IMG/VR virus record: IMGVR_UViG_2687453388_000001
Source of the DNA: an uncultured virus (IMG/VR IMGVR_UViG_2687453388_000001)
Lineage: Duplodnaviria > Heunggongvirae > Uroviricota > Caudoviricetes
Direction: 5' to 3' (one strand)
DNA length: 64,000 nucleotides
Below the pieces are notes generated by a model. It ran no database searches, had not been told where the DNA came from, and saw only the letters and a program-made list of their open reading frames with translations. Positions 1 to 64,000 of this stretch are shown in pieces; the first letter of the stretch is position 1, and each line of letters starts with the position of its first letter. Both the position numbers and the translations under genes were made by a program.

Positions 1-504
1 GTGCCTATTTTTGTATTAAATGTAATAAATGAAAAGTTTATATGTATACAGAAAGACTATATGGTAATATATTCAATTAACGAGAAAAAGAATATTAGAA
101 AGATATTTTATATTATTTTGGGGACTGAATTAATATTTTATATTTTGGGACAAATTTTTTTTCAAGGAATTAATTATTTTATAACAGGTGAAGTGTATTT
201 AATTAGTATTAAGTTTAATGTATTAACAATTTTAGAAATTCTATCTGCAAGTTATATAGTTCTATCTATTTTATTACTATTAAAAAAGGATTTGTTTACT
301 TATATAAACTATTACATTTTATTAATGGTACTTTTAGTAGTTAATAGTGGATATATTACATTTCCGATGACTATAAAAGTTTTAAGTTTACTACAACATG
401 ATTATATAAAACTACTACTATCAAGAACATTTTTGTTTTTGTTAACCTTCTTTATTTTTAAAATGTCTCTTAAAAGATATAGTAGTAAATTTTATGGTGG
501 ATAA
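1..504 (+). CDS. Multi-pass membrane protein, probably 5'-truncated by the window edge
   Basis: Very hydrophobic ORF with several TM-like stretches; very AT-rich; no upstream context visible. Confidence 0.5.
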   Translation: MPIFVLNVINEKFICIQKDYMVIYSINEKKNIRKIFYIILGTELIFYILGQIFFQGINYFITGEVYLISIKFNVLTILEILSASYIVLSILLLLKKDLFTYINYYILLMVLLVVNSGYITFPMTIKVLSLLQHDYIKLLLSRTFLFLLTFFIFKMSLKRYSSKFYGG

Positions 505-506
505 TA

Positions 507-836
507 ATGGATAAATTGGCATATATTGGAGTTATAAATCATGATGAAAATGTTGAATATCCATTAAATTTTTCCAGTGATGGTATTTATGAAGTTGTTT
601 GTAAATTTAATGGTGGATGTGAAATAAAAATCAAATCAAGTAATTATATAGATGCTCATGAAATTCATAAAGATTATTATAAATTTCACATTAATGTTTT
701 TCTGCCAATTATTGGACTAATAGGTTTAGTATATGGGGTAAAGGAAAAGGATAAGTTGTTTATGGCATTAAATATCCTTTTGATTTTATTACTTCCTATA
801 ACAATGTTCGTAGGTCATCTAGTAGGATCTCCTTAA
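507..836 (+). CDS. Hypothetical protein with C-terminal TM segments
   Basis: ATG follows the stop of the previous ORF; hydrophilic N-half and two hydrophobic helices at the C-terminus. Confidence 0.4.
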   Translation: MDKLAYIGVINHDENVEYPLNFSSDGIYEVVCKFNGGCEIKIKSSNYIDAHEIHKDYYKFHINVFLPIIGLIGLVYGVKEKDKLFMALNILLILLLPITMFVGHLVGSP

Positions 837-1308
837 GTAATATAATAAGCTTAGAGTAAAATTTTGTAAATAATCTTAAAAAGATATAAGTTTATCTGCT
901 TATAGCATTTTATCTCTCCACTTCCTTCCCATAAGTGATTTTCATAGTTTTTCCTATACTGAAAAAGGTCAGAAAATTCTTCTTTATTCAAAGAATGCTC
1001 TTGCATAAGGGTATTCTTTTTTATTGCAACTTATCGAGTCTGATTAATATTTCTTTTATGTTTGGTAATATTTTATAGATTTCTAAAATTTCATTAGTAG
1101 CTATTTTATAAATAGAAAGTTCGATATAATACTTCTCTGTAAATTGGTTTTATTCAGTTTTTTTACATTTTTATACTTCATGATGTAAGATCTTTATTTC
1201 AGTTTCAATTTTTTAAAATTTATTCAGTGGATGTTGTATATCATAAGAAAATAACTAGCTTTAAATCAATTTCTCCAAACCTAGATTTTATATCTACATC
1301 TATTTATT

Positions 1309-2289
1309 TTAGTACAGATAAGATTGAGCGATTACATCAATACGATTATGTCCTAAGTATTTGCTGGTTATTAACATAGCTTTTCGATCTAATATTTCTC
1401 CAGCTCTATCATTTCTCATGATGTATCTTTCTCCTCCTTCTGAAATTAAACCACCAGGTATTTCATCTATTGGTCTTGCATAATGATTATAAATTCTCTT
1501 GGCGTATACTGCTCTGTAGTGGTGGTTGTCATAATGAGAAGGTAATTTTGGTGCTATTTTAAGCTCTCCAGCTTCTTTAAAAATATTTATTATTTCATCT
1601 GTTTCTTCTTTATCTTTGCCCATGATTAAAGCTAAGCGTTTTTTTCCACCTTTTCCTTGTCTAACTTTTACATAATATTTTCCGTTGATTTCTTTTAAAT
1701 CAACCCCTCTTACAGCTTCCATTTCTTTTTTTCTTAATCCTGTAGAGCTTGTTATTTTAGAAAATTTTCTTTCTAGCTCTTCTGATATGTGTTTATCTCT
1801 TTTAGCTTCATATCGACTTCTTTTAATTGATTTTCTTGTCCTTGGAGCTGTCGCTATAAAGTTTGTAGATGATGTTCTTAAAACCTTTGCTATAGCTGAT
1901 TTAGATGTGCTAATTGAGTAAGCAGATAAGTCTTGATTTGTTAAGTTTTTCAGATATTCATTTACGTGTTCTGTTTTAACTTGTTGCATTTTCTTTATTT
2001 CAGGATAATTTTCTTTCAAAAATTCTGCAAATTTATAACATTGTTTTTTGTATGTCTTATAAGTTGTAACGCTATAAATTTTATTTATTGTTGTAGTTGA
2101 TAAATCATTTTTATCGTCATTTCTTGATGTACTCATACCATCATTTAACATTCTTGTTAATCTATCATAAATCTGATTTTTTAAAATGTTTTTTTGCTTT
2201 CTTTTATCCCATTTTTTAGTTTTTTTCTTTTCTTCATCTATTATTCCAAATTCTTTGTTAAAAGCTTTGTTTGTGATATTAAAAGACAT
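1309..2289 (-). CDS. Tyrosine recombinase-fold protein (candidate atypical relaxase or resolvase)
   Basis: Catalytic pattern TGLR...GKGGK...HHYRAVYA...LGHNR...SY (R-K-H-R-H-Y); N-terminal IYSxxTxxxY core-binding-like region; RBS AAAGGAG upstream. Confidence 0.8.
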   Translation of the reverse strand: MSFNITNKAFNKEFGIIDEEKKKTKKWDKRKQKNILKNQIYDRLTRMLNDGMSTSRNDDKNDLSTTTINKIYSVTTYKTYKKQCYKFAEFLKENYPEIKKMQQVKTEHVNEYLKNLTNQDLSAYSISTSKSAIAKVLRTSSTNFIATAPRTRKSIKRSRYEAKRDKHISEELERKFSKITSSTGLRKKEMEAVRGVDLKEINGKYYVKVRQGKGGKKRLALIMGKDKEETDEIINIFKEAGELKIAPKLPSHYDNHHYRAVYAKRIYNHYARPIDEIPGGLISEGGERYIMRNDRAGEILDRKAMLITSKYLGHNRIDVIAQSYLY

Positions 2290-2440
2290 AGAATGCTCCT
2301 TTCAAATATATAACTATCTTTTTAAAATTAAAGCTCTTAAAAACGATTCTAGAGCCTTATTTGTTACTCTAATTGTTAAGACTAAGCTTTTTATACTACC
2401 GAGTCCGTAGAAGCTTCTAAGTTGTCCAATCTAAGACAAA

Positions 2441-2508
2441 ACACATTTTTTAAAGAGCTTGGCTTGCTCTAAAGTACACATTTTTAGATTGATAGCTTGG
2501 CTTGCTAT
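2441..2508. repeat. Two tandem units ACACATTTTT...AGCTTGGCTTGCT, each forming a small hairpin (candidate oriT or binding site)
   Basis: AGAGC-TTGGCTT-GCTCT (2454-2470) and ATAGC-TTGGCTT-GCTAT (2492-2508): identical 7-nt loops with compensatory stems. Confidence 0.6.
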
Positions 2509-2749
2509 TTAATGCTTTTGTAAGTGAATTCCTACACTATACATTTTTTTACATACTTAAAATTTTTGCTCTATAAATCTTTTTTATTTTTTTCTTACTT
2601 CATATTTTGCGACTTCCTCTCTTTGTTTCCTCATTTTTGATCACTTATCTTTTTTATTTTCTCCATACCATCAATCTTCTATTTATAATTTGTCAGAAAA
2701 GGTTCTTAATAACAAAAGAGTTTAAAAACTTATCCTTGGTAAATACCCT

Positions 2750-2792
2750 AAATCTGTTTATACGTCCATAAATGGACCGTATAAACAGATTT
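2750..2792. repeat. Long near-perfect inverted repeat upstream of the rep-like gene (candidate origin)
   Basis: AAATCTGTTTATACGTCCAT-AA-ATGGACCGTATAAACAGATTT, with one bulge. Confidence 0.7.
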
Positions 2793-2884
2793 TATTTATT
2801 GGAAATCCTGTGTAGAAAATAAAAATATTAAATTTTCTGACATATAAGAGATAGATTAAAAACTTTCTTTTATATGGGGGAATT

Positions 2885-4039
2885 ATGAAAATAGAAAAAA
2901 ACATCTTAGTAAGATATGAGAAATTTCAACGCATTGGCTTTGATAGAGTGAAATTTAAGAATGTAAGAGTTACCGAGTATGAGATTAATCACTTAATAAG
3001 CTTATATCAGAACTCATATGGAATAACGAAATTTAGTTATTATAGAAAAGAACTGAAATCCATTCGAATTGAAAGGGGAGGAATTGGGCGATTGGAGATA
3101 AGAAGAGAGAATTGTTGCAACATAGATTGTGGCTTATATGCAAGAATAGATTTTTCGCCAACGGACATTCTAGGACAAAATATAGAAAATTTTTCTTTAG
3201 AAGAATTAAAAGATGTGGTTGTGGAAATTAAAAATATATTATACGAAGATTATAAAATTGAGATAGACATATCAAATGTCATTTTTAACTATTGTGAAAT
3301 TAACTACAATTATTTAACGACAGGTAATACTAAAGATTTTGAAGACCCATTACGTACTCTGGTTAGATTTATCCCGTATATGAAAATTTGCATAGATATT
3401 GAAAACCATAAAGAGAAAGACGGCTATGAATCCAAAACAATAACAGCACAAAATCAACGACATAAAATTACATTTTATGATAAATTAAAAGAAACAAAAA
3501 AGAAGCATAAAAATAAAGAAATCGTCATCGTTGATGAAAATGGAGAGATACTAAATGGGAGTATTTATAGATATGAGCATACAATAAAAAAAACAGATAA
3601 GTTTAAAGATTTTTTTGAAGAAACAAATCTTTTTAATTTAAATGAAGAAGTGTTTCGTCAAAAATTATTCTTATATTTAGAAAAAAATCTTTTTAAGCCA
3701 TATGAAAAGCAAAAATTAATGTGTAGAGACCTTCTTGTGAAAGCCGTTAAAAAATATAGGGAAAAGGATCGAAGAGGAAAAGAGTGGGGAAGCTTAATGA
3801 TTAGCGATATCCTAATTCAAGAAAGGCAATTAGGTTATCAAATACTTTTTGATTCAGATGATTTGTTAGAAATTGTTAGTGAAGTTTTTTTAAAAGATAA
3901 AAACAAAGGGCGCATTTTAGGATATATAAAAAGACTGTTATGCAAGGAGCCGTATCTTTATTATTCTAAAAATAAAAAAGAGAAAGTTGAAAATTTAGTT
4001 TATAGTATAAAAAGTCAATTTCATGACCTCATTAAATGA
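2885..4039 (+). CDS. Putative rolling-circle replication initiator (Rep_trans/phage CRI-like)
   Basis: Motifs CEINYN, ITFYDKLKE and YRYEHT resemble the YDK..E / RxE signature of Rep_trans-type initiators; adjacent hairpin. Confidence 0.5.
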   Translation: MKIEKNILVRYEKFQRIGFDRVKFKNVRVTEYEINHLISLYQNSYGITKFSYYRKELKSIRIERGGIGRLEIRRENCCNIDCGLYARIDFSPTDILGQNIENFSLEELKDVVVEIKNILYEDYKIEIDISNVIFNYCEINYNYLTTGNTKDFEDPLRTLVRFIPYMKICIDIENHKEKDGYESKTITAQNQRHKITFYDKLKETKKKHKNKEIVIVDENGEILNGSIYRYEHTIKKTDKFKDFFEETNLFNLNEEVFRQKLFLYLEKNLFKPYEKQKLMCRDLLVKAVKKYREKDRRGKEWGSLMISDILIQERQLGYQILFDSDDLLEIVSEVFLKDKNKGRILGYIKRLLCKEPYLYYSKNKKEKVENLVYSIKSQFHDLIK

Positions 4040-4261
4040 GGATAGAAGTGATATGTATTGTGAAAAAGGATAGATATTCGATTGGTGTAAGTAGTAGAAT
4101 TTAAAGAAAGTATTACTCTCTTTAGTTAGTGTAAAAGATAAGTAGCAATCTCTTATAATAATAGGAAGAATTTTCAATGACGACAAGTTTGTTATTGGAT
4201 ATTAATTCTGACATATAAAGACTGTAAGAAGTAACTATATATATTAGGAAAGGAAATTATT

Positions 4262-4618
4262 ATGATATTAGAAAAAGAAGAATTGTTGGATAAGGTTTTT
4301 AAAAGTGTAGTCATGAATATTATGTCGGTAGAAAAATCTATTTTAAGTGAAGAAGTGTGGCTAGATGTTGGAGGACACTATTATTGTGTAGATGGCGTCA
4401 GAGATATTTTACTAGAAAGAGAAGGTGAGTCACTTCAGTACTTTTTAAGCGATATGATAGTAACCATAAGATGCTATGCAGAAGTTTATGGAAGTTTTGA
4501 TATAGAGCTTGATTTAGAGAGTATAGGCTTTAAAAACTTCATAAAGTTGTCCCATTTGTTTAATGAAAAATTCTTTAATAACTGGCATAGCTTTGTGTAT
4601 GAGATCCAAAGAGAGTGA
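4262..4618 (+). CDS. Hypothetical acidic protein
   Basis: RBS AAGGA, 118-aa ORF, upstream TTCTGACATATA motif. Confidence 0.6.
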   Translation: MILEKEELLDKVFKSVVMNIMSVEKSILSEEVWLDVGGHYYCVDGVRDILLEREGESLQYFLSDMIVTIRCYAEVYGSFDIELDLESIGFKNFIKLSHLFNEKFFNNWHSFVYEIQRE

Positions 4619-4643
4619 CTAAAAAATTATAATTAAATCTAGT

Positions 4644-4687
4644 AAAAATAAAAGCTTGAGATTGTCTAACCTCAAGCTTTTATTTTT
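4644..4687. terminator. Bidirectional intrinsic terminator
   Basis: AAAAATAAAAGCTTGAG...CTCAAGCTTTTATTTTT between convergent genes. Confidence 0.8.
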
Positions 4688-5283
4688 TAATTCACAGCTA
4701 AATCATCCACTATTAAATCCTCATAGTCAACTGTAATTTCATCATAATTTTTCCTTGCAGAGACTAGTATTGCCGATACGAAAACAAAGTCATTTATTTC
4801 GAGCGAAACATCATTTACACGCATGTTTTTAGAGTATTGAAGTGTAATTACTTGCTCTCTATAGTCTCGCACTTGAATCGTAATCCAATTATTGAACTCT
4901 TTGATGCTTAAGATAGAACCGCTAAGAAAAACTCGTGAAAATGGGTTTTTAAAAGAAAAACCTATATTTTCTATTTCAAAGGCTTCTGATAACAAAGTGT
5001 TCTCTAAGACTATTTTTTCACCAAGAAAATACTGTTCTTTTCTACCTTCATATAAATAGGGAATGACAGGGCTTTTCACAAAACCTGTAATATAAACAGT
5101 TTGATTCATTTTAAAATCATGAATATCTATAGATTCAAAGTATACTTTCATATAATTTGGCTCTCTTTTCCCATTAATAAAGATTGTTAAGTATGGATTT
5201 CTTTCCTTAAAACCTCCTTTTCCTACAATCCTTCCGCGGCAATAAAACTCGTTTAATAGTGGAATTTTCCTATCTTTTTTCAT
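4687..5283 (-). CDS. Putative tandem OB-fold single-stranded DNA-binding protein
   Basis: Two halves each starting with an SSB-like strand (NEFYCRGRIV / SRVFLSGSIL) and containing V.I.G-type strands (TVYITGFV / FVFVSAIL); RBS AAGGAG. Confidence 0.45.
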   Translation of the reverse strand: MKKDRKIPLLNEFYCRGRIVGKGGFKERNPYLTIFINGKREPNYMKVYFESIDIHDFKMNQTVYITGFVKSPVIPYLYEGRKEQYFLGEKIVLENTLLSEAFEIENIGFSFKNPFSRVFLSGSILSIKEFNNWITIQVRDYREQVITLQYSKNMRVNDVSLEINDFVFVSAILVSARKNYDEITVDYEDLIVDDLAVN

Positions 5284-5423
5284 TTTTTACTCCTTTCTTC
5301 AATTAACTATTGAATATATGCATTAAAAGATTTTCAATAAAAAAGTCTGTGTGGAGAAAAACACGAATCAATACTTTTTTCTGACATATACAAGGTGAAA
5401 TCAAAATTAGGAGGCAATTTACC

Positions 5424-5597
5424 TTGTATAATAAAAATAGCGTAAAAGATTGTTCTTATGAATTAGATGGGTTGGCACGTCTCTTACAAGAATTAATAGA
5501 AAAGTATGCAGATCAGTTAGATTTTGAAAAATTGGAAGTACCGCCAAGATGTTCAGAAAAAAATAAAAATGAGGATAATATTAATTCATCGGATTAG
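5424..5597 (+). CDS. Small 57-aa protein upstream of the serine recombinase (absent from the ORF track)
   Basis: RBS AGGAGG at 5409-5414, TTG start, MYNKNSVKDCSYELDGLARLLQELIEKYADQLDFEKLEVPPRCSEKNKNEDNINSSD. Confidence 0.55.
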   Translation: MYNKNSVKDCSYELDGLARLLQELIEKYADQLDFEKLEVPPRCSEKNKNEDNINSSD

Positions 5598-5606
5598 GTT
5601 ATTGTA

Positions 5607-5636
5607 TTGACTTTTATATTATGATTTATGTAAAAT
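5607..5636 (+). promoter_or_regulatory. Putative sigma-A promoter of the recombinase
   Basis: TTGACT-18 nt-TAAAAT. Confidence 0.45.
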
Positions 5637-5684
5637 ATAGGTATAACTATAACGTGAAAATATGTCCAAACTAAAGGTGGAAAA

Positions 5685-7358
5685 ATGAAAAATAAAAAGG
5701 CGTATGTATATACAAGAGTGTCAACATCTATGCAAATTGACGGTTACTCACTTGATGCTCAGGAAGAAAGAATAAAACAGTATGCAAAAGCTTATGGTAT
5801 AGAAATAATAGAAACCTATAAAGATGCTGGAAAATCAGGAACATCTATTTCAGGTAGAAATGAATTCATAGCTATGCTTAATGATATAGAAGCTGAAAAA
5901 GATAAAGTTGATTATGTAATGGTTTTTAAATTATCTAGATTTGGAAGAAATGCAGCGGATGTATTGCAGTCATTGCAAGTCATGGAAAATCATAATGTAA
6001 ATCTGATTTGTGTTGATGATAGTTTAGATAGTTCTAAAGATTCTGGAAAGCTTGTTATAACAATTCTATCGGCAGTAGCAGAAATGGAACGTGAAAATAT
6101 ACTTTCTCAAACTATGGAAGGAAGGAAACAAAAGGCAAGAGAAGGAAAATGGAATGGTGGTTTTGCTCCAATTGGCTATTCATTAGATAATGGAGAATTA
6201 GTTGTTAATGAAGATGAAGCTAAAGCAGTAAGGATGATTTTTGATTTATATGCTAATTCAGATATGGGAGCCAATGGAGTATCTAAGTATTTAGTTTCTT
6301 TAGGTATTAATAAACCTATAAGACAAAATGGCAAGAATCCATATTTTTCAGCTAGTTTAATAAGACAAATATTGGATAATCCTGTATATAATGGGAAAAT
6401 TGCATATGGAAGAAGAAAAACAATTAAAGATAAAACTACTGGTAAAATTAAATTAGAAAAATCTGATCATTATATTATAGCTCAAGGAAATCATGAAGCT
6501 TTAATTGATGATGAGTTGTGGAATACAGTACAGGAAAAAAGAAAATCTCAAGCTAAAAAGTATGAGAAGATAAATAGAGGAAAAGATGAGAGAGTTCATA
6601 TCTTATCAAATCTAATAAAATGCCCATATTGTGGTGCTGGTTTGTATGGAAACAAAAGCCGTAAACGTAATAAAAACAAAGAAGGAGAGCATTACAAAGA
6701 TTATTACTATTACGGTTGTAAACATAGACAAATGATGAATGGACATAAATGTACTTTTAATAAACAAATTAGAGCTGAATTAATTGAAAAAGAAGTTGAA
6801 ACAATAATTACTCAAGTAGTTAGTAATCCTACTTTTGCCAAAAAAATTGAAGAAAAAATCAATATTCAAATAGACACAAAAGAAATTGATGAAGTTATTA
6901 ATAAGCACTTAGCGAAGATTAGGCAATTAACAGGTACAAAAGCATCACTAATTAATCAAATAGATTCTTTAAATTTTGAAGATAAACATTATGATAGAAA
7001 ATACACCGATTTAAATCTTAGACTTGATGCTATATATGACCAGTTAGAATATGCAGAAATGCAGTTAAATGATAGCAGAAAAAGGAAAGAGGCAATTCTT
7101 GAAGAAAAAATAACCTCGGATAATATTTATAAGATTCTTGTAAATTTTAATAGCCTTTATACAGTTCTTTCAGATATCGACAAGAAGAGATTACTTAACG
7201 AAATGATAGAAGAAATTCAAATTTATGACGAAAAAACAGAAAAGGACACTTGGATAAAATCGGTTGTTTTCAAGCTTCCGCTTATAGATAATGAGATTGA
7301 CTTTGGTTTGGACAATAAAGATAATGTCGAGTGTGTTGCTCTGCTTGTTAAAGCCTAG
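5685..7358 (+). CDS. Large serine recombinase (integrase)
   Basis: YTRVST catalytic motif, SRFGRN, recombinase domain, zinc ribbon CPYCG...YYGC...C, coiled coil. Confidence 0.95.
   Translation: MKNKKAYVYTRVSTSMQIDGYSLDAQEERIKQYAKAYGIEIIETYKDAGKSGTSISGRNEFIAMLNDIEAEKDKVDYVMVFKLSRFGRNAADVLQSLQVMENHNVNLICVDDSLDSSKDSGKLVITILSAVAEMERENILSQTMEGRKQKAREGKWNGGFAPIGYSLDNGELVVNEDEAKAVRMIFDLYANSDMGANGVSKYLVSLGINKPIRQNGKNPYFSASLIRQILDNPVYNGKIAYGRRKTIKDKTTGKIKLEKSDHYIIAQGNHEALIDDELWNTVQEKRKSQAKKYEKINRGKDERVHILSNLIKCPYCGAGLYGNKSRKRNKNKEGEHYKDYYYYGCKHRQMMNGHKCTFNKQIRAELIEKEVETIITQVVSNPTFAKKIEEKINIQIDTKEIDEVINKHLAKIRQLTGTKASLINQIDSLNFEDKHYDRKYTDLNLRLDAIYDQLEYAEMQLNDSRKRKEAILEEKITSDNIYKILVNFNSLYTVLSDIDKKRLLNEMIEEIQIYDEKTEKDTWIKSVVFKLPLIDNEIDFGLDNKDNVECVALLVKA
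7326..7358 (+). other. Probable att junction: rumA-like 3' end (VECVALLVKA*) in frame with the recombinase
   Basis: GTCGAGTGTGTTGCTCTGCTTGTTAAAGCCTAG encodes VECVALL, typical of the C-terminus of RlmD/RumA methyltransferases (...HVEcV.LL). Confidence 0.65.
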
Positions 7359-7382
7359 AACTCTTTGATAAATGGAAATAGT

Positions 7383-7409
7383 AAAAAGCCTTAATTTTAA
7401 GGCTTTTTG
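7383..7409 (+). terminator. Intrinsic terminator
   Basis: AAAAAGCCTTAA-TT-TTAAGGCTTTTT. Confidence 0.75.
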
Positions 7410-7879
7410 TCGTATGTAGGGGAAGTATCAGAGTGAGAGTTTAAGCTGAGTATCTTGATGTGATAGCGTGATTGAGAGAGTATTTATTTCCATAAACCCT
7501 AGGGGTATGGACTTGTTTCCATAGAAGAAGAGTTTGTGGAAATAAACATACCCCCTAAATTATTACCTAGATGGTCGTTGAAGTTTGAGTTCTATATATT
7601 GATACTATATATTTTAAATTTAGTATTTTTAAATCAGTAAAATAATATCCTTATTTTAAAATTTAGAGAAAGATAGTATAATAATAGAAAAGAAGAGAAT
7701 TCGTGGATGTTAATAAATATAATCTTATTTACAATCAGAATATTGCTGAGAATAGTCACTGTCTTTTAAAAGCTTTATTCGTAAAAGATATAGAAATATA
7801 ATATTTTTTTGAAGAGGTAAAGGAGAAAATAAGACCTGTTTAATTTAGAGTACTGATAAATCAGAATGGAGATGATTTT

Positions 7880-8398
7880 TTGCGAACATACTACAATAAA
7901 GAAGAACTAAAAGCTGAAATAGAGAAAACATTTGAGAAATATATTTCAGAATTTGATAATATTCCAGAAAATTTAAAAGACAAGAGAGTTGATGAAGTTG
8001 ATAGAACTCCAGCAGAAAACCTTTCATATCAGGTTGGATGGACAAGTTTGGTTCTTAAATGGGAAGAAGATGAAAGAAAGGGGCTTCAAGTAAAAACACC
8101 ATCGGATGAATTTAAATGGAATCAGCTTGGTGAATTATATCAGTGGTTCACAGATACCTACGCTCATTTATCTCTGCAAGAGTTGAAAGCAAAATTAAAT
8201 GAAAATATTAATTCTATATATGCAATGATTGATTCGTTGAGTGAAGAAGAATTATTTAAACCACATATGAGAAAATGGGCTGATGAAGCGACTAAAACCG
8301 CCACTTGGGAAGTATATAAGTTTATTCATGTAAATACAGTTGCACCTTTTGGAACTTTTAGAACTAAAATCAGAAAATGGAAAAAAATAGTGTTATGA
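7880..8398 (+). CDS. ClbS/DfsB (DUF1706) family four-helix bundle protein
   Basis: DRTPAENLSYQVGW, FKWNQLGELYQWF and FIHVNTVAPF motifs. Confidence 0.8.
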   Translation: MRTYYNKEELKAEIEKTFEKYISEFDNIPENLKDKRVDEVDRTPAENLSYQVGWTSLVLKWEEDERKGLQVKTPSDEFKWNQLGELYQWFTDTYAHLSLQELKAKLNENINSIYAMIDSLSEEELFKPHMRKWADEATKTATWEVYKFIHVNTVAPFGTFRTKIRKWKKIVL

Positions 8399-8589
8399 AT
8401 TATATTTTTTTACATAAACAAAGTATAAATTTCTAATTATCTTTTTATATTTTCTTAAATGCTCGTAAAGCCTTATTCTATGTGCTTTCGAGTATTTTTA
8501 CTGTAGGAAGATACTTCACGTTTCTTTGCATATTTCCTCATGTCTTAGCTGTCAGAAGTGGTAAATAAGTAGTAAATTCATTTGTACTA

Positions 8590-9807
8590 CTAAGCAACAA
8601 GACGCTCCTGTTGCTTCTCTTTATTCAAGCGTTTCATTTCTGCCATTGCAGAATCGAATGTTGCATGTGCGTAATAGTTCAGCGTCATGGCTATATTAGC
8701 ATGTCCCATAATGTACTGTAATGCCTTTGGATTCATTCCTGCATTTGCATAGTTGGTACAGAATGTATGTCGCAAACTATGTGGAGTGATGTGTGGCAAT
8801 TTATCCTCGTTATACTTATTGTATTTCTTAACAAGACCTTTCATCATGCCGTTGTAATCACTTGCCACTTTTGGATAGTTCTTTCTATTAAGAAAGAGGA
8901 AATCACTATATCCATCAATCTCAACACGCTTATCATTCTTTCGATTCGCTAACACTCGCTTAAATGCTTGATAGGCTTCTTCAACCATAGGAACTTGACG
9001 TTCGCCACTTTTGGTCTTTGGTGTTTCAATGTAGTACCCAATTTCAGTATCTCTCAATAGCTGATGGTCTATATTGACAAGACGATTCTCAAAATCTAAA
9101 TCTGGAAGTGTCAAACCACCAAACTCTGAAATACGAAGACCTGTTTTTAAGAGTATCAGAATTTCATCATAATTTTTGCTGTAGGTTTTATCAGCTTTTG
9201 CAAAGGCTAACAGTTTTTCTTCCTGTTCTTCTGTTAGTACGGTCTTAGGGACAGTATCATCATCAAGAACTGCTTTCAGTTGAAAGTCAAATGGATTCTT
9301 CCGAACACAATCATCTTGTATAGCAATATAGAATGAAGCCTTTAAAGAACGTTTGTAGTTATTGATGGTTTGATAAGCATAACCATTTTCACTCATTCTA
9401 ATAGCCCATTCTTTAGCGTCTGATGGCTTAATACTGTCAATACTTCTTACACCTAACTTGTCTTTCTTCAAAATATCCATAAGATATTTGCGTCCAGTTT
9501 CAGTGTTTTTTCTAACCTTTGGTCTTTGAGCGTTCTGTTTTGCGTAAAGCTGGCAGAGTGTCATTTTCTTTCCTACAACATCAATACCATCATGAATGTC
9601 TTTCTGTAACTCTGCGATTTTCTCTCTAAGTGAGATACAATCACGCTTTCCTGCTGGTACTCGGTCTGTAGCCACAAGTTTCCACGAGTAAACAAATTGC
9701 GGTTCTCCAAATGAATCTATATATTTGTATAAGTATCTTCCGTCTTTTCGTTGGCTCTCTCCAGTCTTTAAGATTCGACCTTTATTGTCACGTCTTTTTT
9801 CTGACAT
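8590..9807 (-). CDS. int: Tn916 tyrosine integrase
   Basis: MSEKRRDNKGRILKTGESQRKDGRY arm-binding domain; TGLR, HSLRH, MGH...Y. Confidence 0.98.
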   Translation of the reverse strand: MSEKRRDNKGRILKTGESQRKDGRYLYKYIDSFGEPQFVYSWKLVATDRVPAGKRDCISLREKIAELQKDIHDGIDVVGKKMTLCQLYAKQNAQRPKVRKNTETGRKYLMDILKKDKLGVRSIDSIKPSDAKEWAIRMSENGYAYQTINNYKRSLKASFYIAIQDDCVRKNPFDFQLKAVLDDDTVPKTVLTEEQEEKLLAFAKADKTYSKNYDEILILLKTGLRISEFGGLTLPDLDFENRLVNIDHQLLRDTEIGYYIETPKTKSGERQVPMVEEAYQAFKRVLANRKNDKRVEIDGYSDFLFLNRKNYPKVASDYNGMMKGLVKKYNKYNEDKLPHITPHSLRHTFCTNYANAGMNPKALQYIMGHANIAMTLNYYAHATFDSAMAEMKRLNKEKQQERLVA

Positions 9808-9888
9808 GGCATTTGCTCCTTTCCTTTATGGAAAGAGCCTTGATACGACTTAATACTATTTTATCATATACAAGACCCTTTGGCGACG

Positions 9889-10092
9889 CTAGATTGCGTC
9901 CAATGTATCTATAATTTTTTCAAATTGTTTTCGTTTAATCTGAATACGATTGCCATTCATAATCAGCCAATTTGCATTTTTATTTTCCTCTGCCAAGCGT
10001 CGTAGCTTGTTTTCGCCAATACGAAAATATTTTGACGCTTCTTCAATGGTTAGGGTATAACGTTCCCAAATAGGAATGTCAGTCTGCTTCAT
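9889..10092 (-). CDS. xis: Tn916 excisionase
   Basis: [31 protein letters not shown]. Confidence 0.97.
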
Positions 10093-10327
10093 AAAATCCT
10101 CCTTTCCAAATCACTTATTTGGATTTCATAAAAGTTGTTTTACCAGCAATCGAACAGCTTTAGCAAAGCTCACGGGAGTTCCACCCCTGCATGGTTCTCA
10201 TGTAGCCATACTCATTGCCTGCGACGGTTTTATCACGCTCGGACTATTGACTGTATGGGAGTATCATTATCACGATAAGAATGTCGTTGCAGGCAATCCT
10301 GCTAAAGATTGCTTCTCGGATCACTAA
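10076..10327 (+). CDS. Tn916 orf5 (dubious coding status)
   Basis: Position and size match orf5, antisense to xis. Confidence 0.35.
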
Positions 10328-10552
10328 CATGAATCGCTCGCTATCTTTATAAGATAGGTCATGGCGGTTAGTTCCGTTGGCTCTTTTCTTATCGAAACGT
10401 ATTCGATTACTTTTATTCAGTTTTCAAAGAACAATGGCTCGTTAGCCTATCAAAACACATTGAAAGCTCAATATGCTTTGGTGGAATAACAAACCTCCCT
10501 GTTCGGGAAGCGTGGAATGGTTTAGCACGCTTCCACGAAAGGAGAGAGGATA

Positions 10553-10783
10553 TTACTTAATTTCAAATGACAAAATCTTTGTAATCAGTCTGGTTTCCAT
10601 TCTTCCACGTAAGACTTCATCAACGACCATACTTTGATTGCCATATTCATCTTTCATAAGTCGTAGGGAACGCTTCGTTATGTACCCTCTGTAATGATGT
10701 AGAATCTGGTTAATCGCTTCGGTATCGCCATCTGTTGCCTTTACAATGAGAGGAAAGGGAATCATAGGATATTGTGTTTTCAT
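10553..10783 (-). CDS. Tn916 Orf8 HTH regulator
   Basis: Sequence and position between orf7 and xis. Confidence 0.9.
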   Translation of the reverse strand: MKTQYPMIPFPLIVKATDGDTEAINQILHHYRGYITKRSLRLMKDEYGNQSMVVDEVLRGRMETRLITKILSFEIK

Positions 10784-11211
10784 TCTTCAAATTCCTCCAT
10801 AAACTTTTTAATTAAGGCTAGTCCACTGGTTCTATGCCGATAGACAGTAGAACGGTTCAATTTCAACAGGTCTGCAATTTCTGAATCGCTCATGTCCATA
10901 AAGTAAAACAGCAGTAGAATTTCACGTTTCTTGTCTGGCAACTCACGTAATGCTTCACTCAACAAATCATTTTCAACGCCTACTGATAACCCATTGAGTG
11001 TAAAAATCTGAAAGTCAGTTGAATAGTTATCTGTTGTCGCAAACTGGCTAACAAGATAATCGCCAACATCCGAAAAGGACACCTCACGCTTTGCAATCCT
11101 TGAAAGATAAAGCATATAATTCTTTCGCTCGTCTTCCATAGCACGTTTACAGATATAGTCAAACTGATTTTCTATTGTGGTCTGAAAAGAAGATGGTTTC
11201 ATGTTTCTCAC
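10780..11211 (-). CDS. Tn916 Orf7 sigma-factor-like regulator
   Basis: Sigma region-4-like HTH (MSDSEIADLLKLNRSTVYRHR). Confidence 0.9.
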   Translation of the reverse strand: MRNMKPSSFQTTIENQFDYICKRAMEDERKNYMLYLSRIAKREVSFSDVGDYLVSQFATTDNYSTDFQIFTLNGLSVGVENDLLSEALRELPDKKREILLLFYFMDMSDSEIADLLKLNRSTVYRHRTSGLALIKKFMEEFEE

Positions 11212-11706
11212 CCCCTTTCTGTCTAGGAAAGGAAGTGAGCCTTGCTCGTTTATCTCCTTTCACTCTTAGTCCCAATGTGAAAGGGGGATTTGTTGCATTA
11301 CTGATAAATAAACTTTGTAAAAAAGTTCTGAATAGCCAAAAAAGCATATAAACAGATTTATTTCTCTGTTTACATGCTTCTGTTATTCTATCTATATGAT
11401 TTATAAAACCACATTGGTGGACGTACTTATCTATTGCAGATAGACGACTTTTTTTGACAAGAACCCAATGTAAGGAAATTTATTGTATATGATGTACTTC
11501 ATGGCGACGTTGACCTCCAACAAACCGCCATTTGGAAGTAATATACAATATTTTAACAGCGTAAATAGCACTACCATATAACGGTTTTTTTTATTGGCGT
11601 TTAGTAGTGCTTTTTATTAAATATAAACCTATAAACCATATAACACGTTTTTCTATACCTGTTTTTAATTCAGTAGGAACAATAAAATGTATAGAGGTGG
11701 TCTACT

Positions 11707-12060
11707 ATGCGTAAAAAAGAAGATAAATATGATTTTAGAGCCTTTGGTTTAGCCATTAAAGAAGCTCGATTGAAACGAGGTTTAACTCGTGAACAAGTGG
11801 GAGCATTGATTGAAATTGACCCACGGTACTTAACTAATATTGAAAATAAAGGGCAACACCCCAGCATACAAGTTCTTTATGACCTTGTATCGTTACTTCA
11901 TGTTTCCGTTGATGAATTTTTCTTACCTGCTAATAACTTGGTAAAAAGCACCCGACGATTACAGATAGAGAAATACATGGATAGCTTTACAGACAAAGAA
12001 CTATCCTTAATGGAATCTTTAGCCAGCGGTATCAACGAAGCAAGAAACATCGAAGACTAA
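11707..12060 (+). CDS. Tn916 Orf9 XRE-family repressor
   Basis: [25 protein letters not shown]. Confidence 0.92.
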
Positions 12061-12119
12061 TTAAAAGAATCCATACATAACGGAAAGAGCCGATAAAATG
12101 AGATTGTATTAATCTCATT

Positions 12120-12308
12120 TTATCGGCTCTGCGTCTTTGCGTCTGGCTCTGTAATCACAGTTACTTTGAACTGCTTTATTTCAATTAAATTTTCTTGTCT
12201 GCATTTCGGACAATAGAGGGGGAATTTTTTTAATTCAGTATCTTCCCTTATCTTTAATCGTGTTTTATTTCCACATACAGGACACAATATCCACTTGTAG
12301 TTTATAAT
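12120..12308 (-). CDS. Tn916 Orf6 cysteine-rich KTR protein (non-ATG start)
   Basis: Translates to ...WILCPVCGNKTRLKIREDTELKKFPLYCPKCRQE...; RBS GAGGAG. Confidence 0.7.
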   Translation of the reverse strand: MINYKWILCPVCGNKTRLKIREDTELKKFPLYCPKCRQENLIEIKQFKVTVITEPDAKTQSR

Positions 12309-12405
12309 AACTATCTCCTCCTTTACACTTTAATTCAAATCTTTATTAAAAAATATTTCATCTTATTTAACAAGAAACCATATTTATATAACAACATAAA
12401 ATACA

Positions 12406-14325
12406 CTAAGTTATTTTATTGAACATATATCGTACTTTATCTATCCGACTATTTGGACGACGGGGCTGGCAAACAGGTTCACCGGTAGTAACATGGTACC
12501 CTTTTAACTCTGTTAAACAAACACTACGTCCATTTGTAAAGAAAGTTAAATCACTACGATATTCTTGAATACACCGAGCAGGGATTTCTCCACTAAGAAT
12601 GACCTCATTATTTTTCAATTGAGTGTCTACGATGTTCGCACAATATTTAGGAGCATCGTTGTATGCTCGTGAAAGATATTCCTGTGGCGCATAAATTTTA
12701 AAACTAAGATATGGCTCTAACAATTCTGTTCCAGCTTTTTTTAAGACTTGTTCCAATACAATAGGAGCAAGCATCCGAAAATCTGCTGGGGTACTAACAG
12801 GGCTATAGTATAAGCCATACTTAAAACAGATTTTACAGTCCGTCACATTCCAACCATACAATCCTTGTTCACAGCCATAGCGTATCCCCTCCATAACTGC
12901 ATTTTGAAACGATTGATTTAAGTATCCAAGAGAAACCGAGCTCTCATACTGCATTCCACTTCCCAACGGAAGCGGTGATACAGATAAACCAATGGAAGCC
13001 CAGAAAGGATTTGGCGGCACTTCGATGTGAATGGTATATTCTGCATTTTTTAACGGTCTCTCCATATAAATGACTGTAGGCTCTTTTAGTTCTATCTCCA
13101 CATGATACTTTTCTTGCAACAGTGCACTAATCACTTCCATTTGTACTTTCCCTAAGAAAGAAAGTATAATTTCATGTGTCGTAGAATCCACGTAATATCG
13201 TAGAAGCGGATCACTATCTGAGATTTCCAAAAGGGCATCAAGCAACATTTCTCTCTGTTCAGGTTTACTCGGTTCAACAGTTGTTTGTAGTAGAGGGTGC
13301 GGATTTTCAATCTTTTTTCTCTGTGGCAATAGTTTTGTATCTCCAAGAACACTATTTAACTTCAAAAACTCATTTTGCAAAATAACAATTTCTCCAGAAT
13401 AAGCTCTATCAATCTTACATAATTCACCATTTATTGAAGTATACATTTCTGTAACTTTTATTTTTTCTTTTTCTGATACTCTAACCGAATCTCGTAAATG
13501 TAGTACTCCACTATAAAGGCGTATATATGCAAGACGTTGTCTTTTTTTTGTATATTCAATTTTGAAAACATTTCCGCAAAGTTCAGACGGACCTCGATGT
13601 GTTGATGAATAAAATTTATTAGTAATAACTTCTATAAGGTTATCAATCCCTATATTACTTTTTGCACTTCCATGATAAAGAGGGAACAGAGAACAATTCT
13701 GAAATCTTATGCTTTCCTCTTGTTCGAGTTCCAATGCTTCTAATGATTTACCGGACATATATTTCTCTAAAAGGTCATCGTTTCCCTCTATTACCGTATC
13801 CCATTGTTCAGATTCGGTAAAGTTCGTCACACACATATTAGGATACAGTTCTACCTTCTGTTTGATTACAATTTCGGCAGAAAGTTTCTCTTTAATATCC
13901 TGATAAACCGTTGATAAATCAATTCCATTTTGGTCAATCTTATTGATAAAAAAGATTGTGGGAATCCCCATTTTCCTAAGTGCATGAAATAATATACGAG
14001 TTTGTGCTTGTACGCCATCTTTTGCAGAAATCAGTAGAATTGCCCCATCTAAAACTGATAATGAACGATATACTTCTGCTAAGAAATCCATATGTCCTGG
14101 CGTGTCTATGATGTTCACCTTCGTATTTTCCCACTGAAAAGAGGTTATTCCTGTCTGAATTGTAATTCCTCTCTGACGTTCTAAAAGCGTATTATCCGTC
14201 CTCGTTGTACCTTTGTCCACGCTTCCTAATTCTGTAATCGCTCCACTGTTATATAATAAGCTTTCTGTTAAGGTAGTTTTTCCTGCATCAACATGAGCTA
14301 AAACTCCAATATTAATAATTTTCAT
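12406..14325 (-). CDS. tet(M): Tetracycline ribosomal protection protein Tet(M), 639 aa
   Basis: [18 protein letters not shown]ase; [13 protein letters not shown]-terminus [11 protein letters not shown]. Confidence 0.99.
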
Positions 14326-14340
14326 GTGATTTTCCTCCAT

Positions 14341-14427
14341 TCAAAAACCCAAAAGGGCATAAAAATCCCAGTGATAAATACTTTTATCACTGGGATTTTT
14401 ATGCATAACCATAGGCATACAAAGCAT
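14341..14427 (-). CDS. tet(M) leader peptide (orf12) with attenuator hairpin
   Basis: MLCMPMVMHKNPSDKSIYHWDFYALLGF; long inverted repeat GCATAAAAATCCCAGTGATAAA...TTTATCACTGGGATTTTTATGC. Confidence 0.9.
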   Translation of the reverse strand: MLCMPMVMHKNPSDKSIYHWDFYALLGF

Positions 14428-14701
14428 ACAGATATTCTCCGGATACTTTAGAATCACATGATAAAGGTATTCTTAAACTGGGTACAAAAAACTAAGCCCT
14501 CCTAAAAAAGGACATCCAATTATTTGTTCCCACTATCAAATTGACAGTTTATTTAAGAATACCTTGCCGCATATTTATTAACTCCTTTTAAATAGATACT
14601 TAAATAATAGCACGTAAGAGCATATTTGTAAAGGAATCTCCAATTTTTTATCAAAGAGAGTACGTGATTACAAAATAGCTGTAATAATGTACCAATATTT
14701 G

Positions 14702-15634
14702 TTATTCTATAATCTTCCAATTACTCCCGTTCTTTTCAAGTACCAAATCAAATTGAGATACCTGCGTTGCTTTGGTCTGCTGGTCGATATACTCCACTGT
14801 CAGCGATACCGTGACTTGATTATCCTTACGATTGTGAATAGGATTTACCAGTTCTTGAAAGATGTACTCTTTTCCGATTGGTTTTAATATCCCGTCATTC
14901 ACATAGTAGGAAAGTTCACTGGCTGTCGCTGTAGGATAGAGCTTGAAGAACGTCGTTAAAAACTCATTGATTTCATTGGTTGTAATGGAATCAACCGTCC
15001 CCTCACTTTCAATGGCTTTTGGTTTATAACTTGATTTCTTAGGTATGTTGGTAATGGTCGGATTCTTAACCAGTACCATATTTCCAGAACCATCTACATA
15101 GACACTCACTATATAAGCAGAGTGGACGGTCTTTGTATTTTCTCCCTCTGTAATGAGCTGGTCTACACTGTAGGTTACATTAAACTCATTGTCGCCAGTT
15201 GGCTCTACCGTCCATATCTGAAATCCTCTTACAGAAGACGATACAGGAATATCTTTGCGTACTGTATCAACATTGAGAGCTTGAAGTTCATCTGTCAGAT
15301 AGCCTTTTAGACTTTCCATTCGATTATCAATGGACTTATCGGATTGCTCCCATGAATAGTAGACTTTCGCAAAGTTCTCTACAAAATTTTCTACATGATG
15401 AGTATCAACGTATTCCTTTTCTATGATAGTTGTTTCGTGAATAGTATGAGTATCTATAGCTGTAAAGTGCTTGAATATCGCAAAGCTGAAACTAAGCCCT
15501 AAAAGTACCCACAAGGCAATCACAACCTTTTTATGAGGATTGACCTTATAGACACGAGGTTTCTTTTCCTTTGGTATCTGTTTTTCTTTATTCTGATTTT
15601 TTCTAAATTTCATCATTAAATCTTCCTTTCTCAT
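14702..15634 (-). CDS. Tn916 Orf13 (TcpC/VirB8-like)
   Basis: Single TM plus extracellular domain; gene order. Confidence 0.92.
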   Translation of the reverse strand: MRKEDLMMKFRKNQNKEKQIPKEKKPRVYKVNPHKKVVIALWVLLGLSFSFAIFKHFTAIDTHTIHETTIIEKEYVDTHHVENFVENFAKVYYSWEQSDKSIDNRMESLKGYLTDELQALNVDTVRKDIPVSSSVRGFQIWTVEPTGDNEFNVTYSVDQLITEGENTKTVHSAYIVSVYVDGSGNMVLVKNPTITNIPKKSSYKPKAIESEGTVDSITTNEINEFLTTFFKLYPTATASELSYYVNDGILKPIGKEYIFQELVNPIHNRKDNQVTVSLTVEYIDQQTKATQVSQFDLVLEKNGSNWKIIE

Positions 15635-16632
15635 TGTTTGATTCGTCCTGCTCCCACTAAATGCTGTTGCCAGTAGGGGCTTGTTAAGTCGGCATAACCG
15701 ATTGGGTCGCCTGCATGAAACATACGGTTATTGCCAAGGTATATCCCAACATGAGTAATATAAGAGCCAGCGTTATAGGTAGAATGAAAGAAAACTAAAT
15801 CGCCAGCTTGTGCTTCCGATAGTGGGATATGCTGGGTCACATCATATTGCTGTTGTGCGGTTCGTGGTAAGTTAATTCCAGCTTTTCCATACGTCCATTG
15901 TGTCAGTCCGCTACAATCAAAAGAAGTAGTCGGGGAAGCTCCACCGTAAACGTATCGCCAGCCCTCATATTTCAGTGCTTCGTCCATGATGGCTTGTACC
16001 GTATCATCATCAAACTCTGTTGTGACAAGATACTGCGTTACCAGTTGCACATAAAACATATTGCCATAGTTGTATCGCCAGCCCCCATTGATAGGTATGG
16101 CTATGGGATTGGGGTAAGACACTTTTTCGCCACCTGAATACTCTTTTGAGAAACTTTGAGCCAGTTCAAAGGTATATTTATTTCCACGATTAGCCACATA
16201 CCCTAAGAAACCACCACCATAATTGTAGGACTGGATAACCGATTCTAAATCTACACTGAGCCTTTCGCTACTGGCTAATAATTCACTGAAATACTTCACA
16301 CCTTGCTTAATGGATTCTTCTGTACTCAATGAATTAGGTGGAAGACCGAGGGATTCCGAGGACTGCATAACATCTTCCGCAGTACCGCCCGATTCCACCT
16401 GTATAATCGCAAGAAGTATGTTGACATATTCTTCAACGCCATATTCTTTGGCATATTTTTCTACCATAGGCTTATGAGCCAGCACTTCTGCGGAAACATT
16501 CACACCTCCATAATGAATATTGGAAATTCCGCTGTCCTGTTCATCTGAAAATAAAATGGCAACAAACAGAAGCAGTGAGAAGACCATCAAGAATAATCCA
16601 GAACCACCAATCACTAAAGTTTTCAACTTCAT
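15631..16632 (-). CDS. Tn916 Orf14 lysozyme-like/NlpC-P60 cell wall hydrolase
   Basis: QVESGG...DVMQSSES; FDCSGL...HVGIY. Confidence 0.95.
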   Translation of the reverse strand: MKLKTLVIGGSGLFLMVFSLLLFVAILFSDEQDSGISNIHYGGVNVSAEVLAHKPMVEKYAKEYGVEEYVNILLAIIQVESGGTAEDVMQSSESLGLPPNSLSTEESIKQGVKYFSELLASSERLSVDLESVIQSYNYGGGFLGYVANRGNKYTFELAQSFSKEYSGGEKVSYPNPIAIPINGGWRYNYGNMFYVQLVTQYLVTTEFDDDTVQAIMDEALKYEGWRYVYGGASPTTSFDCSGLTQWTYGKAGINLPRTAQQQYDVTQHIPLSEAQAGDLVFFHSTYNAGSYITHVGIYLGNNRMFHAGDPIGYADLTSPYWQQHLVGAGRIKQ

Positions 16633-18806
16633 GGTTTCTTACCGACTTTCTTAATGGTGGCGGTTTTGATTGGTGGTCTACTTCTTGTATTTTGTAGTGG
16701 TACTCTTTGAACAGTAGACGGACGTTCTTTTGTGATTGGACGTTGTGAAGTTCTATCTGCTGTAGTGGTTGAAGTTGCTGGCTTTTGAACGGTTTTTTCT
16801 TGAACGGTATTGCCTTGGCGTTCCACTTTTGGACTTGAAAAATCGGACTTAACTGCTGGACGCTCTTGTTTGGCTTGTTGAGATTCCTTATATGAAGTCT
16901 GAATATTAGACTGTTTTGAGGTCTGTTCATCATGATATTGTTCTTGTCTTGTAGTCGGTCTTTCATGAACAGAAGAAGCAGGCTGTTTTTTCTGTTTGAC
17001 CTGTTCCATTTCAGAGCGACGCTTCGCAATGGTTTTTCGCCTTTGTTCCTGCTGTTCCTTGCGTCCACTGGCTCTGTCCGCTTTGGTTTGAGAAATACTA
17101 CTGGTTAAATCACGGACATTCTCTTTTACTTTGGATTTTCCTTGATATACTGCATATCTTGCATTGGTCGGCAAATCTTTAACCTGTTCTTTCAAACCAC
17201 TAGCAGTGTCTACCATTCTGTCTTTGGTATCAGCTACTGTACCGATGGTTTGACCGATACGTTTTCCAAGTGTTGATTTTTCCTTTCCGTCTGGTCGGGA
17301 GTGATCTGCTTGTGTCCTTGCAGAACTCCCCGAACCCGACTGTCCTTTTTTACCTGTAACAATGGCAGACCCAGCCCCTAGAGTAGTCATGGAACGTCCA
17401 AGTTTCCGCTGTAGACGGTGCATGTGAGCGTGCATAAGCATACGAGGTTTTCTCATCACACGACTTCCCACACTTTGAGAATCGTTACTCTGTAGAGAAA
17501 ACATACTCATTAAATCGCCCAGCTTGAAGTAGATTCCTGCAAAGGTCACAATCTGTAGAAAAGCAATCAAAAAGAACGGATAACCAGCCGATAAGGTATA
17601 GAGCATGGTTGAAATACTAAATGCTGTCGTAATAATCAATGTGATTCCAGCTCGTGTCAAAATGGTATTAAAGAGCTTTGTTATGGCTCGTTTTGACATA
17701 CCATCAAATGATGGAATCATGCTTAAAATAAAGCTCACAGGCAGAAACATAGCATAGATGATAAAAAGTACCTGCGAGAAAATCATGATTCCTGTTAATA
17801 GGAATACAAATATGGAAATCCCAATATTGAAGACAAATAGGAAGAAGACTGTACCTAAACGGTTAATGGTCTTTGTAATGGTTAGATTGGTATTGCTTCT
17901 GTCTTCAATTTCTTCCGCAACAATTTTTTCTCTGTCTTCGCCATTGTTGGAATCTGGGCTGGTGGAGAGCAGGCTTTCCACACGGTCAATACCGATACTT
18001 TCAATGTCTGAACTGTTGTATTGAAGCAGTAGCCACGGTTGCTGAACCTGTATGGAAAACAGGCTATCTCTGATTAAGTCCACGCTGTCCTTGCCTTGAC
18101 TATCGGAATGGGGCATGACAATCTTCGTGCCAAGTGATAAACTGGCATTACTGATGTCTGATGAAAAGTCATTGATTTTTTTAATGTAGTCGGGAGCGTA
18201 GGCAATAAAGGAAGCCGATAGGATAAACACCAGCACAAAATTCATAATGGCATGAATTGCCTTTGTGGTTTCTCTCTTTATCAGTCCCGTATAGGCAACA
18301 TAAACCCCAAGAACCAAAATCAAGAGTAAGAGGAATCCAACATAGAAACCCTCTGTTGAAAATCCGTTTGCACTCACACCAGCTAAGGTCTGCATATTCT
18401 TACCAATGGAATCTGCTGTAGCGGAAATGAAGTCTAAGGAATAGGCTTCCTGTACTAAGTAACCTGTCGCATTGGAAACATACAAACTGATTGTCCAAAT
18501 AAAATTGGTAATGGCATATAGTCCATACATGACCTGTTTTCCAATCCCGTCCGACCAGTTCCACGGAAGCCAGCCCCAGCTATTATCCACATAAAAATCC
18601 AGTTGATAGTTTTCAAGTGGGTATCGGCTGTATTCATTTGCCACATTGACCGTATCATCTACCAAGCCCGCAGCTTGAACCACCGTTCCCAGCATGGCTA
18701 AAAGAAAAATGGCAATCACAAGTGTGAAAGCCACTGTCATTGCCACTTTACCTAGACGTTTCAGCGTCCAGTTTGATTTTATTCTGTTTACTATTGATGG
18801 TTTCAC
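16629..18806 (-). CDS. Tn916 Orf15 (VirB6-like membrane protein)
   Basis: Multi-TM N-terminal region, polar C-terminal tail; gene order. Confidence 0.92.
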   Translation of the reverse strand: MKPSIVNRIKSNWTLKRLGKVAMTVAFTLVIAIFLLAMLGTVVQAAGLVDDTVNVANEYSRYPLENYQLDFYVDNSWGWLPWNWSDGIGKQVMYGLYAITNFIWTISLYVSNATGYLVQEAYSLDFISATADSIGKNMQTLAGVSANGFSTEGFYVGFLLLLILVLGVYVAYTGLIKRETTKAIHAIMNFVLVFILSASFIAYAPDYIKKINDFSSDISNASLSLGTKIVMPHSDSQGKDSVDLIRDSLFSIQVQQPWLLLQYNSSDIESIGIDRVESLLSTSPDSNNGEDREKIVAEEIEDRSNTNLTITKTINRLGTVFFLFVFNIGISIFVFLLTGIMIFSQVLFIIYAMFLPVSFILSMIPSFDGMSKRAITKLFNTILTRAGITLIITTAFSISTMLYTLSAGYPFFLIAFLQIVTFAGIYFKLGDLMSMFSLQSNDSQSVGSRVMRKPRMLMHAHMHRLQRKLGRSMTTLGAGSAIVTGKKGQSGSGSSARTQADHSRPDGKEKSTLGKRIGQTIGTVADTKDRMVDTASGLKEQVKDLPTNARYAVYQGKSKVKENVRDLTSSISQTKADRASGRKEQQEQRRKTIAKRRSEMEQVKQKKQPASSVHERPTTRQEQYHDEQTSKQSNIQTSYKESQQAKQERPAVKSDFSSPKVERQGNTVQEKTVQKPATSTTTADRTSQRPITKERPSTVQRVPLQNTRSRPPIKTATIKKVGKKP

Positions 18807-18808
18807 AT

Positions 18809-21256
18809 TTACACCTCTTTTCGCACAGGTGGTCTGGTATCAAAGGCATGGAGCAGTTCTTCAAATACAGGGTGGAACTGTATCACACCGACACGACCAT
18901 ATAAATCACTGATAAGGCATTGCCCGTTTTCCAAATCACGCAATCGCTTCTGATTGTTTTCGTCCTCTGGGTCTACACCAAAAAAGGCTAAGGTCTTTTT
19001 AATCTCGTTAAGGTCAGTGGAACGAAATGCAAATTTTAAGCCGAGGTTATTTTTCAGTTTTTCATCTAAGAGGTCGTCTGTATTTTGGGTCACGAAATAT
19101 ACCCCAGCGTTCATAGCACGACCAGCCCGAACCAGCTTCATAGATAGTGTTTTTCCTTGTGCTACCTGTAAAAAGCTCCATGCTTCGTCTAAATCTACAA
19201 TCTTGAAAATGCTTCGGTCTGTATGGATAAAGTCTAAAGCAAAGGTACTAATGACAATCAGCATAGCAACGGATAAAAGCTCCATAGTGGTATATTCCTC
19301 AAAGGAAGTTTCCTTGTCGGGAAGTACCAAGTCCGCAACCTGTATAATGTTCAGTTGTTTTTCTAAGCTGATAGACTGCTCCACATAACCATTACTGAAT
19401 AATAAATGTGCAAAGTCATAGTCTGTAAAACTTTCGATATGGTCGGCTATACTGGTACTTAGTGGCGTATTCTCAACCCGTAATTCCTCAATCACTTTCA
19501 TCAACCCTCGTACTTCACTATTGGTTACTGCACGAATGGCTTTTCTAAGGATTGGGAAGCGTTCCCCATCACGAGAGGAAATCCCCGTAAGGAATGTCAG
19601 AATATCAATAGCCAGTGATTCAGAATCTTTGGGATTTTTCATAATCACATAAGGGTCAAGTAAGCCTTTGTTTTTCTCATCAGAAGTCAGAGTGACGATA
19701 TTGATTTCATGGGAAATCTCTGGCAAGGTTTCTTTCCATCTGCCACGTTCTGCTTTTGGGTCTACAATCACTGCTTGTGCCCCATAAAGCACCGCATAAT
19801 AGACGATAAGGTTATTCGCAAAGGATTTACCACCACCCAGCGAACCAACAAAAGCCGACGCTAACGCATTGGTTACTGAACCCTTAACCCCTTGACTGGC
19901 AAGAGCAGGTTTCAGATAGACATTGCGTCCAGTATCTAAGCTGTAGCCAACATAAATCCCCTCATTTTCCCCCAGCATTTGAGTAGCACCAAAACCTAAA
20001 CCAGCGAGGAAATCAGAGGTCACGTATTGAATATAATCATTCATATAACGCTTGCTGGCAGGTAAAAATTCTTCATGTAAGCCGAGCATATCCCCAAATG
20101 GTCGTACCAGTTTTACGCTTAAATCGTCATAAAAATCTTTCACTTCATTACAACGACGTTTGAGTTCGTCAAGATCATTTGCTGATACCCTTACCACATA
20201 AGACAGCTTGTACATAGATTCCTTGCTTTGGTCTAAATTGGTTTCCAGCTCATTCACACTTTCCAGAGCTTCCGCCACATTGGAGCTGGTTTCATTATCA
20301 CTTTGCCAAGCGTGGTTATCCAAGTCTTTCAGTTCTTTCTTTTTATTGCGGACAGTAGATAGGGCTTTACGATTCGCTACAATTTCCACATTCATTGACG
20401 TATCAATCGGGAATGTAAATTGCTGTTGCTGGTAGTAGAAGATTTCAGAGGACGGGAAGTCCAGTTCTCCGACAATGCTGTTAATGGTAAAGTAAGCTAC
20501 ATAGACGGTTTCATCTTCCTGCTGGATTTTCAAATATCGCTGTTTTTCTTCCACCAAACAGCGAGTAGGCTTAATCAAGTCATAGTATTTAATCAGCGTT
20601 TCATTATCCAGCTTTTTCTTTGATAGATGGTACTCATACTCTTCATAGGCAGTGCCTGTCTGTCCGTAAAGGTGTTCAATCAGATAGCCGAAGTCGTCCT
20701 TATCTAACCTGCGGATTTTGAAACGACGAGAGATTTTATTTTCTAAGAGCTTTTCCATCTTCTGAAAACGCAGGATTTCATCATTACTCATACTAACAAA
20801 ATCGCCCATCAGCTTATGGTTCACATCATAGACAAAATCAGACAAAGCATTTTTTGCTTCAACGGTAAGACTTTTCATAGAAAACTCCTGATCGTTGAGA
20901 AGCAACTTAAAGCCGATAAAGAAACGGTAGTTCACTTGATTTTCGCCAATCATGGATATTAAAGCGTCTGTCTGTTGGTCGATTTTGTCATAGGCAACCG
21001 CTTTGAGCTTGCCAGTGACTTCATTTTTGGAACGCTCTTGTGCAGAACGTATGCTGGATTCTGTACTGATTTGTAAAGCATGAATTTTGCCATCACGATT
21101 TTGTGCGATAAGCTGTCTGAAAGAATCATGCACTTGTATTTTCTGTTCTGGACTTAGAAATGAGTAATTGTAAGGAACAAGCTCATAGTAAGCATAACAT
21201 TCCCCGTCTTTATTCCAGACGAGATTGTTTTCAATGTATTTAATTGGATATGCCAT
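18809..21256 (-). CDS. Tn916 Orf16 VirB4-like ATPase
   Basis: Walker A GSLGGGKS, Walker B DLDEAW; start taken at MAYPIKY. Confidence 0.95.
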   Translation of the reverse strand: MAYPIKYIENNLVWNKDGECYAYYELVPYNYSFLSPEQKIQVHDSFRQLIAQNRDGKIHALQISTESSIRSAQERSKNEVTGKLKAVAYDKIDQQTDALISMIGENQVNYRFFIGFKLLLNDQEFSMKSLTVEAKNALSDFVYDVNHKLMGDFVSMSNDEILRFQKMEKLLENKISRRFKIRRLDKDDFGYLIEHLYGQTGTAYEEYEYHLSKKKLDNETLIKYYDLIKPTRCLVEEKQRYLKIQQEDETVYVAYFTINSIVGELDFPSSEIFYYQQQQFTFPIDTSMNVEIVANRKALSTVRNKKKELKDLDNHAWQSDNETSSNVAEALESVNELETNLDQSKESMYKLSYVVRVSANDLDELKRRCNEVKDFYDDLSVKLVRPFGDMLGLHEEFLPASKRYMNDYIQYVTSDFLAGLGFGATQMLGENEGIYVGYSLDTGRNVYLKPALASQGVKGSVTNALASAFVGSLGGGKSFANNLIVYYAVLYGAQAVIVDPKAERGRWKETLPEISHEINIVTLTSDEKNKGLLDPYVIMKNPKDSESLAIDILTFLTGISSRDGERFPILRKAIRAVTNSEVRGLMKVIEELRVENTPLSTSIADHIESFTDYDFAHLLFSNGYVEQSISLEKQLNIIQVADLVLPDKETSFEEYTTMELLSVAMLIVISTFALDFIHTDRSIFKIVDLDEAWSFLQVAQGKTLSMKLVRAGRAMNAGVYFVTQNTDDLLDEKLKNNLGLKFAFRSTDLNEIKKTLAFFGVDPEDENNQKRLRDLENGQCLISDLYGRVGVIQFHPVFEELLHAFDTRPPVRKEV

Positions 21257-21746
21257 AAAATTCACTCCTAACTGCTGTAATGGCTTCTTGTGGCTGGTTT
21301 CTGCCAAGCGTTACTTTTTTTCCTGCATAGGTCAGCTTTGGTCGCAGTGCATAAGCAATGACAGACTTCAAAAATCCATAAGGCTTTTTACCATCAAAAG
21401 TTTTTGTAGACATAAACCATGTGAAAGCCACAGGAATCCCAAAGTATTTGAGAAATGCTCCCTCTATCATGGAAAGAGGGGGCAAGTTGCCAAGTATCAT
21501 CACTGCAAAGAGTGACACGACAAACCATGTCATTTGCGTAAAGGTTATGGGAAACGGAAGTCTAAAATCATTGATAGAATACAGTACCTTTTCCACAGAC
21601 CAGATACTGGTATAGCTTCGTATTTTCTTCATGTAATCAATCCTTTCATAAAAAATAGGGGTAGCTGATTGAGCCACCCCGTAAAATAGAAAATCTGCCA
21701 GTAGTAATGTACCGACAGATTTAATAGACGATTTCAAAAATCCCAT
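21240..21746 (-). CDS. Tn916 Orf17 (TcpE family); true start may be downstream (MKKIRSY)
   Basis: Gene order; KTFDGKKP motif. Confidence 0.85.
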   Translation of the reverse strand: MGFLKSSIKSVGTLLLADFLFYGVAQSATPIFYERIDYMKKIRSYTSIWSVEKVLYSINDFRLPFPITFTQMTWFVVSLFAVMILGNLPPLSMIEGAFLKYFGIPVAFTWFMSTKTFDGKKPYGFLKSVIAYALRPKLTYAGKKVTLGRNQPQEAITAVRSEFYGISN

Positions 21747-22218
21747 GATTGGTTGAGATAAACGTTCCTGAAAGGTCTAAATCCCGACCATAGGCTTGAT
21801 AATCAATATAGTTTTGAAGACTAGCTGGTACTTCGCCTAAAGCACCCGTTTCTTCAATGTAGTAGCGTGCCACGTCATACATATCATCACAATCGGAATG
21901 AATGATAATATCCTCTTGATGTTCGCTTAGTTCTTCAATGCTTGAAAAATGAGTGAGCAGAGCAGATAGCTCCGATTGTAATTCTTCGGGTAATTCCGAT
22001 ACCATTTCCCATAGTCGATTGAGTTCGCCAATGGAAGTGTATTCGTCAACCGTAAAGGGTAACTCGTAGTCATGAATGGCGTATTCCTCATATTCATCAT
22101 TCAAGCCGATTTTCTCTTTGACTTCCTCAAAGTCAATGGGAAAGGTAAACCACGCACCGACCAATTCGCCCTCATTGTATTTGCCTAAATTCGCAATATA
22201 GACTTGCATATCGTCCAT
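21721..22218 (-). CDS. ardA: Antirestriction protein ArdA (Orf18)
   Basis: VYIANLGKYNEGELVGAW...YIDYQAYGRDL; highly acidic. Confidence 0.95.
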   Translation of the reverse strand: MDDMQVYIANLGKYNEGELVGAWFTFPIDFEEVKEKIGLNDEYEEYAIHDYELPFTVDEYTSIGELNRLWEMVSELPEELQSELSALLTHFSSIEELSEHQEDIIIHSDCDDMYDVARYYIEETGALGEVPASLQNYIDYQAYGRDLDLSGTFISTNHGIFEIVY

Positions 22219-22334
22219 ATATTCACGTCCTTTCTTTGTAGAGATTCAAAAATCCCTACCGCACTTCGTTTGGTGTACCATTCCTTTGCGGAACATAAGA
22301 AAACCACTTATATTCCACAAAAGAACGGTTTTAT

Positions 22335-22556
22335 TTAAGCACCAATAATGCGATTGAATAGCTCTAGTAAAATGTCTTTTACTCCAGCAGCGTTGAAGAC
22401 TAAGCCAACCGCAATAATCGCAATAATTAAAAAGCCAATCAGTTTGCTAAACTCACGCTTGAAGCCAAGATACAAGCCAATCACAACGATTGCTAAAAGC
22501 ACCAGTGATTGAGCGTTTGATAGAAACCAGTTATAAAGGTTTTGTCCAAAATTCAT
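22335..22556 (-). CDS. Tn916 Orf19 small membrane protein
   Basis: 73 aa, two TM helices, gene order. Confidence 0.88.
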   Translation of the reverse strand: MNFGQNLYNWFLSNAQSLVLLAIVVIGLYLGFKREFSKLIGFLIIAIIAVGLVFNAAGVKDILLELFNRIIGA

Positions 22557-22598
22557 AAAAATGTTCTCCTCTCTATATTCAATGAATTTGTATTTGAG

Positions 22599-23804
22599 TT
22601 ATTTTTTTGTTGTTATCACGTCCTGTTCTTTTACTGACTGTTGCTTCAAAATCTGCTTGTGTCGGTCTGTCAGTTTCGCATGGTCGAGAATGTCTTTTAC
22701 AACCTGCGTCTGGTTGATTTCATCAAGTTTAATCGCAACCTTTAAGGTCGGGGCAACTTGATGAGATAGCCAGTTCAGCGTCCTTTGGAAGGAGTAAGGC
22801 TCTGGTTTTGTGGTTAGTTTTAATCGTTCACGATTGTTCCCAATAAACCAAGCCCATTCTTCATTCAGTTTCCAATCAGAACGAGGTTTGGAATCGTCTT
22901 TATCTACAAAACGGATATACCGATTGATAATTTTAAAGGCGGTATGCTCTGGATTGTCATAGACGAGTAAATCACGGACTGCATAATAGGCACGCTCATT
23001 TTTCAATCGAATCTCAAAACGGTTTTTTACTTCTGCGTCTTCAATGGGAATATCATTTTTCTTGTACTGCTCGTAGTCCTTTTCATAGATACAGAAATAA
23101 ACTTCACTTTGTAATGAACCGATATAGAGGGTGTTTCCCATACATTCCTTTTCCTCTTTGCGTACCAGTTCGCCACTGCGATAGCTTTTAAAACTGCGGA
23201 AGACGGAGATACATTCTTCCTGTTGGCACTTTTCAGTGAGTACAGGGATATTTAAAATCCCTGTCTTATCGTTAATGGCAAGGTCAAGGCGTTTCATCAC
23301 ACCGCCAGCCACCAAAACGTCCATAAAGAACTCATACCAGCTTCTTTGTTGTGCCAGAAGATAGCTTTCAAATTGTCTGCACCCACGACCTTTCAATTCC
23401 ACCAGAACTCCTTTGTCCAGTTCATGGGAGCAAAGGACGAATATGTCGCCTAAAGCATAATGCTCTGAATAAGAATAGAAACCATAGTCCTCATGAAGAA
23501 AATAGGACAGTTTCAGTTGTAAGATGTTTTCGACCACCTGCTGTACGTCTGTTGTCGGAAAGCGAATTCTTACATAATCAAACAGCATTTCAAGGGGAGC
23601 GTCGGGATTGAAGCGTTCCAGAGCTTCCCAAAGGGACTGCTGTAAATCCTCTGATGGCTTGACTTTTCCTGTTTCAATATCGCTTAGATACTGCCTTGTA
23701 ATACCAGTCGCAACAGCTAAACGGTTTTGAGATAGTCCATAAGCCAAGCGTTTTTCTTTTAAATGCTGTAACCAAGTTTGTTCATTCAGTAAAAATCCCT
23801 CCAA
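22599..23804 (-). CDS. Tn916 Orf20 MOB-T relaxase (HTH plus Rep_trans)
   Basis: N-terminal XRE HTH; RLDLAIND, GNTLYIGS, CIYEKDYE, RFEIRL. Confidence 0.95.
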   Translation of the reverse strand: MEGFLLNEQTWLQHLKEKRLAYGLSQNRLAVATGITRQYLSDIETGKVKPSEDLQQSLWEALERFNPDAPLEMLFDYVRIRFPTTDVQQVVENILQLKLSYFLHEDYGFYSYSEHYALGDIFVLCSHELDKGVLVELKGRGCRQFESYLLAQQRSWYEFFMDVLVAGGVMKRLDLAINDKTGILNIPVLTEKCQQEECISVFRSFKSYRSGELVRKEEKECMGNTLYIGSLQSEVYFCIYEKDYEQYKKNDIPIEDAEVKNRFEIRLKNERAYYAVRDLLVYDNPEHTAFKIINRYIRFVDKDDSKPRSDWKLNEEWAWFIGNNRERLKLTTKPEPYSFQRTLNWLSHQVAPTLKVAIKLDEINQTQVVKDILDHAKLTDRHKQILKQQSVKEQDVITTKK

Positions 23805-23917
23805 TCAAAAAGGCGTATGTCAACTTTTAAAGCCCATTTGACATACGCTGAAATTTTGTAAATCCCTTGTAACCAAAGGATTTTCTAATGTTTTTTTGAC
23901 TGTTTCCTGTCGATTTG

Positions 23918-23980
23918 TACCCCCCTGTTAGATACGGGGGGTTAAGTGCTGGCGTGGCTATTGCCACACCAGCCAGCAAG
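23918..23980 (-). other. Tn916 oriT region
   Basis: Hairpin ACCCCCCGTATCTAACAGGGGGGT (minus strand) between orf21 and orf20, similar to the ICEBs1-type nic site. Confidence 0.8.
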
Positions 23981-23981
23981 A

Positions 23982-25367
23982 TCAGTCCACACCTGCGACT
24001 TCCGCTTCGCACGTCGCCTGCGTGGACTGTCTGCTGTTGGATAACTTTTTAATTTCCTCCAAGAAATCATATCCTTTTGGTACAAGGGGAGTATAAAACT
24101 CTGATATGACACTTGTTCCTACATCAACATAGCCACGACCTTTGATTCGCTTTAAGAAGAAATCCTTTTGTACGTCACTGCCAAACATCATGCCATAGCC
24201 CATTTCAGACATACGACCTAAAGCCACTCTGAAATTAAACTGATCACGGATTCCGTCGCCTAAATATTTTGCGTCTGGACGTTGACAAGCCAGTATTAGA
24301 AAGAAGCCAGCTTGACGACCTAACATGACAATCTGTTTCAGCTTATTCATAACTGCGGTGTTTTCTTTTGTTCCCAGCATTTCCATGAAAGCGACGTATT
24401 CATCAAAGATTAAGAAGTGTGCCGGGAGACCTAAGTAAGCATAATTTTTGCCAGTCTTATAGTTCTTCATCTGCTTCATTTCCTCACTACGTTTCATCAT
24501 TTCTTCATAGAATGTTTCAATGCAAGAAAGCAAGTCTTCTTTTCTATAGTAGACATTTGCCATCACAGAACCTAAGTCCGCAAGATCAGCATTTTTCGGG
24601 TCAAGAATATACAGTTTTGAATCTGTATGAAGCAAGGCTTCAATCAGTGTCAGTATAAAGTAAGTTTTACCGCCACCTGTACCACCAGCAATCAACATAT
24701 GAGGGAGCTTATCATATTCCCACCATACGTTTTTCATTAAGCGAAGTTTACCATCTTTAGCTTCTACTTCATCAATAGAAATACGACTGGCTATGGTGTC
24801 ATAGAGCAAAGTATATTCCACATAGGAATCCTTTAACTCTTTATCCGTCAGCTCACAGTACAAGCCACTCTCTAATTTCTTTTCCAAGTGTAAGAGTTGG
24901 TCTTGATATTTTCCCAGCGTGATTTCCACCCGTATCTGTATCAAGCCATTTTTAAGTCGATAATACATTTTAGGGAAGTAGGTTATCTTTTCCTTTGTAC
25001 GACCAGCACTATCTTTAAAGAAACCCTCTGTTTTGACCTGTTCAGATTCATACCACTTGTTTTCAAGTATCATCTTTGCCAGTTTTTGACGGTGGTAAAG
25101 TTGTTTAACCGTATCATAGCGAACCCGTTTGAATACAAACGCTACCAGCAAGCAGATAAGAATTGCGACACTGAAACTGATAATTAAATAGGGAATGTCA
25201 ATCTTATCTGCTTGTGATAGGTTAAAATCCTGCCAGTTGATCTGCTGGATTGTCTTCACATGAAACAGTCCGACAACCAGCAGGAAAACAGGCAGGAGTG
25301 ACGCTATCGTAAAATGAAAGACTAAATCTTTACCAGATGGGCGAATCCTTTTACCACGCTGTTTCAT
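23982..25367 (-). CDS. Tn916 Orf21 FtsK/SpoIIIE coupling protein
   Basis: GGTGGGKT, IFDEY, ACQRPD. Confidence 0.95.
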   Translation of the reverse strand: MKQRGKRIRPSGKDLVFHFTIASLLPVFLLVVGLFHVKTIQQINWQDFNLSQADKIDIPYLIISFSVAILICLLVAFVFKRVRYDTVKQLYHRQKLAKMILENKWYESEQVKTEGFFKDSAGRTKEKITYFPKMYYRLKNGLIQIRVEITLGKYQDQLLHLEKKLESGLYCELTDKELKDSYVEYTLLYDTIASRISIDEVEAKDGKLRLMKNVWWEYDKLPHMLIAGGTGGGKTYFILTLIEALLHTDSKLYILDPKNADLADLGSVMANVYYRKEDLLSCIETFYEEMMKRSEEMKQMKNYKTGKNYAYLGLPAHFLIFDEYVAFMEMLGTKENTAVMNKLKQIVMLGRQAGFFLILACQRPDAKYLGDGIRDQFNFRVALGRMSEMGYGMMFGSDVQKDFFLKRIKGRGYVDVGTSVISEFYTPLVPKGYDFLEEIKKLSNSRQSTQATCEAEVAGVD

Positions 25368-25395
25368 GCGAAAAAGTCTCCTTTCTACCTAGCGA

Positions 25396-25782
25396 CTATT
25401 TGTCTTGTGTCGGTTCTTTCTTTGCTTGTGGTTGAGCTTTGAATGAACTAGAATCCTTTGTCAGCACAATATCGTCTGCCTTGATATACCAGTCAACATC
25501 TGCTCCTTGATAGGTGGCAGTAGCAACGGTGTCCGCAATGGGATTGATAAGTTCCACCCGTGCGTTATAATCAAACTCTTTCAAAGGCACGCTGGCAGGA
25601 ATACTTACTTGAATCATGCGTCCTTGTCCTTTGGATTTTAAGTCATAGGTACGTTCCTTGATTTCATCTGAAACCGACCCGTCTTCATTTTGGATTCTCA
25701 CTTCACGACGTAGAGCAGAGAATTTCAATTCTCCAAAAGTCGTGTCTTTATCTAATACAATGCCATTTGCTAATCTCATCAT
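25396..25782 (-). CDS. Tn916 Orf22 (DUF961/YdcP family)
   Basis: Sequence and gene order. Confidence 0.9.
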   Translation of the reverse strand: MMRLANGIVLDKDTTFGELKFSALRREVRIQNEDGSVSDEIKERTYDLKSKGQGRMIQVSIPASVPLKEFDYNARVELINPIADTVATATYQGADVDWYIKADDIVLTKDSSSFKAQPQAKKEPTQDK

Positions 25783-25797
25783 TTTTCCTCTCTTTCT

Positions 25798-26112
25798 TTA
25801 TTCTTTTATCATGTCGTCAGCATGTAAAAGGTAATTTGTAAAACCACGAGTGCCGATTTTGTAGCCCTCTGCGGTAATACGTGGATTGACTAACTTCACA
25901 CGTTCCTCAAAGCCGAAATGTTTTTCGCCAGCTTCAGCAGGAAGCACCACCACAATATCATCTGCTCTTTGAACATCAGAATAGAGATTATAGCTTCTTG
26001 ATAAGACAGTTAGCCGTCCGTTGATTCTTCGCTGAACGACTTTATCCTCGCCAGCAAATTCTAAATTGCCGAATGTTTTTTCCATGTTGGGAATCACAAA
26101 TTTAAGTTCCAT
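25798..26112 (-). CDS. Tn916 Orf23 (DUF961/YdcP family)
   Basis: Sequence and gene order. Confidence 0.9.
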   Translation of the reverse strand: MELKFVIPNMEKTFGNLEFAGEDKVVQRRINGRLTVLSRSYNLYSDVQRADDIVVVLPAEAGEKHFGFEERVKLVNPRITAEGYKIGTRGFTNYLLHADDMIKE

Positions 26113-26478
26113 ATTTTTACCTATCCTTTCTTTTTTATTGGCTGAATGAATGTTTGATGGTCTTAAAGAGTGGGGAACGACCTTTTGATTCTTGATTTTT
26201 TGTTTTCATAAGTTCACTTCCTTTCAAAATCGGGTAAAAAAATAGACACCTCATTTTTTGAAGTGTCTACCTATTAAATATTCAAATTTTATTGGAAGTA
26301 TCTTTATATCTTCACTTTTCAAGGATAAATCGTCGTATCAAAGCTCATTCATAAGTAGTAAATTAGTAGTAAATTGAGTGGTTTTGACCTTGATAAAGTG
26401 TGATAAGTCCAGTTTTTATGCGGATAACTAGATTTTTATGCTATTTTTAACTTTAAAAAATTTCATAAAAATGGTCAC

Positions 26479-26511
26479 AAAAGGCGATAGGAGAAAAACT
26501 ATCGTCTTTTT
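26479..26511 (+). terminator. Intrinsic terminator, probably originally that of the 7880-8398 gene
   Basis: AAAAGGCGATAG-N8-CTATCGTCTTTTT, 30 bp beyond the Tn916 end. Confidence 0.7.
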
Positions 26512-26521
26512 CTTTATAAAG

Positions 26522-26678
26522 GGGATTGTCAAGTGGAGTGTGTAAGTAGGAAATTAATTTTCTACTGTTTACAAATAAACACTATATGCTTTAAAGCATT
26601 TTGCATATCTTCTACACTTTCAGGCTGGTAAGTATCAATAATGGATTGGGCTAACTCCACAGTGTATTTTACGCTCCC
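26522..26678. mobile_element. 157-bp non-autonomous IS256-family-like element (MITE)
   Basis: Imperfect terminal inverted repeats GGGATTGTCAAG..TGTG / GGGAGCGTAAAA..TGTG; exact 8-bp direct repeat TTATAAAG at 26514-26521 and 26679-26686. Confidence 0.7.
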
Positions 26679-26738
26679 TTATAAAGTATTAGATGAGGAA
26701 ATGAAGTATTAGTTTTATTTTTCTAACTTTTATAAATG

Positions 26739-27269
26739 TTAAATTCTCACGACAGATGTGATATATTTTGCTATTTTTTCAGGACTTTCAGTAAAATTAT
26801 TATCTATCCAATTTAAAATGATACTTTCAATTGTTGAGATATAAATATCAAGAGCGAAAGAATATGGAATTTGATATGCTGTTTCGAGTTGTTTCTCTAA
26901 GTCTGGTATATCGGAATGTATAATCATTCCTTTGATATAGTCTTTAATTATGTTGTCAATATTTGGAAAAAAACAAACAAAGGACTTAATAATTTCTTTG
27001 TTTGTATACATGTAGCTAAGCATTTCCTTTAGGATTACTTCTTCATATAATAAATCATTATTTAAAATTTTTGTGATATCATCAAAGATTATTAAAATAG
27101 ACTCCCTAAGGAAGTCTTCTTTTGAATTGAAATGATTATAGAAAGCTCTTCTACTAAGTTGAGCTTTTTTTGCTAAATCGCTAACTGTAATTTGTTCAAA
27201 GCTTTTCGTTTCTAATAATTCAGAGAAAGCCTTTAAAAATTTTAAATTAGTGTTATCTGAACTCTCCAA
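26739..27269 (-). CDS. TetR/AcrR family regulator (likely TTG start at 27269)
   Basis: KSFEQITVSDLAKKAQLSRRAFYNHFNSKEDF HTH; RBS AAGGTG before TTG. Confidence 0.9.
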   Translation of the reverse strand: MESSDNTNLKFLKAFSELLETKSFEQITVSDLAKKAQLSRRAFYNHFNSKEDFLRESILIIFDDITKILNNDLLYEEVILKEMLSYMYTNKEIIKSFVCFFPNIDNIIKDYIKGMIIHSDIPDLEKQLETAYQIPYSFALDIYISTIESIILNWIDNNFTESPEKIAKYITSVVRI

Positions 27270-27328
27270 CGTATTATCACCTTTATAAATCTTATCGAAT
27301 GTGATTATACAATACAAATTCAAATAAT

Positions 27329-27357
27329 AGTTCACATTTATCAAGATAATGTAAACT
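27329..27357. promoter_or_regulatory. Candidate TetR operator in the divergent intergenic region
   Basis: Imperfect palindrome AGTTCACATTTATC-AA-GATAATGTAAACT. Confidence 0.5.
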
Positions 27358-27438
27358 ACTAAAACCTTTAAAAAAGTAAAATGTGAAAGATAACTTCTAC
27401 TAGTTAATCTAATTTTACTTTTGAAAAGGAGAGAAATT

Positions 27439-30400
27439 ATGCTTAGGAAGTATAAGCAAAGAAATTATGATGTCGCACATACGAAACAGCGCTTTTCGAT
27501 TAAGAAATTTAAATTTGGTGCAGCATCGGTACTGGTTGGATTGACATTTCTAGGAATGGCTGGGACAACTGTTCTAGCTGATGAGACAACATCTACAGGT
27601 ATTGAGCTTAAACAATCTGCATCAGCAGGGATAGTAGATGAAGTAAAACCAGCAAAATCAGAATTAGCGACAGATGCAATAGCGTCAGTAGACAAAACAA
27701 CCGAATCAGAAGTCGAAGCATTGGCAGATTACACAGAAAATGTCAATACTGATGTTGGAGGTACGGTTCCTGAGTCTAGTGCCAACATAGATCCTAATAG
27801 TTCATCAAAAGATACAGATAAAGTTGCTGTTTTAGAAGAGACAGCCAGTGAAAAAAATGTAATTGTATCTCCTGCAATTACAACACGTTCTGTAGATAGT
27901 GCAGTTGAAAAAGCTAATGTTGACAAAAATAGTGTCAGCGAAGTGTCTGAAGAGCTTCAGAAGAGAGTACAAAAAGATGCGATATATAGCCCCGGAGATT
28001 CCTCAGCTAAACAAACTTATTCAGGTAAAGCTTGGATAGATAATGGTGGTAGCATTGATGGGCAAGCTTCAGATGATATTCCACTAGCTGGTGTTAAAGT
28101 TTACTTGCAGTGGGTAAACGGAAAAGGCTATGTTTCAAAAGTTTACTATACTACTACATTGGCGGATGGAACCTTTGCGTTTGACTTATCTAAATCGGAA
28201 GTTGATCCTAACGGTGAAGAACATCATTTTCAATTAGCAGGAGATGCTAATTTCGCAGTAAGAACCTGGATTGAAAATCCTGATTCTAGTAAGTATGATA
28301 TTATTCAAGCAGGGGATAAGATTTATGGTTTCCATACTCGTACTAACCGTAAAAATGAATCTTGGGATTTTACTGCGGGAGTCAATAGGATTGTCAATTC
28401 TCAAGTTATTTTACAAGAAAAGAAATTAACTAAAGACTGGTTGAAGAAACCAGAAGCTGAGTCGCAAATTCCTAGTACCGCAGATGGTACATGGCATGAC
28501 AGGGGAATCTATGGTAGAGTAAATGGTTTAGCTTGGTTTGATAATGGAGATTCTGCTGGGACGCTTGCTAATCAATGGATAAAAGATGGTAATGATGTTC
28601 CAGCAAATGGTGTGAAAGTAGCTGCTTCTTATTTAAATGATGAAGTAACTCGCTTACTTGATCAGTGGAAAAAAGACCATCCAGGATATACTATTGAAGA
28701 CTTTAAGGCTGAACAAGAAAGAGTCTTTACAGAATACCAGGCCCAACATGGGGTTGGTTCTCATATTGCGGAGACAGTCATAACGACAGTTGATAAAAAT
28801 GGAAATTACTCTATTCCTTTTAAGGGATTGTATGGTGTTAGTGCTTATAAAGCAAACAGTGGTTTAAAAGTTTCTCATACAATTACAGACGAAGAATTCG
28901 GCAAGGTTGTTAGAGATGAAGATGTAGATAATAGTAGTCTTCTTAAGTGGAATGGTACCATTGGTCAAAAACATAGACACATTAATGAGAACTACCTATA
29001 TGTATCTCCTATTTTATCTAATTATAATATTTGGAGTCCGGCTTTTCCTAAAGCTATGTTTGGTAATCCGAATAATCTATTTACAAATGTAGTTGCGGGG
29101 TCTGGAACTAATATTACCAGCTTGAACTTTGCTATTTTAGCACCTCAACCAATGCTTGATATTGTTGATTATGATACTACGAATAAGGTAGCAGTCTCTG
29201 GTAATGTTACCAATTCAACAGTAGGCGGATTGTTGCCAACACGTGAATACCAAGTGCAATGGTTCAGAGATGGTGTTGCAATAGGTGAACCTCAAACTAT
29301 TCAGTCAAGCGTTGAAGGAACAGCGACACCTGAGAAGTTTACAGTACCAAATGATATCACTAAGACAACAAACTTTACATTAGGTCTATTTGAACAAGGT
29401 CAAAATACAAAGAGCTTAGGTAACGCTTTAGCATTAGATTCCTTTATTGCTGTATTTATCGAGTATAAACCAGTAGATGGTGTTGTAGCTAAGGATTCTG
29501 AGCCAGCTAAACCAATCTTTAAAGACAAAGATGGCAATGATACAACGCCACCGGAAGGAACAAAATTCACAACTGTTGCAGGTCAAGTTCCAGATTCGGT
29601 TAAAACCTCTTATCCTGAGGGAGCAATGTCTGTTGACCCAAATATGGTAACGATTGACCCTACAACTGGAGTAGTTGTTGTAAAAGGGGAAGCTCTTACT
29701 AAGAAAGGCACATATGTAGTACCAGTAGAAGTAACTTATCCGGGTGGTTCCAAAGCTTATACTTTTGCTACTGTAAACGTTAAAGATGATGCAACAACAA
29801 CATACACAGCGACAGGTGGAAAATTAGAAAAACCATTTGGTCAAGCACCATCAACTGATGAAATCACATCAAAAGTAACAACTGATTATCCTAAAGAAGT
29901 TAAAGACCAACCTACAATGAAGGTTAAAGAGGGTGCAGTGATTCCGGATGGTATGACCAAAGGGGAATTTAAAGTACCGGTTGTTGTCACTTATCCAGAT
30001 GGAACAACAGACGAAGTTGATGTTACAGTAACCATCAAAGAATCTGAAGCGGAAAAGAATGCCCCTTCATACAAAGATACAATGGTCGTTCCAGGGAAAC
30101 CAGCAGAATCAACTCCAAGCTACGGCGAAGGTAAAACAGCACCAAATGGTACAGAGTATAAGATTGATGAAAACTTTAAAGTACCAGACGGATATAAAGT
30201 TGACATTGATAAAGCTACTGGAACAGTGACTGTAACAGCTCCAGAAAAATCAGACGGTACAACAGCAGAAGAAATTGAGGTACCAGTAATTGTCACTTAT
30301 CCAGATAAATCAGAAGATAAAGTAATAGCTAAATTCCAATTGGATACTGATGAAAATGGTACACCAGACGTTACTGATCCAGATGATGATGGCGATGGTA

Positions 30401-32730
30401 TTCCAGATGTGGATGATAAAAACCCTAAAACAGCCACTAAGACAGCCGTAGCGGTTGACAATGTAATTGTTACAGAAGGTCAACCAATCGCTCCGATTCC
30501 TGTTACGGTAACAAGCGATGATAGGAATGCTAAGGTTGAAGTTTCTGGTCTTCCAGACGGTTTAACTTATGACTCAGCAACATGTCAAATCACTGGTACA
30601 CCAGATAAGTTAGCAGACTGGAAAGATACTGAAGAAACACGTGACTTCCCAGTAACTGTTAAAGTGACTGATGGAACAGGTACGGTTGAAAAAACATTTA
30701 CAATCACTGTTCAGCGTGATACGGATGGTGATGGTATGCCAGATGTGACAGATACGGACGATGATGGCGACGGTATTCCAGACGATACTGAAAAGATTGA
30801 CGGAACAAACTCTAAAGATCCAAATTCAGCAGCTTCTGTTATCACACCACTTGATGATCAAACAGGTACTGTCGGAGAAGCCATTACACCAGTTACTGTG
30901 AAAGTTGACAAAGTGCCAACAGATGGTTCAGTTACTGTTACTGGTCTTCCAGATGGCGTTACTTACGATCCAGCAACAGGCCAAATCACTGGGATACCAA
31001 CAAAAGAAGGTGAATCAACGGTTACTGTGGCTGTTCTTTGTAAAGATGGTAAACCAGTTATGGGTGTTGACGGCAAACCAGTTACAGAAGAGTTCAAGTT
31101 TACAGTTAAGAAATTAACAGACGCTGATAAGAACGAACCTAAGGCTAAAGACCAAACAGTTAACATTGGGGAAACACCTAAGGCAGAAGATTCAATTGAA
31201 AACTTGAAAGATTTACCAGATGGAACTAAAGTAGAGTTTGAAACACCAATTGATACCACAACAGCAGGTGACAAGCCAGGTAAAGTTGTCGTGACGTACC
31301 CAGATGGTTCAACAGATACTGTTGATGTGACTGTTAAAGTCGTAGATCCAAGTACAGACGCTGATAAGAACGAACCTAAGGCTAAAGACCAAACAGTTAA
31401 CATTGGGGAAACACCTAAGGCAGAAGATTCAATTGAAAACTTGAAAGATTTACCAGATGGAACTAAATTAGAGTTTGAAACACCAATTGATACCACAACA
31501 GCAGGTGACAAGCCAGGTAAAGTTGTCGTGACGTACCCAGATGGTTCAACAGATACTGTTGATGTGACTGTTAAAGTCGTAGATCCAAGTACAGACGCTG
31601 ATAAGAACGAACCTAAGGTTAAAGACCAAACAGTTAACATTGGGGAAACACCTAAGGCAGAAGATTCAATTGAAAACTTGAAAGATTTACCAGATGGAAC
31701 TAAAGTAGAGTTTGAAACACCAATTGATACCACAACAGCAGGTGACAAGCCAGGTAAAGTTGTCGTGACGTACCCAGATGGTTCAACAGATACTGTTGAT
31801 GTGACTGTTAAAGTCGTAGATCCAAGTACAGACGCTGATAAGAACGAACCTAAGGTTAAAGACCAAACAGTTAACATTGGGGAAACACCTAAGGCAGAAG
31901 ATTCAATTGAAAACTTGAAAGATTTACCAGATGGAACTAAAGTAGAGTTTGAAACACCAATTGATACCACAACAGCAGGTGACAAGCCAGGTAAAGTTGT
32001 CGTGACGTACCCAGATGGTTCAACAGATACTGTTGATGTGACTGTTAAAGTCGTAGATCCAAGTACAGACGCTGATAAGAACGAACCTAAGGCTAAAGAC
32101 CAAACAGTTAACATTGGGGAAACACCTAAGGCAGAAGATTCAATTGAAAACTTGAAAGATTTACCAGATGGAACTAAAGTAGAGTTTGAAACACCAATTG
32201 ATACCACAACAGCAGGTGACAAGCCAGGTAAAGTTGTCGTGACGTACCCAGATGGTTCAACAGATACTGTTGATGTGACTGTTAAAGTCGTAGATCCAAG
32301 TACAGACGCTGATAAGAACGAACCTAAGGTTAAAGACCAAACAGTTAACATTGGGGAAACACCTAAGGCAGAAGATTCAATTGAAAACTTGAAAGATTTA
32401 CCAGATGGAACTAAAGTAGAGTTTGAAACACCAATTGATACCACAACAGCAGGTGACAAGCCAGGTAAAGTTGTCGTGACGTACCCAGATGGTTCAACAG
32501 ATACTGTTGATGTGACTGTTAAAGTCGTAGATCCAAGTACAGACGCTGATAAGAACGAACCTAAGGCTAAAGACCAAACACAAGCTTTATCAAGTATCGC
32601 AAATAATAAAGATAGAGGAAATAAATTGCCTACAACAGGTGAGGATGAGAACCCATTCTTTAACATTGCTGCTTTGACAATTATAGCTTCAGTTGGTTTA
32701 CTATCTATTTTAAAGAAAAAAGAGGATTAA
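27439..32730 (+). CDS. Large cell-wall-anchored alpha/Rib-like adhesin
   Basis: YSIRK-type signal FSIKKFKFGAASV; YPDG/Rib domains; DxDxDG Ca-binding repeats; Ig-like GLPDG domains; LPTTG plus TM and KKKED tail. Confidence 0.93.
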   Translation: MLRKYKQRNYDVAHTKQRFSIKKFKFGAASVLVGLTFLGMAGTTVLADETTSTGIELKQSASAGIVDEVKPAKSELATDAIASVDKTTESEVEALADYTENVNTDVGGTVPESSANIDPNSSSKDTDKVAVLEETASEKNVIVSPAITTRSVDSAVEKANVDKNSVSEVSEELQKRVQKDAIYSPGDSSAKQTYSGKAWIDNGGSIDGQASDDIPLAGVKVYLQWVNGKGYVSKVYYTTTLADGTFAFDLSKSEVDPNGEEHHFQLAGDANFAVRTWIENPDSSKYDIIQAGDKIYGFHTRTNRKNESWDFTAGVNRIVNSQVILQEKKLTKDWLKKPEAESQIPSTADGTWHDRGIYGRVNGLAWFDNGDSAGTLANQWIKDGNDVPANGVKVAASYLNDEVTRLLDQWKKDHPGYTIEDFKAEQERVFTEYQAQHGVGSHIAETVITTVDKNGNYSIPFKGLYGVSAYKANSGLKVSHTITDEEFGKVVRDEDVDNSSLLKWNGTIGQKHRHINENYLYVSPILSNYNIWSPAFPKAMFGNPNNLFTNVVAGSGTNITSLNFAILAPQPMLDIVDYDTTNKVAVSGNVTNSTVGGLLPTREYQVQWFRDGVAIGEPQTIQSSVEGTATPEKFTVPNDITKTTNFTLGLFEQGQNTKSLGNALALDSFIAVFIEYKPVDGVVAKDSEPAKPIFKDKDGNDTTPPEGTKFTTVAGQVPDSVKTSYPEGAMSVDPNMVTIDPTTGVVVVKGEALTKKGTYVVPVEVTYPGGSKAYTFATVNVKDDATTTYTATGGKLEKPFGQAPSTDEITSKVTTDYPKEVKDQPTMKVKEGAVIPDGMTKGEFKVPVVVTYPDGTTDEVDVTVTIKESEAEKNAPSYKDTMVVPGKPAESTPSYGEGKTAPNGTEYKIDENFKVPDGYKVDIDKATGTVTVTAPEKSDGTTAEEIEVPVIVTYPDKSEDKVIAKFQLDTDENGTPDVTDPDDDGDGIPDVDDKNPKTATKTAVAVDNVIVTEGQPIAPIPVTVTSDDRNAKVEVSGLPDGLTYDSATCQITGTPDKLADWKDTEETRDFPVTVKVTDGTGTVEKTFTITVQRDTDGDGMPDVTDTDDDGDGIPDDTEKIDGTNSKDPNSAASVITPLDDQTGTVGEAITPVTVKVDKVPTDGSVTVTGLPDGVTYDPATGQITGIPTKEGESTVTVAVLCKDGKPVMGVDGKPVTEEFKFTVKKLTDADKNEPKAKDQTVNIGETPKAEDSIENLKDLPDGTKVEFETPIDTTTAGDKPGKVVVTYPDGSTDTVDVTVKVVDPSTDADKNEPKAKDQTVNIGETPKAEDSIENLKDLPDGTKLEFETPIDTTTAGDKPGKVVVTYPDGSTDTVDVTVKVVDPSTDADKNEPKVKDQTVNIGETPKAEDSIENLKDLPDGTKVEFETPIDTTTAGDKPGKVVVTYPDGSTDTVDVTVKVVDPSTDADKNEPKVKDQTVNIGETPKAEDSIENLKDLPDGTKVEFETPIDTTTAGDKPGKVVVTYPDGSTDTVDVTVKVVDPSTDADKNEPKAKDQTVNIGETPKAEDSIENLKDLPDGTKVEFETPIDTTTAGDKPGKVVVTYPDGSTDTVDVTVKVVDPSTDADKNEPKVKDQTVNIGETPKAEDSIENLKDLPDGTKVEFETPIDTTTAGDKPGKVVVTYPDGSTDTVDVTVKVVDPSTDADKNEPKAKDQTQALSSIANNKDRGNKLPTTGEDENPFFNIAALTIIASVGLLSILKKKED
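31117..32580 (+). repeat. Six full and one partial 237-bp (79-aa) Rib-type tandem repeats
   Basis: Units start at 31117, 31354, 31591, 31828, 32065, 32302 and 32539; near-identical. Confidence 0.97.
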
Positions 32731-33042
32731 TCGTTTGACCTAAAATGTCATTAAACTTTTCGCCATTTATTGGTGTGAGCACTTTAACAAAGTTATCTCT
32801 CTCTCCAACTTAATTAACTAAAGTGTTTCAATTTTTCGAGATTAATTCTTGAAAAAGTCTATCGAGATTATGAATCTCGATAGATTTTTGATTTTGTATG
32901 TTAAACAATAAAGGGTAAGTATTCTAGAAATATTTGGTAAGCATCTAATAAGTTTAAAATATAGCAAATATTTAAAAGAATTGTTTTTATAATCTTCGTC
33001 GCGTATAATGGCACGTAGAAAGTTAATTTTGGAGGTAATTTA

Positions 33043-34261
33043 ATGTCAGTTCAAAGTGTGCTTGAGTCCTTGATAATGATTAAAGAGTGGCAAGAGGAAA
33101 CTTACAAATATTTTCATAGCCATCCCGAATTATCAATGCAAGAGAAAAATACTAGTCAATTTATTTATAAAACCTTGCTGTCTTATGGTTACCAAACTCT
33201 ACGAATTGGAGGAGGCGTTGTTGGTATTTTAGAAAATGGAGATGGTCCTAAAGTACTATTTAGGGCGGATATGGATGCTCTGCCTGTAAAAGAAGAAACA
33301 GGATTGGAATATGCTTCTAAAGTAGTCATGAAAGACTTAGATGGTAAGACAGTACCTGTGATGCATGCCTGTGGTCATGATGTTCATATTGTAGCTGGCT
33401 TAGGGGCAGCTTGGGCTTTGGCTAATCATTTATCGGAGTGGCAAGGAACTTATATTGCTTTGTTTCAACCAGGTGAAGAAATAGCTGCAGGGGCTAAATC
33501 TATGATAAAAGATGGACTTTTTGAAAAGATACCTCATCCAGACTTAGCTTTATCACAACATGTTTTAACTGAACCCATTTCAGGTAAAGTAGGTACGCTA
33601 GCAGGGCCCTTTTTATCGAGTGCCACTTCATTAAAGATTACTGTGTATGGAAAAGGTGCTCATAGTTCAATGCCACATTTAAGTATTGATCCTATTATTA
33701 TAGCATGTGATATTGTAATAAAACTACAAACAATAGTTTCAAGAGAAGTAAATCTATTTAAATTTGCTGTTGTATCTGTTGGTTCTTTTCAATCTGGTTT
33801 TAAAGCGAATATTATTCCTGACAAAGCAATATTATTATTGAATATTAGAGCTTACGATGAACAGATTCAAAAACAAGTAATTGATAGTATTAAACGTATT
33901 GTTAAATCAGAATGTGAAGTAGGTGGTTGCATAATTGACCCCAAAGTAGAAACTTACGATGAGTATCCCCTAACAGATAATGACCCCCAGATAACCAAGG
34001 AAGTCACGGAAGCATTTCAGAAATATTTAGGTGAGGATAGATAGGGTTTCTGCCTACCATCCAATGACTGCTTCGGAAGATTTTTCATATATTCCTAGAG
34101 CATTGGGAATCCCTTATCTTTATTGGGGATTCGGAGGTTTCACGAAAGAACAAGAGATTTATTCAAACCATAATTCTAAGTTTGCACCAGCTATTCAACC
34201 GACCTTAACAACTGGTACTGAAGCTGCAGTTGTGGCTATTTTACGGTATCTTGGCAAATAG
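33043..34261 (+). pseudogene. M20 family amidohydrolase, frameshifted by a 4-bp duplication
   Basis: HPELS, RADMDALP, MHACGHD and QPGEE motifs; the C-terminal SEDF...NHNSKF lies in another frame after ATAGATAG at 34037-34044. Confidence 0.85.
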
Positions 34262-34499
34262 AGAATAATTACATATTAAGTAAAAGCAAGGTATACTAAA
34301 ATCTCCAAAGTCTGAATTGGCTTTGACAGTCTTTTGGATAAGTAAGTACTCGATAACAAGATATATATTCTTTCCTCTATTTCTCCATCATATTATAAGT
34401 AATAACATAAATAGAGCTTGCTCTAATGATCAAACAATCATTAAAAGCGTTTACAAAAAATGGTATAATACTCTTACTACATTCAAGTGAGGTTCAGTC

Positions 34500-36368
34500 A
34501 TGTTCGATAAATATATTTTTGATACCTACTATGAGCAAATAGTCAAAACTGTTAAAGGATTTATTTTTAATAATAAAGATAATACTGATTTGTCTACATA
34601 CATGGTGCCAGAACCGAATGGTTTTATTGAGTTTGATAATTTTGAGTTATATAAGATAAACTATGAAATTATTAATAATTGCGAATTAAATCTTGAAATC
34701 ATTGTAATTGCTAATGTAATTGTTCGGCAGTATATCAAAGGTGAGATGGAGATTGATACTAAAACTAAGTTTGTGTCTGTATATGCTGAAGTAGAACTTG
34801 ATTCTGGTATCAAAAACTTTCGAATTTACAATACAGAATTTAAATCAGATCAGTACAAAAAGTCCCGAAACTTAAAATTGAGTAAAGACTGGGTTCCATA
34901 TATAAGGAAGAAGGACTTTGATGCTATTGCTGAAAAATTCTTAAGGAAGTACTATCCTCAAGCCCTGACTCAACCAACCCCTGTTCCAGTTGAGACAATA
35001 GTTTCTGAAATGGGACTGTCTATCCATCAAGAGAAACTAACTATAGATAATTCAGTTTTCGGGAAAATGGTTTTTAAAGATACTGATGTTGAGGTCATAG
35101 AGGATGAGCAGTTAGTTTCTGAGCATTTTAACAAAGGGAGTATCCTTGTAGATAAGGATGTTGTTTTCAAACGGAATGTAGGTTCGTATAACAATACGGT
35201 CATCCATGAATGTGTTCACTGGGAACTCCATAAAGTATTTCACGAAGTCAAGATGGTACTTGATAAAGACCACTCACAAGTTAGTAGCTGGACAGAAGAA
35301 AATTTAGCTGATTCTAGTATGTGGACGTCGCTTGACTGGATGGAGTGGCAAGCTAATGGAATTGCTCCCCGAATTCTTATGCCCAAAGTCCAAACTAGAA
35401 TAAAGATTAGGGAGCTATTTCAAACTTTGACATTGGTTAATCCTGATATAAGTCGTTCTGAATTAGTGCAAGAAGTGGTAGACAACTTAGCTACTTTCTT
35501 TGAGGTATCTAGACAGGCTGCTAAAATTAGAATGATTGATTTAGGATTTAAGGAAGCAAATGGTGTATATAATTATCTTGATGATAGATATATGCATAAC
35601 TTTGCTTTTGAACTTGAAGCATTTGATAAAGGAAGTAGTTATACTATTACTTCAAATGACTTGTGTTTTGAGTATTGTTTTAACGAGAGTTTTAGACAGA
35701 TTATTGATAGAAATAAGTTTATTTACGTTGATAACCATCTTTGTTTAAAGGATAAGAAATTTATTTATATGACAAAAGATGGGCCAATTATGACTGACTA
35801 TGCTTACGAGCACATGGATGAATGTTGTCTAATCTTTAAAGTAAAGTCTAAAAATTTCACCTCGATTTCTAATGAGACATACTATGATTATGTACTGAAT
35901 AGAGGCGTAACAAAGGAAAGTGAGATTAAGGCTGACTTTGTAGATATTCTCCAGAATCCAAGTTTGATGGATCAGCTCCCTCCACTGGATATGATGAAAC
36001 TCGGGAAAAAAATCTCTGAATTATTGAAAGAACTACCTTTTGAATTTTCTGGGACATTACGTAGTCATAGAAAGCGAAAAAATTGCACACAACCATTTTT
36101 GGCTAAGCTAGTCGGAATTACAGAACGAACGTTGAGAGATTATGAAACACTAGAAGATAATTTACCAAGGCTTGAGTTAACATTGTCATTTTGTTTTGCT
36201 TTAAAATTAAGACCTGAACTTAGTGACGATATGATAAAGAAAGCAGGTCATCAACTTACAATTTCTCCACCACACCAAGTATATAAAATGTTGCTATCAA
36301 CAAGTTACTATAAACCCTTGGGTGAAATAAATTCAATATTACAAGCTGCAGAAATGAAAACCTTATAA
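34500..36368 (+). CDS. ImmA/IrrE-like zinc metallopeptidase with C-terminal XRE HTH
   Basis: IHECVHW (HExxH), MEWQANGIAPRILMP, FEVSRQAAKIRM; C-terminal TQPFLAKLVGITERTLRDYET HTH. Confidence 0.85.
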   Translation: MFDKYIFDTYYEQIVKTVKGFIFNNKDNTDLSTYMVPEPNGFIEFDNFELYKINYEIINNCELNLEIIVIANVIVRQYIKGEMEIDTKTKFVSVYAEVELDSGIKNFRIYNTEFKSDQYKKSRNLKLSKDWVPYIRKKDFDAIAEKFLRKYYPQALTQPTPVPVETIVSEMGLSIHQEKLTIDNSVFGKMVFKDTDVEVIEDEQLVSEHFNKGSILVDKDVVFKRNVGSYNNTVIHECVHWELHKVFHEVKMVLDKDHSQVSSWTEENLADSSMWTSLDWMEWQANGIAPRILMPKVQTRIKIRELFQTLTLVNPDISRSELVQEVVDNLATFFEVSRQAAKIRMIDLGFKEANGVYNYLDDRYMHNFAFELEAFDKGSSYTITSNDLCFEYCFNESFRQIIDRNKFIYVDNHLCLKDKKFIYMTKDGPIMTDYAYEHMDECCLIFKVKSKNFTSISNETYYDYVLNRGVTKESEIKADFVDILQNPSLMDQLPPLDMMKLGKKISELLKELPFEFSGTLRSHRKRKNCTQPFLAKLVGITERTLRDYETLEDNLPRLELTLSFCFALKLRPELSDDMIKKAGHQLTISPPHQVYKMLLSTSYYKPLGEINSILQAAEMKTL

Positions 36369-36400
36369 ACCATCACAAATTTGTGATGGTTTATTTTTTT
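36367..36400 (+). terminator. Intrinsic terminator
   Basis: AAACCATCACAAATTTGTGATGGTTT followed by a T-run. Confidence 0.75.
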
Positions 36401-36776
36401 GGTTTCAAAAAGCGGAAAGTCAGCTTCCGGTTTTGAGATTGAATTAGTATGATTTTACTACATAAAAATTCCAAAAATCTGTTGCCAAGGGCGTTTTAAG
36501 GCGGAAGTTTGGACTACCTGTTTTTGATAGAAGTAAAACTATATACTGAGAGAGTAAAGATTAATCCTACAAGTTATCGTCTCTTTAAAAATACTTTGTA
36601 ATGGGGAATATTCCTACATTATTGGCTTTAACTGTGTTTTTAGGGAAAGCAGCTCAACTTATAAAGCCAGTTGACCATGATTAAGCAAAGGAATTGCTGA
36701 TGTGGTCAAATACACAACTGAATATTGGTTTGTCATACTCTTTTTCTTTGCTTGCCAAAGAAACGGAGTCAAAAGC

Positions 36777-37346
36777 ATGCCAATCAATGTCAACTTTTTC
36801 AACTACTGTCAAACTCAATCTTCATCAACTGGTGTGGAGCCATCAAAGGGTGAAGTACTAGCGCCAATGTTCGTTCAGGACTATTATATGTCCTCAGAAT
36901 ATTCAGGACTGATTCGTGGTACATTTCGACAATGCCGTATTATGAGTATTCCCATTCTAACAGCCTTTGTCCCTGTGGCAGAAGAGGAGTATGAACAAAT
37001 GGTTTGGTGGTATAACAACTCAGTCAATGATTATCTCAAGGATTTTCGTAAACCTAAAAAGAATACTTTAGAGGTCTCCTCCTGGGAAGTCTTCACTGAA
37101 AAGCAGGATTTAGCAATTGCTGATGAAGGTATTGAACTATATCTAGTAATGGATCAACTGGACTTCTTGAAAGCTAAACTCGCAGCAACCAATTTCCAAG
37201 CACCAGAAATTTTAGATATGCTTTTTGAAGGTTATGAGAATAAAGAAATCTTCGAGTACCTAGGTGTTAAGAAATCTGCAGGCTATAAGAAAGTCAATAA
37301 TGCCCAGAAAGAAGGGCTGAAACTTTACAAAGAACTCAACAAATAA
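36777..37346 (+). CDS. Putative sigma-factor-like (ECF-type) regulator
   Basis: RBS GGAG before MPINV; NSVNDYLKDFRK resembles region 2; C-terminal HTH GYENKEIFEYLGVKKSAGYKKV resembles region 4. Confidence 0.55.
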   Translation: MPINVNFFNYCQTQSSSTGVEPSKGEVLAPMFVQDYYMSSEYSGLIRGTFRQCRIMSIPILTAFVPVAEEEYEQMVWWYNNSVNDYLKDFRKPKKNTLEVSSWEVFTEKQDLAIADEGIELYLVMDQLDFLKAKLAATNFQAPEILDMLFEGYENKEIFEYLGVKKSAGYKKVNNAQKEGLKLYKELNK

Positions 37347-37350
37347 AACC

Positions 37351-37383
37351 AAATCGCCATCTCAACTGAGGTGGCGATTTTTT
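37351..37383. terminator. Bidirectional terminator between convergent genes
   Basis: AAATCGCCATCTCA-AC-TGAGGTGGCGATTTTTT. Confidence 0.8.
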
Positions 37384-37384
37384 G

Positions 37385-39340
37385 TCAGTCTTTTTGATAG
37401 AAGAGACACTCGTATCCATCAGCTCTGAGGTTAATATCAGGCATCCAGTATGGTGCTTTTCCCATCAAAGTTGCGATTTGCTCAAGATTTTGGCTCTGGT
37501 CACACTCAATGATGATTTCATCATGCACATGTCCTACAATTCTGAAGTCTTTCAGTTGTTTCATAGAGTAAGCGAGTATGTCTCGACTTATAGCTTGAAT
37601 AATATTCTCGACAAATTTTGGACCATAGCTTTCAAGTCTCTCCCAACGTTTAGCAGTTCCTGTACCTTCGTAGGTGACGGACTCTCCACCAAATTGGTTT
37701 TCTCCCATTTTAGGTTTGACATAGGCGAGTTTGCGTCCAGAAGGAAGAGTAATAAATAACATCCCTTTTCTTACTTTGAATTGAATACCATGGGTTTCAG
37801 TTTGCTTTTGGTATTTTATTGCAGTCTTTACAGCTTTATCAACATCCCACCAAAAGAGTACGATGTTTGGGTTGGCTTGTCTCCACGAGTCCACAAGAGG
37901 CTGCAGCTCCTGTTCATCAAGCCCCATGTCAATAGCCCCCATGGCTTTAAGTGCCCCGACTGCTCCGCCATAGCCACAGGCCAACTCTGCAATTTTCCCT
38001 TTCTGACGCAAGTCTGCGTTACGTCCATGTTTCTCAACAGGCACTCCAAACATCTGGCTAGCTGACATACAGTAGATGTCCTTGCCTTGTTCAAAGACCA
38101 TGCTTCGCCATTTTTCGCCAGCTAGGTGAGATAATACTCGCGCTTCTATGGCAGAAAAGTCACAGACGATAAACTTTTTCCCATCACTAGGTACAAAAGC
38201 AGTACGGATGAGTTGAGATAGGGTATCTTGCGTACCATAGAGGAGATCAGTTGCCTCTAAGTCACCAGTTTTGAAGAGGTCTCTAGCCTCTTTAAGGTCA
38301 GGAAGATGGTTCTGTGGGAGGTTCTGAAGTTGTACCAATCGCCCAGCCCAACGACCCGTTCGATTTGCTCCGTAGAATTGGAACATCCCTCTAGCTCGAC
38401 CATCCAAACAAACACAGTTCACCATAGCTTGGTATTTAGAAACGCTAGATTTAGCCGCCTGTTGTCTTAACTTTAGGACTTTAGTTGTCTTTGCATCGAC
38501 TACCTTTAATAGCTCTTTGACAGCTTTCTTATCAAGAGAATTAGTCGTTACTCCGTGTTCTCGTAGCCAGCCAATCATTTGAAGAACAGAGTTGGGATTT
38601 TCAAGCCCAGTAAGTTCTTTAAGTTCCTCTTGAATTTTAGATTTGCTTTCCTCGTCAATGGTAATAGCTGCTTTGACAAAGTCTACATCAATACCAATCC
38701 CACTATCATTGATATTTTGGTCTTGATGATACTCTTCCCAAAGAAAGTCAGGAACAGGGTGGTTACGGAGTTTATTTTTGATGGCTAACTCAACCTCAAC
38801 GTCACGCTTGTTGTAGTTGATAAAGGCTGCCCACTTATCAGGTGCGTGATGAGGGAAGTTTCGTTTTCGTCCACCATTAATTTTGGTAGGTTTGTAGGGC
38901 AGGCAGAAGTAACGAATCACATCCCCGCCTTCTTTTAACTTCTGTTCTTTGAGTTTTAGAACTGTTCCGACTCCTTCAAGGGAGAGTGGAAGTCCAAGAT
39001 ATGCTGACCAAACTATGCTACAACGCCATGAGTTTGGAGACAGAAAGCCCTCGGACAATAATTTTGGATGATGTTTCTTTAGCCAGTTAGACAGACAGAT
39101 GCGTTCAAATGAGGCATTAAAAGCCCACTTAATAATGGAGTCATTCACCAATGCTTGTAGGATTTGATCAGGAAGATTTTCTTTAGTTAGGTCATAAACT
39201 GTTACTGGACCATTGTCAACAGAGACTGCTAAGAGAAGGATTTCAAAAGAATCATCTTCTGCGTAGCTATAAACACCAGACTTTCTCAAATCTACCTCAC
39301 AGTAGGTCTCTAAGTCGATGGATAGTTCTTTTATTAGCAT
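37385..39340 (-). CDS. Phage family-A DNA polymerase
   Basis: Exonuclease DLET; motif A DFSAIEAR; motif B RQKGKIAELACGYG; motif C HVHDE; RBS AAAGGA before MLIKEL. Confidence 0.93.
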   Translation of the reverse strand: MLIKELSIDLETYCEVDLRKSGVYSYAEDDSFEILLLAVSVDNGPVTVYDLTKENLPDQILQALVNDSIIKWAFNASFERICLSNWLKKHHPKLLSEGFLSPNSWRCSIVWSAYLGLPLSLEGVGTVLKLKEQKLKEGGDVIRYFCLPYKPTKINGGRKRNFPHHAPDKWAAFINYNKRDVEVELAIKNKLRNHPVPDFLWEEYHQDQNINDSGIGIDVDFVKAAITIDEESKSKIQEELKELTGLENPNSVLQMIGWLREHGVTTNSLDKKAVKELLKVVDAKTTKVLKLRQQAAKSSVSKYQAMVNCVCLDGRARGMFQFYGANRTGRWAGRLVQLQNLPQNHLPDLKEARDLFKTGDLEATDLLYGTQDTLSQLIRTAFVPSDGKKFIVCDFSAIEARVLSHLAGEKWRSMVFEQGKDIYCMSASQMFGVPVEKHGRNADLRQKGKIAELACGYGGAVGALKAMGAIDMGLDEQELQPLVDSWRQANPNIVLFWWDVDKAVKTAIKYQKQTETHGIQFKVRKGMLFITLPSGRKLAYVKPKMGENQFGGESVTYEGTGTAKRWERLESYGPKFVENIIQAISRDILAYSMKQLKDFRIVGHVHDEIIIECDQSQNLEQIATLMGKAPYWMPDINLRADGYECLFYQKD

Positions 39341-39389
39341 AGCTTGTCCTTTCATAAAAAGGTGGCAGGAGTGGCTGCCACCGGAGGTG

Positions 39390-39554
39390 TTATCGGCTAC
39401 GATGTAGCGGTGTTGTGTTGTTGCTATGATGTTTCTTTTCAGCCTTACGTTCTTTTTCACGACGAATATCATCACGGATGGTCATGTAGTTGAGGTACAG
39501 ACCAAAGAATAGGTAAATGCCAATAAGTGAGTAAAAGAAAATTGTTTCAAACAT
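39390..39554 (-). CDS. 54-aa single-TM protein (absent from the ORF track)
   Basis: RBS GGAGGA; MFETIFFYSLIGIYLFFGLYLNYMTIRDDIRREKERKAEKKHHSNNTTPLHRSR. Confidence 0.65.
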   Translation of the reverse strand: MFETIFFYSLIGIYLFFGLYLNYMTIRDDIRREKERKAEKKHHSNNTTPLHRSR

Positions 39555-39570
39555 ATTTAGTCCTCCGTTC

Positions 39571-40134
39571 TTAGTTCAAGAAATCATCATCGTCATCAGT
39601 CGCAAAGTCGTCTTCAGCACGAGTACGTCCACCAAGTGGCTCTCCATCACGGAGTTTTTGCAAGTTATTCAAACCACAGGCGATACCCTTGTTACCGTTA
39701 GAGTTGAAGGCATAGAAGGAAATAGACGCACGGCCATAGATACCTGAGTAGAGTTCAGAAGTATCTATAATCTCTTGTCGATTAGCGTCCACAACCCCAG
39801 GCTTATGTGGTGAGTTGGCATTGACGAAGTAGGCATTGCGATAAGCTTCATCATCAGGACGCTCTAAGTCTCCATCACGAAGTGGAGTTTTAAGGATAGA
39901 AAGTGCTGGGACAGATTTTCCATTACCTTTGAGTTTGGACTCGCCTTCCTTGTAGGCAAGCTCAATGGCTGCTTTGATTTTATCGACAGTTTCAATATCA
40001 TCCTTTGGAATGATAAGAGAGACGCTGTACTTTGGCGTGCTTCCGTTGATGGACTTAGGTTCATTGGCATTCAAGTAGCTGAAGCGTGTGTTTTTACCAG
40101 TGATTACTTTTGTAGTTTGTACTTTAGTTGTCAT
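39571..40134 (-). CDS. DUF2815 family phage ssDNA-binding protein
   Basis: RFSY, KYSVSLIIPK, YSGIYGRASI, GLNNLQK; acidic tail DDDDDFLN. Confidence 0.88.
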   Translation of the reverse strand: MTTKVQTTKVITGKNTRFSYLNANEPKSINGSTPKYSVSLIIPKDDIETVDKIKAAIELAYKEGESKLKGNGKSVPALSILKTPLRDGDLERPDDEAYRNAYFVNANSPHKPGVVDANRQEIIDTSELYSGIYGRASISFYAFNSNGNKGIACGLNNLQKLRDGEPLGGRTRAEDDFATDDDDDFLN

Positions 40135-40138
40135 ACGT

Positions 40139-41260
40139 TTAATCCTCTTTAAATTCATTAGTAGCTAGGTTCAATTCTTGACGACTGTCGTCAAGAGGAA
40201 CGAGTGTTGGTTTACCGCTTTGTTTTACAATCAGACCACCAAGCAGGTCGTTAAAGGTTTTCTTGCCAAGGAGTTTAGTCATGGCAGTGATAGTTAGGAG
40301 TTTCTTTTCGTAAGGATCAAAGCCAGCATCCATCACAGCTTGACTGACGGCAGCTTCGTCTGAAAACTTACGAACTGAGCGTCCCTCTACTAATTTGTAG
40401 CCTGGAATGGAGTGTCCCTCAGTAGCTTCTTTCAAAGCATAGGCTTTGACATCGTTTGCCCATGAAACCAGTAAGTCCAGTTTAGGCAAAATCTCTGCAA
40501 TATCCTCATAGTCTAGAGTAGCAGGATCCGCAAACTCCATCTTGGCAAGTGCTAAATTATCCTCCGCACGTTTGCGACAGACATTCTTAATCTTGCAGAA
40601 CTGGCAGTGTTTACCAGATTTCAGTTCTCCCTCGCCTTTAAAGGCAAGTTCAGCTTTAGGTGAGAGCTGGTCTTCCGCCCATTCAAGCAGTTCAGCCTTA
40701 TCCATTTCAAAGGTAGAGATATTGTTCTTCCGTGGTTGAAAGATAGTCATGGTGACATTATCAAAATCATAGATTCCATCGAACATCTCAAGAGCACCTA
40801 GGGCATAGCACATCATTTGTGGGTTGTGGTCGGCATCGACCAGAATGCCCAAACCGTGCTTGTAGTCGATCACTTGAAGAAGTCCATCTGCCACAATCAG
40901 ACAGTCGCCAGTACCGAACCCTTCAGGTACCCATTTGGAGAAGTCCAAACGTTGCTCGATAAGTACTGTTGGGTCATGAGAGTAGTCTTTAGCTTTCTCG
41001 ACCTGTTCCATGACGTAGTTGCGATATTCCTCGGCACAATTTTGCATCTCTTCATTGTAGAAGGACAGATCCTCAGTTGGATCACGCGCCTTTCTGCCTA
41101 GTGCCTTCTCAACAAGGTAAGCACAGAGCTCGTGAGCGTCAGTTCCCTCAAGGGCAAATTCAGAAGTAACATCTGGCATGTCCTCGGTTAAGCGAACAGA
41201 AGGCGGACAGTTGAGCCAGCGATGGGATGCGGAAGCAGATAGGACAGCATGGTTAGTCAT
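40139..41260 (-). CDS. DUF2800 family PD-(D/E)xK (Cas4-like) nuclease
   Basis: HAVLSASASHRWLNCPPS, GTGD, IDYKHG, QMMCYA, HCQFC. Confidence 0.88.
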   Translation of the reverse strand: MTNHAVLSASASHRWLNCPPSVRLTEDMPDVTSEFALEGTDAHELCAYLVEKALGRKARDPTEDLSFYNEEMQNCAEEYRNYVMEQVEKAKDYSHDPTVLIEQRLDFSKWVPEGFGTGDCLIVADGLLQVIDYKHGLGILVDADHNPQMMCYALGALEMFDGIYDFDNVTMTIFQPRKNNISTFEMDKAELLEWAEDQLSPKAELAFKGEGELKSGKHCQFCKIKNVCRKRAEDNLALAKMEFADPATLDYEDIAEILPKLDLLVSWANDVKAYALKEATEGHSIPGYKLVEGRSVRKFSDEAAVSQAVMDAGFDPYEKKLLTITAMTKLLGKKTFNDLLGGLIVKQSGKPTLVPLDDSRQELNLATNEFKED

Positions 41261-41576
41261 GGCCAATTCCTCCAGCTTCTTCAAGAACCGCTGCGTAGTG
41301 CTCAGTTGCTAAGGCTGATAGGGATTCTGCACCATATTTATTGAGAAGAGCACGAACTTCGTTCTTGTAGCCATCTTTGGCTTTTGTCGCAAGGACGGAA
41401 CGAACGTCTTCGAGTTTGAGTTCCTTTTGTGGTTTATGTTTTGGTTCTTTTGAAGTTGTTGTAGTTTCTTCCTCAGTAGAGAGGATCTTCTTGAACTCAT
41501 CTACTAAGCGAAGATAGTATTTGGCTGTGCCTTCCATTTCATTAATCAGTTCATTCAGTTGTTTCATTTTGCTCAT
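41253..41576 (-). CDS. Conserved phage hypothetical protein
   Basis: LEDVRSVLA...LLNKYGA...LS motif typical of the gene preceding DUF2800. Confidence 0.7.
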   Translation of the reverse strand: MSKMKQLNELINEMEGTAKYYLRLVDEFKKILSTEEETTTTSKEPKHKPQKELKLEDVRSVLATKAKDGYKNEVRALLNKYGAESLSALATEHYAAVLEEAGGIGHD

Positions 41577-41685
41577 GTTGTCTTTCCTCCGTAATTTTCC
41601 GAGCGAGTAGTTTTGAGATAACGCTGATGGCTATGAGGGTATCAGCCACATCATCATCAGGTTCGATGTATGGTTCGTTTGCCAT
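41551..41685 (-). CDS. 44-aa phage protein
   Basis: RBS AGGAGG before MANEPY. Confidence 0.6.
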   Translation of the reverse strand: MANEPYIEPDDDVADTLIAISVISKLLARKITEERQHEQNETTE

Positions 41686-41700
41686 ATTGGGTCCTCCTAT

Positions 41701-41923
41701 CTTACTAAGTAAGGTTTTGAGTGGATTTTCCACTTTGGAAGAGATTTTTTTATTTTTTATCTCTTACACCATACTAAGTAGGGTTGAGATAAATTTTTCC
41801 GCCTGATAAGAAAAAATTTGCTCATCAAAAAAAGTTTCCTGTGCATTTAATAGGAAACTTTTATTTTTTTAGAAAAAATTTTCTGTTAGTGCGGAAAATC
41901 CTGTCGGATTCTTACTTAGTAAG
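41701..41923. promoter_or_regulatory. Divergent control region with three GYGGAAAA-N14-TACTTAGTA motifs
   Basis: Minus strand 41701-41733 and 41770-41802; plus strand 41891-41923; central inverted repeat AAAAGTTTCCT/AGGAAACTTTT at 41830-41862. Confidence 0.75.
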
Positions 41924-41972
41924 TTAGGAAGAGTAATTCCTAATTCAACAACGAAAGATGGAGGCATGATGC

Positions 41973-44252
41973 ATGCAATTTACCTTATCTCATTCAGGGC
42001 AATCTGGTGTTCAAACAACAACGGTCTACCCGCACCAAGTGACAATCACGGATGAAACTAGTCTAAAACGTATTGCTCAGTACGACCATGTGGCAGGATT
42101 GTTTTCCAATAACACTCGATCGAACGCTAATTTCCTTAAGTCAGATGTATTAGTCATGGATATTGATAATGACCATACAGAAAATCATGATGATTGGATT
42201 ACAGAGGAATACCTAAAAATACTGTTTTCGGATTACCATTTTGCTTTGGTTACAAGTCGAAACCACATGGTTCAAAAAGGCAGTAAGGTAGCAAGACCTA
42301 AATTCCATATTTATTTCCAGATCAATGAAGTCAGTGATAAAGATGCCTATGCCTTTCTAAAAGAAGAGATGACGAATCGGTATAACTTCTTTGATACGAA
42401 CGCCAAAGATGCAGCACGTTTCTTTTTTGGTAATCCCAATGCACAAGTTTTATGGAATGACTCATGGCTAACTATAGATGCTGATTTATTGGATTCATCA
42501 TTTGATGATGAAGAAGATTTCGATGCAGATTTCTATCAACCACCAACAGGACCAATCACAGAAGGTAGTCGGAACTCAACCATGTCGGTTTTTGCGGCGA
42601 AAATCCTTAAGCGATTAGGTGTAACAAAAGAAGCACGAGACGGCTTTGATGAACAAGCTCTCAAATGTGTTCCCCCTCTTGAGAAAGCAGAGCTTGATAC
42701 CATTTGGGGCAGTGCTGTTCGCTTCTATAACAAAACCATCAAAAACTCAAAAGATTATAAATCTCCAGAAGAGTTTCAACGTGGGGAGATGCAACCAGAT
42801 GATTATTCAGATATCGGAGAAGCAGGTCTTCTCGCTAGAGAGTTTGGTGACAAGATTGCCTTTACTAGGGAAACAGACTACCTCGCTTACGATGGTAAGC
42901 ACTGGGTGGAAGATGAGCAGTTAGCCATGCGTCAAATTCATCAGTTCCTTGATATGCAGCTAGAAGTTGCAGTAACCAAGCTTAATAATGCCACTCAAAA
43001 ACTGAAGCAATCTGGTATTCCTGAAATGCTAATCCAACAAGGTGGTAAAAAGCTAGAAAATGCGATTGAGACACCAATTCAACTGGTTGCTTATCAGGAC
43101 TATAAGAAAGCATTCGAGTTTTATAAGTTTGTTATGAAATACCGTGACTATCGAAATTTATCAGCAATCGCCAAAATGGCCAAACATATGGTTCGCATGA
43201 GTGTGTCTGATTTAGATAAGAATGAACTCTTACTGAATACTCCAGAGGCGACTATTGATTTATCACAAGGCTTGTCTGGTATTAGGGAACATGATTCTGC
43301 TGATTACTTAACCAAAATGACCAATGCCTCTCCGAGTGATAAGGGAGATGGTCTGTGGCAGGAGACCCTTGCGACCTTCTTTTGTGATGATACAGATCTT
43401 ATCAATTATGTTCAAGAGATTGTAGGCATGGCTGCTATTGGTAAAGTTTATCAAGAGCATATGATTATTGCCTACGGTAGCGGTGCAAACGGCAAGTCTA
43501 CCTTTTGGAACACCATTGCAAGAGTTCTTGGTAACTATTCAGGAAAACTCTCGGCTGAAGCTCTGACCATGAGTGTGAGACGGAATGTCAGTCCAGAAAT
43601 GGCTGAACTTAAAGGGAAACGTCTTATCATTGCTTCAGAGATGAGTGAGGGAATGCGATTGAATACAGCCATGGTTAAACAGCTCTGTTCGACAGATGAA
43701 ATTTTAGCTGAGAAAAAGTACAAGGCACCTTTCCATTTTGTCCCATCACATACGCTGGTTCTTTACACTAACCACCTGCCTAAAGTAGGTGCGAACGATG
43801 ATGGGATTTGGAGACGACTGATTGTCATTCCTTTTAATGCCAAAATCACTGGTCGGTCAGACATCAAAAACTTTGCGGACTACCTTTACGACGAAGCAGC
43901 ACCAGCTATCATGTCTTGGATTATTGAGGGAGCAGAAAAAGCCATCAAAGCAAACTTCAAATTGATCTTGCCACAAGTAGTTGCGGACTCTGTCTCAGCT
44001 TATCGAGAAGCCAATGACTGGATGGGTCAATTCCTTGGAGATTGTTGTGAAATCGGTGACCACTTGACTGAGAAATCAGGAGAACTTTACTCTGCTTATC
44101 GAGCTCACTGTGCTCGTATCAATGAGTACACGCGCAGCACGACGGACTTTTATACAGCTTTGGCAAACGCTGGATTCACCAAGAAAAGAACTAATAAGGG
44201 TGTCATGGTAAAAGGTCTACAGTTGAAATTAGAAGATGATTTTCTTGATTAA
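41973..44252 (+). CDS. P4-family primase-helicase (primase, PriCT, D5/SF3 helicase)
   Basis: DIDND, HIYF, GSRNSTM, Walker A GSGANGKST, TNHLP. Confidence 0.92.
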   Translation: MQFTLSHSGQSGVQTTTVYPHQVTITDETSLKRIAQYDHVAGLFSNNTRSNANFLKSDVLVMDIDNDHTENHDDWITEEYLKILFSDYHFALVTSRNHMVQKGSKVARPKFHIYFQINEVSDKDAYAFLKEEMTNRYNFFDTNAKDAARFFFGNPNAQVLWNDSWLTIDADLLDSSFDDEEDFDADFYQPPTGPITEGSRNSTMSVFAAKILKRLGVTKEARDGFDEQALKCVPPLEKAELDTIWGSAVRFYNKTIKNSKDYKSPEEFQRGEMQPDDYSDIGEAGLLAREFGDKIAFTRETDYLAYDGKHWVEDEQLAMRQIHQFLDMQLEVAVTKLNNATQKLKQSGIPEMLIQQGGKKLENAIETPIQLVAYQDYKKAFEFYKFVMKYRDYRNLSAIAKMAKHMVRMSVSDLDKNELLLNTPEATIDLSQGLSGIREHDSADYLTKMTNASPSDKGDGLWQETLATFFCDDTDLINYVQEIVGMAAIGKVYQEHMIIAYGSGANGKSTFWNTIARVLGNYSGKLSAEALTMSVRRNVSPEMAELKGKRLIIASEMSEGMRLNTAMVKQLCSTDEILAEKKYKAPFHFVPSHTLVLYTNHLPKVGANDDGIWRRLIVIPFNAKITGRSDIKNFADYLYDEAAPAIMSWIIEGAEKAIKANFKLILPQVVADSVSAYREANDWMGQFLGDCCEIGDHLTEKSGELYSAYRAHCARINEYTRSTTDFYTALANAGFTKKRTNKGVMVKGLQLKLEDDFLD

Positions 44253-44254
44253 CC

Positions 44255-44570
44255 GTGAAAATCAGTGAAAGTTGCTTTTATCATCAGAGGGTGTTGGTGT
44301 AAGCCGTGATAGTCAAGTCACAACTTAAATCTTTGAAACACGGAGAGTTATTATTCGTTGGTAGTGAGAAGAGTTTAGACAAAACTATCACGACTTTCAC
44401 GGGTCTTAAAAAGTGCAAGTCGAGAAGGTCATATACAAAAGTTGTCATAGGGGATTTCAAAGTGCAGGTTTAGTAGGTCTTTTCTATAACTTAGATATAA
44501 AGAAAAATAAAAAAAGATAAAAAGAGGTATAGGAAAGTAATGTAACTGACTAGCGTGAACTGCACTTTTC
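44255..44570. other. Probable phage replication origin (iterons flanking an A-rich tract)
   Basis: AAAGTGCA..T......GGTC repeats at 44410 and 44459; inverted copy at 44548-44568; A-rich tract 44495-44525. Confidence 0.55.
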
Positions 44571-44602
44571 CTTTGGCGATGTTTCTGACGGAAGGATTGG
44601 GT

Positions 44603-44884
44603 ATGCGTGAAAAAATTGTTGAACAGAAGTTAGTGAGTGAAGTGAAAAAGCGTGGTGGGGTTTGTCCCAAATGGGTGTCGCCTTCGTTTGGCGGTGTGCC
44701 AGACAGGTTGGTGTTTTTACCCAAGGGTAAGTTTGGCATGGTGGAAGTAAAAGCCCCTGGTGGAAAGCCACGTTTACTACAAGTGACAAGGCACAAGATG
44801 TTTGACGGATTGGGTTTCAAGGTACATGTGCTAGATAGTGTTGAGAAGATTGGAGAAGTGCTAGATGAAATTGAGTTTACATGA
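44603..44884 (+). CDS. VRR-NUC domain nuclease
   Basis: MREKIVE...GVPDRL...VEVKAPG. Confidence 0.88.
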   Translation: MREKIVEQKLVSEVKKRGGVCPKWVSPSFGGVPDRLVFLPKGKFGMVEVKAPGGKPRLLQVTRHKMFDGLGFKVHVLDSVEKIGEVLDEIEFT

Positions 44885-46241
44885 TTATCAAGAAGTCACC
44901 AAGGACTTTATCATAAGGACACCTTATGCGGCAGTCATCCTAGACATGGGGATGGGAAAGACTGCCACAACCTTATCAGCCATCAACGAGCTGATGTTTG
45001 ACCGTTACGAGGTCTCAAAGGTCTTGGTGATTGCGCCCCTTCGTGTCGCAAACACGGTGTGGAGTGATGAGATTGAGCAGTGGGAGGAACTAAGACACCT
45101 CCGTTATGCCAAGATTGTGGGAACACCAAAACAAAGGCGAGCTGCCCTTGAGCAAGATGCGGATATCTACATCGTCAACCGTGAAAACCTCCCCTGGCTG
45201 GTGGAACAATGTAGTCCCTATTTCAAGTGGGATATGGTAGTTATTGATGAGCTATCGTCCTTCAAGTCTTGGCAGTCCAAACGTTTCAAGGCATTCATGG
45301 TCATGCGTCCCTACATGAAGCGTGTCGTGGGATTGACTGGCACACCGAGTTCAAATGGGCTTATGGACTTGTTCGCAGAGTTCAAGGTCATTGATGGTGG
45401 CGAGCGTCTGGGGCGATTCATCGGAGAGTATCGTAGTCGCTACTTCCGTGAGGGAGCTCGCAATGGTCAGGTGGTTTATAACTACCTCCCTATGGATTAT
45501 GCGGAGTGCCAAATCTATGACAAGATTGACGACATCACCATTTCCATGAAAGCTATGGATTATCTTGAGATGCCAGAACTGATTTCGACCAAGAAGGTGG
45601 TTCATCTCACTGACAAAGAAAAATCTGATTATAAGCAGTTCAAGAAAGATTACGTACTTGCAGACCTTGAGAATGGCGAGGTGACTGCTGCCAATGCGGC
45701 AAGCCTTTCAAACAAGTTGCTACAAATGGCAAATGGTGCGGTTTACTCAAACGACCATCAAGTGGTGAGCCTACATGACCAAAAACTGGATGCTCTGGAA
45801 GATATCATCGAAGCTGCCAATGGTGAGCCAGTTCTTGTGGCCTATTGGTTCAAACATGATGTTCAGCGTATTGAGGAACGTTTGGTAAAGCTCAAGGTTA
45901 AGGGCACAATCCTTAAAACTGAGGAGGATATTCGTGAGTGGAATAAAGGGAAAATTTCTGTCGGCTTATTACATCCAGCAAGTGCTGGACATGGTTTGAA
46001 CTTGCAAAAGGGTGGTCATCACTTGGTATGGTTTGGTTTGATTTGGTCCTTGGAGTTGTACCAACAAACCAACGCTCGTCTGTGGCGACAAGGGCAACAA
46101 GCAGATACTGTGGTCATCCAGCACATTGTAACGCAAGGAACTATTGACGAGGAAATCCTCAAAGCACTGGAAAGCAAAGACGCCCAGCAGTCACGGCTGA
46201 TTGAAGCCGTCAAAGCACAAGTAGGAGGAATGAATGGATAG
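44865..46241 (+). CDS. SNF2-like helicase
   Basis: DMGMGKT, IDELS, LTGTP, GHGLNLQ, QTNARLWRQGQ. Confidence 0.92.
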   Translation: MKLSLHDYQEVTKDFIIRTPYAAVILDMGMGKTATTLSAINELMFDRYEVSKVLVIAPLRVANTVWSDEIEQWEELRHLRYAKIVGTPKQRRAALEQDADIYIVNRENLPWLVEQCSPYFKWDMVVIDELSSFKSWQSKRFKAFMVMRPYMKRVVGLTGTPSSNGLMDLFAEFKVIDGGERLGRFIGEYRSRYFREGARNGQVVYNYLPMDYAECQIYDKIDDITISMKAMDYLEMPELISTKKVVHLTDKEKSDYKQFKKDYVLADLENGEVTAANAASLSNKLLQMANGAVYSNDHQVVSLHDQKLDALEDIIEAANGEPVLVAYWFKHDVQRIEERLVKLKVKGTILKTEEDIREWNKGKISVGLLHPASAGHGLNLQKGGHHLVWFGLIWSLELYQQTNARLWRQGQQADTVVIQHIVTQGTIDEEILKALESKDAQQSRLIEAVKAQVGGMNG

Positions 46242-46743
46242 AATTGAGTATTTGATGAAAAACTATAGCGATGTGAAGTTGAAGCTTGCATTGGTGGAAA
46301 ATCAACTTCTAAACTTTCGTCCCATTAGCGAGGAGAGTGTGATTCAGTCATTGGTTTATGAAAAACCAGATATGGAGAGGGTAAAGACTTCTCAGATCAA
46401 TTCACGTTCAGAGACTATTGCTCTCAGTTTCAGAGAAAAATTGGAAAAAGAAAACAAGGAATATTGGGATAGTTTGATGGAGTGCTATCATTTTCTAAAG
46501 ACTGAACTCGAGTTCTTTGAAAGTATGGTCAACCTTATACCAGATGACTTGAAGCAGTTTTCGAAGGACTTGATTTTCAATGAGATGAGCTGGGACGATA
46601 TATCTAGCCACTATGAGATTAGTCGTTCCACAATTTCTTACCGTAAACGTAAGGTGCATCAGCAACTAAAGAAATGTTATGGTTGGATGAGTAGGAGTAT
46701 TGATCTTGATGAATCAGCGTTTCAAATTCCTCTTTCGAACTAA
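46234..46743 (+). CDS. Probable late transcriptional activator (RinA/ArpU-like)
   Basis: C-terminal HTH MSWDDISSHYEISRSTISYRKRK; last gene of the replication operon. Confidence 0.6.
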   Translation: MDRIEYLMKNYSDVKLKLALVENQLLNFRPISEESVIQSLVYEKPDMERVKTSQINSRSETIALSFREKLEKENKEYWDSLMECYHFLKTELEFFESMVNLIPDDLKQFSKDLIFNEMSWDDISSHYEISRSTISYRKRKVHQQLKKCYGWMSRSIDLDESAFQIPLSN

Positions 46744-46812
46744 TTTCGAACTGTTTTCGAACCAAATTTGTACCAAATTCGAACTGTTTTTATTTTGAGA
46801 CTGTGCTATACT
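46734..46812 (+). promoter_or_regulatory. Five 11-bp-phased TTCGAAC repeats plus extended -10 (candidate late promoter)
   Basis: Repeats at 46734, 46745, 46756, 46767 (degenerate) and 46778; TGTGcTATACT at 46802-46812. Confidence 0.65.
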
Positions 46813-46849
46813 TAAGATGTCAAAAAAGATAAAAATTTTCCCAGTAATG

Positions 46850-46880
46850 ACTGGATAACCTTCCGCTTGTACGGTAATAT
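46850..46880 (+). promoter_or_regulatory. Promoter motif ACTGGATA-N12-TACGGTAATAT, copy 1
   Basis: TGGATA-17 nt-TAATAT; second copy at 51794-51824. Confidence 0.65.
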
Positions 46881-46910
46881 ACAGCTACAAAAACAAGAGG
46901 AGAACCTATC

Positions 46911-47105
46911 ATGAAAACGAAATTGACAAAACGCCAACAAGAAAAACTCAACGCTCTTTTAACAGCGATTGCTCAAGAAGAACTTTTGGTTGAAACCTTG
47001 GAAACACGAAAAAGTGATAACCTAGATTTCTACGATGTTTCGGTTTGGGGAGTTAAAAGAGCACTCGAGAGAGCCTACGAAGCAGGCCAACAATCAGTAA
47101 AATAA
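46911..47105 (+). CDS. Small phage protein (DUF6900-like)
   Basis: ETLETRKSDNLDFYDVSVWGVKRALERAYEAG; RBS GAGGAG; own terminator at 47109-47138. Confidence 0.75.
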   Translation: MKTKLTKRQQEKLNALLTAIAQEELLVETLETRKSDNLDFYDVSVWGVKRALERAYEAGQQSVK

Positions 47106-47152
47106 ATCAAAGCCTAGCCCTCAAGGGTTGGGCTTTTTGCGTGGAGGAAAAC

Positions 47153-48190
47153 ATGATTTTTACCAGTGAACAAGTTTCAAGTGGACACCCCGACAAGCTC
47201 TGTGACCAAATCTCAGATGCTATTGTGACGAAATGTCTCAAGCATGATAAGAACAGCCGTGTGGCGGTTGAAACCTTAATCAAAGATAACCAAGTGGTTG
47301 TGGCAGGTGAAGTCTCAACCAAGCACTTATTTAACCTTGAAGGTATTGTCAAAAAGGTTCTTGAACCTTACGGTATGACAGATGTCATGGTGACGAACCT
47401 TCTTGGAGTTCAAAGCCCAGACATCGCTCAAGGTGTGGATAAGGGTGGTGCAGGTGACCAAGGGATTATGTTTGGTTATGCGACCGATGAAACACCTGAG
47501 TTCTTACCATTACCTTATGTACTTGCGACTCGAGTGCTTGAGAAACTGATGAACCTTGGTCATCCTGCCTTGGGCAAAGATGCCAAAGCTCAAGTCACAT
47601 ACGACTATGAAAACAAGTGTATCGAGACTTTCCTAGTGTCTATCCAACACGACGAGGAGGTTGACCTTGCCTCAGTCAAACGAATTGTCACCCAAGCTAT
47701 GATGTCGGTTGCTCAACGCTACCGTCAGAACCTTGACTTCAGGGTTTTGGTTAACCCAACTGGTCGCTTTGTTCTTGGTGGCTCTTACGCTGATGCTGGT
47801 GTGACTGGTCGTAAGATTGTAGCAGATACCTACGGTGGCTTTGCCTGTCACGGTGGTGGAGCTTTCTCTGGGAAAGATCCAAGCAAGGTCGACCGTTCAG
47901 CCGCCTACATGGCACGGAAGATTGCAAAGGACTTTGTTCGTGAAGGGTATGCCAAACGCTGTGAAGTCCAGTTAGCTTATGCCATTGGGGTTGCGGAGCC
48001 TGTAGGTGTTTATGTGAACATCTTTGGGACAAGTGATTATCCTCTTGAACAACTAGTAGGAGTGGTTCGTGAACGCTATGATCTTACCCCACAAGGAATT
48101 ATCAAGGAGCTGAATCTCTTGGATGTGGACTACACCAAGACCACTTGCCTTGGGCATTTCACCAAGCCTTATCTTCCTTGGGAGCAGTAA
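47153..48190 (+). CDS. metK: S-adenosylmethionine synthetase (phage-borne)
   Basis: GHPDKLCDQISD, GAGDQG, GRKIVADTYGG, GGGAFSGKDPSKVDRS. Confidence 0.95.
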   Translation: MIFTSEQVSSGHPDKLCDQISDAIVTKCLKHDKNSRVAVETLIKDNQVVVAGEVSTKHLFNLEGIVKKVLEPYGMTDVMVTNLLGVQSPDIAQGVDKGGAGDQGIMFGYATDETPEFLPLPYVLATRVLEKLMNLGHPALGKDAKAQVTYDYENKCIETFLVSIQHDEEVDLASVKRIVTQAMMSVAQRYRQNLDFRVLVNPTGRFVLGGSYADAGVTGRKIVADTYGGFACHGGGAFSGKDPSKVDRSAAYMARKIAKDFVREGYAKRCEVQLAYAIGVAEPVGVYVNIFGTSDYPLEQLVGVVRERYDLTPQGIIKELNLLDVDYTKTTCLGHFTKPYLPWEQ

Positions 48191-48191
48191 G

Positions 48192-48557
48192 ATGCCACGT
48201 CGACCAAGCACCCCTTGCAAGCAGCATGGTTGTCCTAACCTTGTGACCTATGGAAACAAATACTGTGACGACCACAAAGCTAACTACAGCCTTGATGCCA
48301 AGTCAACTAAAGCCAAAGGTTACGATACTCGATGGAACAAGGCACGGCTTCGTTACCTCAAGTTCCATCCTCTCTGTGTTTACTGCCAAAGGAAAGGACG
48401 ACTGACCAAGGCAACGGTGGTTGACCACATCACTCCCCACCGAGGTGACCAAGACCTCTTCTGGAATCCATCCAACTGGCAAGCCCTCTGTAAGTCTTGT
48501 CATGACCGAAAGACCAAGACGACTGACCGATATGTGGAGTATACTTATCGGCTCTAA
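48192..48557 (+). CDS. HNH endonuclease (cos packaging-associated)
   Basis: CVYC...VDHITPH...NWQALCKSCHDRKT; start at MPRRP. Confidence 0.9.
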   Translation: MPRRPSTPCKQHGCPNLVTYGNKYCDDHKANYSLDAKSTKAKGYDTRWNKARLRYLKFHPLCVYCQRKGRLTKATVVDHITPHRGDQDLFWNPSNWQALCKSCHDRKTKTTDRYVEYTYRL

Positions 48558-48599
48558 ATTTAGAGTTTCGTTACAAAAGTATCTAATTTTTAACCCTAT

Positions 48600-48680
48600 G
48601 GGGGAGGGGGGATGAAATCTCTAAAACCTTGGGAGACTAAGACCGACGCCCCCTCAAAAGTGCATTTTCGCAAAATTCGT
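48600..48680. other. Candidate cos region
   Basis: G-run, AAATCTCT and GC-rich GACCGACGCCCCC directly downstream of the HNH gene. Confidence 0.5.
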
Positions 48681-48845
48681 TAGGGGCATACCCAAAACAG
48701 TTAAAAAGTGCATTGAACCATTATGGTGTCAATCTTTCTAGCAGGGTAAGTATCGTTTGCCAGTGTTTGTTTTGGCCTGTTTTTGAAGGGATAAATACAT
48801 GAAAAATAGAGAAATTAACCATTTTTAGTTCTTGGAGGAAAACAA

Positions 48846-49301
48846 ATGAACGATAATCAGCGGCGAGGCATTTGGAAACTTAGGCGAGATGGATTTGGCT
48901 ATGGTGCCATTGCTCAAATGTTAAACATGTCTCTTGGTTCGGTGAAGCAATATTGCCGTAGACACCCAAAGTTAAAAGGAATGGGTCAGTTTGTCAAGTA
49001 TCAGCTTGATGAAGGAGAACGTTCATATTGTAAGAACTGCATGAAAAAGTTACACCATGCTGTCCAAGGCAGACCTAAAAAGTTCTGCTCAAATAGGTGT
49101 CGAGCTATCTGGTGGCGAAACCATCAAAGCCAACATGATAAAACCAAAACTGCATACGATGAATTGACTTGCCAAAACTGTGGCAGGTCTTTTTTATCCT
49201 ATGCCAATCCAACAAGGAAGTTCTGCGGACACCCTTGTTACGTAGAACATCGATTTAGAAAAGGAGTAGTGCATGACAACTCAACCCAATATGGAAATTA
49301 A
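48846..49301 (+). CDS. HTH plus double Cys-rich zinc-finger protein
   Basis: GYGAIAQMLNMSLGSVKQYCRR; CKNC..FCSNRC; CQNC..FCGHPC. Confidence 0.7.
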   Translation: MNDNQRRGIWKLRRDGFGYGAIAQMLNMSLGSVKQYCRRHPKLKGMGQFVKYQLDEGERSYCKNCMKKLHHAVQGRPKKFCSNRCRAIWWRNHQSQHDKTKTAYDELTCQNCGRSFLSYANPTRKFCGHPCYVEHRFRKGVVHDNSTQYGN

Positions 49302-50529
49302 GGAACTCCCCCTAAGTGACTTAAAGCCGGCCTCTTATAACCCTCGAAAGAAATTGAAGAAGGGCGATAAGGAGTACGAAAAGATTAAACAGAGTCTACT
49401 CAAGTTTGGCTACGTTGACCCCATCATTGTCAATGACGATTTGACGGTCATCGGTGGTCACCAACGCCTAACGGTTCTTAAAGACCTCAAGTATGAAACC
49501 GCAAAATGCGTCATTGTCTCTCTTTCCAAGGAAGATGAAAAGGCACTGAATATTGCCCTTAATAAAATCACTGGTCAATGGGATGACCAGCTCCTCGCTG
49601 ACTTGCTTTTGGACTTGCAAGAGTCTGATTTCAACCTTGATTTGACTGGGTTTGAGCCACCAGAGATTGATGACATTCTGTCCAACATCCATGACAAGGA
49701 CTTGTCTGAAGACGATTTCGATGTGGATGAGGAGTTGAAGAAACCAACGGTCGCAAGACGTGGTGACATCTGGCAACTCGGAAAACACCGAGTGATTTGT
49801 GGTGACTCCACCAAATCAGAAAACTACGAGCAATTGCTGGGGGATAAGAAAGCCAATCTTATTGTGACGGATCCGCCTTATAACGTGGACGTTGAAGAGA
49901 CCGCTGGAAAAATCCTCAATGACAATATGTCGGACAGGGACTTCTACCAGTTCCTTTTTGATATGTTCACTCAAGTGGAAAGTCATATGGAAGCCGATGC
50001 GTCTATCTATGTTTTCCATGCAAACACGGAAGGTCTGAATTTCCGGAAGGCTTTTAAGGACGCTGGTTTCTATTTAAGTGGGAGTTGCATTTGGAAGAAG
50101 AACTCACTGGTTCTCGGACGTAGTCCTTACCAATGGCAACACGAACCCTGTCTCTTTGGTTGGAAACAAAAGGGAAAACACCAGTGGTTCAGCGACCGTA
50201 AGCAGACAACTATCTGGGAATACGACCGTCCTAAGTCTAGTAAAGACCACCCAACCATGAAGCCTATTCAGCTTATGGCTTATCCTATTCAAAACTCATC
50301 CATGCGAGGAACGCTTGTTTTTGATCCATTTCTTGGTTCAGGGTCAACCCTCATGGCAGCAGACCAGACTGGTCGAGTTTGTTATGGGATTGAGCTTGAT
50401 GAAAAGTTTGTGGATGTCATTGTCAAACGCTACATGGAGTCAACTAGTAATAGAGATGTGTCGGTACTCCGAAACGGTGAGACTTTGAGCTATGACCAAG
50501 CCTTAGAAGTAATGGAGGAACACTCATGA
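49273..50529 (+). CDS. ParB-N fused N6-A/N4-C DNA methyltransferase
   Basis: YNPRK..GGHQR ParB domain; DPPY; HPTMKP; DPFLGSGST. Confidence 0.92.
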   Translation: MTTQPNMEIKELPLSDLKPASYNPRKKLKKGDKEYEKIKQSLLKFGYVDPIIVNDDLTVIGGHQRLTVLKDLKYETAKCVIVSLSKEDEKALNIALNKITGQWDDQLLADLLLDLQESDFNLDLTGFEPPEIDDILSNIHDKDLSEDDFDVDEELKKPTVARRGDIWQLGKHRVICGDSTKSENYEQLLGDKKANLIVTDPPYNVDVEETAGKILNDNMSDRDFYQFLFDMFTQVESHMEADASIYVFHANTEGLNFRKAFKDAGFYLSGSCIWKKNSLVLGRSPYQWQHEPCLFGWKQKGKHQWFSDRKQTTIWEYDRPKSSKDHPTMKPIQLMAYPIQNSSMRGTLVFDPFLGSGSTLMAADQTGRVCYGIELDEKFVDVIVKRYMESTSNRDVSVLRNGETLSYDQALEVMEEHS

Positions 50530-51779
50530 CCCTAACCTTTCTTGATTTCTTTGCAGGAGTGGGTGGCTTTCGTCGTGGGTTGGAGTTGGCAGGGATGACC
50601 TGTCTTGGCTACTGTGAAAAGGACAAGTTTGCACGAAAGTCCTACGAAGCAATGTATGATACAGAAGGAGAATGGTTTCATGACGACATCACAAGCATTG
50701 ACCCCACACGACTTCCAAAAGCAGATTTATGGACTGCGGGAAGCCCTTGTCAAAATGTGTCTATCGCAGGAAAGCGAGCAGGCTTATACGGTGAGCGAAG
50801 TGGACTCTTTTTTACATTTGTTGACCTCCTCCAGAGCCAAAAAGAAGAAGATAAACCCGAGTGGGTACTCCTTGAAAATGTTAAGGGACTTCTATCAAGT
50901 GGCGGAGGACGAGATTATCTCGACTATCTCTCTATCCTGGACCAAGCAGGGTATGACCTCGAATGGCAAGTGTTCAACTCAAAAGATTACGGAGTTCCCC
51001 AAAACCGAGAACGCATCTATACTCTCGGACATCTTAGAAGCCGGGGTCGACGACAAGTATTACCTCTCAGCGGAGAAAGCGGTAGCCATCTTAAGCAACT
51101 TATAGGTGGTATGCAGAGCTACCGAGTCTACGACCCTAGTGGCATTGCCACAACCCTTGTTGGTGAGGGTGGAGGACTGGGAGCTAAGACAGGTCTTTAT
51201 CTGATTGACCAGTCTTTGACTGAATCAAAGCTAACTGATGAAGCACGGTGTATCACCGCTCGCTACACGGCAGGTGCTACAAAGAGAACTGCCATGAACT
51301 CTGGTGTCCTTGAAGTCCAACCCATTCTAACACCAGACAGGGTAATAAAACGGCAAAATGGCAGACGGCTTAAGGAACAGGATGAGCCGATGTTTACTCT
51401 TACCTCTCAAGACCGACATGGTGTTCTTGAGGGTATCAAGGTCAGAAATGGCACAAAGCAGGGCTACCAAGTGGCAGAACTTGGAGATTCAGTTGATCTT
51501 TCCTATCCAGGCTCACAAACGAGACGAGCTAAGGTTGGGAAAGGCATCGCCCACAATCTATCTTGTGGTGGACGGATGGGAGCTGTGGTTTGGAATGGTC
51601 GAGTCGTAAAAATCAGACGCTTGACTCCACGAGAGTGCTTCAGGCTCCAAGGCTTTTCAGATGACTTATTTGACAAAGCTCAGGCTGTCAACTCTGATGC
51701 CCAGCTCTACAAACAAGCTGGTAATGGCGTGACGGTAACGGTGGTTTATACTATTGGGAAGGCCATTTTATCTGCTTAG
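50526..51779 (+). CDS. C5-cytosine DNA methyltransferase
   Basis: FAGVGG, GSPCQ, ENV, QNRER, RRLTPREC, KQAGNG. Confidence 0.93.
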   Translation: MTLTFLDFFAGVGGFRRGLELAGMTCLGYCEKDKFARKSYEAMYDTEGEWFHDDITSIDPTRLPKADLWTAGSPCQNVSIAGKRAGLYGERSGLFFTFVDLLQSQKEEDKPEWVLLENVKGLLSSGGGRDYLDYLSILDQAGYDLEWQVFNSKDYGVPQNRERIYTLGHLRSRGRRQVLPLSGESGSHLKQLIGGMQSYRVYDPSGIATTLVGEGGGLGAKTGLYLIDQSLTESKLTDEARCITARYTAGATKRTAMNSGVLEVQPILTPDRVIKRQNGRRLKEQDEPMFTLTSQDRHGVLEGIKVRNGTKQGYQVAELGDSVDLSYPGSQTRRAKVGKGIAHNLSCGGRMGAVVWNGRVVKIRRLTPRECFRLQGFSDDLFDKAQAVNSDAQLYKQAGNGVTVTVVYTIGKAILSA

Positions 51780-51793
51780 ACTAGTAGCTAATC

Positions 51794-51824
51794 ACTGGAT
51801 ATAAGGTGAACCTTACGGTAATAT
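51794..51824 (+). promoter_or_regulatory. Promoter motif ACTGGATA-N12-TACGGTAATAT, copy 2
   Basis: Conserved blocks and spacing identical to 46850-46880. Confidence 0.65.
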
Positions 51825-51856
51825 GCTGTTACCAAAAGACAAAGGAAGTCAAAACG

Positions 51857-52111
51857 ATGACAAAAAATGAGTTCAACGAAATTATTGATAGCTGCTTTAT
51901 TCACCTAACTGTAATGAAACAACATTACACTAAGCCGAGAAATTATTCACTAGATGTGATTGAATAAGGAAATCTTGACCAAATTAATGATTTATTGAAT
52001 GATATTACAAATGGTATCGAACTTGGTGGGTTTAACGAACTGGAAGCCCGCTATATTTACGAAGACACCGAAGTGTTATGGGCCGAGGTATCTCAAACCT
52101 TTGTGAGATAA
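51857..52111 (+). pseudogene. Small acidic protein interrupted by an in-frame TAA at codon 37
   Basis: RBS AAAGGA; frame stays open after the TAA (51965-51967) to a stop that abuts the next RBS. Confidence 0.6.
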
Positions 52112-52121
52112 GGAGAAGCAA

Positions 52122-52571
52122 ATGGATGATAAAACCCTTGAACGGTTAAGAAAAACATACCCAACTGGTACTCGAGTTCGTTTAGTGCATATGGACGCCC
52201 CTTACAGTGTTCCAATAGGTATGCTAGGAACAGTAGAAGATGTGGATGATATTGGATCGCTAATCGTTTCTTGGGACAATGGGCAGAGCTTAAACGTGTT
52301 GCATGGTATTGATAGGGTGGTTATTGTAGAACCAAATAGGCATGATTTTATAAGAAGTATTTATTGCTATTTAAGAGCTGGGCACAATGAATTTGTTTTT
52401 GATAGTGGTGATATTCCTGTACAGTTAACCCACGAAGAAGTCATCACTCTTATGACTAGTACGCATCCGCAAACTGAAATTGATATCTACATTGATGAAT
52501 GTAATCATTTTAATCTTAAGCCGACAACTGTCTTGACGAAAGAAGAAATAGAAAAGGCAATACAAGAATAG
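52122..52571 (+). CDS. DUF4314 domain protein
   Basis: YPTGTRVRLVHMD...GTVEDVDDIGSLIVSWDNG. Confidence 0.8.
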   Translation: MDDKTLERLRKTYPTGTRVRLVHMDAPYSVPIGMLGTVEDVDDIGSLIVSWDNGQSLNVLHGIDRVVIVEPNRHDFIRSIYCYLRAGHNEFVFDSGDIPVQLTHEEVITLMTSTHPQTEIDIYIDECNHFNLKPTTVLTKEEIEKAIQE

Positions 52572-52622
52572 ACAAGGTTTCGCTAAGAAGCCTTTTTCTT
52601 GTGCCAAAAAGGGGGTGAGACC

Positions 52623-53096
52623 GTGGCAGTTAGAGGGCGAAAACCAAAGCCTACAAATTTGAAAATACTTGAAGGAAACCCTGGGAAACGACCTCTACCT
52701 ACTAACGAGGTTAAACCCAAACAGAAAGCCCCACGTTGCCCACAGTGGCTCGAAGACGATGCCAAGAAGGAATGGAAGCGGATGGGCAAAATCCTCGAAC
52801 AGATAGGGATATTAACGGAGATGGATATGACAGCCTTCGCAGGCTATTGCCAAGCCTATGCCCGTTGGAAGGAAGCCGAAGAGTTTCTCTCTAAACATGG
52901 GTCTATCATCAAGACTCCAAATGGTTATCTCCAACAAGTGCCACAGGTATCTATCAGCCAGACCAATCTGAAAATCATGCTTAAGTTCTGTGAGCAGTTT
53001 GGTCTGACACCATCAGCTCGTAATCGCTTGGCGACCATGGACGCAGAGGTTGGCACTGGTGATGAGATGGAGGATTTATTAGGAGGTGTTTTATGA
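52623..53096 (+). CDS. terS: Terminase small subunit (P27 family)
   Basis: RGRKPKP..GNPGKR, AKKEW, FGLTPSAR. Confidence 0.9.
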   Translation: MAVRGRKPKPTNLKILEGNPGKRPLPTNEVKPKQKAPRCPQWLEDDAKKEWKRMGKILEQIGILTEMDMTAFAGYCQAYARWKEAEEFLSKHGSIIKTPNGYLQQVPQVSISQTNLKIMLKFCEQFGLTPSARNRLATMDAEVGTGDEMEDLLGGVL

Positions 53097-54685
53097 CCTA
53101 TCACTACGAACCGAGTCCCTTTATGCTTCCGACTTCTCGTTACGACAAGGCAAAGGCAGATAGAGCAGTGACCTTTATTAATAACCTATCTCATACCAAG
53201 GGGAAGTGGGCTGGGAAGAAATTTGATTTGTTGCCGTGGCAGGAACAGATAGTTCGTGACCTCTTTGGGATTGTTAAGGAAGATGGCAATCGTCAATTTC
53301 TGACAGCCTATATCGAGATTCCAAAGAAAAACGGAAAGTCTGAACTGGCCGCTGCTATTGCTCTTTACCTTCTTTATGCAGATAATGAAGCCAGTGCGGA
53401 AGTTTATGGTGCAGCATGCGACCGTAATCAAGCCTCGATTGTTTTTGATGTCGCAAAACAGATGGTTCAGATGAGTCGTCCGCTAGAGAAACGTTCCAAG
53501 ATTATGGCAGCAACCAAGCGGATAGTGAATTATTCCAATGCTGGATTTTACCAAGTCCTCTCAGCTGAGACAGGAACCAAACACGGACTCAACGTGTCAG
53601 GTCTTGTCTTTGATGAAATCCATGCCCAACCCAATCGCCATCTCTATGATGTTTTAACCAAGGGTTCTGGTGATGCCAGGGAACAACCCCTCTTTTTCAT
53701 CATCACAACAGCTGGAACGGTTAAAAACTCCATCTGTTATGAACTCCACACCAAGGCACTTGACATTCTTAAAGGTCGAAAGAAGGACACGTCCTTTTAT
53801 CCAGTGGTTTATGGATTGTCTGATGAAGATGATTGGAATGACGAAGCCAACTGGCTAAAAGCCAATCCCTCACTTGGTCATACCATTGGGATTGACCGTG
53901 TTCGTGAAGCCTACCAACAGGCTCTTGATAACCCAGCTGAAGAGAATGTCTTTAAGCAACTCCGTCTCAACATGTGGACGAGTTCCCATGTGGCTTGGAT
54001 TCCTGAACATGTCTATGCGAAAGGCAATGCCCCCATCGACTATGAAGCTCTAAAAGGTCGTGACTGTTACGCAGGGCTTGACTTATCGAGCACCTCAGAT
54101 ATCACCGCCTTTGTCTTAGTCTTTCCGCCACGACATAGCGAGGAGAACTACATCATCCTGCCTTTCTTTTGGTTACCAGAAGATACCTTGGAATTGAGGT
54201 GTCGTCGTGACCACGTCCTTTATGATGTTTGGAAAAGGCAGGGTTACATCAAGACAACGGAAGGGAATGTTGTTCACTATGGATTCATTGAAGCCTTTAT
54301 CGAACAACTCTCTGAAACCTACCACATCAAAGAGATTGCTTATGACCGTTGGAATGCGACGCAGATGGTTCAGAACCTTGAAGGCATAGGCTTAACCATG
54401 GTGCCCTTTGGACAAGGCTATAAGGATATGAGTCCACCGTCCAAGGAACTCTACAAGCTCATGATGGAAGGGAAAATCCAACACGGTGGTCATCCTGTTC
54501 TAAAATGGATGGGACAAAACGTGGTCATGCGACAAGATCCTGCTGGCAACATCAAGCCAGACAAAGAAAAATCCGTTGAGAAGATTGACGGTATTGTGGC
54601 TCTTATCATGGGACTTGACCGTTGCATTCGCCACCAGGATGATGAAACGAGTGTCTATGATGAGCGAGGACTTTTGAGTTTTTAG
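53093..54685 (+). CDS. terL: Terminase large subunit
   Basis: PKKNGKS, FDEIH, ITTAG, GLDLS, YDRWNA, KIDG. Confidence 0.95.
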   Translation: MTYHYEPSPFMLPTSRYDKAKADRAVTFINNLSHTKGKWAGKKFDLLPWQEQIVRDLFGIVKEDGNRQFLTAYIEIPKKNGKSELAAAIALYLLYADNEASAEVYGAACDRNQASIVFDVAKQMVQMSRPLEKRSKIMAATKRIVNYSNAGFYQVLSAETGTKHGLNVSGLVFDEIHAQPNRHLYDVLTKGSGDAREQPLFFIITTAGTVKNSICYELHTKALDILKGRKKDTSFYPVVYGLSDEDDWNDEANWLKANPSLGHTIGIDRVREAYQQALDNPAEENVFKQLRLNMWTSSHVAWIPEHVYAKGNAPIDYEALKGRDCYAGLDLSSTSDITAFVLVFPPRHSEENYIILPFFWLPEDTLELRCRRDHVLYDVWKRQGYIKTTEGNVVHYGFIEAFIEQLSETYHIKEIAYDRWNATQMVQNLEGIGLTMVPFGQGYKDMSPPSKELYKLMMEGKIQHGGHPVLKWMGQNVVMRQDPAGNIKPDKEKSVEKIDGIVALIMGLDRCIRHQDDETSVYDERGLLSF

Positions 54686-54734
54686 GATAAAAACAACCTA
54701 AATAGGTTGAATGTATCCTAAAAAGTGATAAAAT
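54679..54734 (+). promoter_or_regulatory. TA operon promoter with nested operator palindromes
   Basis: TTTTTAGGATA...TATCCTAAAAA enclosing CAACCTAAATAGGTTG; TTGAAT-16 nt-TAAAAT with a TG extension. Confidence 0.7.
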
Positions 54735-54755
54735 AGAGTAAAGGAGGAAATAGCT

Positions 54756-55013
54756 ATGCAAATTAATATTGAAAACTTAGTCTCTATTTCTGAAGCGAAT
54801 CAAAACTTCTCTAAAGTAGCCCGCATGGTCGATGCTAACGGTACTGCAGTCATTTTGAAAAATAACACACCAAAGTACGTTTTAGTAGATTACCAAAGTC
54901 TGATTAAAGAGGAGCAAGATACACCAGTAGTTGTTGAACAAACAACATTGGATGAGGTTGCGACTTCAGTATTATCACGTCATCTTGATGCATTTAAGGA
55001 ATTGGCCAAATGA
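54756..55013 (+). CDS. phd: Phd/YefM antitoxin
   Basis: SISEANQNFSKV...ILKNNTP; overlaps the doc start. Confidence 0.88.
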   Translation: MQINIENLVSISEANQNFSKVARMVDANGTAVILKNNTPKYVLVDYQSLIKEEQDTPVVVEQTTLDEVATSVLSRHLDAFKELAK

Positions 55014-55381
55014 GAATACTAACTGTTGAGCAAGTTATTGAACTGCACAGTAGGTTAATTCAAGCTACTGGCGGTTTAGATGGCGTCAGAGATGCTGGTC
55101 TAGTAGAATCATCTTTATCTTCAGCTTTTAGTTCTTATTTTGGTATTGAAAAATATCCAAGTATAGAAGAAAAAGCTGCTAGACTTTGTTATTCATTGGT
55201 TAATAATCATGCCTTCCTTGATGGTAACAAGCGTATTGGAGTTTATGTCATGATTATTTTCCTCGAATTAAATGGTATCGTTTTAAATCAGACTGATGAA
55301 GAAATTGTTAAGCTAGGTCTTGGGGTTGCTGCGTCAGAATTAGATTATAACGCAATCTTGGAGTATATCAGGAACCATTAA
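55010..55381 (+). CDS. doc: Doc/Fic toxin
   Basis: HAFLDGNKRIG. Confidence 0.92.
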   Translation: MRILTVEQVIELHSRLIQATGGLDGVRDAGLVESSLSSAFSSYFGIEKYPSIEEKAARLCYSLVNNHAFLDGNKRIGVYVMIIFLELNGIVLNQTDEEIVKLGLGVAASELDYNAILEYIRNH

Positions 55382-55406
55382 TTAATAGTTAAGCGAGGTG
55401 AATAGA

Positions 55407-55733
55407 ATGACTCACAGTATTTTGTCTCTAGAGGTTGAAAATGAGTTACTATCAAGCGTTCGTGAAGTTTGTACTGAATCTGATTTGAAACTAGAGGAAC
55501 TTGTTAAAGACTATTTAGGATTTTTGGCAGGTTTAAATGCTTCAGCAATTGAGCAGGTTAGTGCATTACCTAATGAAAATGAAAAAGCCGAATGGCTTGC
55601 CAAATACTATTTCGATGCTCGAATTAATCAATTACAATTTGAAGCACTGAAAAAGGAAGTATTACTTGGACATGACAAAATCAAAGAAAGTAAAGTAACA
55701 CGTCTTGAAGATGTCAGACATGAATTTGATTGA
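55407..55733 (+). CDS. Hypothetical, antitoxin-like protein
   Basis: RBS GAGGTG; RHH-like N-terminus and ParD-like C-terminus; terminator at 55749-55776. Confidence 0.5.
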   Translation: MTHSILSLEVENELLSSVREVCTESDLKLEELVKDYLGFLAGLNASAIEQVSALPNENEKAEWLAKYYFDARINQLQFEALKKEVLLGHDKIKESKVTRLEDVRHEFD

Positions 55734-55800
55734 TGTATAATTAGACTGAAAGCACTTCAAAATGATGTGCTTTTTTCGTACCCAAAAATAAGGAGGTCAA

Positions 55801-57089
55801 ATGGGTATTTTAGATTGGATTGGATCGAAGCGCTCAAGAGATAAGCCACATAATAGTTATGAGGGACAGGATTTTTCCTATCTCTTTGGACGGACGACCA
55901 GTGGTGAAACCGTAGATGAGTTTAAGGCTATGCAGACGACGGCCGTTTATGCTTGTGTGCGTATCCTTGCTGAAGCAGTAGCGTCACTTCCTATTCACGT
56001 CTATGAACGGACAGAAACTGGGAAGGAGAAAAAGCTGGACCACCCACTGTACTTTCTTCTTCATGATGAGCCAAATCCAGAAATGTCATCCTTTATTTTT
56101 CGAGAAACCATGATGAGTCATTTGTTAATATGGGGAAATGCATATGTGCAGATTATCAGAGATAAGGGTGGACGAGTGATTAGTCTCTATCCACTCTTGC
56201 CTGATAAGATGTCTGTCCATCGTGATGATAGTGGGAGACTTTACTACAAATACCAGCGCCAGACAGAAGAAAACCCTAATTTCAATGATAAGGGAACTGT
56301 CTTATTGAAGCAGGAAGATATTCTTCATGTGCCTGGTCTTGGGTTTGATGGCTTGATTGGTTACTCACCAATTGCGATGGCTAAAAATGCGATTGGGATG
56401 ACCCTAGCTACCGAAAACTATGGGGCATCTTTCTTTAAAAATGGCGCTAACCCAGGTGGTGTTTTGGAGCACCCAGGTATCCTTAAAGACCCTAAACGAG
56501 TGAGGGATTCTTGGAATGCCGTTTACAATGGGGTCACAAATGCCCATAAAGTGGCTGTACTCGAAGAAGGCATGAAGTATACTCAAGTGGGAATCCCCCC
56601 TGAAGAAGCCCAATTTTTACAAACACGGAAGTTTCAGATTAACGAAATTGCACGACTTTACCGTATCCCACCACACATGGTTGGTGATTTGGAGAAGTCG
56701 TCTTTTTCAAATATCGAACAACAGTCACTTGAATTTGTCAAATATACCTTAGACCCTTGGGTAGTTCGTTTAGAACAAGCTTTCAAGAGGTCTCTTTTTT
56801 TACCCGAAGAAAAAAACAATACTTTGTTAAATTCAATGTGGATGGTCTACTTCGTGGGGATTACCAAAGTCGAATGAATGGCTATGCCATCGCAAGACAA
56901 AACGGTTGGCTGTCAACTAATGACATCCGTGAATTGGAAGATTTGAACTTGTTGTCAGATGAAGAAGGTGGAAACCTCTACTTGATTAACGGCAATATGA
57001 CCAAACTAGAAGATGCTGGTGGCTTTATGAAACAACCTACGGAAACTGAGCCAACTGAAAACGCAACAGAGGAGGAAGTAGATGCGTAA
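55801..57089 (+). pseudogene. HK97-type portal protein split by a frameshift in an A-run
   Basis: Portal motifs throughout; EEKKQYFVKFNVDGLLRGD is restored by adding one A to the A7 run at 56810-56816. Confidence 0.85.
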
Positions 57090-57780
57090 ATTTTGGAATT
57101 TTACAGACGAAGGTGGCGTCCGTACCCTTAGGATTGAAGGACAGATTGCGGACGAGACTTGGTTTGGGGATGAAGTCACCCCACAGCAATTTAAGAACGA
57201 CTTGATTTCTGGAACAGGCGATATCACCCTATGGATCAATAGTCCAGGGGGTGATGTTTTTGCGGCCGCTCAAATCTATAACATGCTTATGGATTATCAG
57301 GGAGATGTCCATGTCATCATTGATGGTCTAGCTGCGAGTGCTGCCAGTGTCATTGCCATGGCAGGGACAACAGTTTCCATGAGTCCAGTTGCCATGATGA
57401 TGATTCATAATCCTTGGACGTTCGCGCAAGGTGAAGCGAAAGATATGGCCAAGGTCATTGAGATGCTTGGCGAAATTAAGGAGTCCATTATCAATGCCTA
57501 TGAGCTTAGAACTGGACTTTCCAGAACCAAGATTTCTCATCTTATGGATTCGGAATCTTGGTTCAATGCCAAGAAAGCTGTGGAGCTTGGTTTTGCGGAT
57601 AAGGTGCTCTTTGAGAAAGAGGAGACACCTGAGCAGGATGATCAAAATAGCTACACCTTTAGTAGAGTGACTGCTGCTCATGATTTGGTGGTGAAACTGC
57701 AAGCGAGCCTTCAACCACCCAAACCACAGAAATCAATCCCCATCAATCAGTTGGAAAAACGATTGAACCTATTGAAATAA
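57082..57780 (+). CDS. ClpP-like head maturation protease
   Basis: INSPGGDV, AASAAS, MIHNP. Confidence 0.92.
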   Translation: MRKFWNFTDEGGVRTLRIEGQIADETWFGDEVTPQQFKNDLISGTGDITLWINSPGGDVFAAAQIYNMLMDYQGDVHVIIDGLAASAASVIAMAGTTVSMSPVAMMMIHNPWTFAQGEAKDMAKVIEMLGEIKESIINAYELRTGLSRTKISHLMDSESWFNAKKAVELGFADKVLFEKEETPEQDDQNSYTFSRVTAAHDLVVKLQASLQPPKPQKSIPINQLEKRLNLLK

Positions 57781-57793
57781 AAGGAGAATACCT

Positions 57794-59002
57794 ATGTCTA
57801 AACTACTTGAATTGAAAGAAAAACGTAACGCTGCTTGGGCTCAAGCGAAAGCCTTTCTGGATACTGTTCGCTCTGAAGACGGCTTGGTATCAGATGAAGA
57901 TTCCAAACGCTATGAAGAGATGGAAGCAAAAATCGAGCTCTACAATAAAGAAATTGCTCGCTTGGAGCGCCAAGAAAAGATTGACCTTGAACTAGCGCAA
58001 CCGAACTCACATGCTCTAACGACGCAGCCAACAGTCATTGTCGATAACCAAAAAGAAGATGAAAAGAAAGGTGTGGCATCAGGCATCTACACCCAAACTT
58101 TCTGGACCAGTATCCGTAAGCGACACTTCTATGACGTGAAGGATGTTCTTCGTGTCGGTGAAGATACAGAAGGCGGACATCTTGTCCCTGATGAGTACGA
58201 AAAGAAATTGGTTCAAGGTCTTCAGGAAGAAAACTTTTTCCGTAGTCTCGCGACTGTTATTAAAACCTCTAGTGGTGAGCGTAAAATTCCAGTTGTAACT
58301 GGTCACGGTTCAGCCTCTTGGATGGACGAGAATGGACTCTATCCAGAGACGGATGAGACTTTTGGTCAAGTGACGCTTGATTCGCATAAGATTGGGACAG
58401 CAATCCGTATCTCTGAAGAATTGCTCAATGACTCTGTCTTTGACCTTGAGTCTTATATGACTTCTGAGTTCGCACGTCGTATTGGTACAGAAGAAGAAAA
58501 ATCTTTCTTGGTAGGTGATGGTTCTAAAAAACCAACTGGTATCTTTACGCAAGCAGACGTAGAAGGACCAACGACCACAACCAAAGACATCACCTTTGAT
58601 GACATGATTGAGCTTTATCACTCACTTCCAGCTCCTTACCGTAAGAATGCGGTCTGGATTTTACATGACACTACGGTAAAAGCTATCCGCAAGCTTAAGG
58701 ACAATAATGGCAATTACATCTGGCAACCGTCTACACAGGCAGGTCAACCTGATTTGATTCTAAACCGTCCTTACTACACGTCAACCTTTGCGCCACTTCC
58801 AGAAGCAGGAAACAAAGCTATTGCTTTTGGTGATTTCTCTTACTACTGGATTGCGGACCGTCAAGGGCGTACCTTCAAACGTCTCAATGAGCTTTACGCT
58901 AACAATGGTCAGATTGGTTTTCTTGCCAGCCAGCGTGTGGATGGGAAACTCGTTCTACCAGAAGCGGTGAAGACTTTGACCATCAAAGGTAAAACGGCAT
59001 GA
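57794..59002 (+). CDS. HK97-family major capsid protein
   Basis: Coiled-coil delta domain, GGHLVP, ISEELLNDS, GDGSKKPTG, FGDFS. Confidence 0.95.
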   Translation: MSKLLELKEKRNAAWAQAKAFLDTVRSEDGLVSDEDSKRYEEMEAKIELYNKEIARLERQEKIDLELAQPNSHALTTQPTVIVDNQKEDEKKGVASGIYTQTFWTSIRKRHFYDVKDVLRVGEDTEGGHLVPDEYEKKLVQGLQEENFFRSLATVIKTSSGERKIPVVTGHGSASWMDENGLYPETDETFGQVTLDSHKIGTAIRISEELLNDSVFDLESYMTSEFARRIGTEEEKSFLVGDGSKKPTGIFTQADVEGPTTTTKDITFDDMIELYHSLPAPYRKNAVWILHDTTVKAIRKLKDNNGNYIWQPSTQAGQPDLILNRPYYTSTFAPLPEAGNKAIAFGDFSYYWIADRQGRTFKRLNELYANNGQIGFLASQRVDGKLVLPEAVKTLTIKGKTA

Positions 59003-59256
59003 TGACGTTAGAAGAAGTCAAGCTTTATCTGAAGGTGGAAAATGACGAGGAGGATTTTCTTATCCAGCAGTTAATGGCAACTAGCCAACAGCTCTGTGGA
59101 GATATTCTTCGTGAGGACTCCACTTCAGAAGTTCTAAAGACGGCAATCCTCTATGGGGTTGCCTATCTTTATGAACACCGTGAAGAAGCCAATCACAAAG
59201 AGTTAAAGGAAACTCTCTACCATTTGCTTTTAGCTGACAGGAAGGATGTGTTCTGA
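58999..59256 (+). CDS. Head-tail connector (gp6-like)
   Basis: TLEEVKLYLKV, YLYEHRE. Confidence 0.85.
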   Translation: MMTLEEVKLYLKVENDEEDFLIQQLMATSQQLCGDILREDSTSEVLKTAILYGVAYLYEHREEANHKELKETLYHLLLADRKDVF

Positions 59257-59594
59257 TGAAGATTGCGCCTCTAAGAGAACAGCTGGTCTTTCAAGAAAAG
59301 CGACTCAAGCAGGACGATATCGGGAACGAGTCAGCCATTTGGGATGACCTTTTTATGCGTTGGTGTTCTTGTCGTCCTCTTGCTTTAACAGAGAGTGATG
59401 GGAGTGCTACCAAGCTCATTCACAACAAGGTACAGTTTACGCTTCGATATGACAAGAAGGTTCTTGCCCTTAATTCTTTAACGACTCGGATTTACTTCCG
59501 TGACCAGTTTTACGCTATCGAGTCCATTGATGGTGATACTGTGGCCCGAAGCTTGATTTACATCGTTGCGACTAAGGAGGAGCTTTATGACTAA
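59256..59594 (+). CDS. Head closure/adaptor protein
   Basis: DDIGN, FTLRY, YAIESI; gene order. Confidence 0.75.
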   Translation: MKIAPLREQLVFQEKRLKQDDIGNESAIWDDLFMRWCSCRPLALTESDGSATKLIHNKVQFTLRYDKKVLALNSLTTRIYFRDQFYAIESIDGDTVARSLIYIVATKEELYD

Positions 59595-59955
59595 GATTGG
59601 ACTTGATGATTTAACTTCTGTCATCGAAAAGGAGCTAACGACTTATGCCAAAGAGACCATAGAGACCATGCGTGAGGTGGTTGAGGAAGTGACAGACGAT
59701 GCCGTTGATACCTTAACCGTTACTTCCCCAAAACGTCGTGGGAAGTATGCCAAGGGCTGGAAAAGCAAGGCAACCACTGACACCAATACCGCTCTGACGA
59801 AAACCATTCACAACCGAACACCAGGACTGACGCACCTCCTTGAATATGGGCATGCTAAACAAAATGGTGGTCGGGTTGAAGGGCGAAAGCACATCGCTCC
59901 TGTCGAGAAAAAGGCGATTCAGTCGTTTGAAGACAAATTGCGACAGAAACTGTGA
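59587..59955 (+). CDS. HK97 gp10-like neck protein
   Basis: SPKRRGKYAKGW, HLLEYGH. Confidence 0.8.
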   Translation: MTKIGLDDLTSVIEKELTTYAKETIETMREVVEEVTDDAVDTLTVTSPKRRGKYAKGWKSKATTDTNTALTKTIHNRTPGLTHLLEYGHAKQNGGRVEGRKHIAPVEKKAIQSFEDKLRQKL

Positions 59956-59963
59956 GGTGGCTT

Positions 59964-60290
59964 ATGAGATTTGAAGAGCTTTTTCCTGTTCTAAAAAAGA
60001 CCAAACTCCCAGTAGCCTATCACCATTTTGAGGAAGGGCACAGTCCAAGTCCGCCTTTTATGGTTTATCTGGTTACGGATTCAGACAATCTTGGGGCAGA
60101 CAACTGGGCTTATCACAAAGCTATCAACGTACAGATTGAGCTTTACACGACTAAGAAAGATTTAGCAACAGAAAAAACGGTGGAATCAGTCCTTGATGCC
60201 CACCGTCTTTATTTTGACAAGGTAGAGACTTACATCACTAGTGAGAAACTCTACCAAACCATTTATTCCATCACACTATTAGGAGGATAA
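59964..60290 (+). CDS. Tail completion protein
   Basis: AYHHF..PPF, ELYT.KD; gene order. Confidence 0.7.
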   Translation: MRFEELFPVLKKTKLPVAYHHFEEGHSPSPPFMVYLVTDSDNLGADNWAYHKAINVQIELYTTKKDLATEKTVESVLDAHRLYFDKVETYITSEKLYQTIYSITLLGG

Positions 60291-60292
60291 CC

Positions 60293-60862
60293 ATGGCAGA
60301 AAAAAACAAGGTCACCTTTGGCCTACAAGATGTCCACTGGGCAGAAGTCACCAGTGAGGGAGCTGACGGGGCTTTGACTTATGGCACTGTCGAGCGACTT
60401 CGTGGTGCTGCAGAACTAACCCTTGAACCCACTGGAGACAAGGGGTCTTACAAGGCAGACAACATCAACTTTTACACGACTGAATCTAATGACGGCTATG
60501 AGGGAACACTGAAAGTTGCCCTCTTATCACAGGAGTTTCTGACTCGTGTTCTAGGTGAGAAATTGGATGCGACCACCAATACCATTTCAGAGATTGCCAG
60601 TAGCAAGAAAAAGAACTTCGCTCTCATGTTCCGATTTGAAGGGGACAAAAAAGAGACGCTTCATGTGCTTTATTACTGTTATGCGTCTCGCCCAACTGTT
60701 GGCTCAAAAACCAAGTCTGGGTCTGATATCAATGAGGTAGAGTTGACCTTTACGGCAAGCCCACGACCACTTGATAAGGTGGTGAGACGCAGAACAACGG
60801 AAGAAACCAGTGATGAGATTCGTGAGAACTGGTTTAAGTCGGTCTTTGAACCAGCTGCTTAA
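60293..60862 (+). CDS. Major tail protein (phi13-like)
   Basis: KVTFGL, YKADN, NDGYEG, FALMF. Confidence 0.88.
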   Translation: MAEKNKVTFGLQDVHWAEVTSEGADGALTYGTVERLRGAAELTLEPTGDKGSYKADNINFYTTESNDGYEGTLKVALLSQEFLTRVLGEKLDATTNTISEIASSKKKNFALMFRFEGDKKETLHVLYYCYASRPTVGSKTKSGSDINEVELTFTASPRPLDKVVRRRTTEETSDEIRENWFKSVFEPAA

Positions 60863-60873
60863 AGGAGGAGAAC

Positions 60874-61293
60874 ATGCGACAAAATATCACGATTAGTGGA
60901 AAAACATATCCCCTGGCCACTAACGCCTATACACCGATTGCTTATAAAGAGCAATTCGGAAAAGATTATTTCCAAGACCTCTTTAACATGTTGAGTGCGG
61001 AATCCATCATGGCTCAGCTTGAGCAATTGGAAGAAGGGGAAGAGTTAAAGGCTAGTCAGATTGACTTGTCTATTTTATCTGACTTCGACATGACCTTTTT
61101 CCACCGTCTCTTTTGGGTCTTTGCCAAGTCAGCCAATCCTCGAATCAAGCCCTTCGAGGATTTCTTTATGTCGATGGAGGAATTCCCTCTTCAGGAAGTT
61201 GGCCCCGTCTTAATGTCCATGCTTAACCAAGGGATGACAACCAGAAAAAAGCAGAAACTTCCGAAACAGCGAGCGAGGAAGTCTTCACGGTAG
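60874..61293 (+). CDS. Tail assembly chaperone (gpG-like)
   Basis: Between major tail and tape measure genes; slippery heptamer near the 3' end. Confidence 0.8.
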   Translation: MRQNITISGKTYPLATNAYTPIAYKEQFGKDYFQDLFNMLSAESIMAQLEQLEEGEELKASQIDLSILSDFDMTFFHRLFWVFAKSANPRIKPFEDFFMSMEEFPLQEVGPVLMSMLNQGMTTRKKQKLPKQRARKSSR

Positions 61294-61457
61294 AAAGCTA
61301 CCTCTCTTGTTGTAAGGAGACTGGCCTTTCCATTGACGATTTAAAGCATATCACAATTGGCATGGCACTTGACTATCAGACGGATTATGTGGAGCTAAGA
61401 AGTCGAGATGAGACTGGAGTTCGCAGAGCAACCCAAGCAGACCTTGACAATTTTTGA
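61245..61457 (+). CDS. -1 frameshift extension of the tail chaperone (gpGT-like)
   Basis: A-AAA-AAG at 61245-61251; the -1 frame is open to RRATQADLDNF*. Confidence 0.75.
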   Translation, partial: KKAETSETASEEVFTVESYLSCCKETGLSIDDLKHITIGMALDYQTDYVELRSRDETGVRRATQADLDNF

Positions 61458-61471
61458 TAGGAACTGAACAC

Positions 61472-61558
61472 GGGCTAAAAGCTGTGTAAAAAAGAGAGAT
61501 GGACTTTAGTGCAAGCACCATTCTTCCATCTCCTATTTTTACTTTGCTTTTGACGCCC
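61472..61558. repeat. Long imperfect hairpin resembling a streptococcal small interspersed repeat
   Basis: Nested pairings GGGC/GCCC, AAAAGC/GCTTTT, GTAAAAA/TTTTTAC and GAGATGGA/TCCATCTC. Confidence 0.5.
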
Positions 61559-61587
61559 TTAGTATCTTGATGGAGGGAGGTGTGACG

Positions 61588-64000
61588 ATGGCAGGAAACA
61601 TTAAGGGGATTACCATTGAGATTGGTGGCGATACCCAGCCCTTACAAACTGCCTTAAAGGGTTTGAATAAACAGGCTTCTGAAGCCACCAAAGAACTGCG
61701 TCAGATTGACAAGGCACTCAAGTTTGACACTGGCAATGTCACTCTTTTGACCCAGAAGCAGGAAGTCTTAGCCAAACAAGTTGAGACGACTAAAGAGAAA
61801 CTCGCCACGCTTCGTCAAGCTCAAGCCCAAGTCGAGGCTCAGTTCAAGGCCGGTAACATCGGTGCAGACCAATACCGTGCCTTCCAACGTGAGGTGGAGA
61901 GTACTCAAACAGTCTTAAAGGGCTATGAATCAAAGCTAGAAAGTGTTAACAGAGCTCTCTCAGAAAACGGAGCGCAGGTTGAAACCAATCAGTCCAAACT
62001 TAATCGTCTCCAAAATGAGCAGGCACAGTTGGTGTCAGAAAGTGAAAAACTCCAAAGTTCCTTTAAGCTACAAGAATCAGCATTAGCAACTACCGCAAGT
62101 GAGGCCGATAAGTTAGCACTTGCTCAACAAAAGGTTGCTTCTCATTCAGAAATCCTTGAGAAACAGATACATAATCTGGAACAACAGCTCTCTTTGACGA
62201 AGAGTGAATATGGGGAGAATTCAGTTGAAGCTAACAAGCTTGAGAAAACACTTAATGAGACCAAGACAGCTTACAACAATCTCCAAAATGAGATGGAGGA
62301 GTTGGCATCTAGCTCTGCGAGTTCCAAAGCTTCTTTGGAAGAAACAAATAGTCTCTTAAAGGCTGATCTTCTCATGGAGTTTGGTGACCAACTGGGAGAG
62401 TTGTCGCAGAAGTTGATTGACTTCGGTCAACAATCGCTTGACGCATTTCTTGAAGTTGATGAGGGCATGGATATCATTGTCACGAAAACTGGGGCAACTG
62501 GTTCTGCCCTTGAAGAGATGACAGACATCGCCAAAACCCTAGCCACTGAACTGCCAACAGATTTTAATACGGCAGGAAGTGCCGTAGGGGAGTTAAATAC
62601 GCAATTTGGGTTAACAGGAGATGCCCTTAAATCAGCCTCTACCCAGTTAATTCAATTCTCAGAGATCAATGGGAGTGATGTGACGAGTTCAGCCATTTCA
62701 GCCAAACAAGCGATTGAGGCCTATGGACTTGAAGCGACTGATTTATCAAGTGTCTTAGACACGGTTACTTATACCAGTCAGTCAACTGGTGTCGGTGTCC
62801 AAGAGTTGATGGACAAGGCAGTAGCTGGAGCACCACAAATTAAAGCCCTTGGCCTTTCTTTTGATGAGGGCGTCACCTTGATGGGGCAGTTTGAAAAAGC
62901 AGGGATTGATTCTTCTGCAGCACTTTCGTCACTCTCAAAGGCAGCTGTTAAGTATGCGGGTGATGGGTTAACGCTTCAAGAAGGACTTGCTGGAACCATT
63001 GAACAAATTAAAACCTCAACGAGTGAAACAGAGGCTCTTTCTCTAGCCTCAGAAATCTTTGGTAGTAAAGCAGCTCCACGTATGGTTGATGCCATCAAGC
63101 GTGGGGCTTTATCTTTTGAAGATTTAGCAGGAACAGCTGATAAAGCAGCTGGGATTGTCACTCAGACCTATGAGGGGACGCTTGATCCTATTGATCAGTT
63201 TACAACTGCTCAAAACACGGCGAAGTTAGCGATGGCTGAAATGGGAGACGCTATTGCTGCAACCCTAGCTCCTATCTTGGAAATATTAGCGAGTTTACTT
63301 CAAGCTGTTGCCACATGGTTCTCTGGTCTTTCAGAGCCAGTCAAGCAGTTTATTGTCATTGTCGGAAGTTTGGTTGCAGCCCTTGGCTTAGTCCTCCCGA
63401 TTTTCATTGCCCTGCAAGCAGCTGCTATGGCAATGGGAACTACCATCATGGGGATGATAACTGCAGCAGCTCCAATTGTAGGGATTATTCTTGGTGTTAT
63501 TGCCGTTGTTGCCTTACTGGTTGTTGGGATTCAACAACTCTGGCAACATCACGAAGGGTTTAGAACAGCTGTGACAGAAATCTGGAACGCCATCTATGCC
63601 TTTTTATCTGTCATTATCCAACAGATATCAAGCTTTGTCATGTCGATATGGGGAACCTTGACTACTTGGTGGACAGAGAACCAACAGCTAATTCTTAATG
63701 CCGCAAACACTGTGTGGACAGCTATTTCAACAGTCATTCAAACCATCATGACCATTCTTGGACCTTACCTTCAAGCCAGTTGGGAGAATATCAAACTGAT
63801 TATCACGACAGCTTGGGACATCATTAAAGTGGTCGTTGAAACAGCTATCAATGTTGTCTTAGGTATTATCAAGGCAGTTATGCAGATTATCACGGGTGAT
63901 TGGTCAGGTGCCTGGGAAACCATCAAGCAGGTCGTCTCTACAGTTTGGGAAGCCATCAAGTCACTGATTTCGATTGTTCTAAGTGCCATTGCTCAGTTCA
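61588..64000 (+). CDS. Tail tape measure protein (runs off the window; absent from the ORF track)
   Basis: RBS GGAGG; MAGNIKGITIEIGGDT start; coiled-coil region followed by Trp-periodic repeats. Confidence 0.9.
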   Translation, partial: MAGNIKGITIEIGGDTQPLQTALKGLNKQASEATKELRQIDKALKFDTGNVTLLTQKQEVLAKQVETTKEKLATLRQAQAQVEAQFKAGNIGADQYRAFQREVESTQTVLKGYESKLESVNRALSENGAQVETNQSKLNRLQNEQAQLVSESEKLQSSFKLQESALATTASEADKLALAQQKVASHSEILEKQIHNLEQQLSLTKSEYGENSVEANKLEKTLNETKTAYNNLQNEMEELASSSASSKASLEETNSLLKADLLMEFGDQLGELSQKLIDFGQQSLDAFLEVDEGMDIIVTKTGATGSALEEMTDIAKTLATELPTDFNTAGSAVGELNTQFGLTGDALKSASTQLIQFSEINGSDVTSSAISAKQAIEAYGLEATDLSSVLDTVTYTSQSTGVGVQELMDKAVAGAPQIKALGLSFDEGVTLMGQFEKAGIDSSAALSSLSKAAVKYAGDGLTLQEGLAGTIEQIKTSTSETEALSLASEIFGSKAAPRMVDAIKRGALSFEDLAGTADKAAGIVTQTYEGTLDPIDQFTTAQNTAKLAMAEMGDAIAATLAPILEILASLLQAVATWFSGLSEPVKQFIVIVGSLVAALGLVLPIFIALQAAAMAMGTTIMGMITAAAPIVGIILGVIAVVALLVVGIQQLWQHHEGFRTAVTEIWNAIYAFLSVIIQQISSFVMSIWGTLTTWWTENQQLILNAANTVWTAISTVIQTIMTILGPYLQASWENIKLIITTAWDIIKVVVETAINVVLGIIKAVMQIITGDWSGAWETIKQVVSTVWEAIKSLISIVLSAIAQF

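Follow-up and report, generated by a model that had tools for sequence, protein, structure and literature searches.

The window analysed here, a stretch of 64,000 nucleotides, opens inside an integrated element: positions 1-7330 make up the right-hand portion of an erm(A) island of 12,794 bp that has inserted in rumA. The features of this part and of its junction with the host gene are the following.

1..7330, + strand: right part of the island; the left part, with erm(A), lies beyond the window and is known from full copies
1..836, + strand: two cargo ORFs, of 177 aa in full copies (truncated at the window start) and 109 aa; no family match
1309..2289, - strand: tyrosine-recombinase-fold protein of 326 aa, putative relaxase, with a core-binding domain and R186-K213-H256-R259-H314-Y324
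2422..2439, - strand: third small inverted repeat (5-bp arms, 8-nt spacer), directly downstream of the hairpin units
2442..2470, - strand: hairpin unit 1, candidate oriT/nic site, with a 5-bp stem, a conserved 7-nt loop and an A-tract/TGTG tail
2477..2508, - strand: hairpin unit 2, loop and tail as in unit 1, stem different
2688..2698, - strand: TTCTGACA(A/T)AT box upstream of the tyrosine-fold gene, likely a promoter or regulator site
2750..2793: near-perfect 44-bp palindrome, retained in Rep-less variants
2794..5376: optional module of 2.6 kb (Rep, 118-aa ORF, SSB-like ORF); in six relatives about 65 nt stand in its place
2835..2845, + strand: TTCTGACA(A/T)AT box upstream of rep
2885..4039, + strand: predicted Rep_trans-fold rolling-circle initiator of 384 aa, from a Foldseek search with its model
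4206..4216, + strand: TTCTGACA(A/T)AT box upstream of the 118-aa ORF
4262..4618, + strand: 118-aa ORF of the optional module; no family match
4644..4687: strong hairpin between convergent genes, likely a bidirectional terminator
4687..5283, - strand: 198-aa protein with a putative SSB-like fold (ESM Atlas lead only)
5379..5389, + strand: TTCTGACA(A/T)AT box upstream of the 57-aa ORF and the integrase
5424..5597, + strand: 57-aa ORF, sharing this upstream box with the integrase
5685..7358, + strand: large serine integrase
7290..7330, + strand: right arm of attR, which forms an imperfect inverted repeat with the left arm and has the GA crossover dinucleotide at its end (7329-7330)
7331..7358, + strand: displaced 3' end of the host rumA; the sequence after GA varies between hosts

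The serine integrase contains Resolvase, Recombinase and Zn-ribbon domains, and its reading frame continues through attR into the last rumA codons, the same integrase-rumA fusion that has been reported for rumA elements (PMC4120198). In full copies the island spans 12,793-12,794 bp from attL to attR and encodes an Erm methyltransferase (RrnaAD, E 4e-72). Such copies occur, between different flanks, in two Anaerococcus species, Peptoniphilus and Urinicoccus, and over 12.8 kb their identity is 99.6-99.9%. The part in the window is 99.9-100% identical in the same three genera, and 99.99-100% identical to the copies L011, L014, L015 and L080. The exact tyrosine-fold protein is present on at least 1000 contigs and the Rep-bearing form of the island on more than 900, and the 90% clusters of the island proteins name S. 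agalactiae, Finegoldia, Aerococcus, Vagococcus and Veillonella. This near-identity suggests that the island has spread across genera. As in an IME, an integrase and att sites are present and a mating pore of its own is absent; Tn916 lies about 1.2 kb away within the window. Three isolate assemblies revealed neither a circular joint nor raised depth; contigs drop rare forms.

The predicted genes are real, and the original reading of them is partly borne out. Only the right part of the element is indeed visible in the window; the serine enzyme, as judged by its domains and the att sites in rumA, integrates it; two unrelated recombinase folds are present, serine at 5685-7358 and tyrosine at 1309-2289; and the element is AT-rich, with a GC content of 27.5%. 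No HUH relaxase is visible, as had been claimed, and neither HUH relaxase nor T4SS families were detected among the island ORFs, including the six left-part ORFs of at least 100 aa of a full copy; no canonical relaxase or T4SS was found to the left of the window in full copies.

The 1309-2289 product belongs to the tyrosine recombinase superfamily, with an R-K-H-R-H pentad and a tyrosine nucleophile on a core-binding plus catalytic fold. Its SAM-like core-binding domain matches PF02899 and PF12834 above cut-off, R186, K213, H256, R259, H314 and Y324 are invariant in 36/36 aligned relatives, and in comparisons with five variants the dN/dS of the gene is 0.18-0.34, with the near-identical L013 0.65. 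The structure model (pLDDT 86.6) finds Cre, XerA, XerH and IntI as its best Foldseek matches (E about 5e-5 to 2e-4), with TM of only 0.2-0.36. Assignment to the XerC or XerD equivalogs was rejected, as the scores were 29.6 bits (cut-off 335) and 17.8 bits (cut-off 330), respectively. Because the core-binding domain is kept, the protein has the full build of a true recombinase, which counts against a role as a relaxase.

The family nevertheless carries signals of the MpsA type, and these argue for that role. The HxxR-to-Tyr distance is 68, as compared with 36 in Tn916 Int, 43 in TcpM and a reported 72 in MpsA. PF12835, which is in use as a signature of MpsA-type transfer, is matched by 19/36 family members at E<=0.01 and passes its cut-off in 5/13 proteins tested, a sample biased towards known matches; PF13495, a domain like that of MpsB, is matched by 31/36. 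The window's own protein, however, has no match to PF12835 even at E<=1. Its match to the TcpM profile is weak (72.8% over 91 columns), that to MobK reaches 0.9%, and no TcpM NCBIfam model was matched, so that at the level of sequence the missing PF12835 and the distance from TcpM and MobK would speak against a relaxase.

Among the relatives, the constant part is the tyrosine-fold gene and not the four-gene unit. The family is a large one of Firmicutes, with 717 clusters at 50% identity. Members occur on small circles, with terminal overlaps in 40/139 short loci, and the circular carriers have unrelated Reps (Rep_3, Rep_trans, RepL and Rep_2-helicase); they also occur in islands with a separate integrase, the distant relatives matching a serine query in 8 loci and a tyrosine query in 15. 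One such locus (L066) combines a serine integrase with the tyrosine-fold gene and restriction cargo and shows no Rep in the vicinity; the carriers also include S. suis plasmids with erm(T) and tet(O). Carrier plasmids, perhaps from 7-10 independent lineages, are typed non-mobilizable in 19/19 and 23/23 cases, as compared with 532/1460 and 177/342 among plasmids with related Reps; the first of these counts agrees with the original expectation that relaxase-based screens miss such elements. The scanned neighbour proteins (213/667 ORFs plus 8 extra) included a canonical relaxase in 2 loci, the circles having been screened with three queries only.

This distribution is like that of a mobilisation gene, and together with the scarcity of canonical relaxases nearby it argues for a relaxase. 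Alternatively, the protein might be an Xer-like maintenance recombinase that resolves multimers of the small plasmids and, once it is excised and replicating, of the island at the repeated upstream site, with the island spreading otherwise (through an oriT only, by cis-mobilisation within larger elements, or by transduction). This is considered unlikely, although it is the most serious of the rivals. The full core-binding and catalytic build with its complete pentad would suit such an enzyme, as would the frequency of the family on small replicons and the tandem arrangement of the island with other elements in L011 and L014. Furthermore, most carriers replicate, by the Rep_trans protein here and by a putative Rep of 387-412 aa in 4/6 of the variants that lack the optional module, and a maintenance role is therefore possible. 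Yet the gene persists in L013 and L066, where no Rep is visible, few canonical relaxases lie beside it, and a small serine resolvase is already encoded on several carrier contigs (L018, L036, L041, L109-L111, L130, L158).

The experimental precedent for maintenance is the XerD of pBAS2 from Caldicellulosiruptor bescii (Cbes2777), which is a full-length member of the family (100%, E 1e-46, 32% identity over 279 columns). That a full-length member has been treated as a multimer resolvase, possibly required for replication, may count against the relaxase reading. In the available portions of the reports, however, multimer resolution is assumed and no canonical Xer site was found, the replication test deleted several ORFs together, and no mobilisation test is described (PMC5779722, PMC3643907). 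The evidence is thus not specific to this gene.

Upstream of the tyrosine-fold gene lies a cis site of tandem hairpins that is conserved with it. On the coding strand, a hairpin-plus-tail unit was found no more than 260 nt upstream in 21/27 non-redundant relatives with at least 43% identity, as compared with 3/972 random windows, 5/1080 shuffles and 0/27 opposite strands. Of the 14 metagenome relatives, which had not been inspected before the pattern was set, 9 had the unit. It was missed in 6/27 of the closer relatives, which together with the lack of a circular joint in the three assemblies weighs against the relaxase reading, and among more distant relatives no common hairpin stood out. With a pattern that fixes the loop alone, the stems still pair and covary (9/9, 8/9, 9/9, 9/9 and 37/37, 37/37, 34/37), counts that are inflated by relatedness.

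In Xer/lox core sites it is the arms that are conserved, as binding sites. A constant loop between exchangeable arms therefore suits a single-strand hairpin substrate better than an Xer/lox core, and an Xer-type core site, with conserved arms and a variable spacer, was rejected for this region. The conserved loop between covarying arms is likewise a point against the maintenance recombinase. An inverted-repeat cis site adjoining the gene, here a putative oriT, is also found in the MOB_M relaxases, and the oriT of MobK is located just upstream of mobK.

A further alternative is that the protein nicks or rejoins the hairpin to finish rolling-circle replication or single-strand conversion, or else that the hairpins are RNA operators in the gene leader. 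The hairpins lie 90-220 nt upstream of the gene on the coding strand only, a few unpaired positions are G-T on that strand, and pBAS2 lost replication once the region was removed, all of which could be expected of such roles. Conversely, the site accompanies the gene on theta-type, rolling-circle and Rep-less carriers, and no Rfam match came near cut-off, so that this alternative appears improbable.

The optional module bears on the remaining candidate for the relaxase. The 2885-4039 product has no significant Pfam match, and its model is of low confidence (pLDDT 55.6); with this model the top six Foldseek matches are RCR initiators, led by 4cwc, 4cwe and 4cij (E 6e-7 to 2e-5), and are followed by TBP, consistent with the TBP-like Rep_trans fold. 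To this extent the Rep-like gene of the original prediction holds up. The tandem-OB SSB assigned to 4687-5283 is unconfirmed: the product has no Pfam, NCBIfam or PDB-sequence match, hhalign found no internal repeat (1.7%), and its sole support is an ESM Atlas lead (0.89, to a cluster with PF00436 in 39% of its members). Nor can the four genes be taken as one element type, as Rep and the SSB-like gene are absent from L009, L010, L013, L016, L017 and L083.

RCR initiators act as relaxases in streptococcal IMEs, and the Rep_trans protein might accordingly be the relaxase here, as in MOB_T-type IMEs mobilised by Tn916-like elements, with the tyrosine-fold protein as an accessory in, for example, re-circularisation or termination. 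The predicted fold, the adjoining Tn916 and the abundance of the Rep-bearing form would fit. In addition, a distant Rep_trans-like and tyrosine-fold pair recurs, beside rumA in L123, L124 and L129, and the co-occurrence of an RCR initiator of the proposed relaxase type in L001, L002, L033, L044, L050 and L056 counts against the tyrosine-fold protein. However, the six variants without the module, in other genera, still share the integrase and tyrosine-fold module at 92-98%, and the profile match to the MOB_T of the window's Tn916 is not significant (0.6%). This assignment appears improbable.

The hairpins and the shared upstream motif of the original prediction also stand. Compared with shuffles, those near 2750-2793 and 4644-4687 fold much more stably (z -8.95 and -8.05), and the circular contig L036 has a 39-nt match to the first, located upstream of its homologous gene. 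The TTCTGACA(A/T)AT motif occurs four times in positions 1-7331, where 0.03 copies are expected, and not once in the other 56,669 bases.

Taken together, these observations on balance favour a tyrosine-fold protein that acts as an MpsA-like relaxase on the upstream hairpin site as its oriT, with a co-resident conjugative element carrying the excised circle. The spread of the island without a known transfer gene, the mob-gene-like distribution of the family, the covarying cis site, the PF12835 and PF13495 signals with the long HxxR-Tyr spacing, and the carriers with their own serine resolvase all lean in this direction. The integrase would first excise the island at the GA cores. The tyrosine-fold protein would then bind the two hairpin-plus-tail units, Y324 nicking one strand, and a helper, for which Tn916 is one candidate, would provide the coupling protein and pore. 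In the recipient the circle would re-integrate in rumA, giving it a replacement 3' end, and the optional Rep_trans module, dispensable for spread, could replicate the excised circle.

More broadly, and at slightly less than an even chance, the family may be a large unrecognised Firmicutes group of relaxases, with core-binding and catalytic domains in a single chain, that cleave a loop-specific DNA hairpin. It would mobilise many small streptococcal and gut plasmids typed non-mobilizable as well as integrase-plus-relaxase islands, including the common erm(A) island of group B streptococci and anaerobic cocci, and the four-copy box would let a helper switch the island on. The general question addressed is how 'non-mobilizable' plasmids and relaxase-free islands move; many streptococcal elements have an integrase yet no relaxase (Coluzzi 2017). 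As both the family and its covarying cis site are defined, a single nicking assay can test it. A positive result would account for the crossing of a widespread macrolide-resistance island between anaerobic cocci and streptococci; many small plasmids, including those of S. suis with erm(T) and tet(O), would then be reclassified. Should maintenance prove correct instead, this would be a new plasmid recombinase, whose site is unusual in being hairpin-like.

The island itself has probably been named before. The erm(A) elements ICESag555, ICESag066 and the first part of ICESag082, which additionally has tet(M), lie at rumA in several clonal complexes of group B streptococci (Khan et al. 2023, PMC10044541), and the island is probably ICESag555/066, as size, rumA site and erm(A) agree. 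These elements were named ICEs, whereas the full copies here show no conjugation genes, and the available part of that report gives no mobilisation mechanism. Like the rumA-targeting vanG, ICE-r and IME_SpnAP200_rumA, the island has a GA crossover in the HVE codon region, a replacement rumA 3' end and the integrase-rumA fusion, but those elements possess canonical conjugation or relaxase genes (PMC4120198, PMC5357655). IMESp2907 of streptococci is similarly a 12.6-kb erm(TR) IME with a serine integrase; as far as its description was available, it differs in its MobQ relaxase and replisome organiser, neither of which the island has, and in its insertion in a maff2-like gene (PMC5704250).

Tyrosine-recombinase-like relaxases on integrative elements are already known (MpsA; MOB_M), and the concept is thus not new; a 2026 survey that rebuilt the MOB_M profile noted only three described members, and its profile was fitted to its own species set (bioRxiv 10.64898/2026.01.13.699239). 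As for the predicted mobilisation relaxase, the distribution and the conserved upstream hairpin fit it, whereas a specific relationship to TcpM or MobK was not found: TcpM (pCW3) and MobK (pIGRK) share the fold with little or no profile similarity. The pIGRK layout, RepL with one such gene and typed non-mobilizable, does match carriers such as pYA01-1 and pBAS2, the latter member sitting on a plasmid, unlike that of the island. TcpM, MobK and MpsA have been reported to lack a core-binding domain (PMC8152469), which the 1309-2289 product has in the same chain. A further parallel is with SGI1 MpsA/MpsB and MOB_M (PMC6414798; bioRxiv 10.64898/2026.01.13.699239; PMC10484663), where a separate integrase accompanies a tyrosine-recombinase-fold protein with a C-terminal Tyr. 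The long HxxR-Tyr spacing and the inverted-repeat putative oriT near the gene are shared with MpsA, and the family has weak PF12835 and PF13495 signals; the window protein differs in missing PF12835, and its relaxase function is putative. It differs also in its occurrence in Firmicutes, beside a serine integrase at rumA and on small plasmids, and as one chain with its own core-binding domain it would be the counterpart of SGI1 MpsA plus MpsB.

Loci of Anaerococcus vaginimassiliensis, A. ihuae, Peptoniphilus duerdenii and Urinicoccus massiliensis match window 1-7330 at 99.99-100% identity, and the stretch that they have in common spans ~12.8 kb, with divergence beyond. This common stretch constitutes an island of 12,793-12,794 bp, measured from GA core to GA core, inside rumA; since the window starts where the record starts, the left part of the island was read from the relatives. 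It carries erm(A) together with a CopZ-like protein, the remains of an IS and ORFs without assigned function. The GC content of the element DNA is 27.5%. As predicted, neither a canonical relaxase nor a T4SS lies left of the window (0 of 6 left-part ORFs of at least 100 aa in the relatives' full copies). No circular joint was detected in three isolate assemblies, where the stretch lies on one 19.5-kb contig. On insertion, rumA receives a new 3' end from the island and the integrase is fused to the old rumA 3' end, and the same replacement and fusion are described for other rumA elements in the available text of PMC4120198.

The genes flanking the island cluster with S. agalactiae proteins, and the host is therefore likely to be a group B streptococcus. 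Directly right of attR lies an inverted repeat (7483-7546), followed by a 229-bp part of a DUF1706 gene (7989-8217), of which a second, slightly different copy occurs in three isolate assemblies. About 1.2 kb right of attR lies what we take to be a Tn916-type element (8400-26000), with genes that we presume to be int (8590-9807), tet(M) (12406-14340) and transfer genes. Further right are an LPXTG surface protein of 1769 aa with about seven tandem repeats of 79 aa (27421-32730), presumably Rib/alpha-like, and a prophage (34500-64000) with DNA polymerase, methyltransferase, terminase, portal and tape measure genes, whose portal ORF (55801-56877) appears short and perhaps carries a frameshift. 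In other loci the island stands in tandem with further elements at rumA (L011 17450-20016, L014 17450-19508, L017 1638-7229).

All four ORFs of the original prediction were recovered with their boundaries. The ORF at 5685-7358 is indeed a large serine recombinase, and the 326-aa product of 1309-2289 (minus strand) has the anticipated tyrosine-recombinase fold: a core-binding domain is present, and R186-K213-H256-R259-H314-Y324 are invariant in 36/36 relatives. Its structural model is confident and loosely matches Cre, XerA, XerH and IntI; a sequence search of the PDB gave no match. Values of dN/dS between 0.18 and 0.34 in five of six comparisons (uncorrected) show purifying selection on this gene. 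The assignment of 2885-4039 as a Rep held for its fold, which resembles Rep_trans initiators, but the model itself is of low confidence. The tandem-OB SSB proposed at 4687-5283 is unproven: an alignment search of PDB sequences was empty, an internal repeat went undetected, and no reference SSB was among the fetched loci.

The proposal that the four genes form a single core must be rejected. The module at 2794-5376, which comprises Rep, a 118-aa ORF and the SSB-like ORF, is absent from six relatives (L009, L010, L013, L016, L017 and L083) whose integrase and tyrosine-fold region is 92-98% identical. In L013 the erm(A) cargo is the same, and the element measures 10,256 bp and has neither Rep nor SSB-like gene; the other five bear restriction or OLD-nuclease cargo, and four of them encode a different putative Rep of 387-412 aa, L083 having a shortened one. 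Defence cargo replacing erm(A), consisting of OLD nuclease plus UvrD or of restriction-modification-like genes, was seen in L009 and L010 (11200-20900), L017 and L083 (12570-20970), L066, L119 and L124. An unannotated 387-546-aa protein with a C-terminal HTH (L010 11196-12434, L018 3439-4908, L036 3393-5033) is encoded both by variants of the island and by small plasmid-like contigs of Anaerococcus, and is likely an undescribed replication initiator. In a distant rumA element (L123, L124, L129; L124 6016-10140), a 385-aa Rep with 24% identity to the window Rep is convergent with the tyrosine-fold gene.

Homologues of the tyrosine-fold protein number 717 representatives by profile at E<=1e-30, and within the class around P. 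duerdenii the profile matches 8 of 300 genomes, the P. duerdenii genome counted in. The loci that carry the gene number 177; 139 of them are short, 40 of these 139 being circular. Beside the gene lie unrelated Reps, or else a separate integrase of the serine or tyrosine type. Carriers in PLSDB were typed non-mobilizable in 19/19 and 23/23 cases; among plasmids with related Reps the shares were 36% and 52%, a contrast that is modest because the carriers fall in few lineages. Two S. suis plasmids with erm(T) and tet(O) (L002, L003), typed non-mobilizable, have a gene of this family. A scan of 213 of 667 neighbouring ORFs, plus 8 extra, placed a canonical relaxase beside the gene at two loci. That the Rep itself serves as the relaxase is improbable: according to the part of PMC5357655 consulted, RCR initiators are able to be relaxases, and several carriers of the family gene have one, but the window Rep gave no match to the MOB_T of Tn916. 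It is also rather unlikely that the tyrosine-fold protein is a maintenance recombinase. In favour of that role, the accessible text of PMC5779722 and PMC3643907 takes the sole member touched by experiment, Cbes2777 of plasmid pBAS2, for a multimer resolvase and a replication requirement; however, the constructs described there removed several ORFs together. A small serine resolvase was clearly matched on eight carrier contigs.

The main new observation is a hairpin site 150-220 nt upstream of the tyrosine-fold gene, a candidate oriT formed by two tandem units:

2442-2470, hairpin unit 1
2477-2508, hairpin unit 2

Each unit consists of a short stem, then a 7-nt loop and an A-tract tail. Anaerococcus relatives keep the loop on differing stems, and streptococcal plasmids have an 8-nt version of it. 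The unit was found in 21 of 27 non-redundant closer relatives, from part of which the pattern had been derived, as against 3/972 random windows, 5/1080 shuffles and 0/27 opposite strands; among metagenome relatives examined after the pattern was drawn, 9/14 possess it. When the loop alone was searched for, the stem positions paired in 9/9, 8/9, 9/9 and 9/9 units and in 37/37, 37/37 and 34/37 units. Each position showed two or three pair types, and relatedness inflates these counts. The unit was not seen in more distant family members, and its exact window motif is confined to close relatives and L036. As a whole, the hairpin-pair region has no folding advantage over shuffles (z -0.02), and the support for the pair is solely comparative. 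The pattern of kept loop and pairing stems speaks for a single strand that folds around a sequence-specific loop, an arrangement known from origins of transfer or replication, and against a classical core site. A replication or RNA role appears quite unlikely; an Rfam scan of 800-7700 returned three matches, all far under cut-off. Enriched k-mers in 40 diverse upstream regions were mainly ribosome-binding sites, and a sigma-70 promoter scan of 2280-2900 gave two sites, the chance level.

The element's two long hairpins exceed chance, as does the shared upstream motif TTCTGACA(A/T)AT, whose four copies precede four transcription units:

2688-2698, TTCTGACA box
2835-2845, TTCTGACA box
4206-4216, TTCTGACA box
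5379-5389, TTCTGACA box

The box could serve as a promoter for a factor that the helper encodes. It also occurs upstream of distant homologues (L112, L119, L124, L129).

The reading we favour, at slightly better than an even chance, is that the integrase would drive excision of the island, Y324 would nick the hairpin, a helper (the neighbouring Tn916 is a guess) would export the excised island, and the island would re-integrate into rumA. Replication of the excised circle would fall to the Rep module.

The island has probably been named already, as ICESag555/066 of Khan 2023, to judge by size, insertion site and erm(A). IMESp2907 was ruled out as its identity, having MobQ and another insertion target in the part of PMC5704250 consulted. 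The available text of PMC7242567 describes 'IMESp2907 homologs' with differing mobilisation genes, some in Anaerococcus, and some of these may be the present island; the sections of PMC13006639 and PMC9504518 covered hold nothing further on it. The literature search, which covered listings and text passages, found no account of the family as a relaxase, of the family-wide pattern or of the hairpin cis site.

The principle of a tyrosine-recombinase-like relaxase on an integrative element is known already. The accessible text of bioRxiv 10.64898/2026.01.13.699239 unites TcpM, MpsA and MobK as MOB_M, a family that, with a new profile, ranked first in frequency among chromosomal relaxases in one survey. 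Profile comparisons found no close kinship with TcpM or MobK; likeness to the family is weak for TcpM and absent for MobK. The family retains a core-binding domain, whereas TcpM, MobK and MpsA are reported to lack one (PMC8152469, in part). PF12835, the MpsA-type signature according to the portion of PMC10484663 consulted, and PF13495 match weakly in the family, but the window's own protein has no PF12835 match; a genome search for PF12835 gave 0/1 genome and 0/14 controls, an uninformative result. The best reading is that the protein works like a MOB_M relaxase, but it is not assigned to MOB_M. Some short motifs of the pIGRK oriT look, by eye, like the hairpin unit, and MpsA plus MpsB have in common with the family a long HxxR-Tyr spacing and a C-terminal Tyr (PMC6414798, in part).
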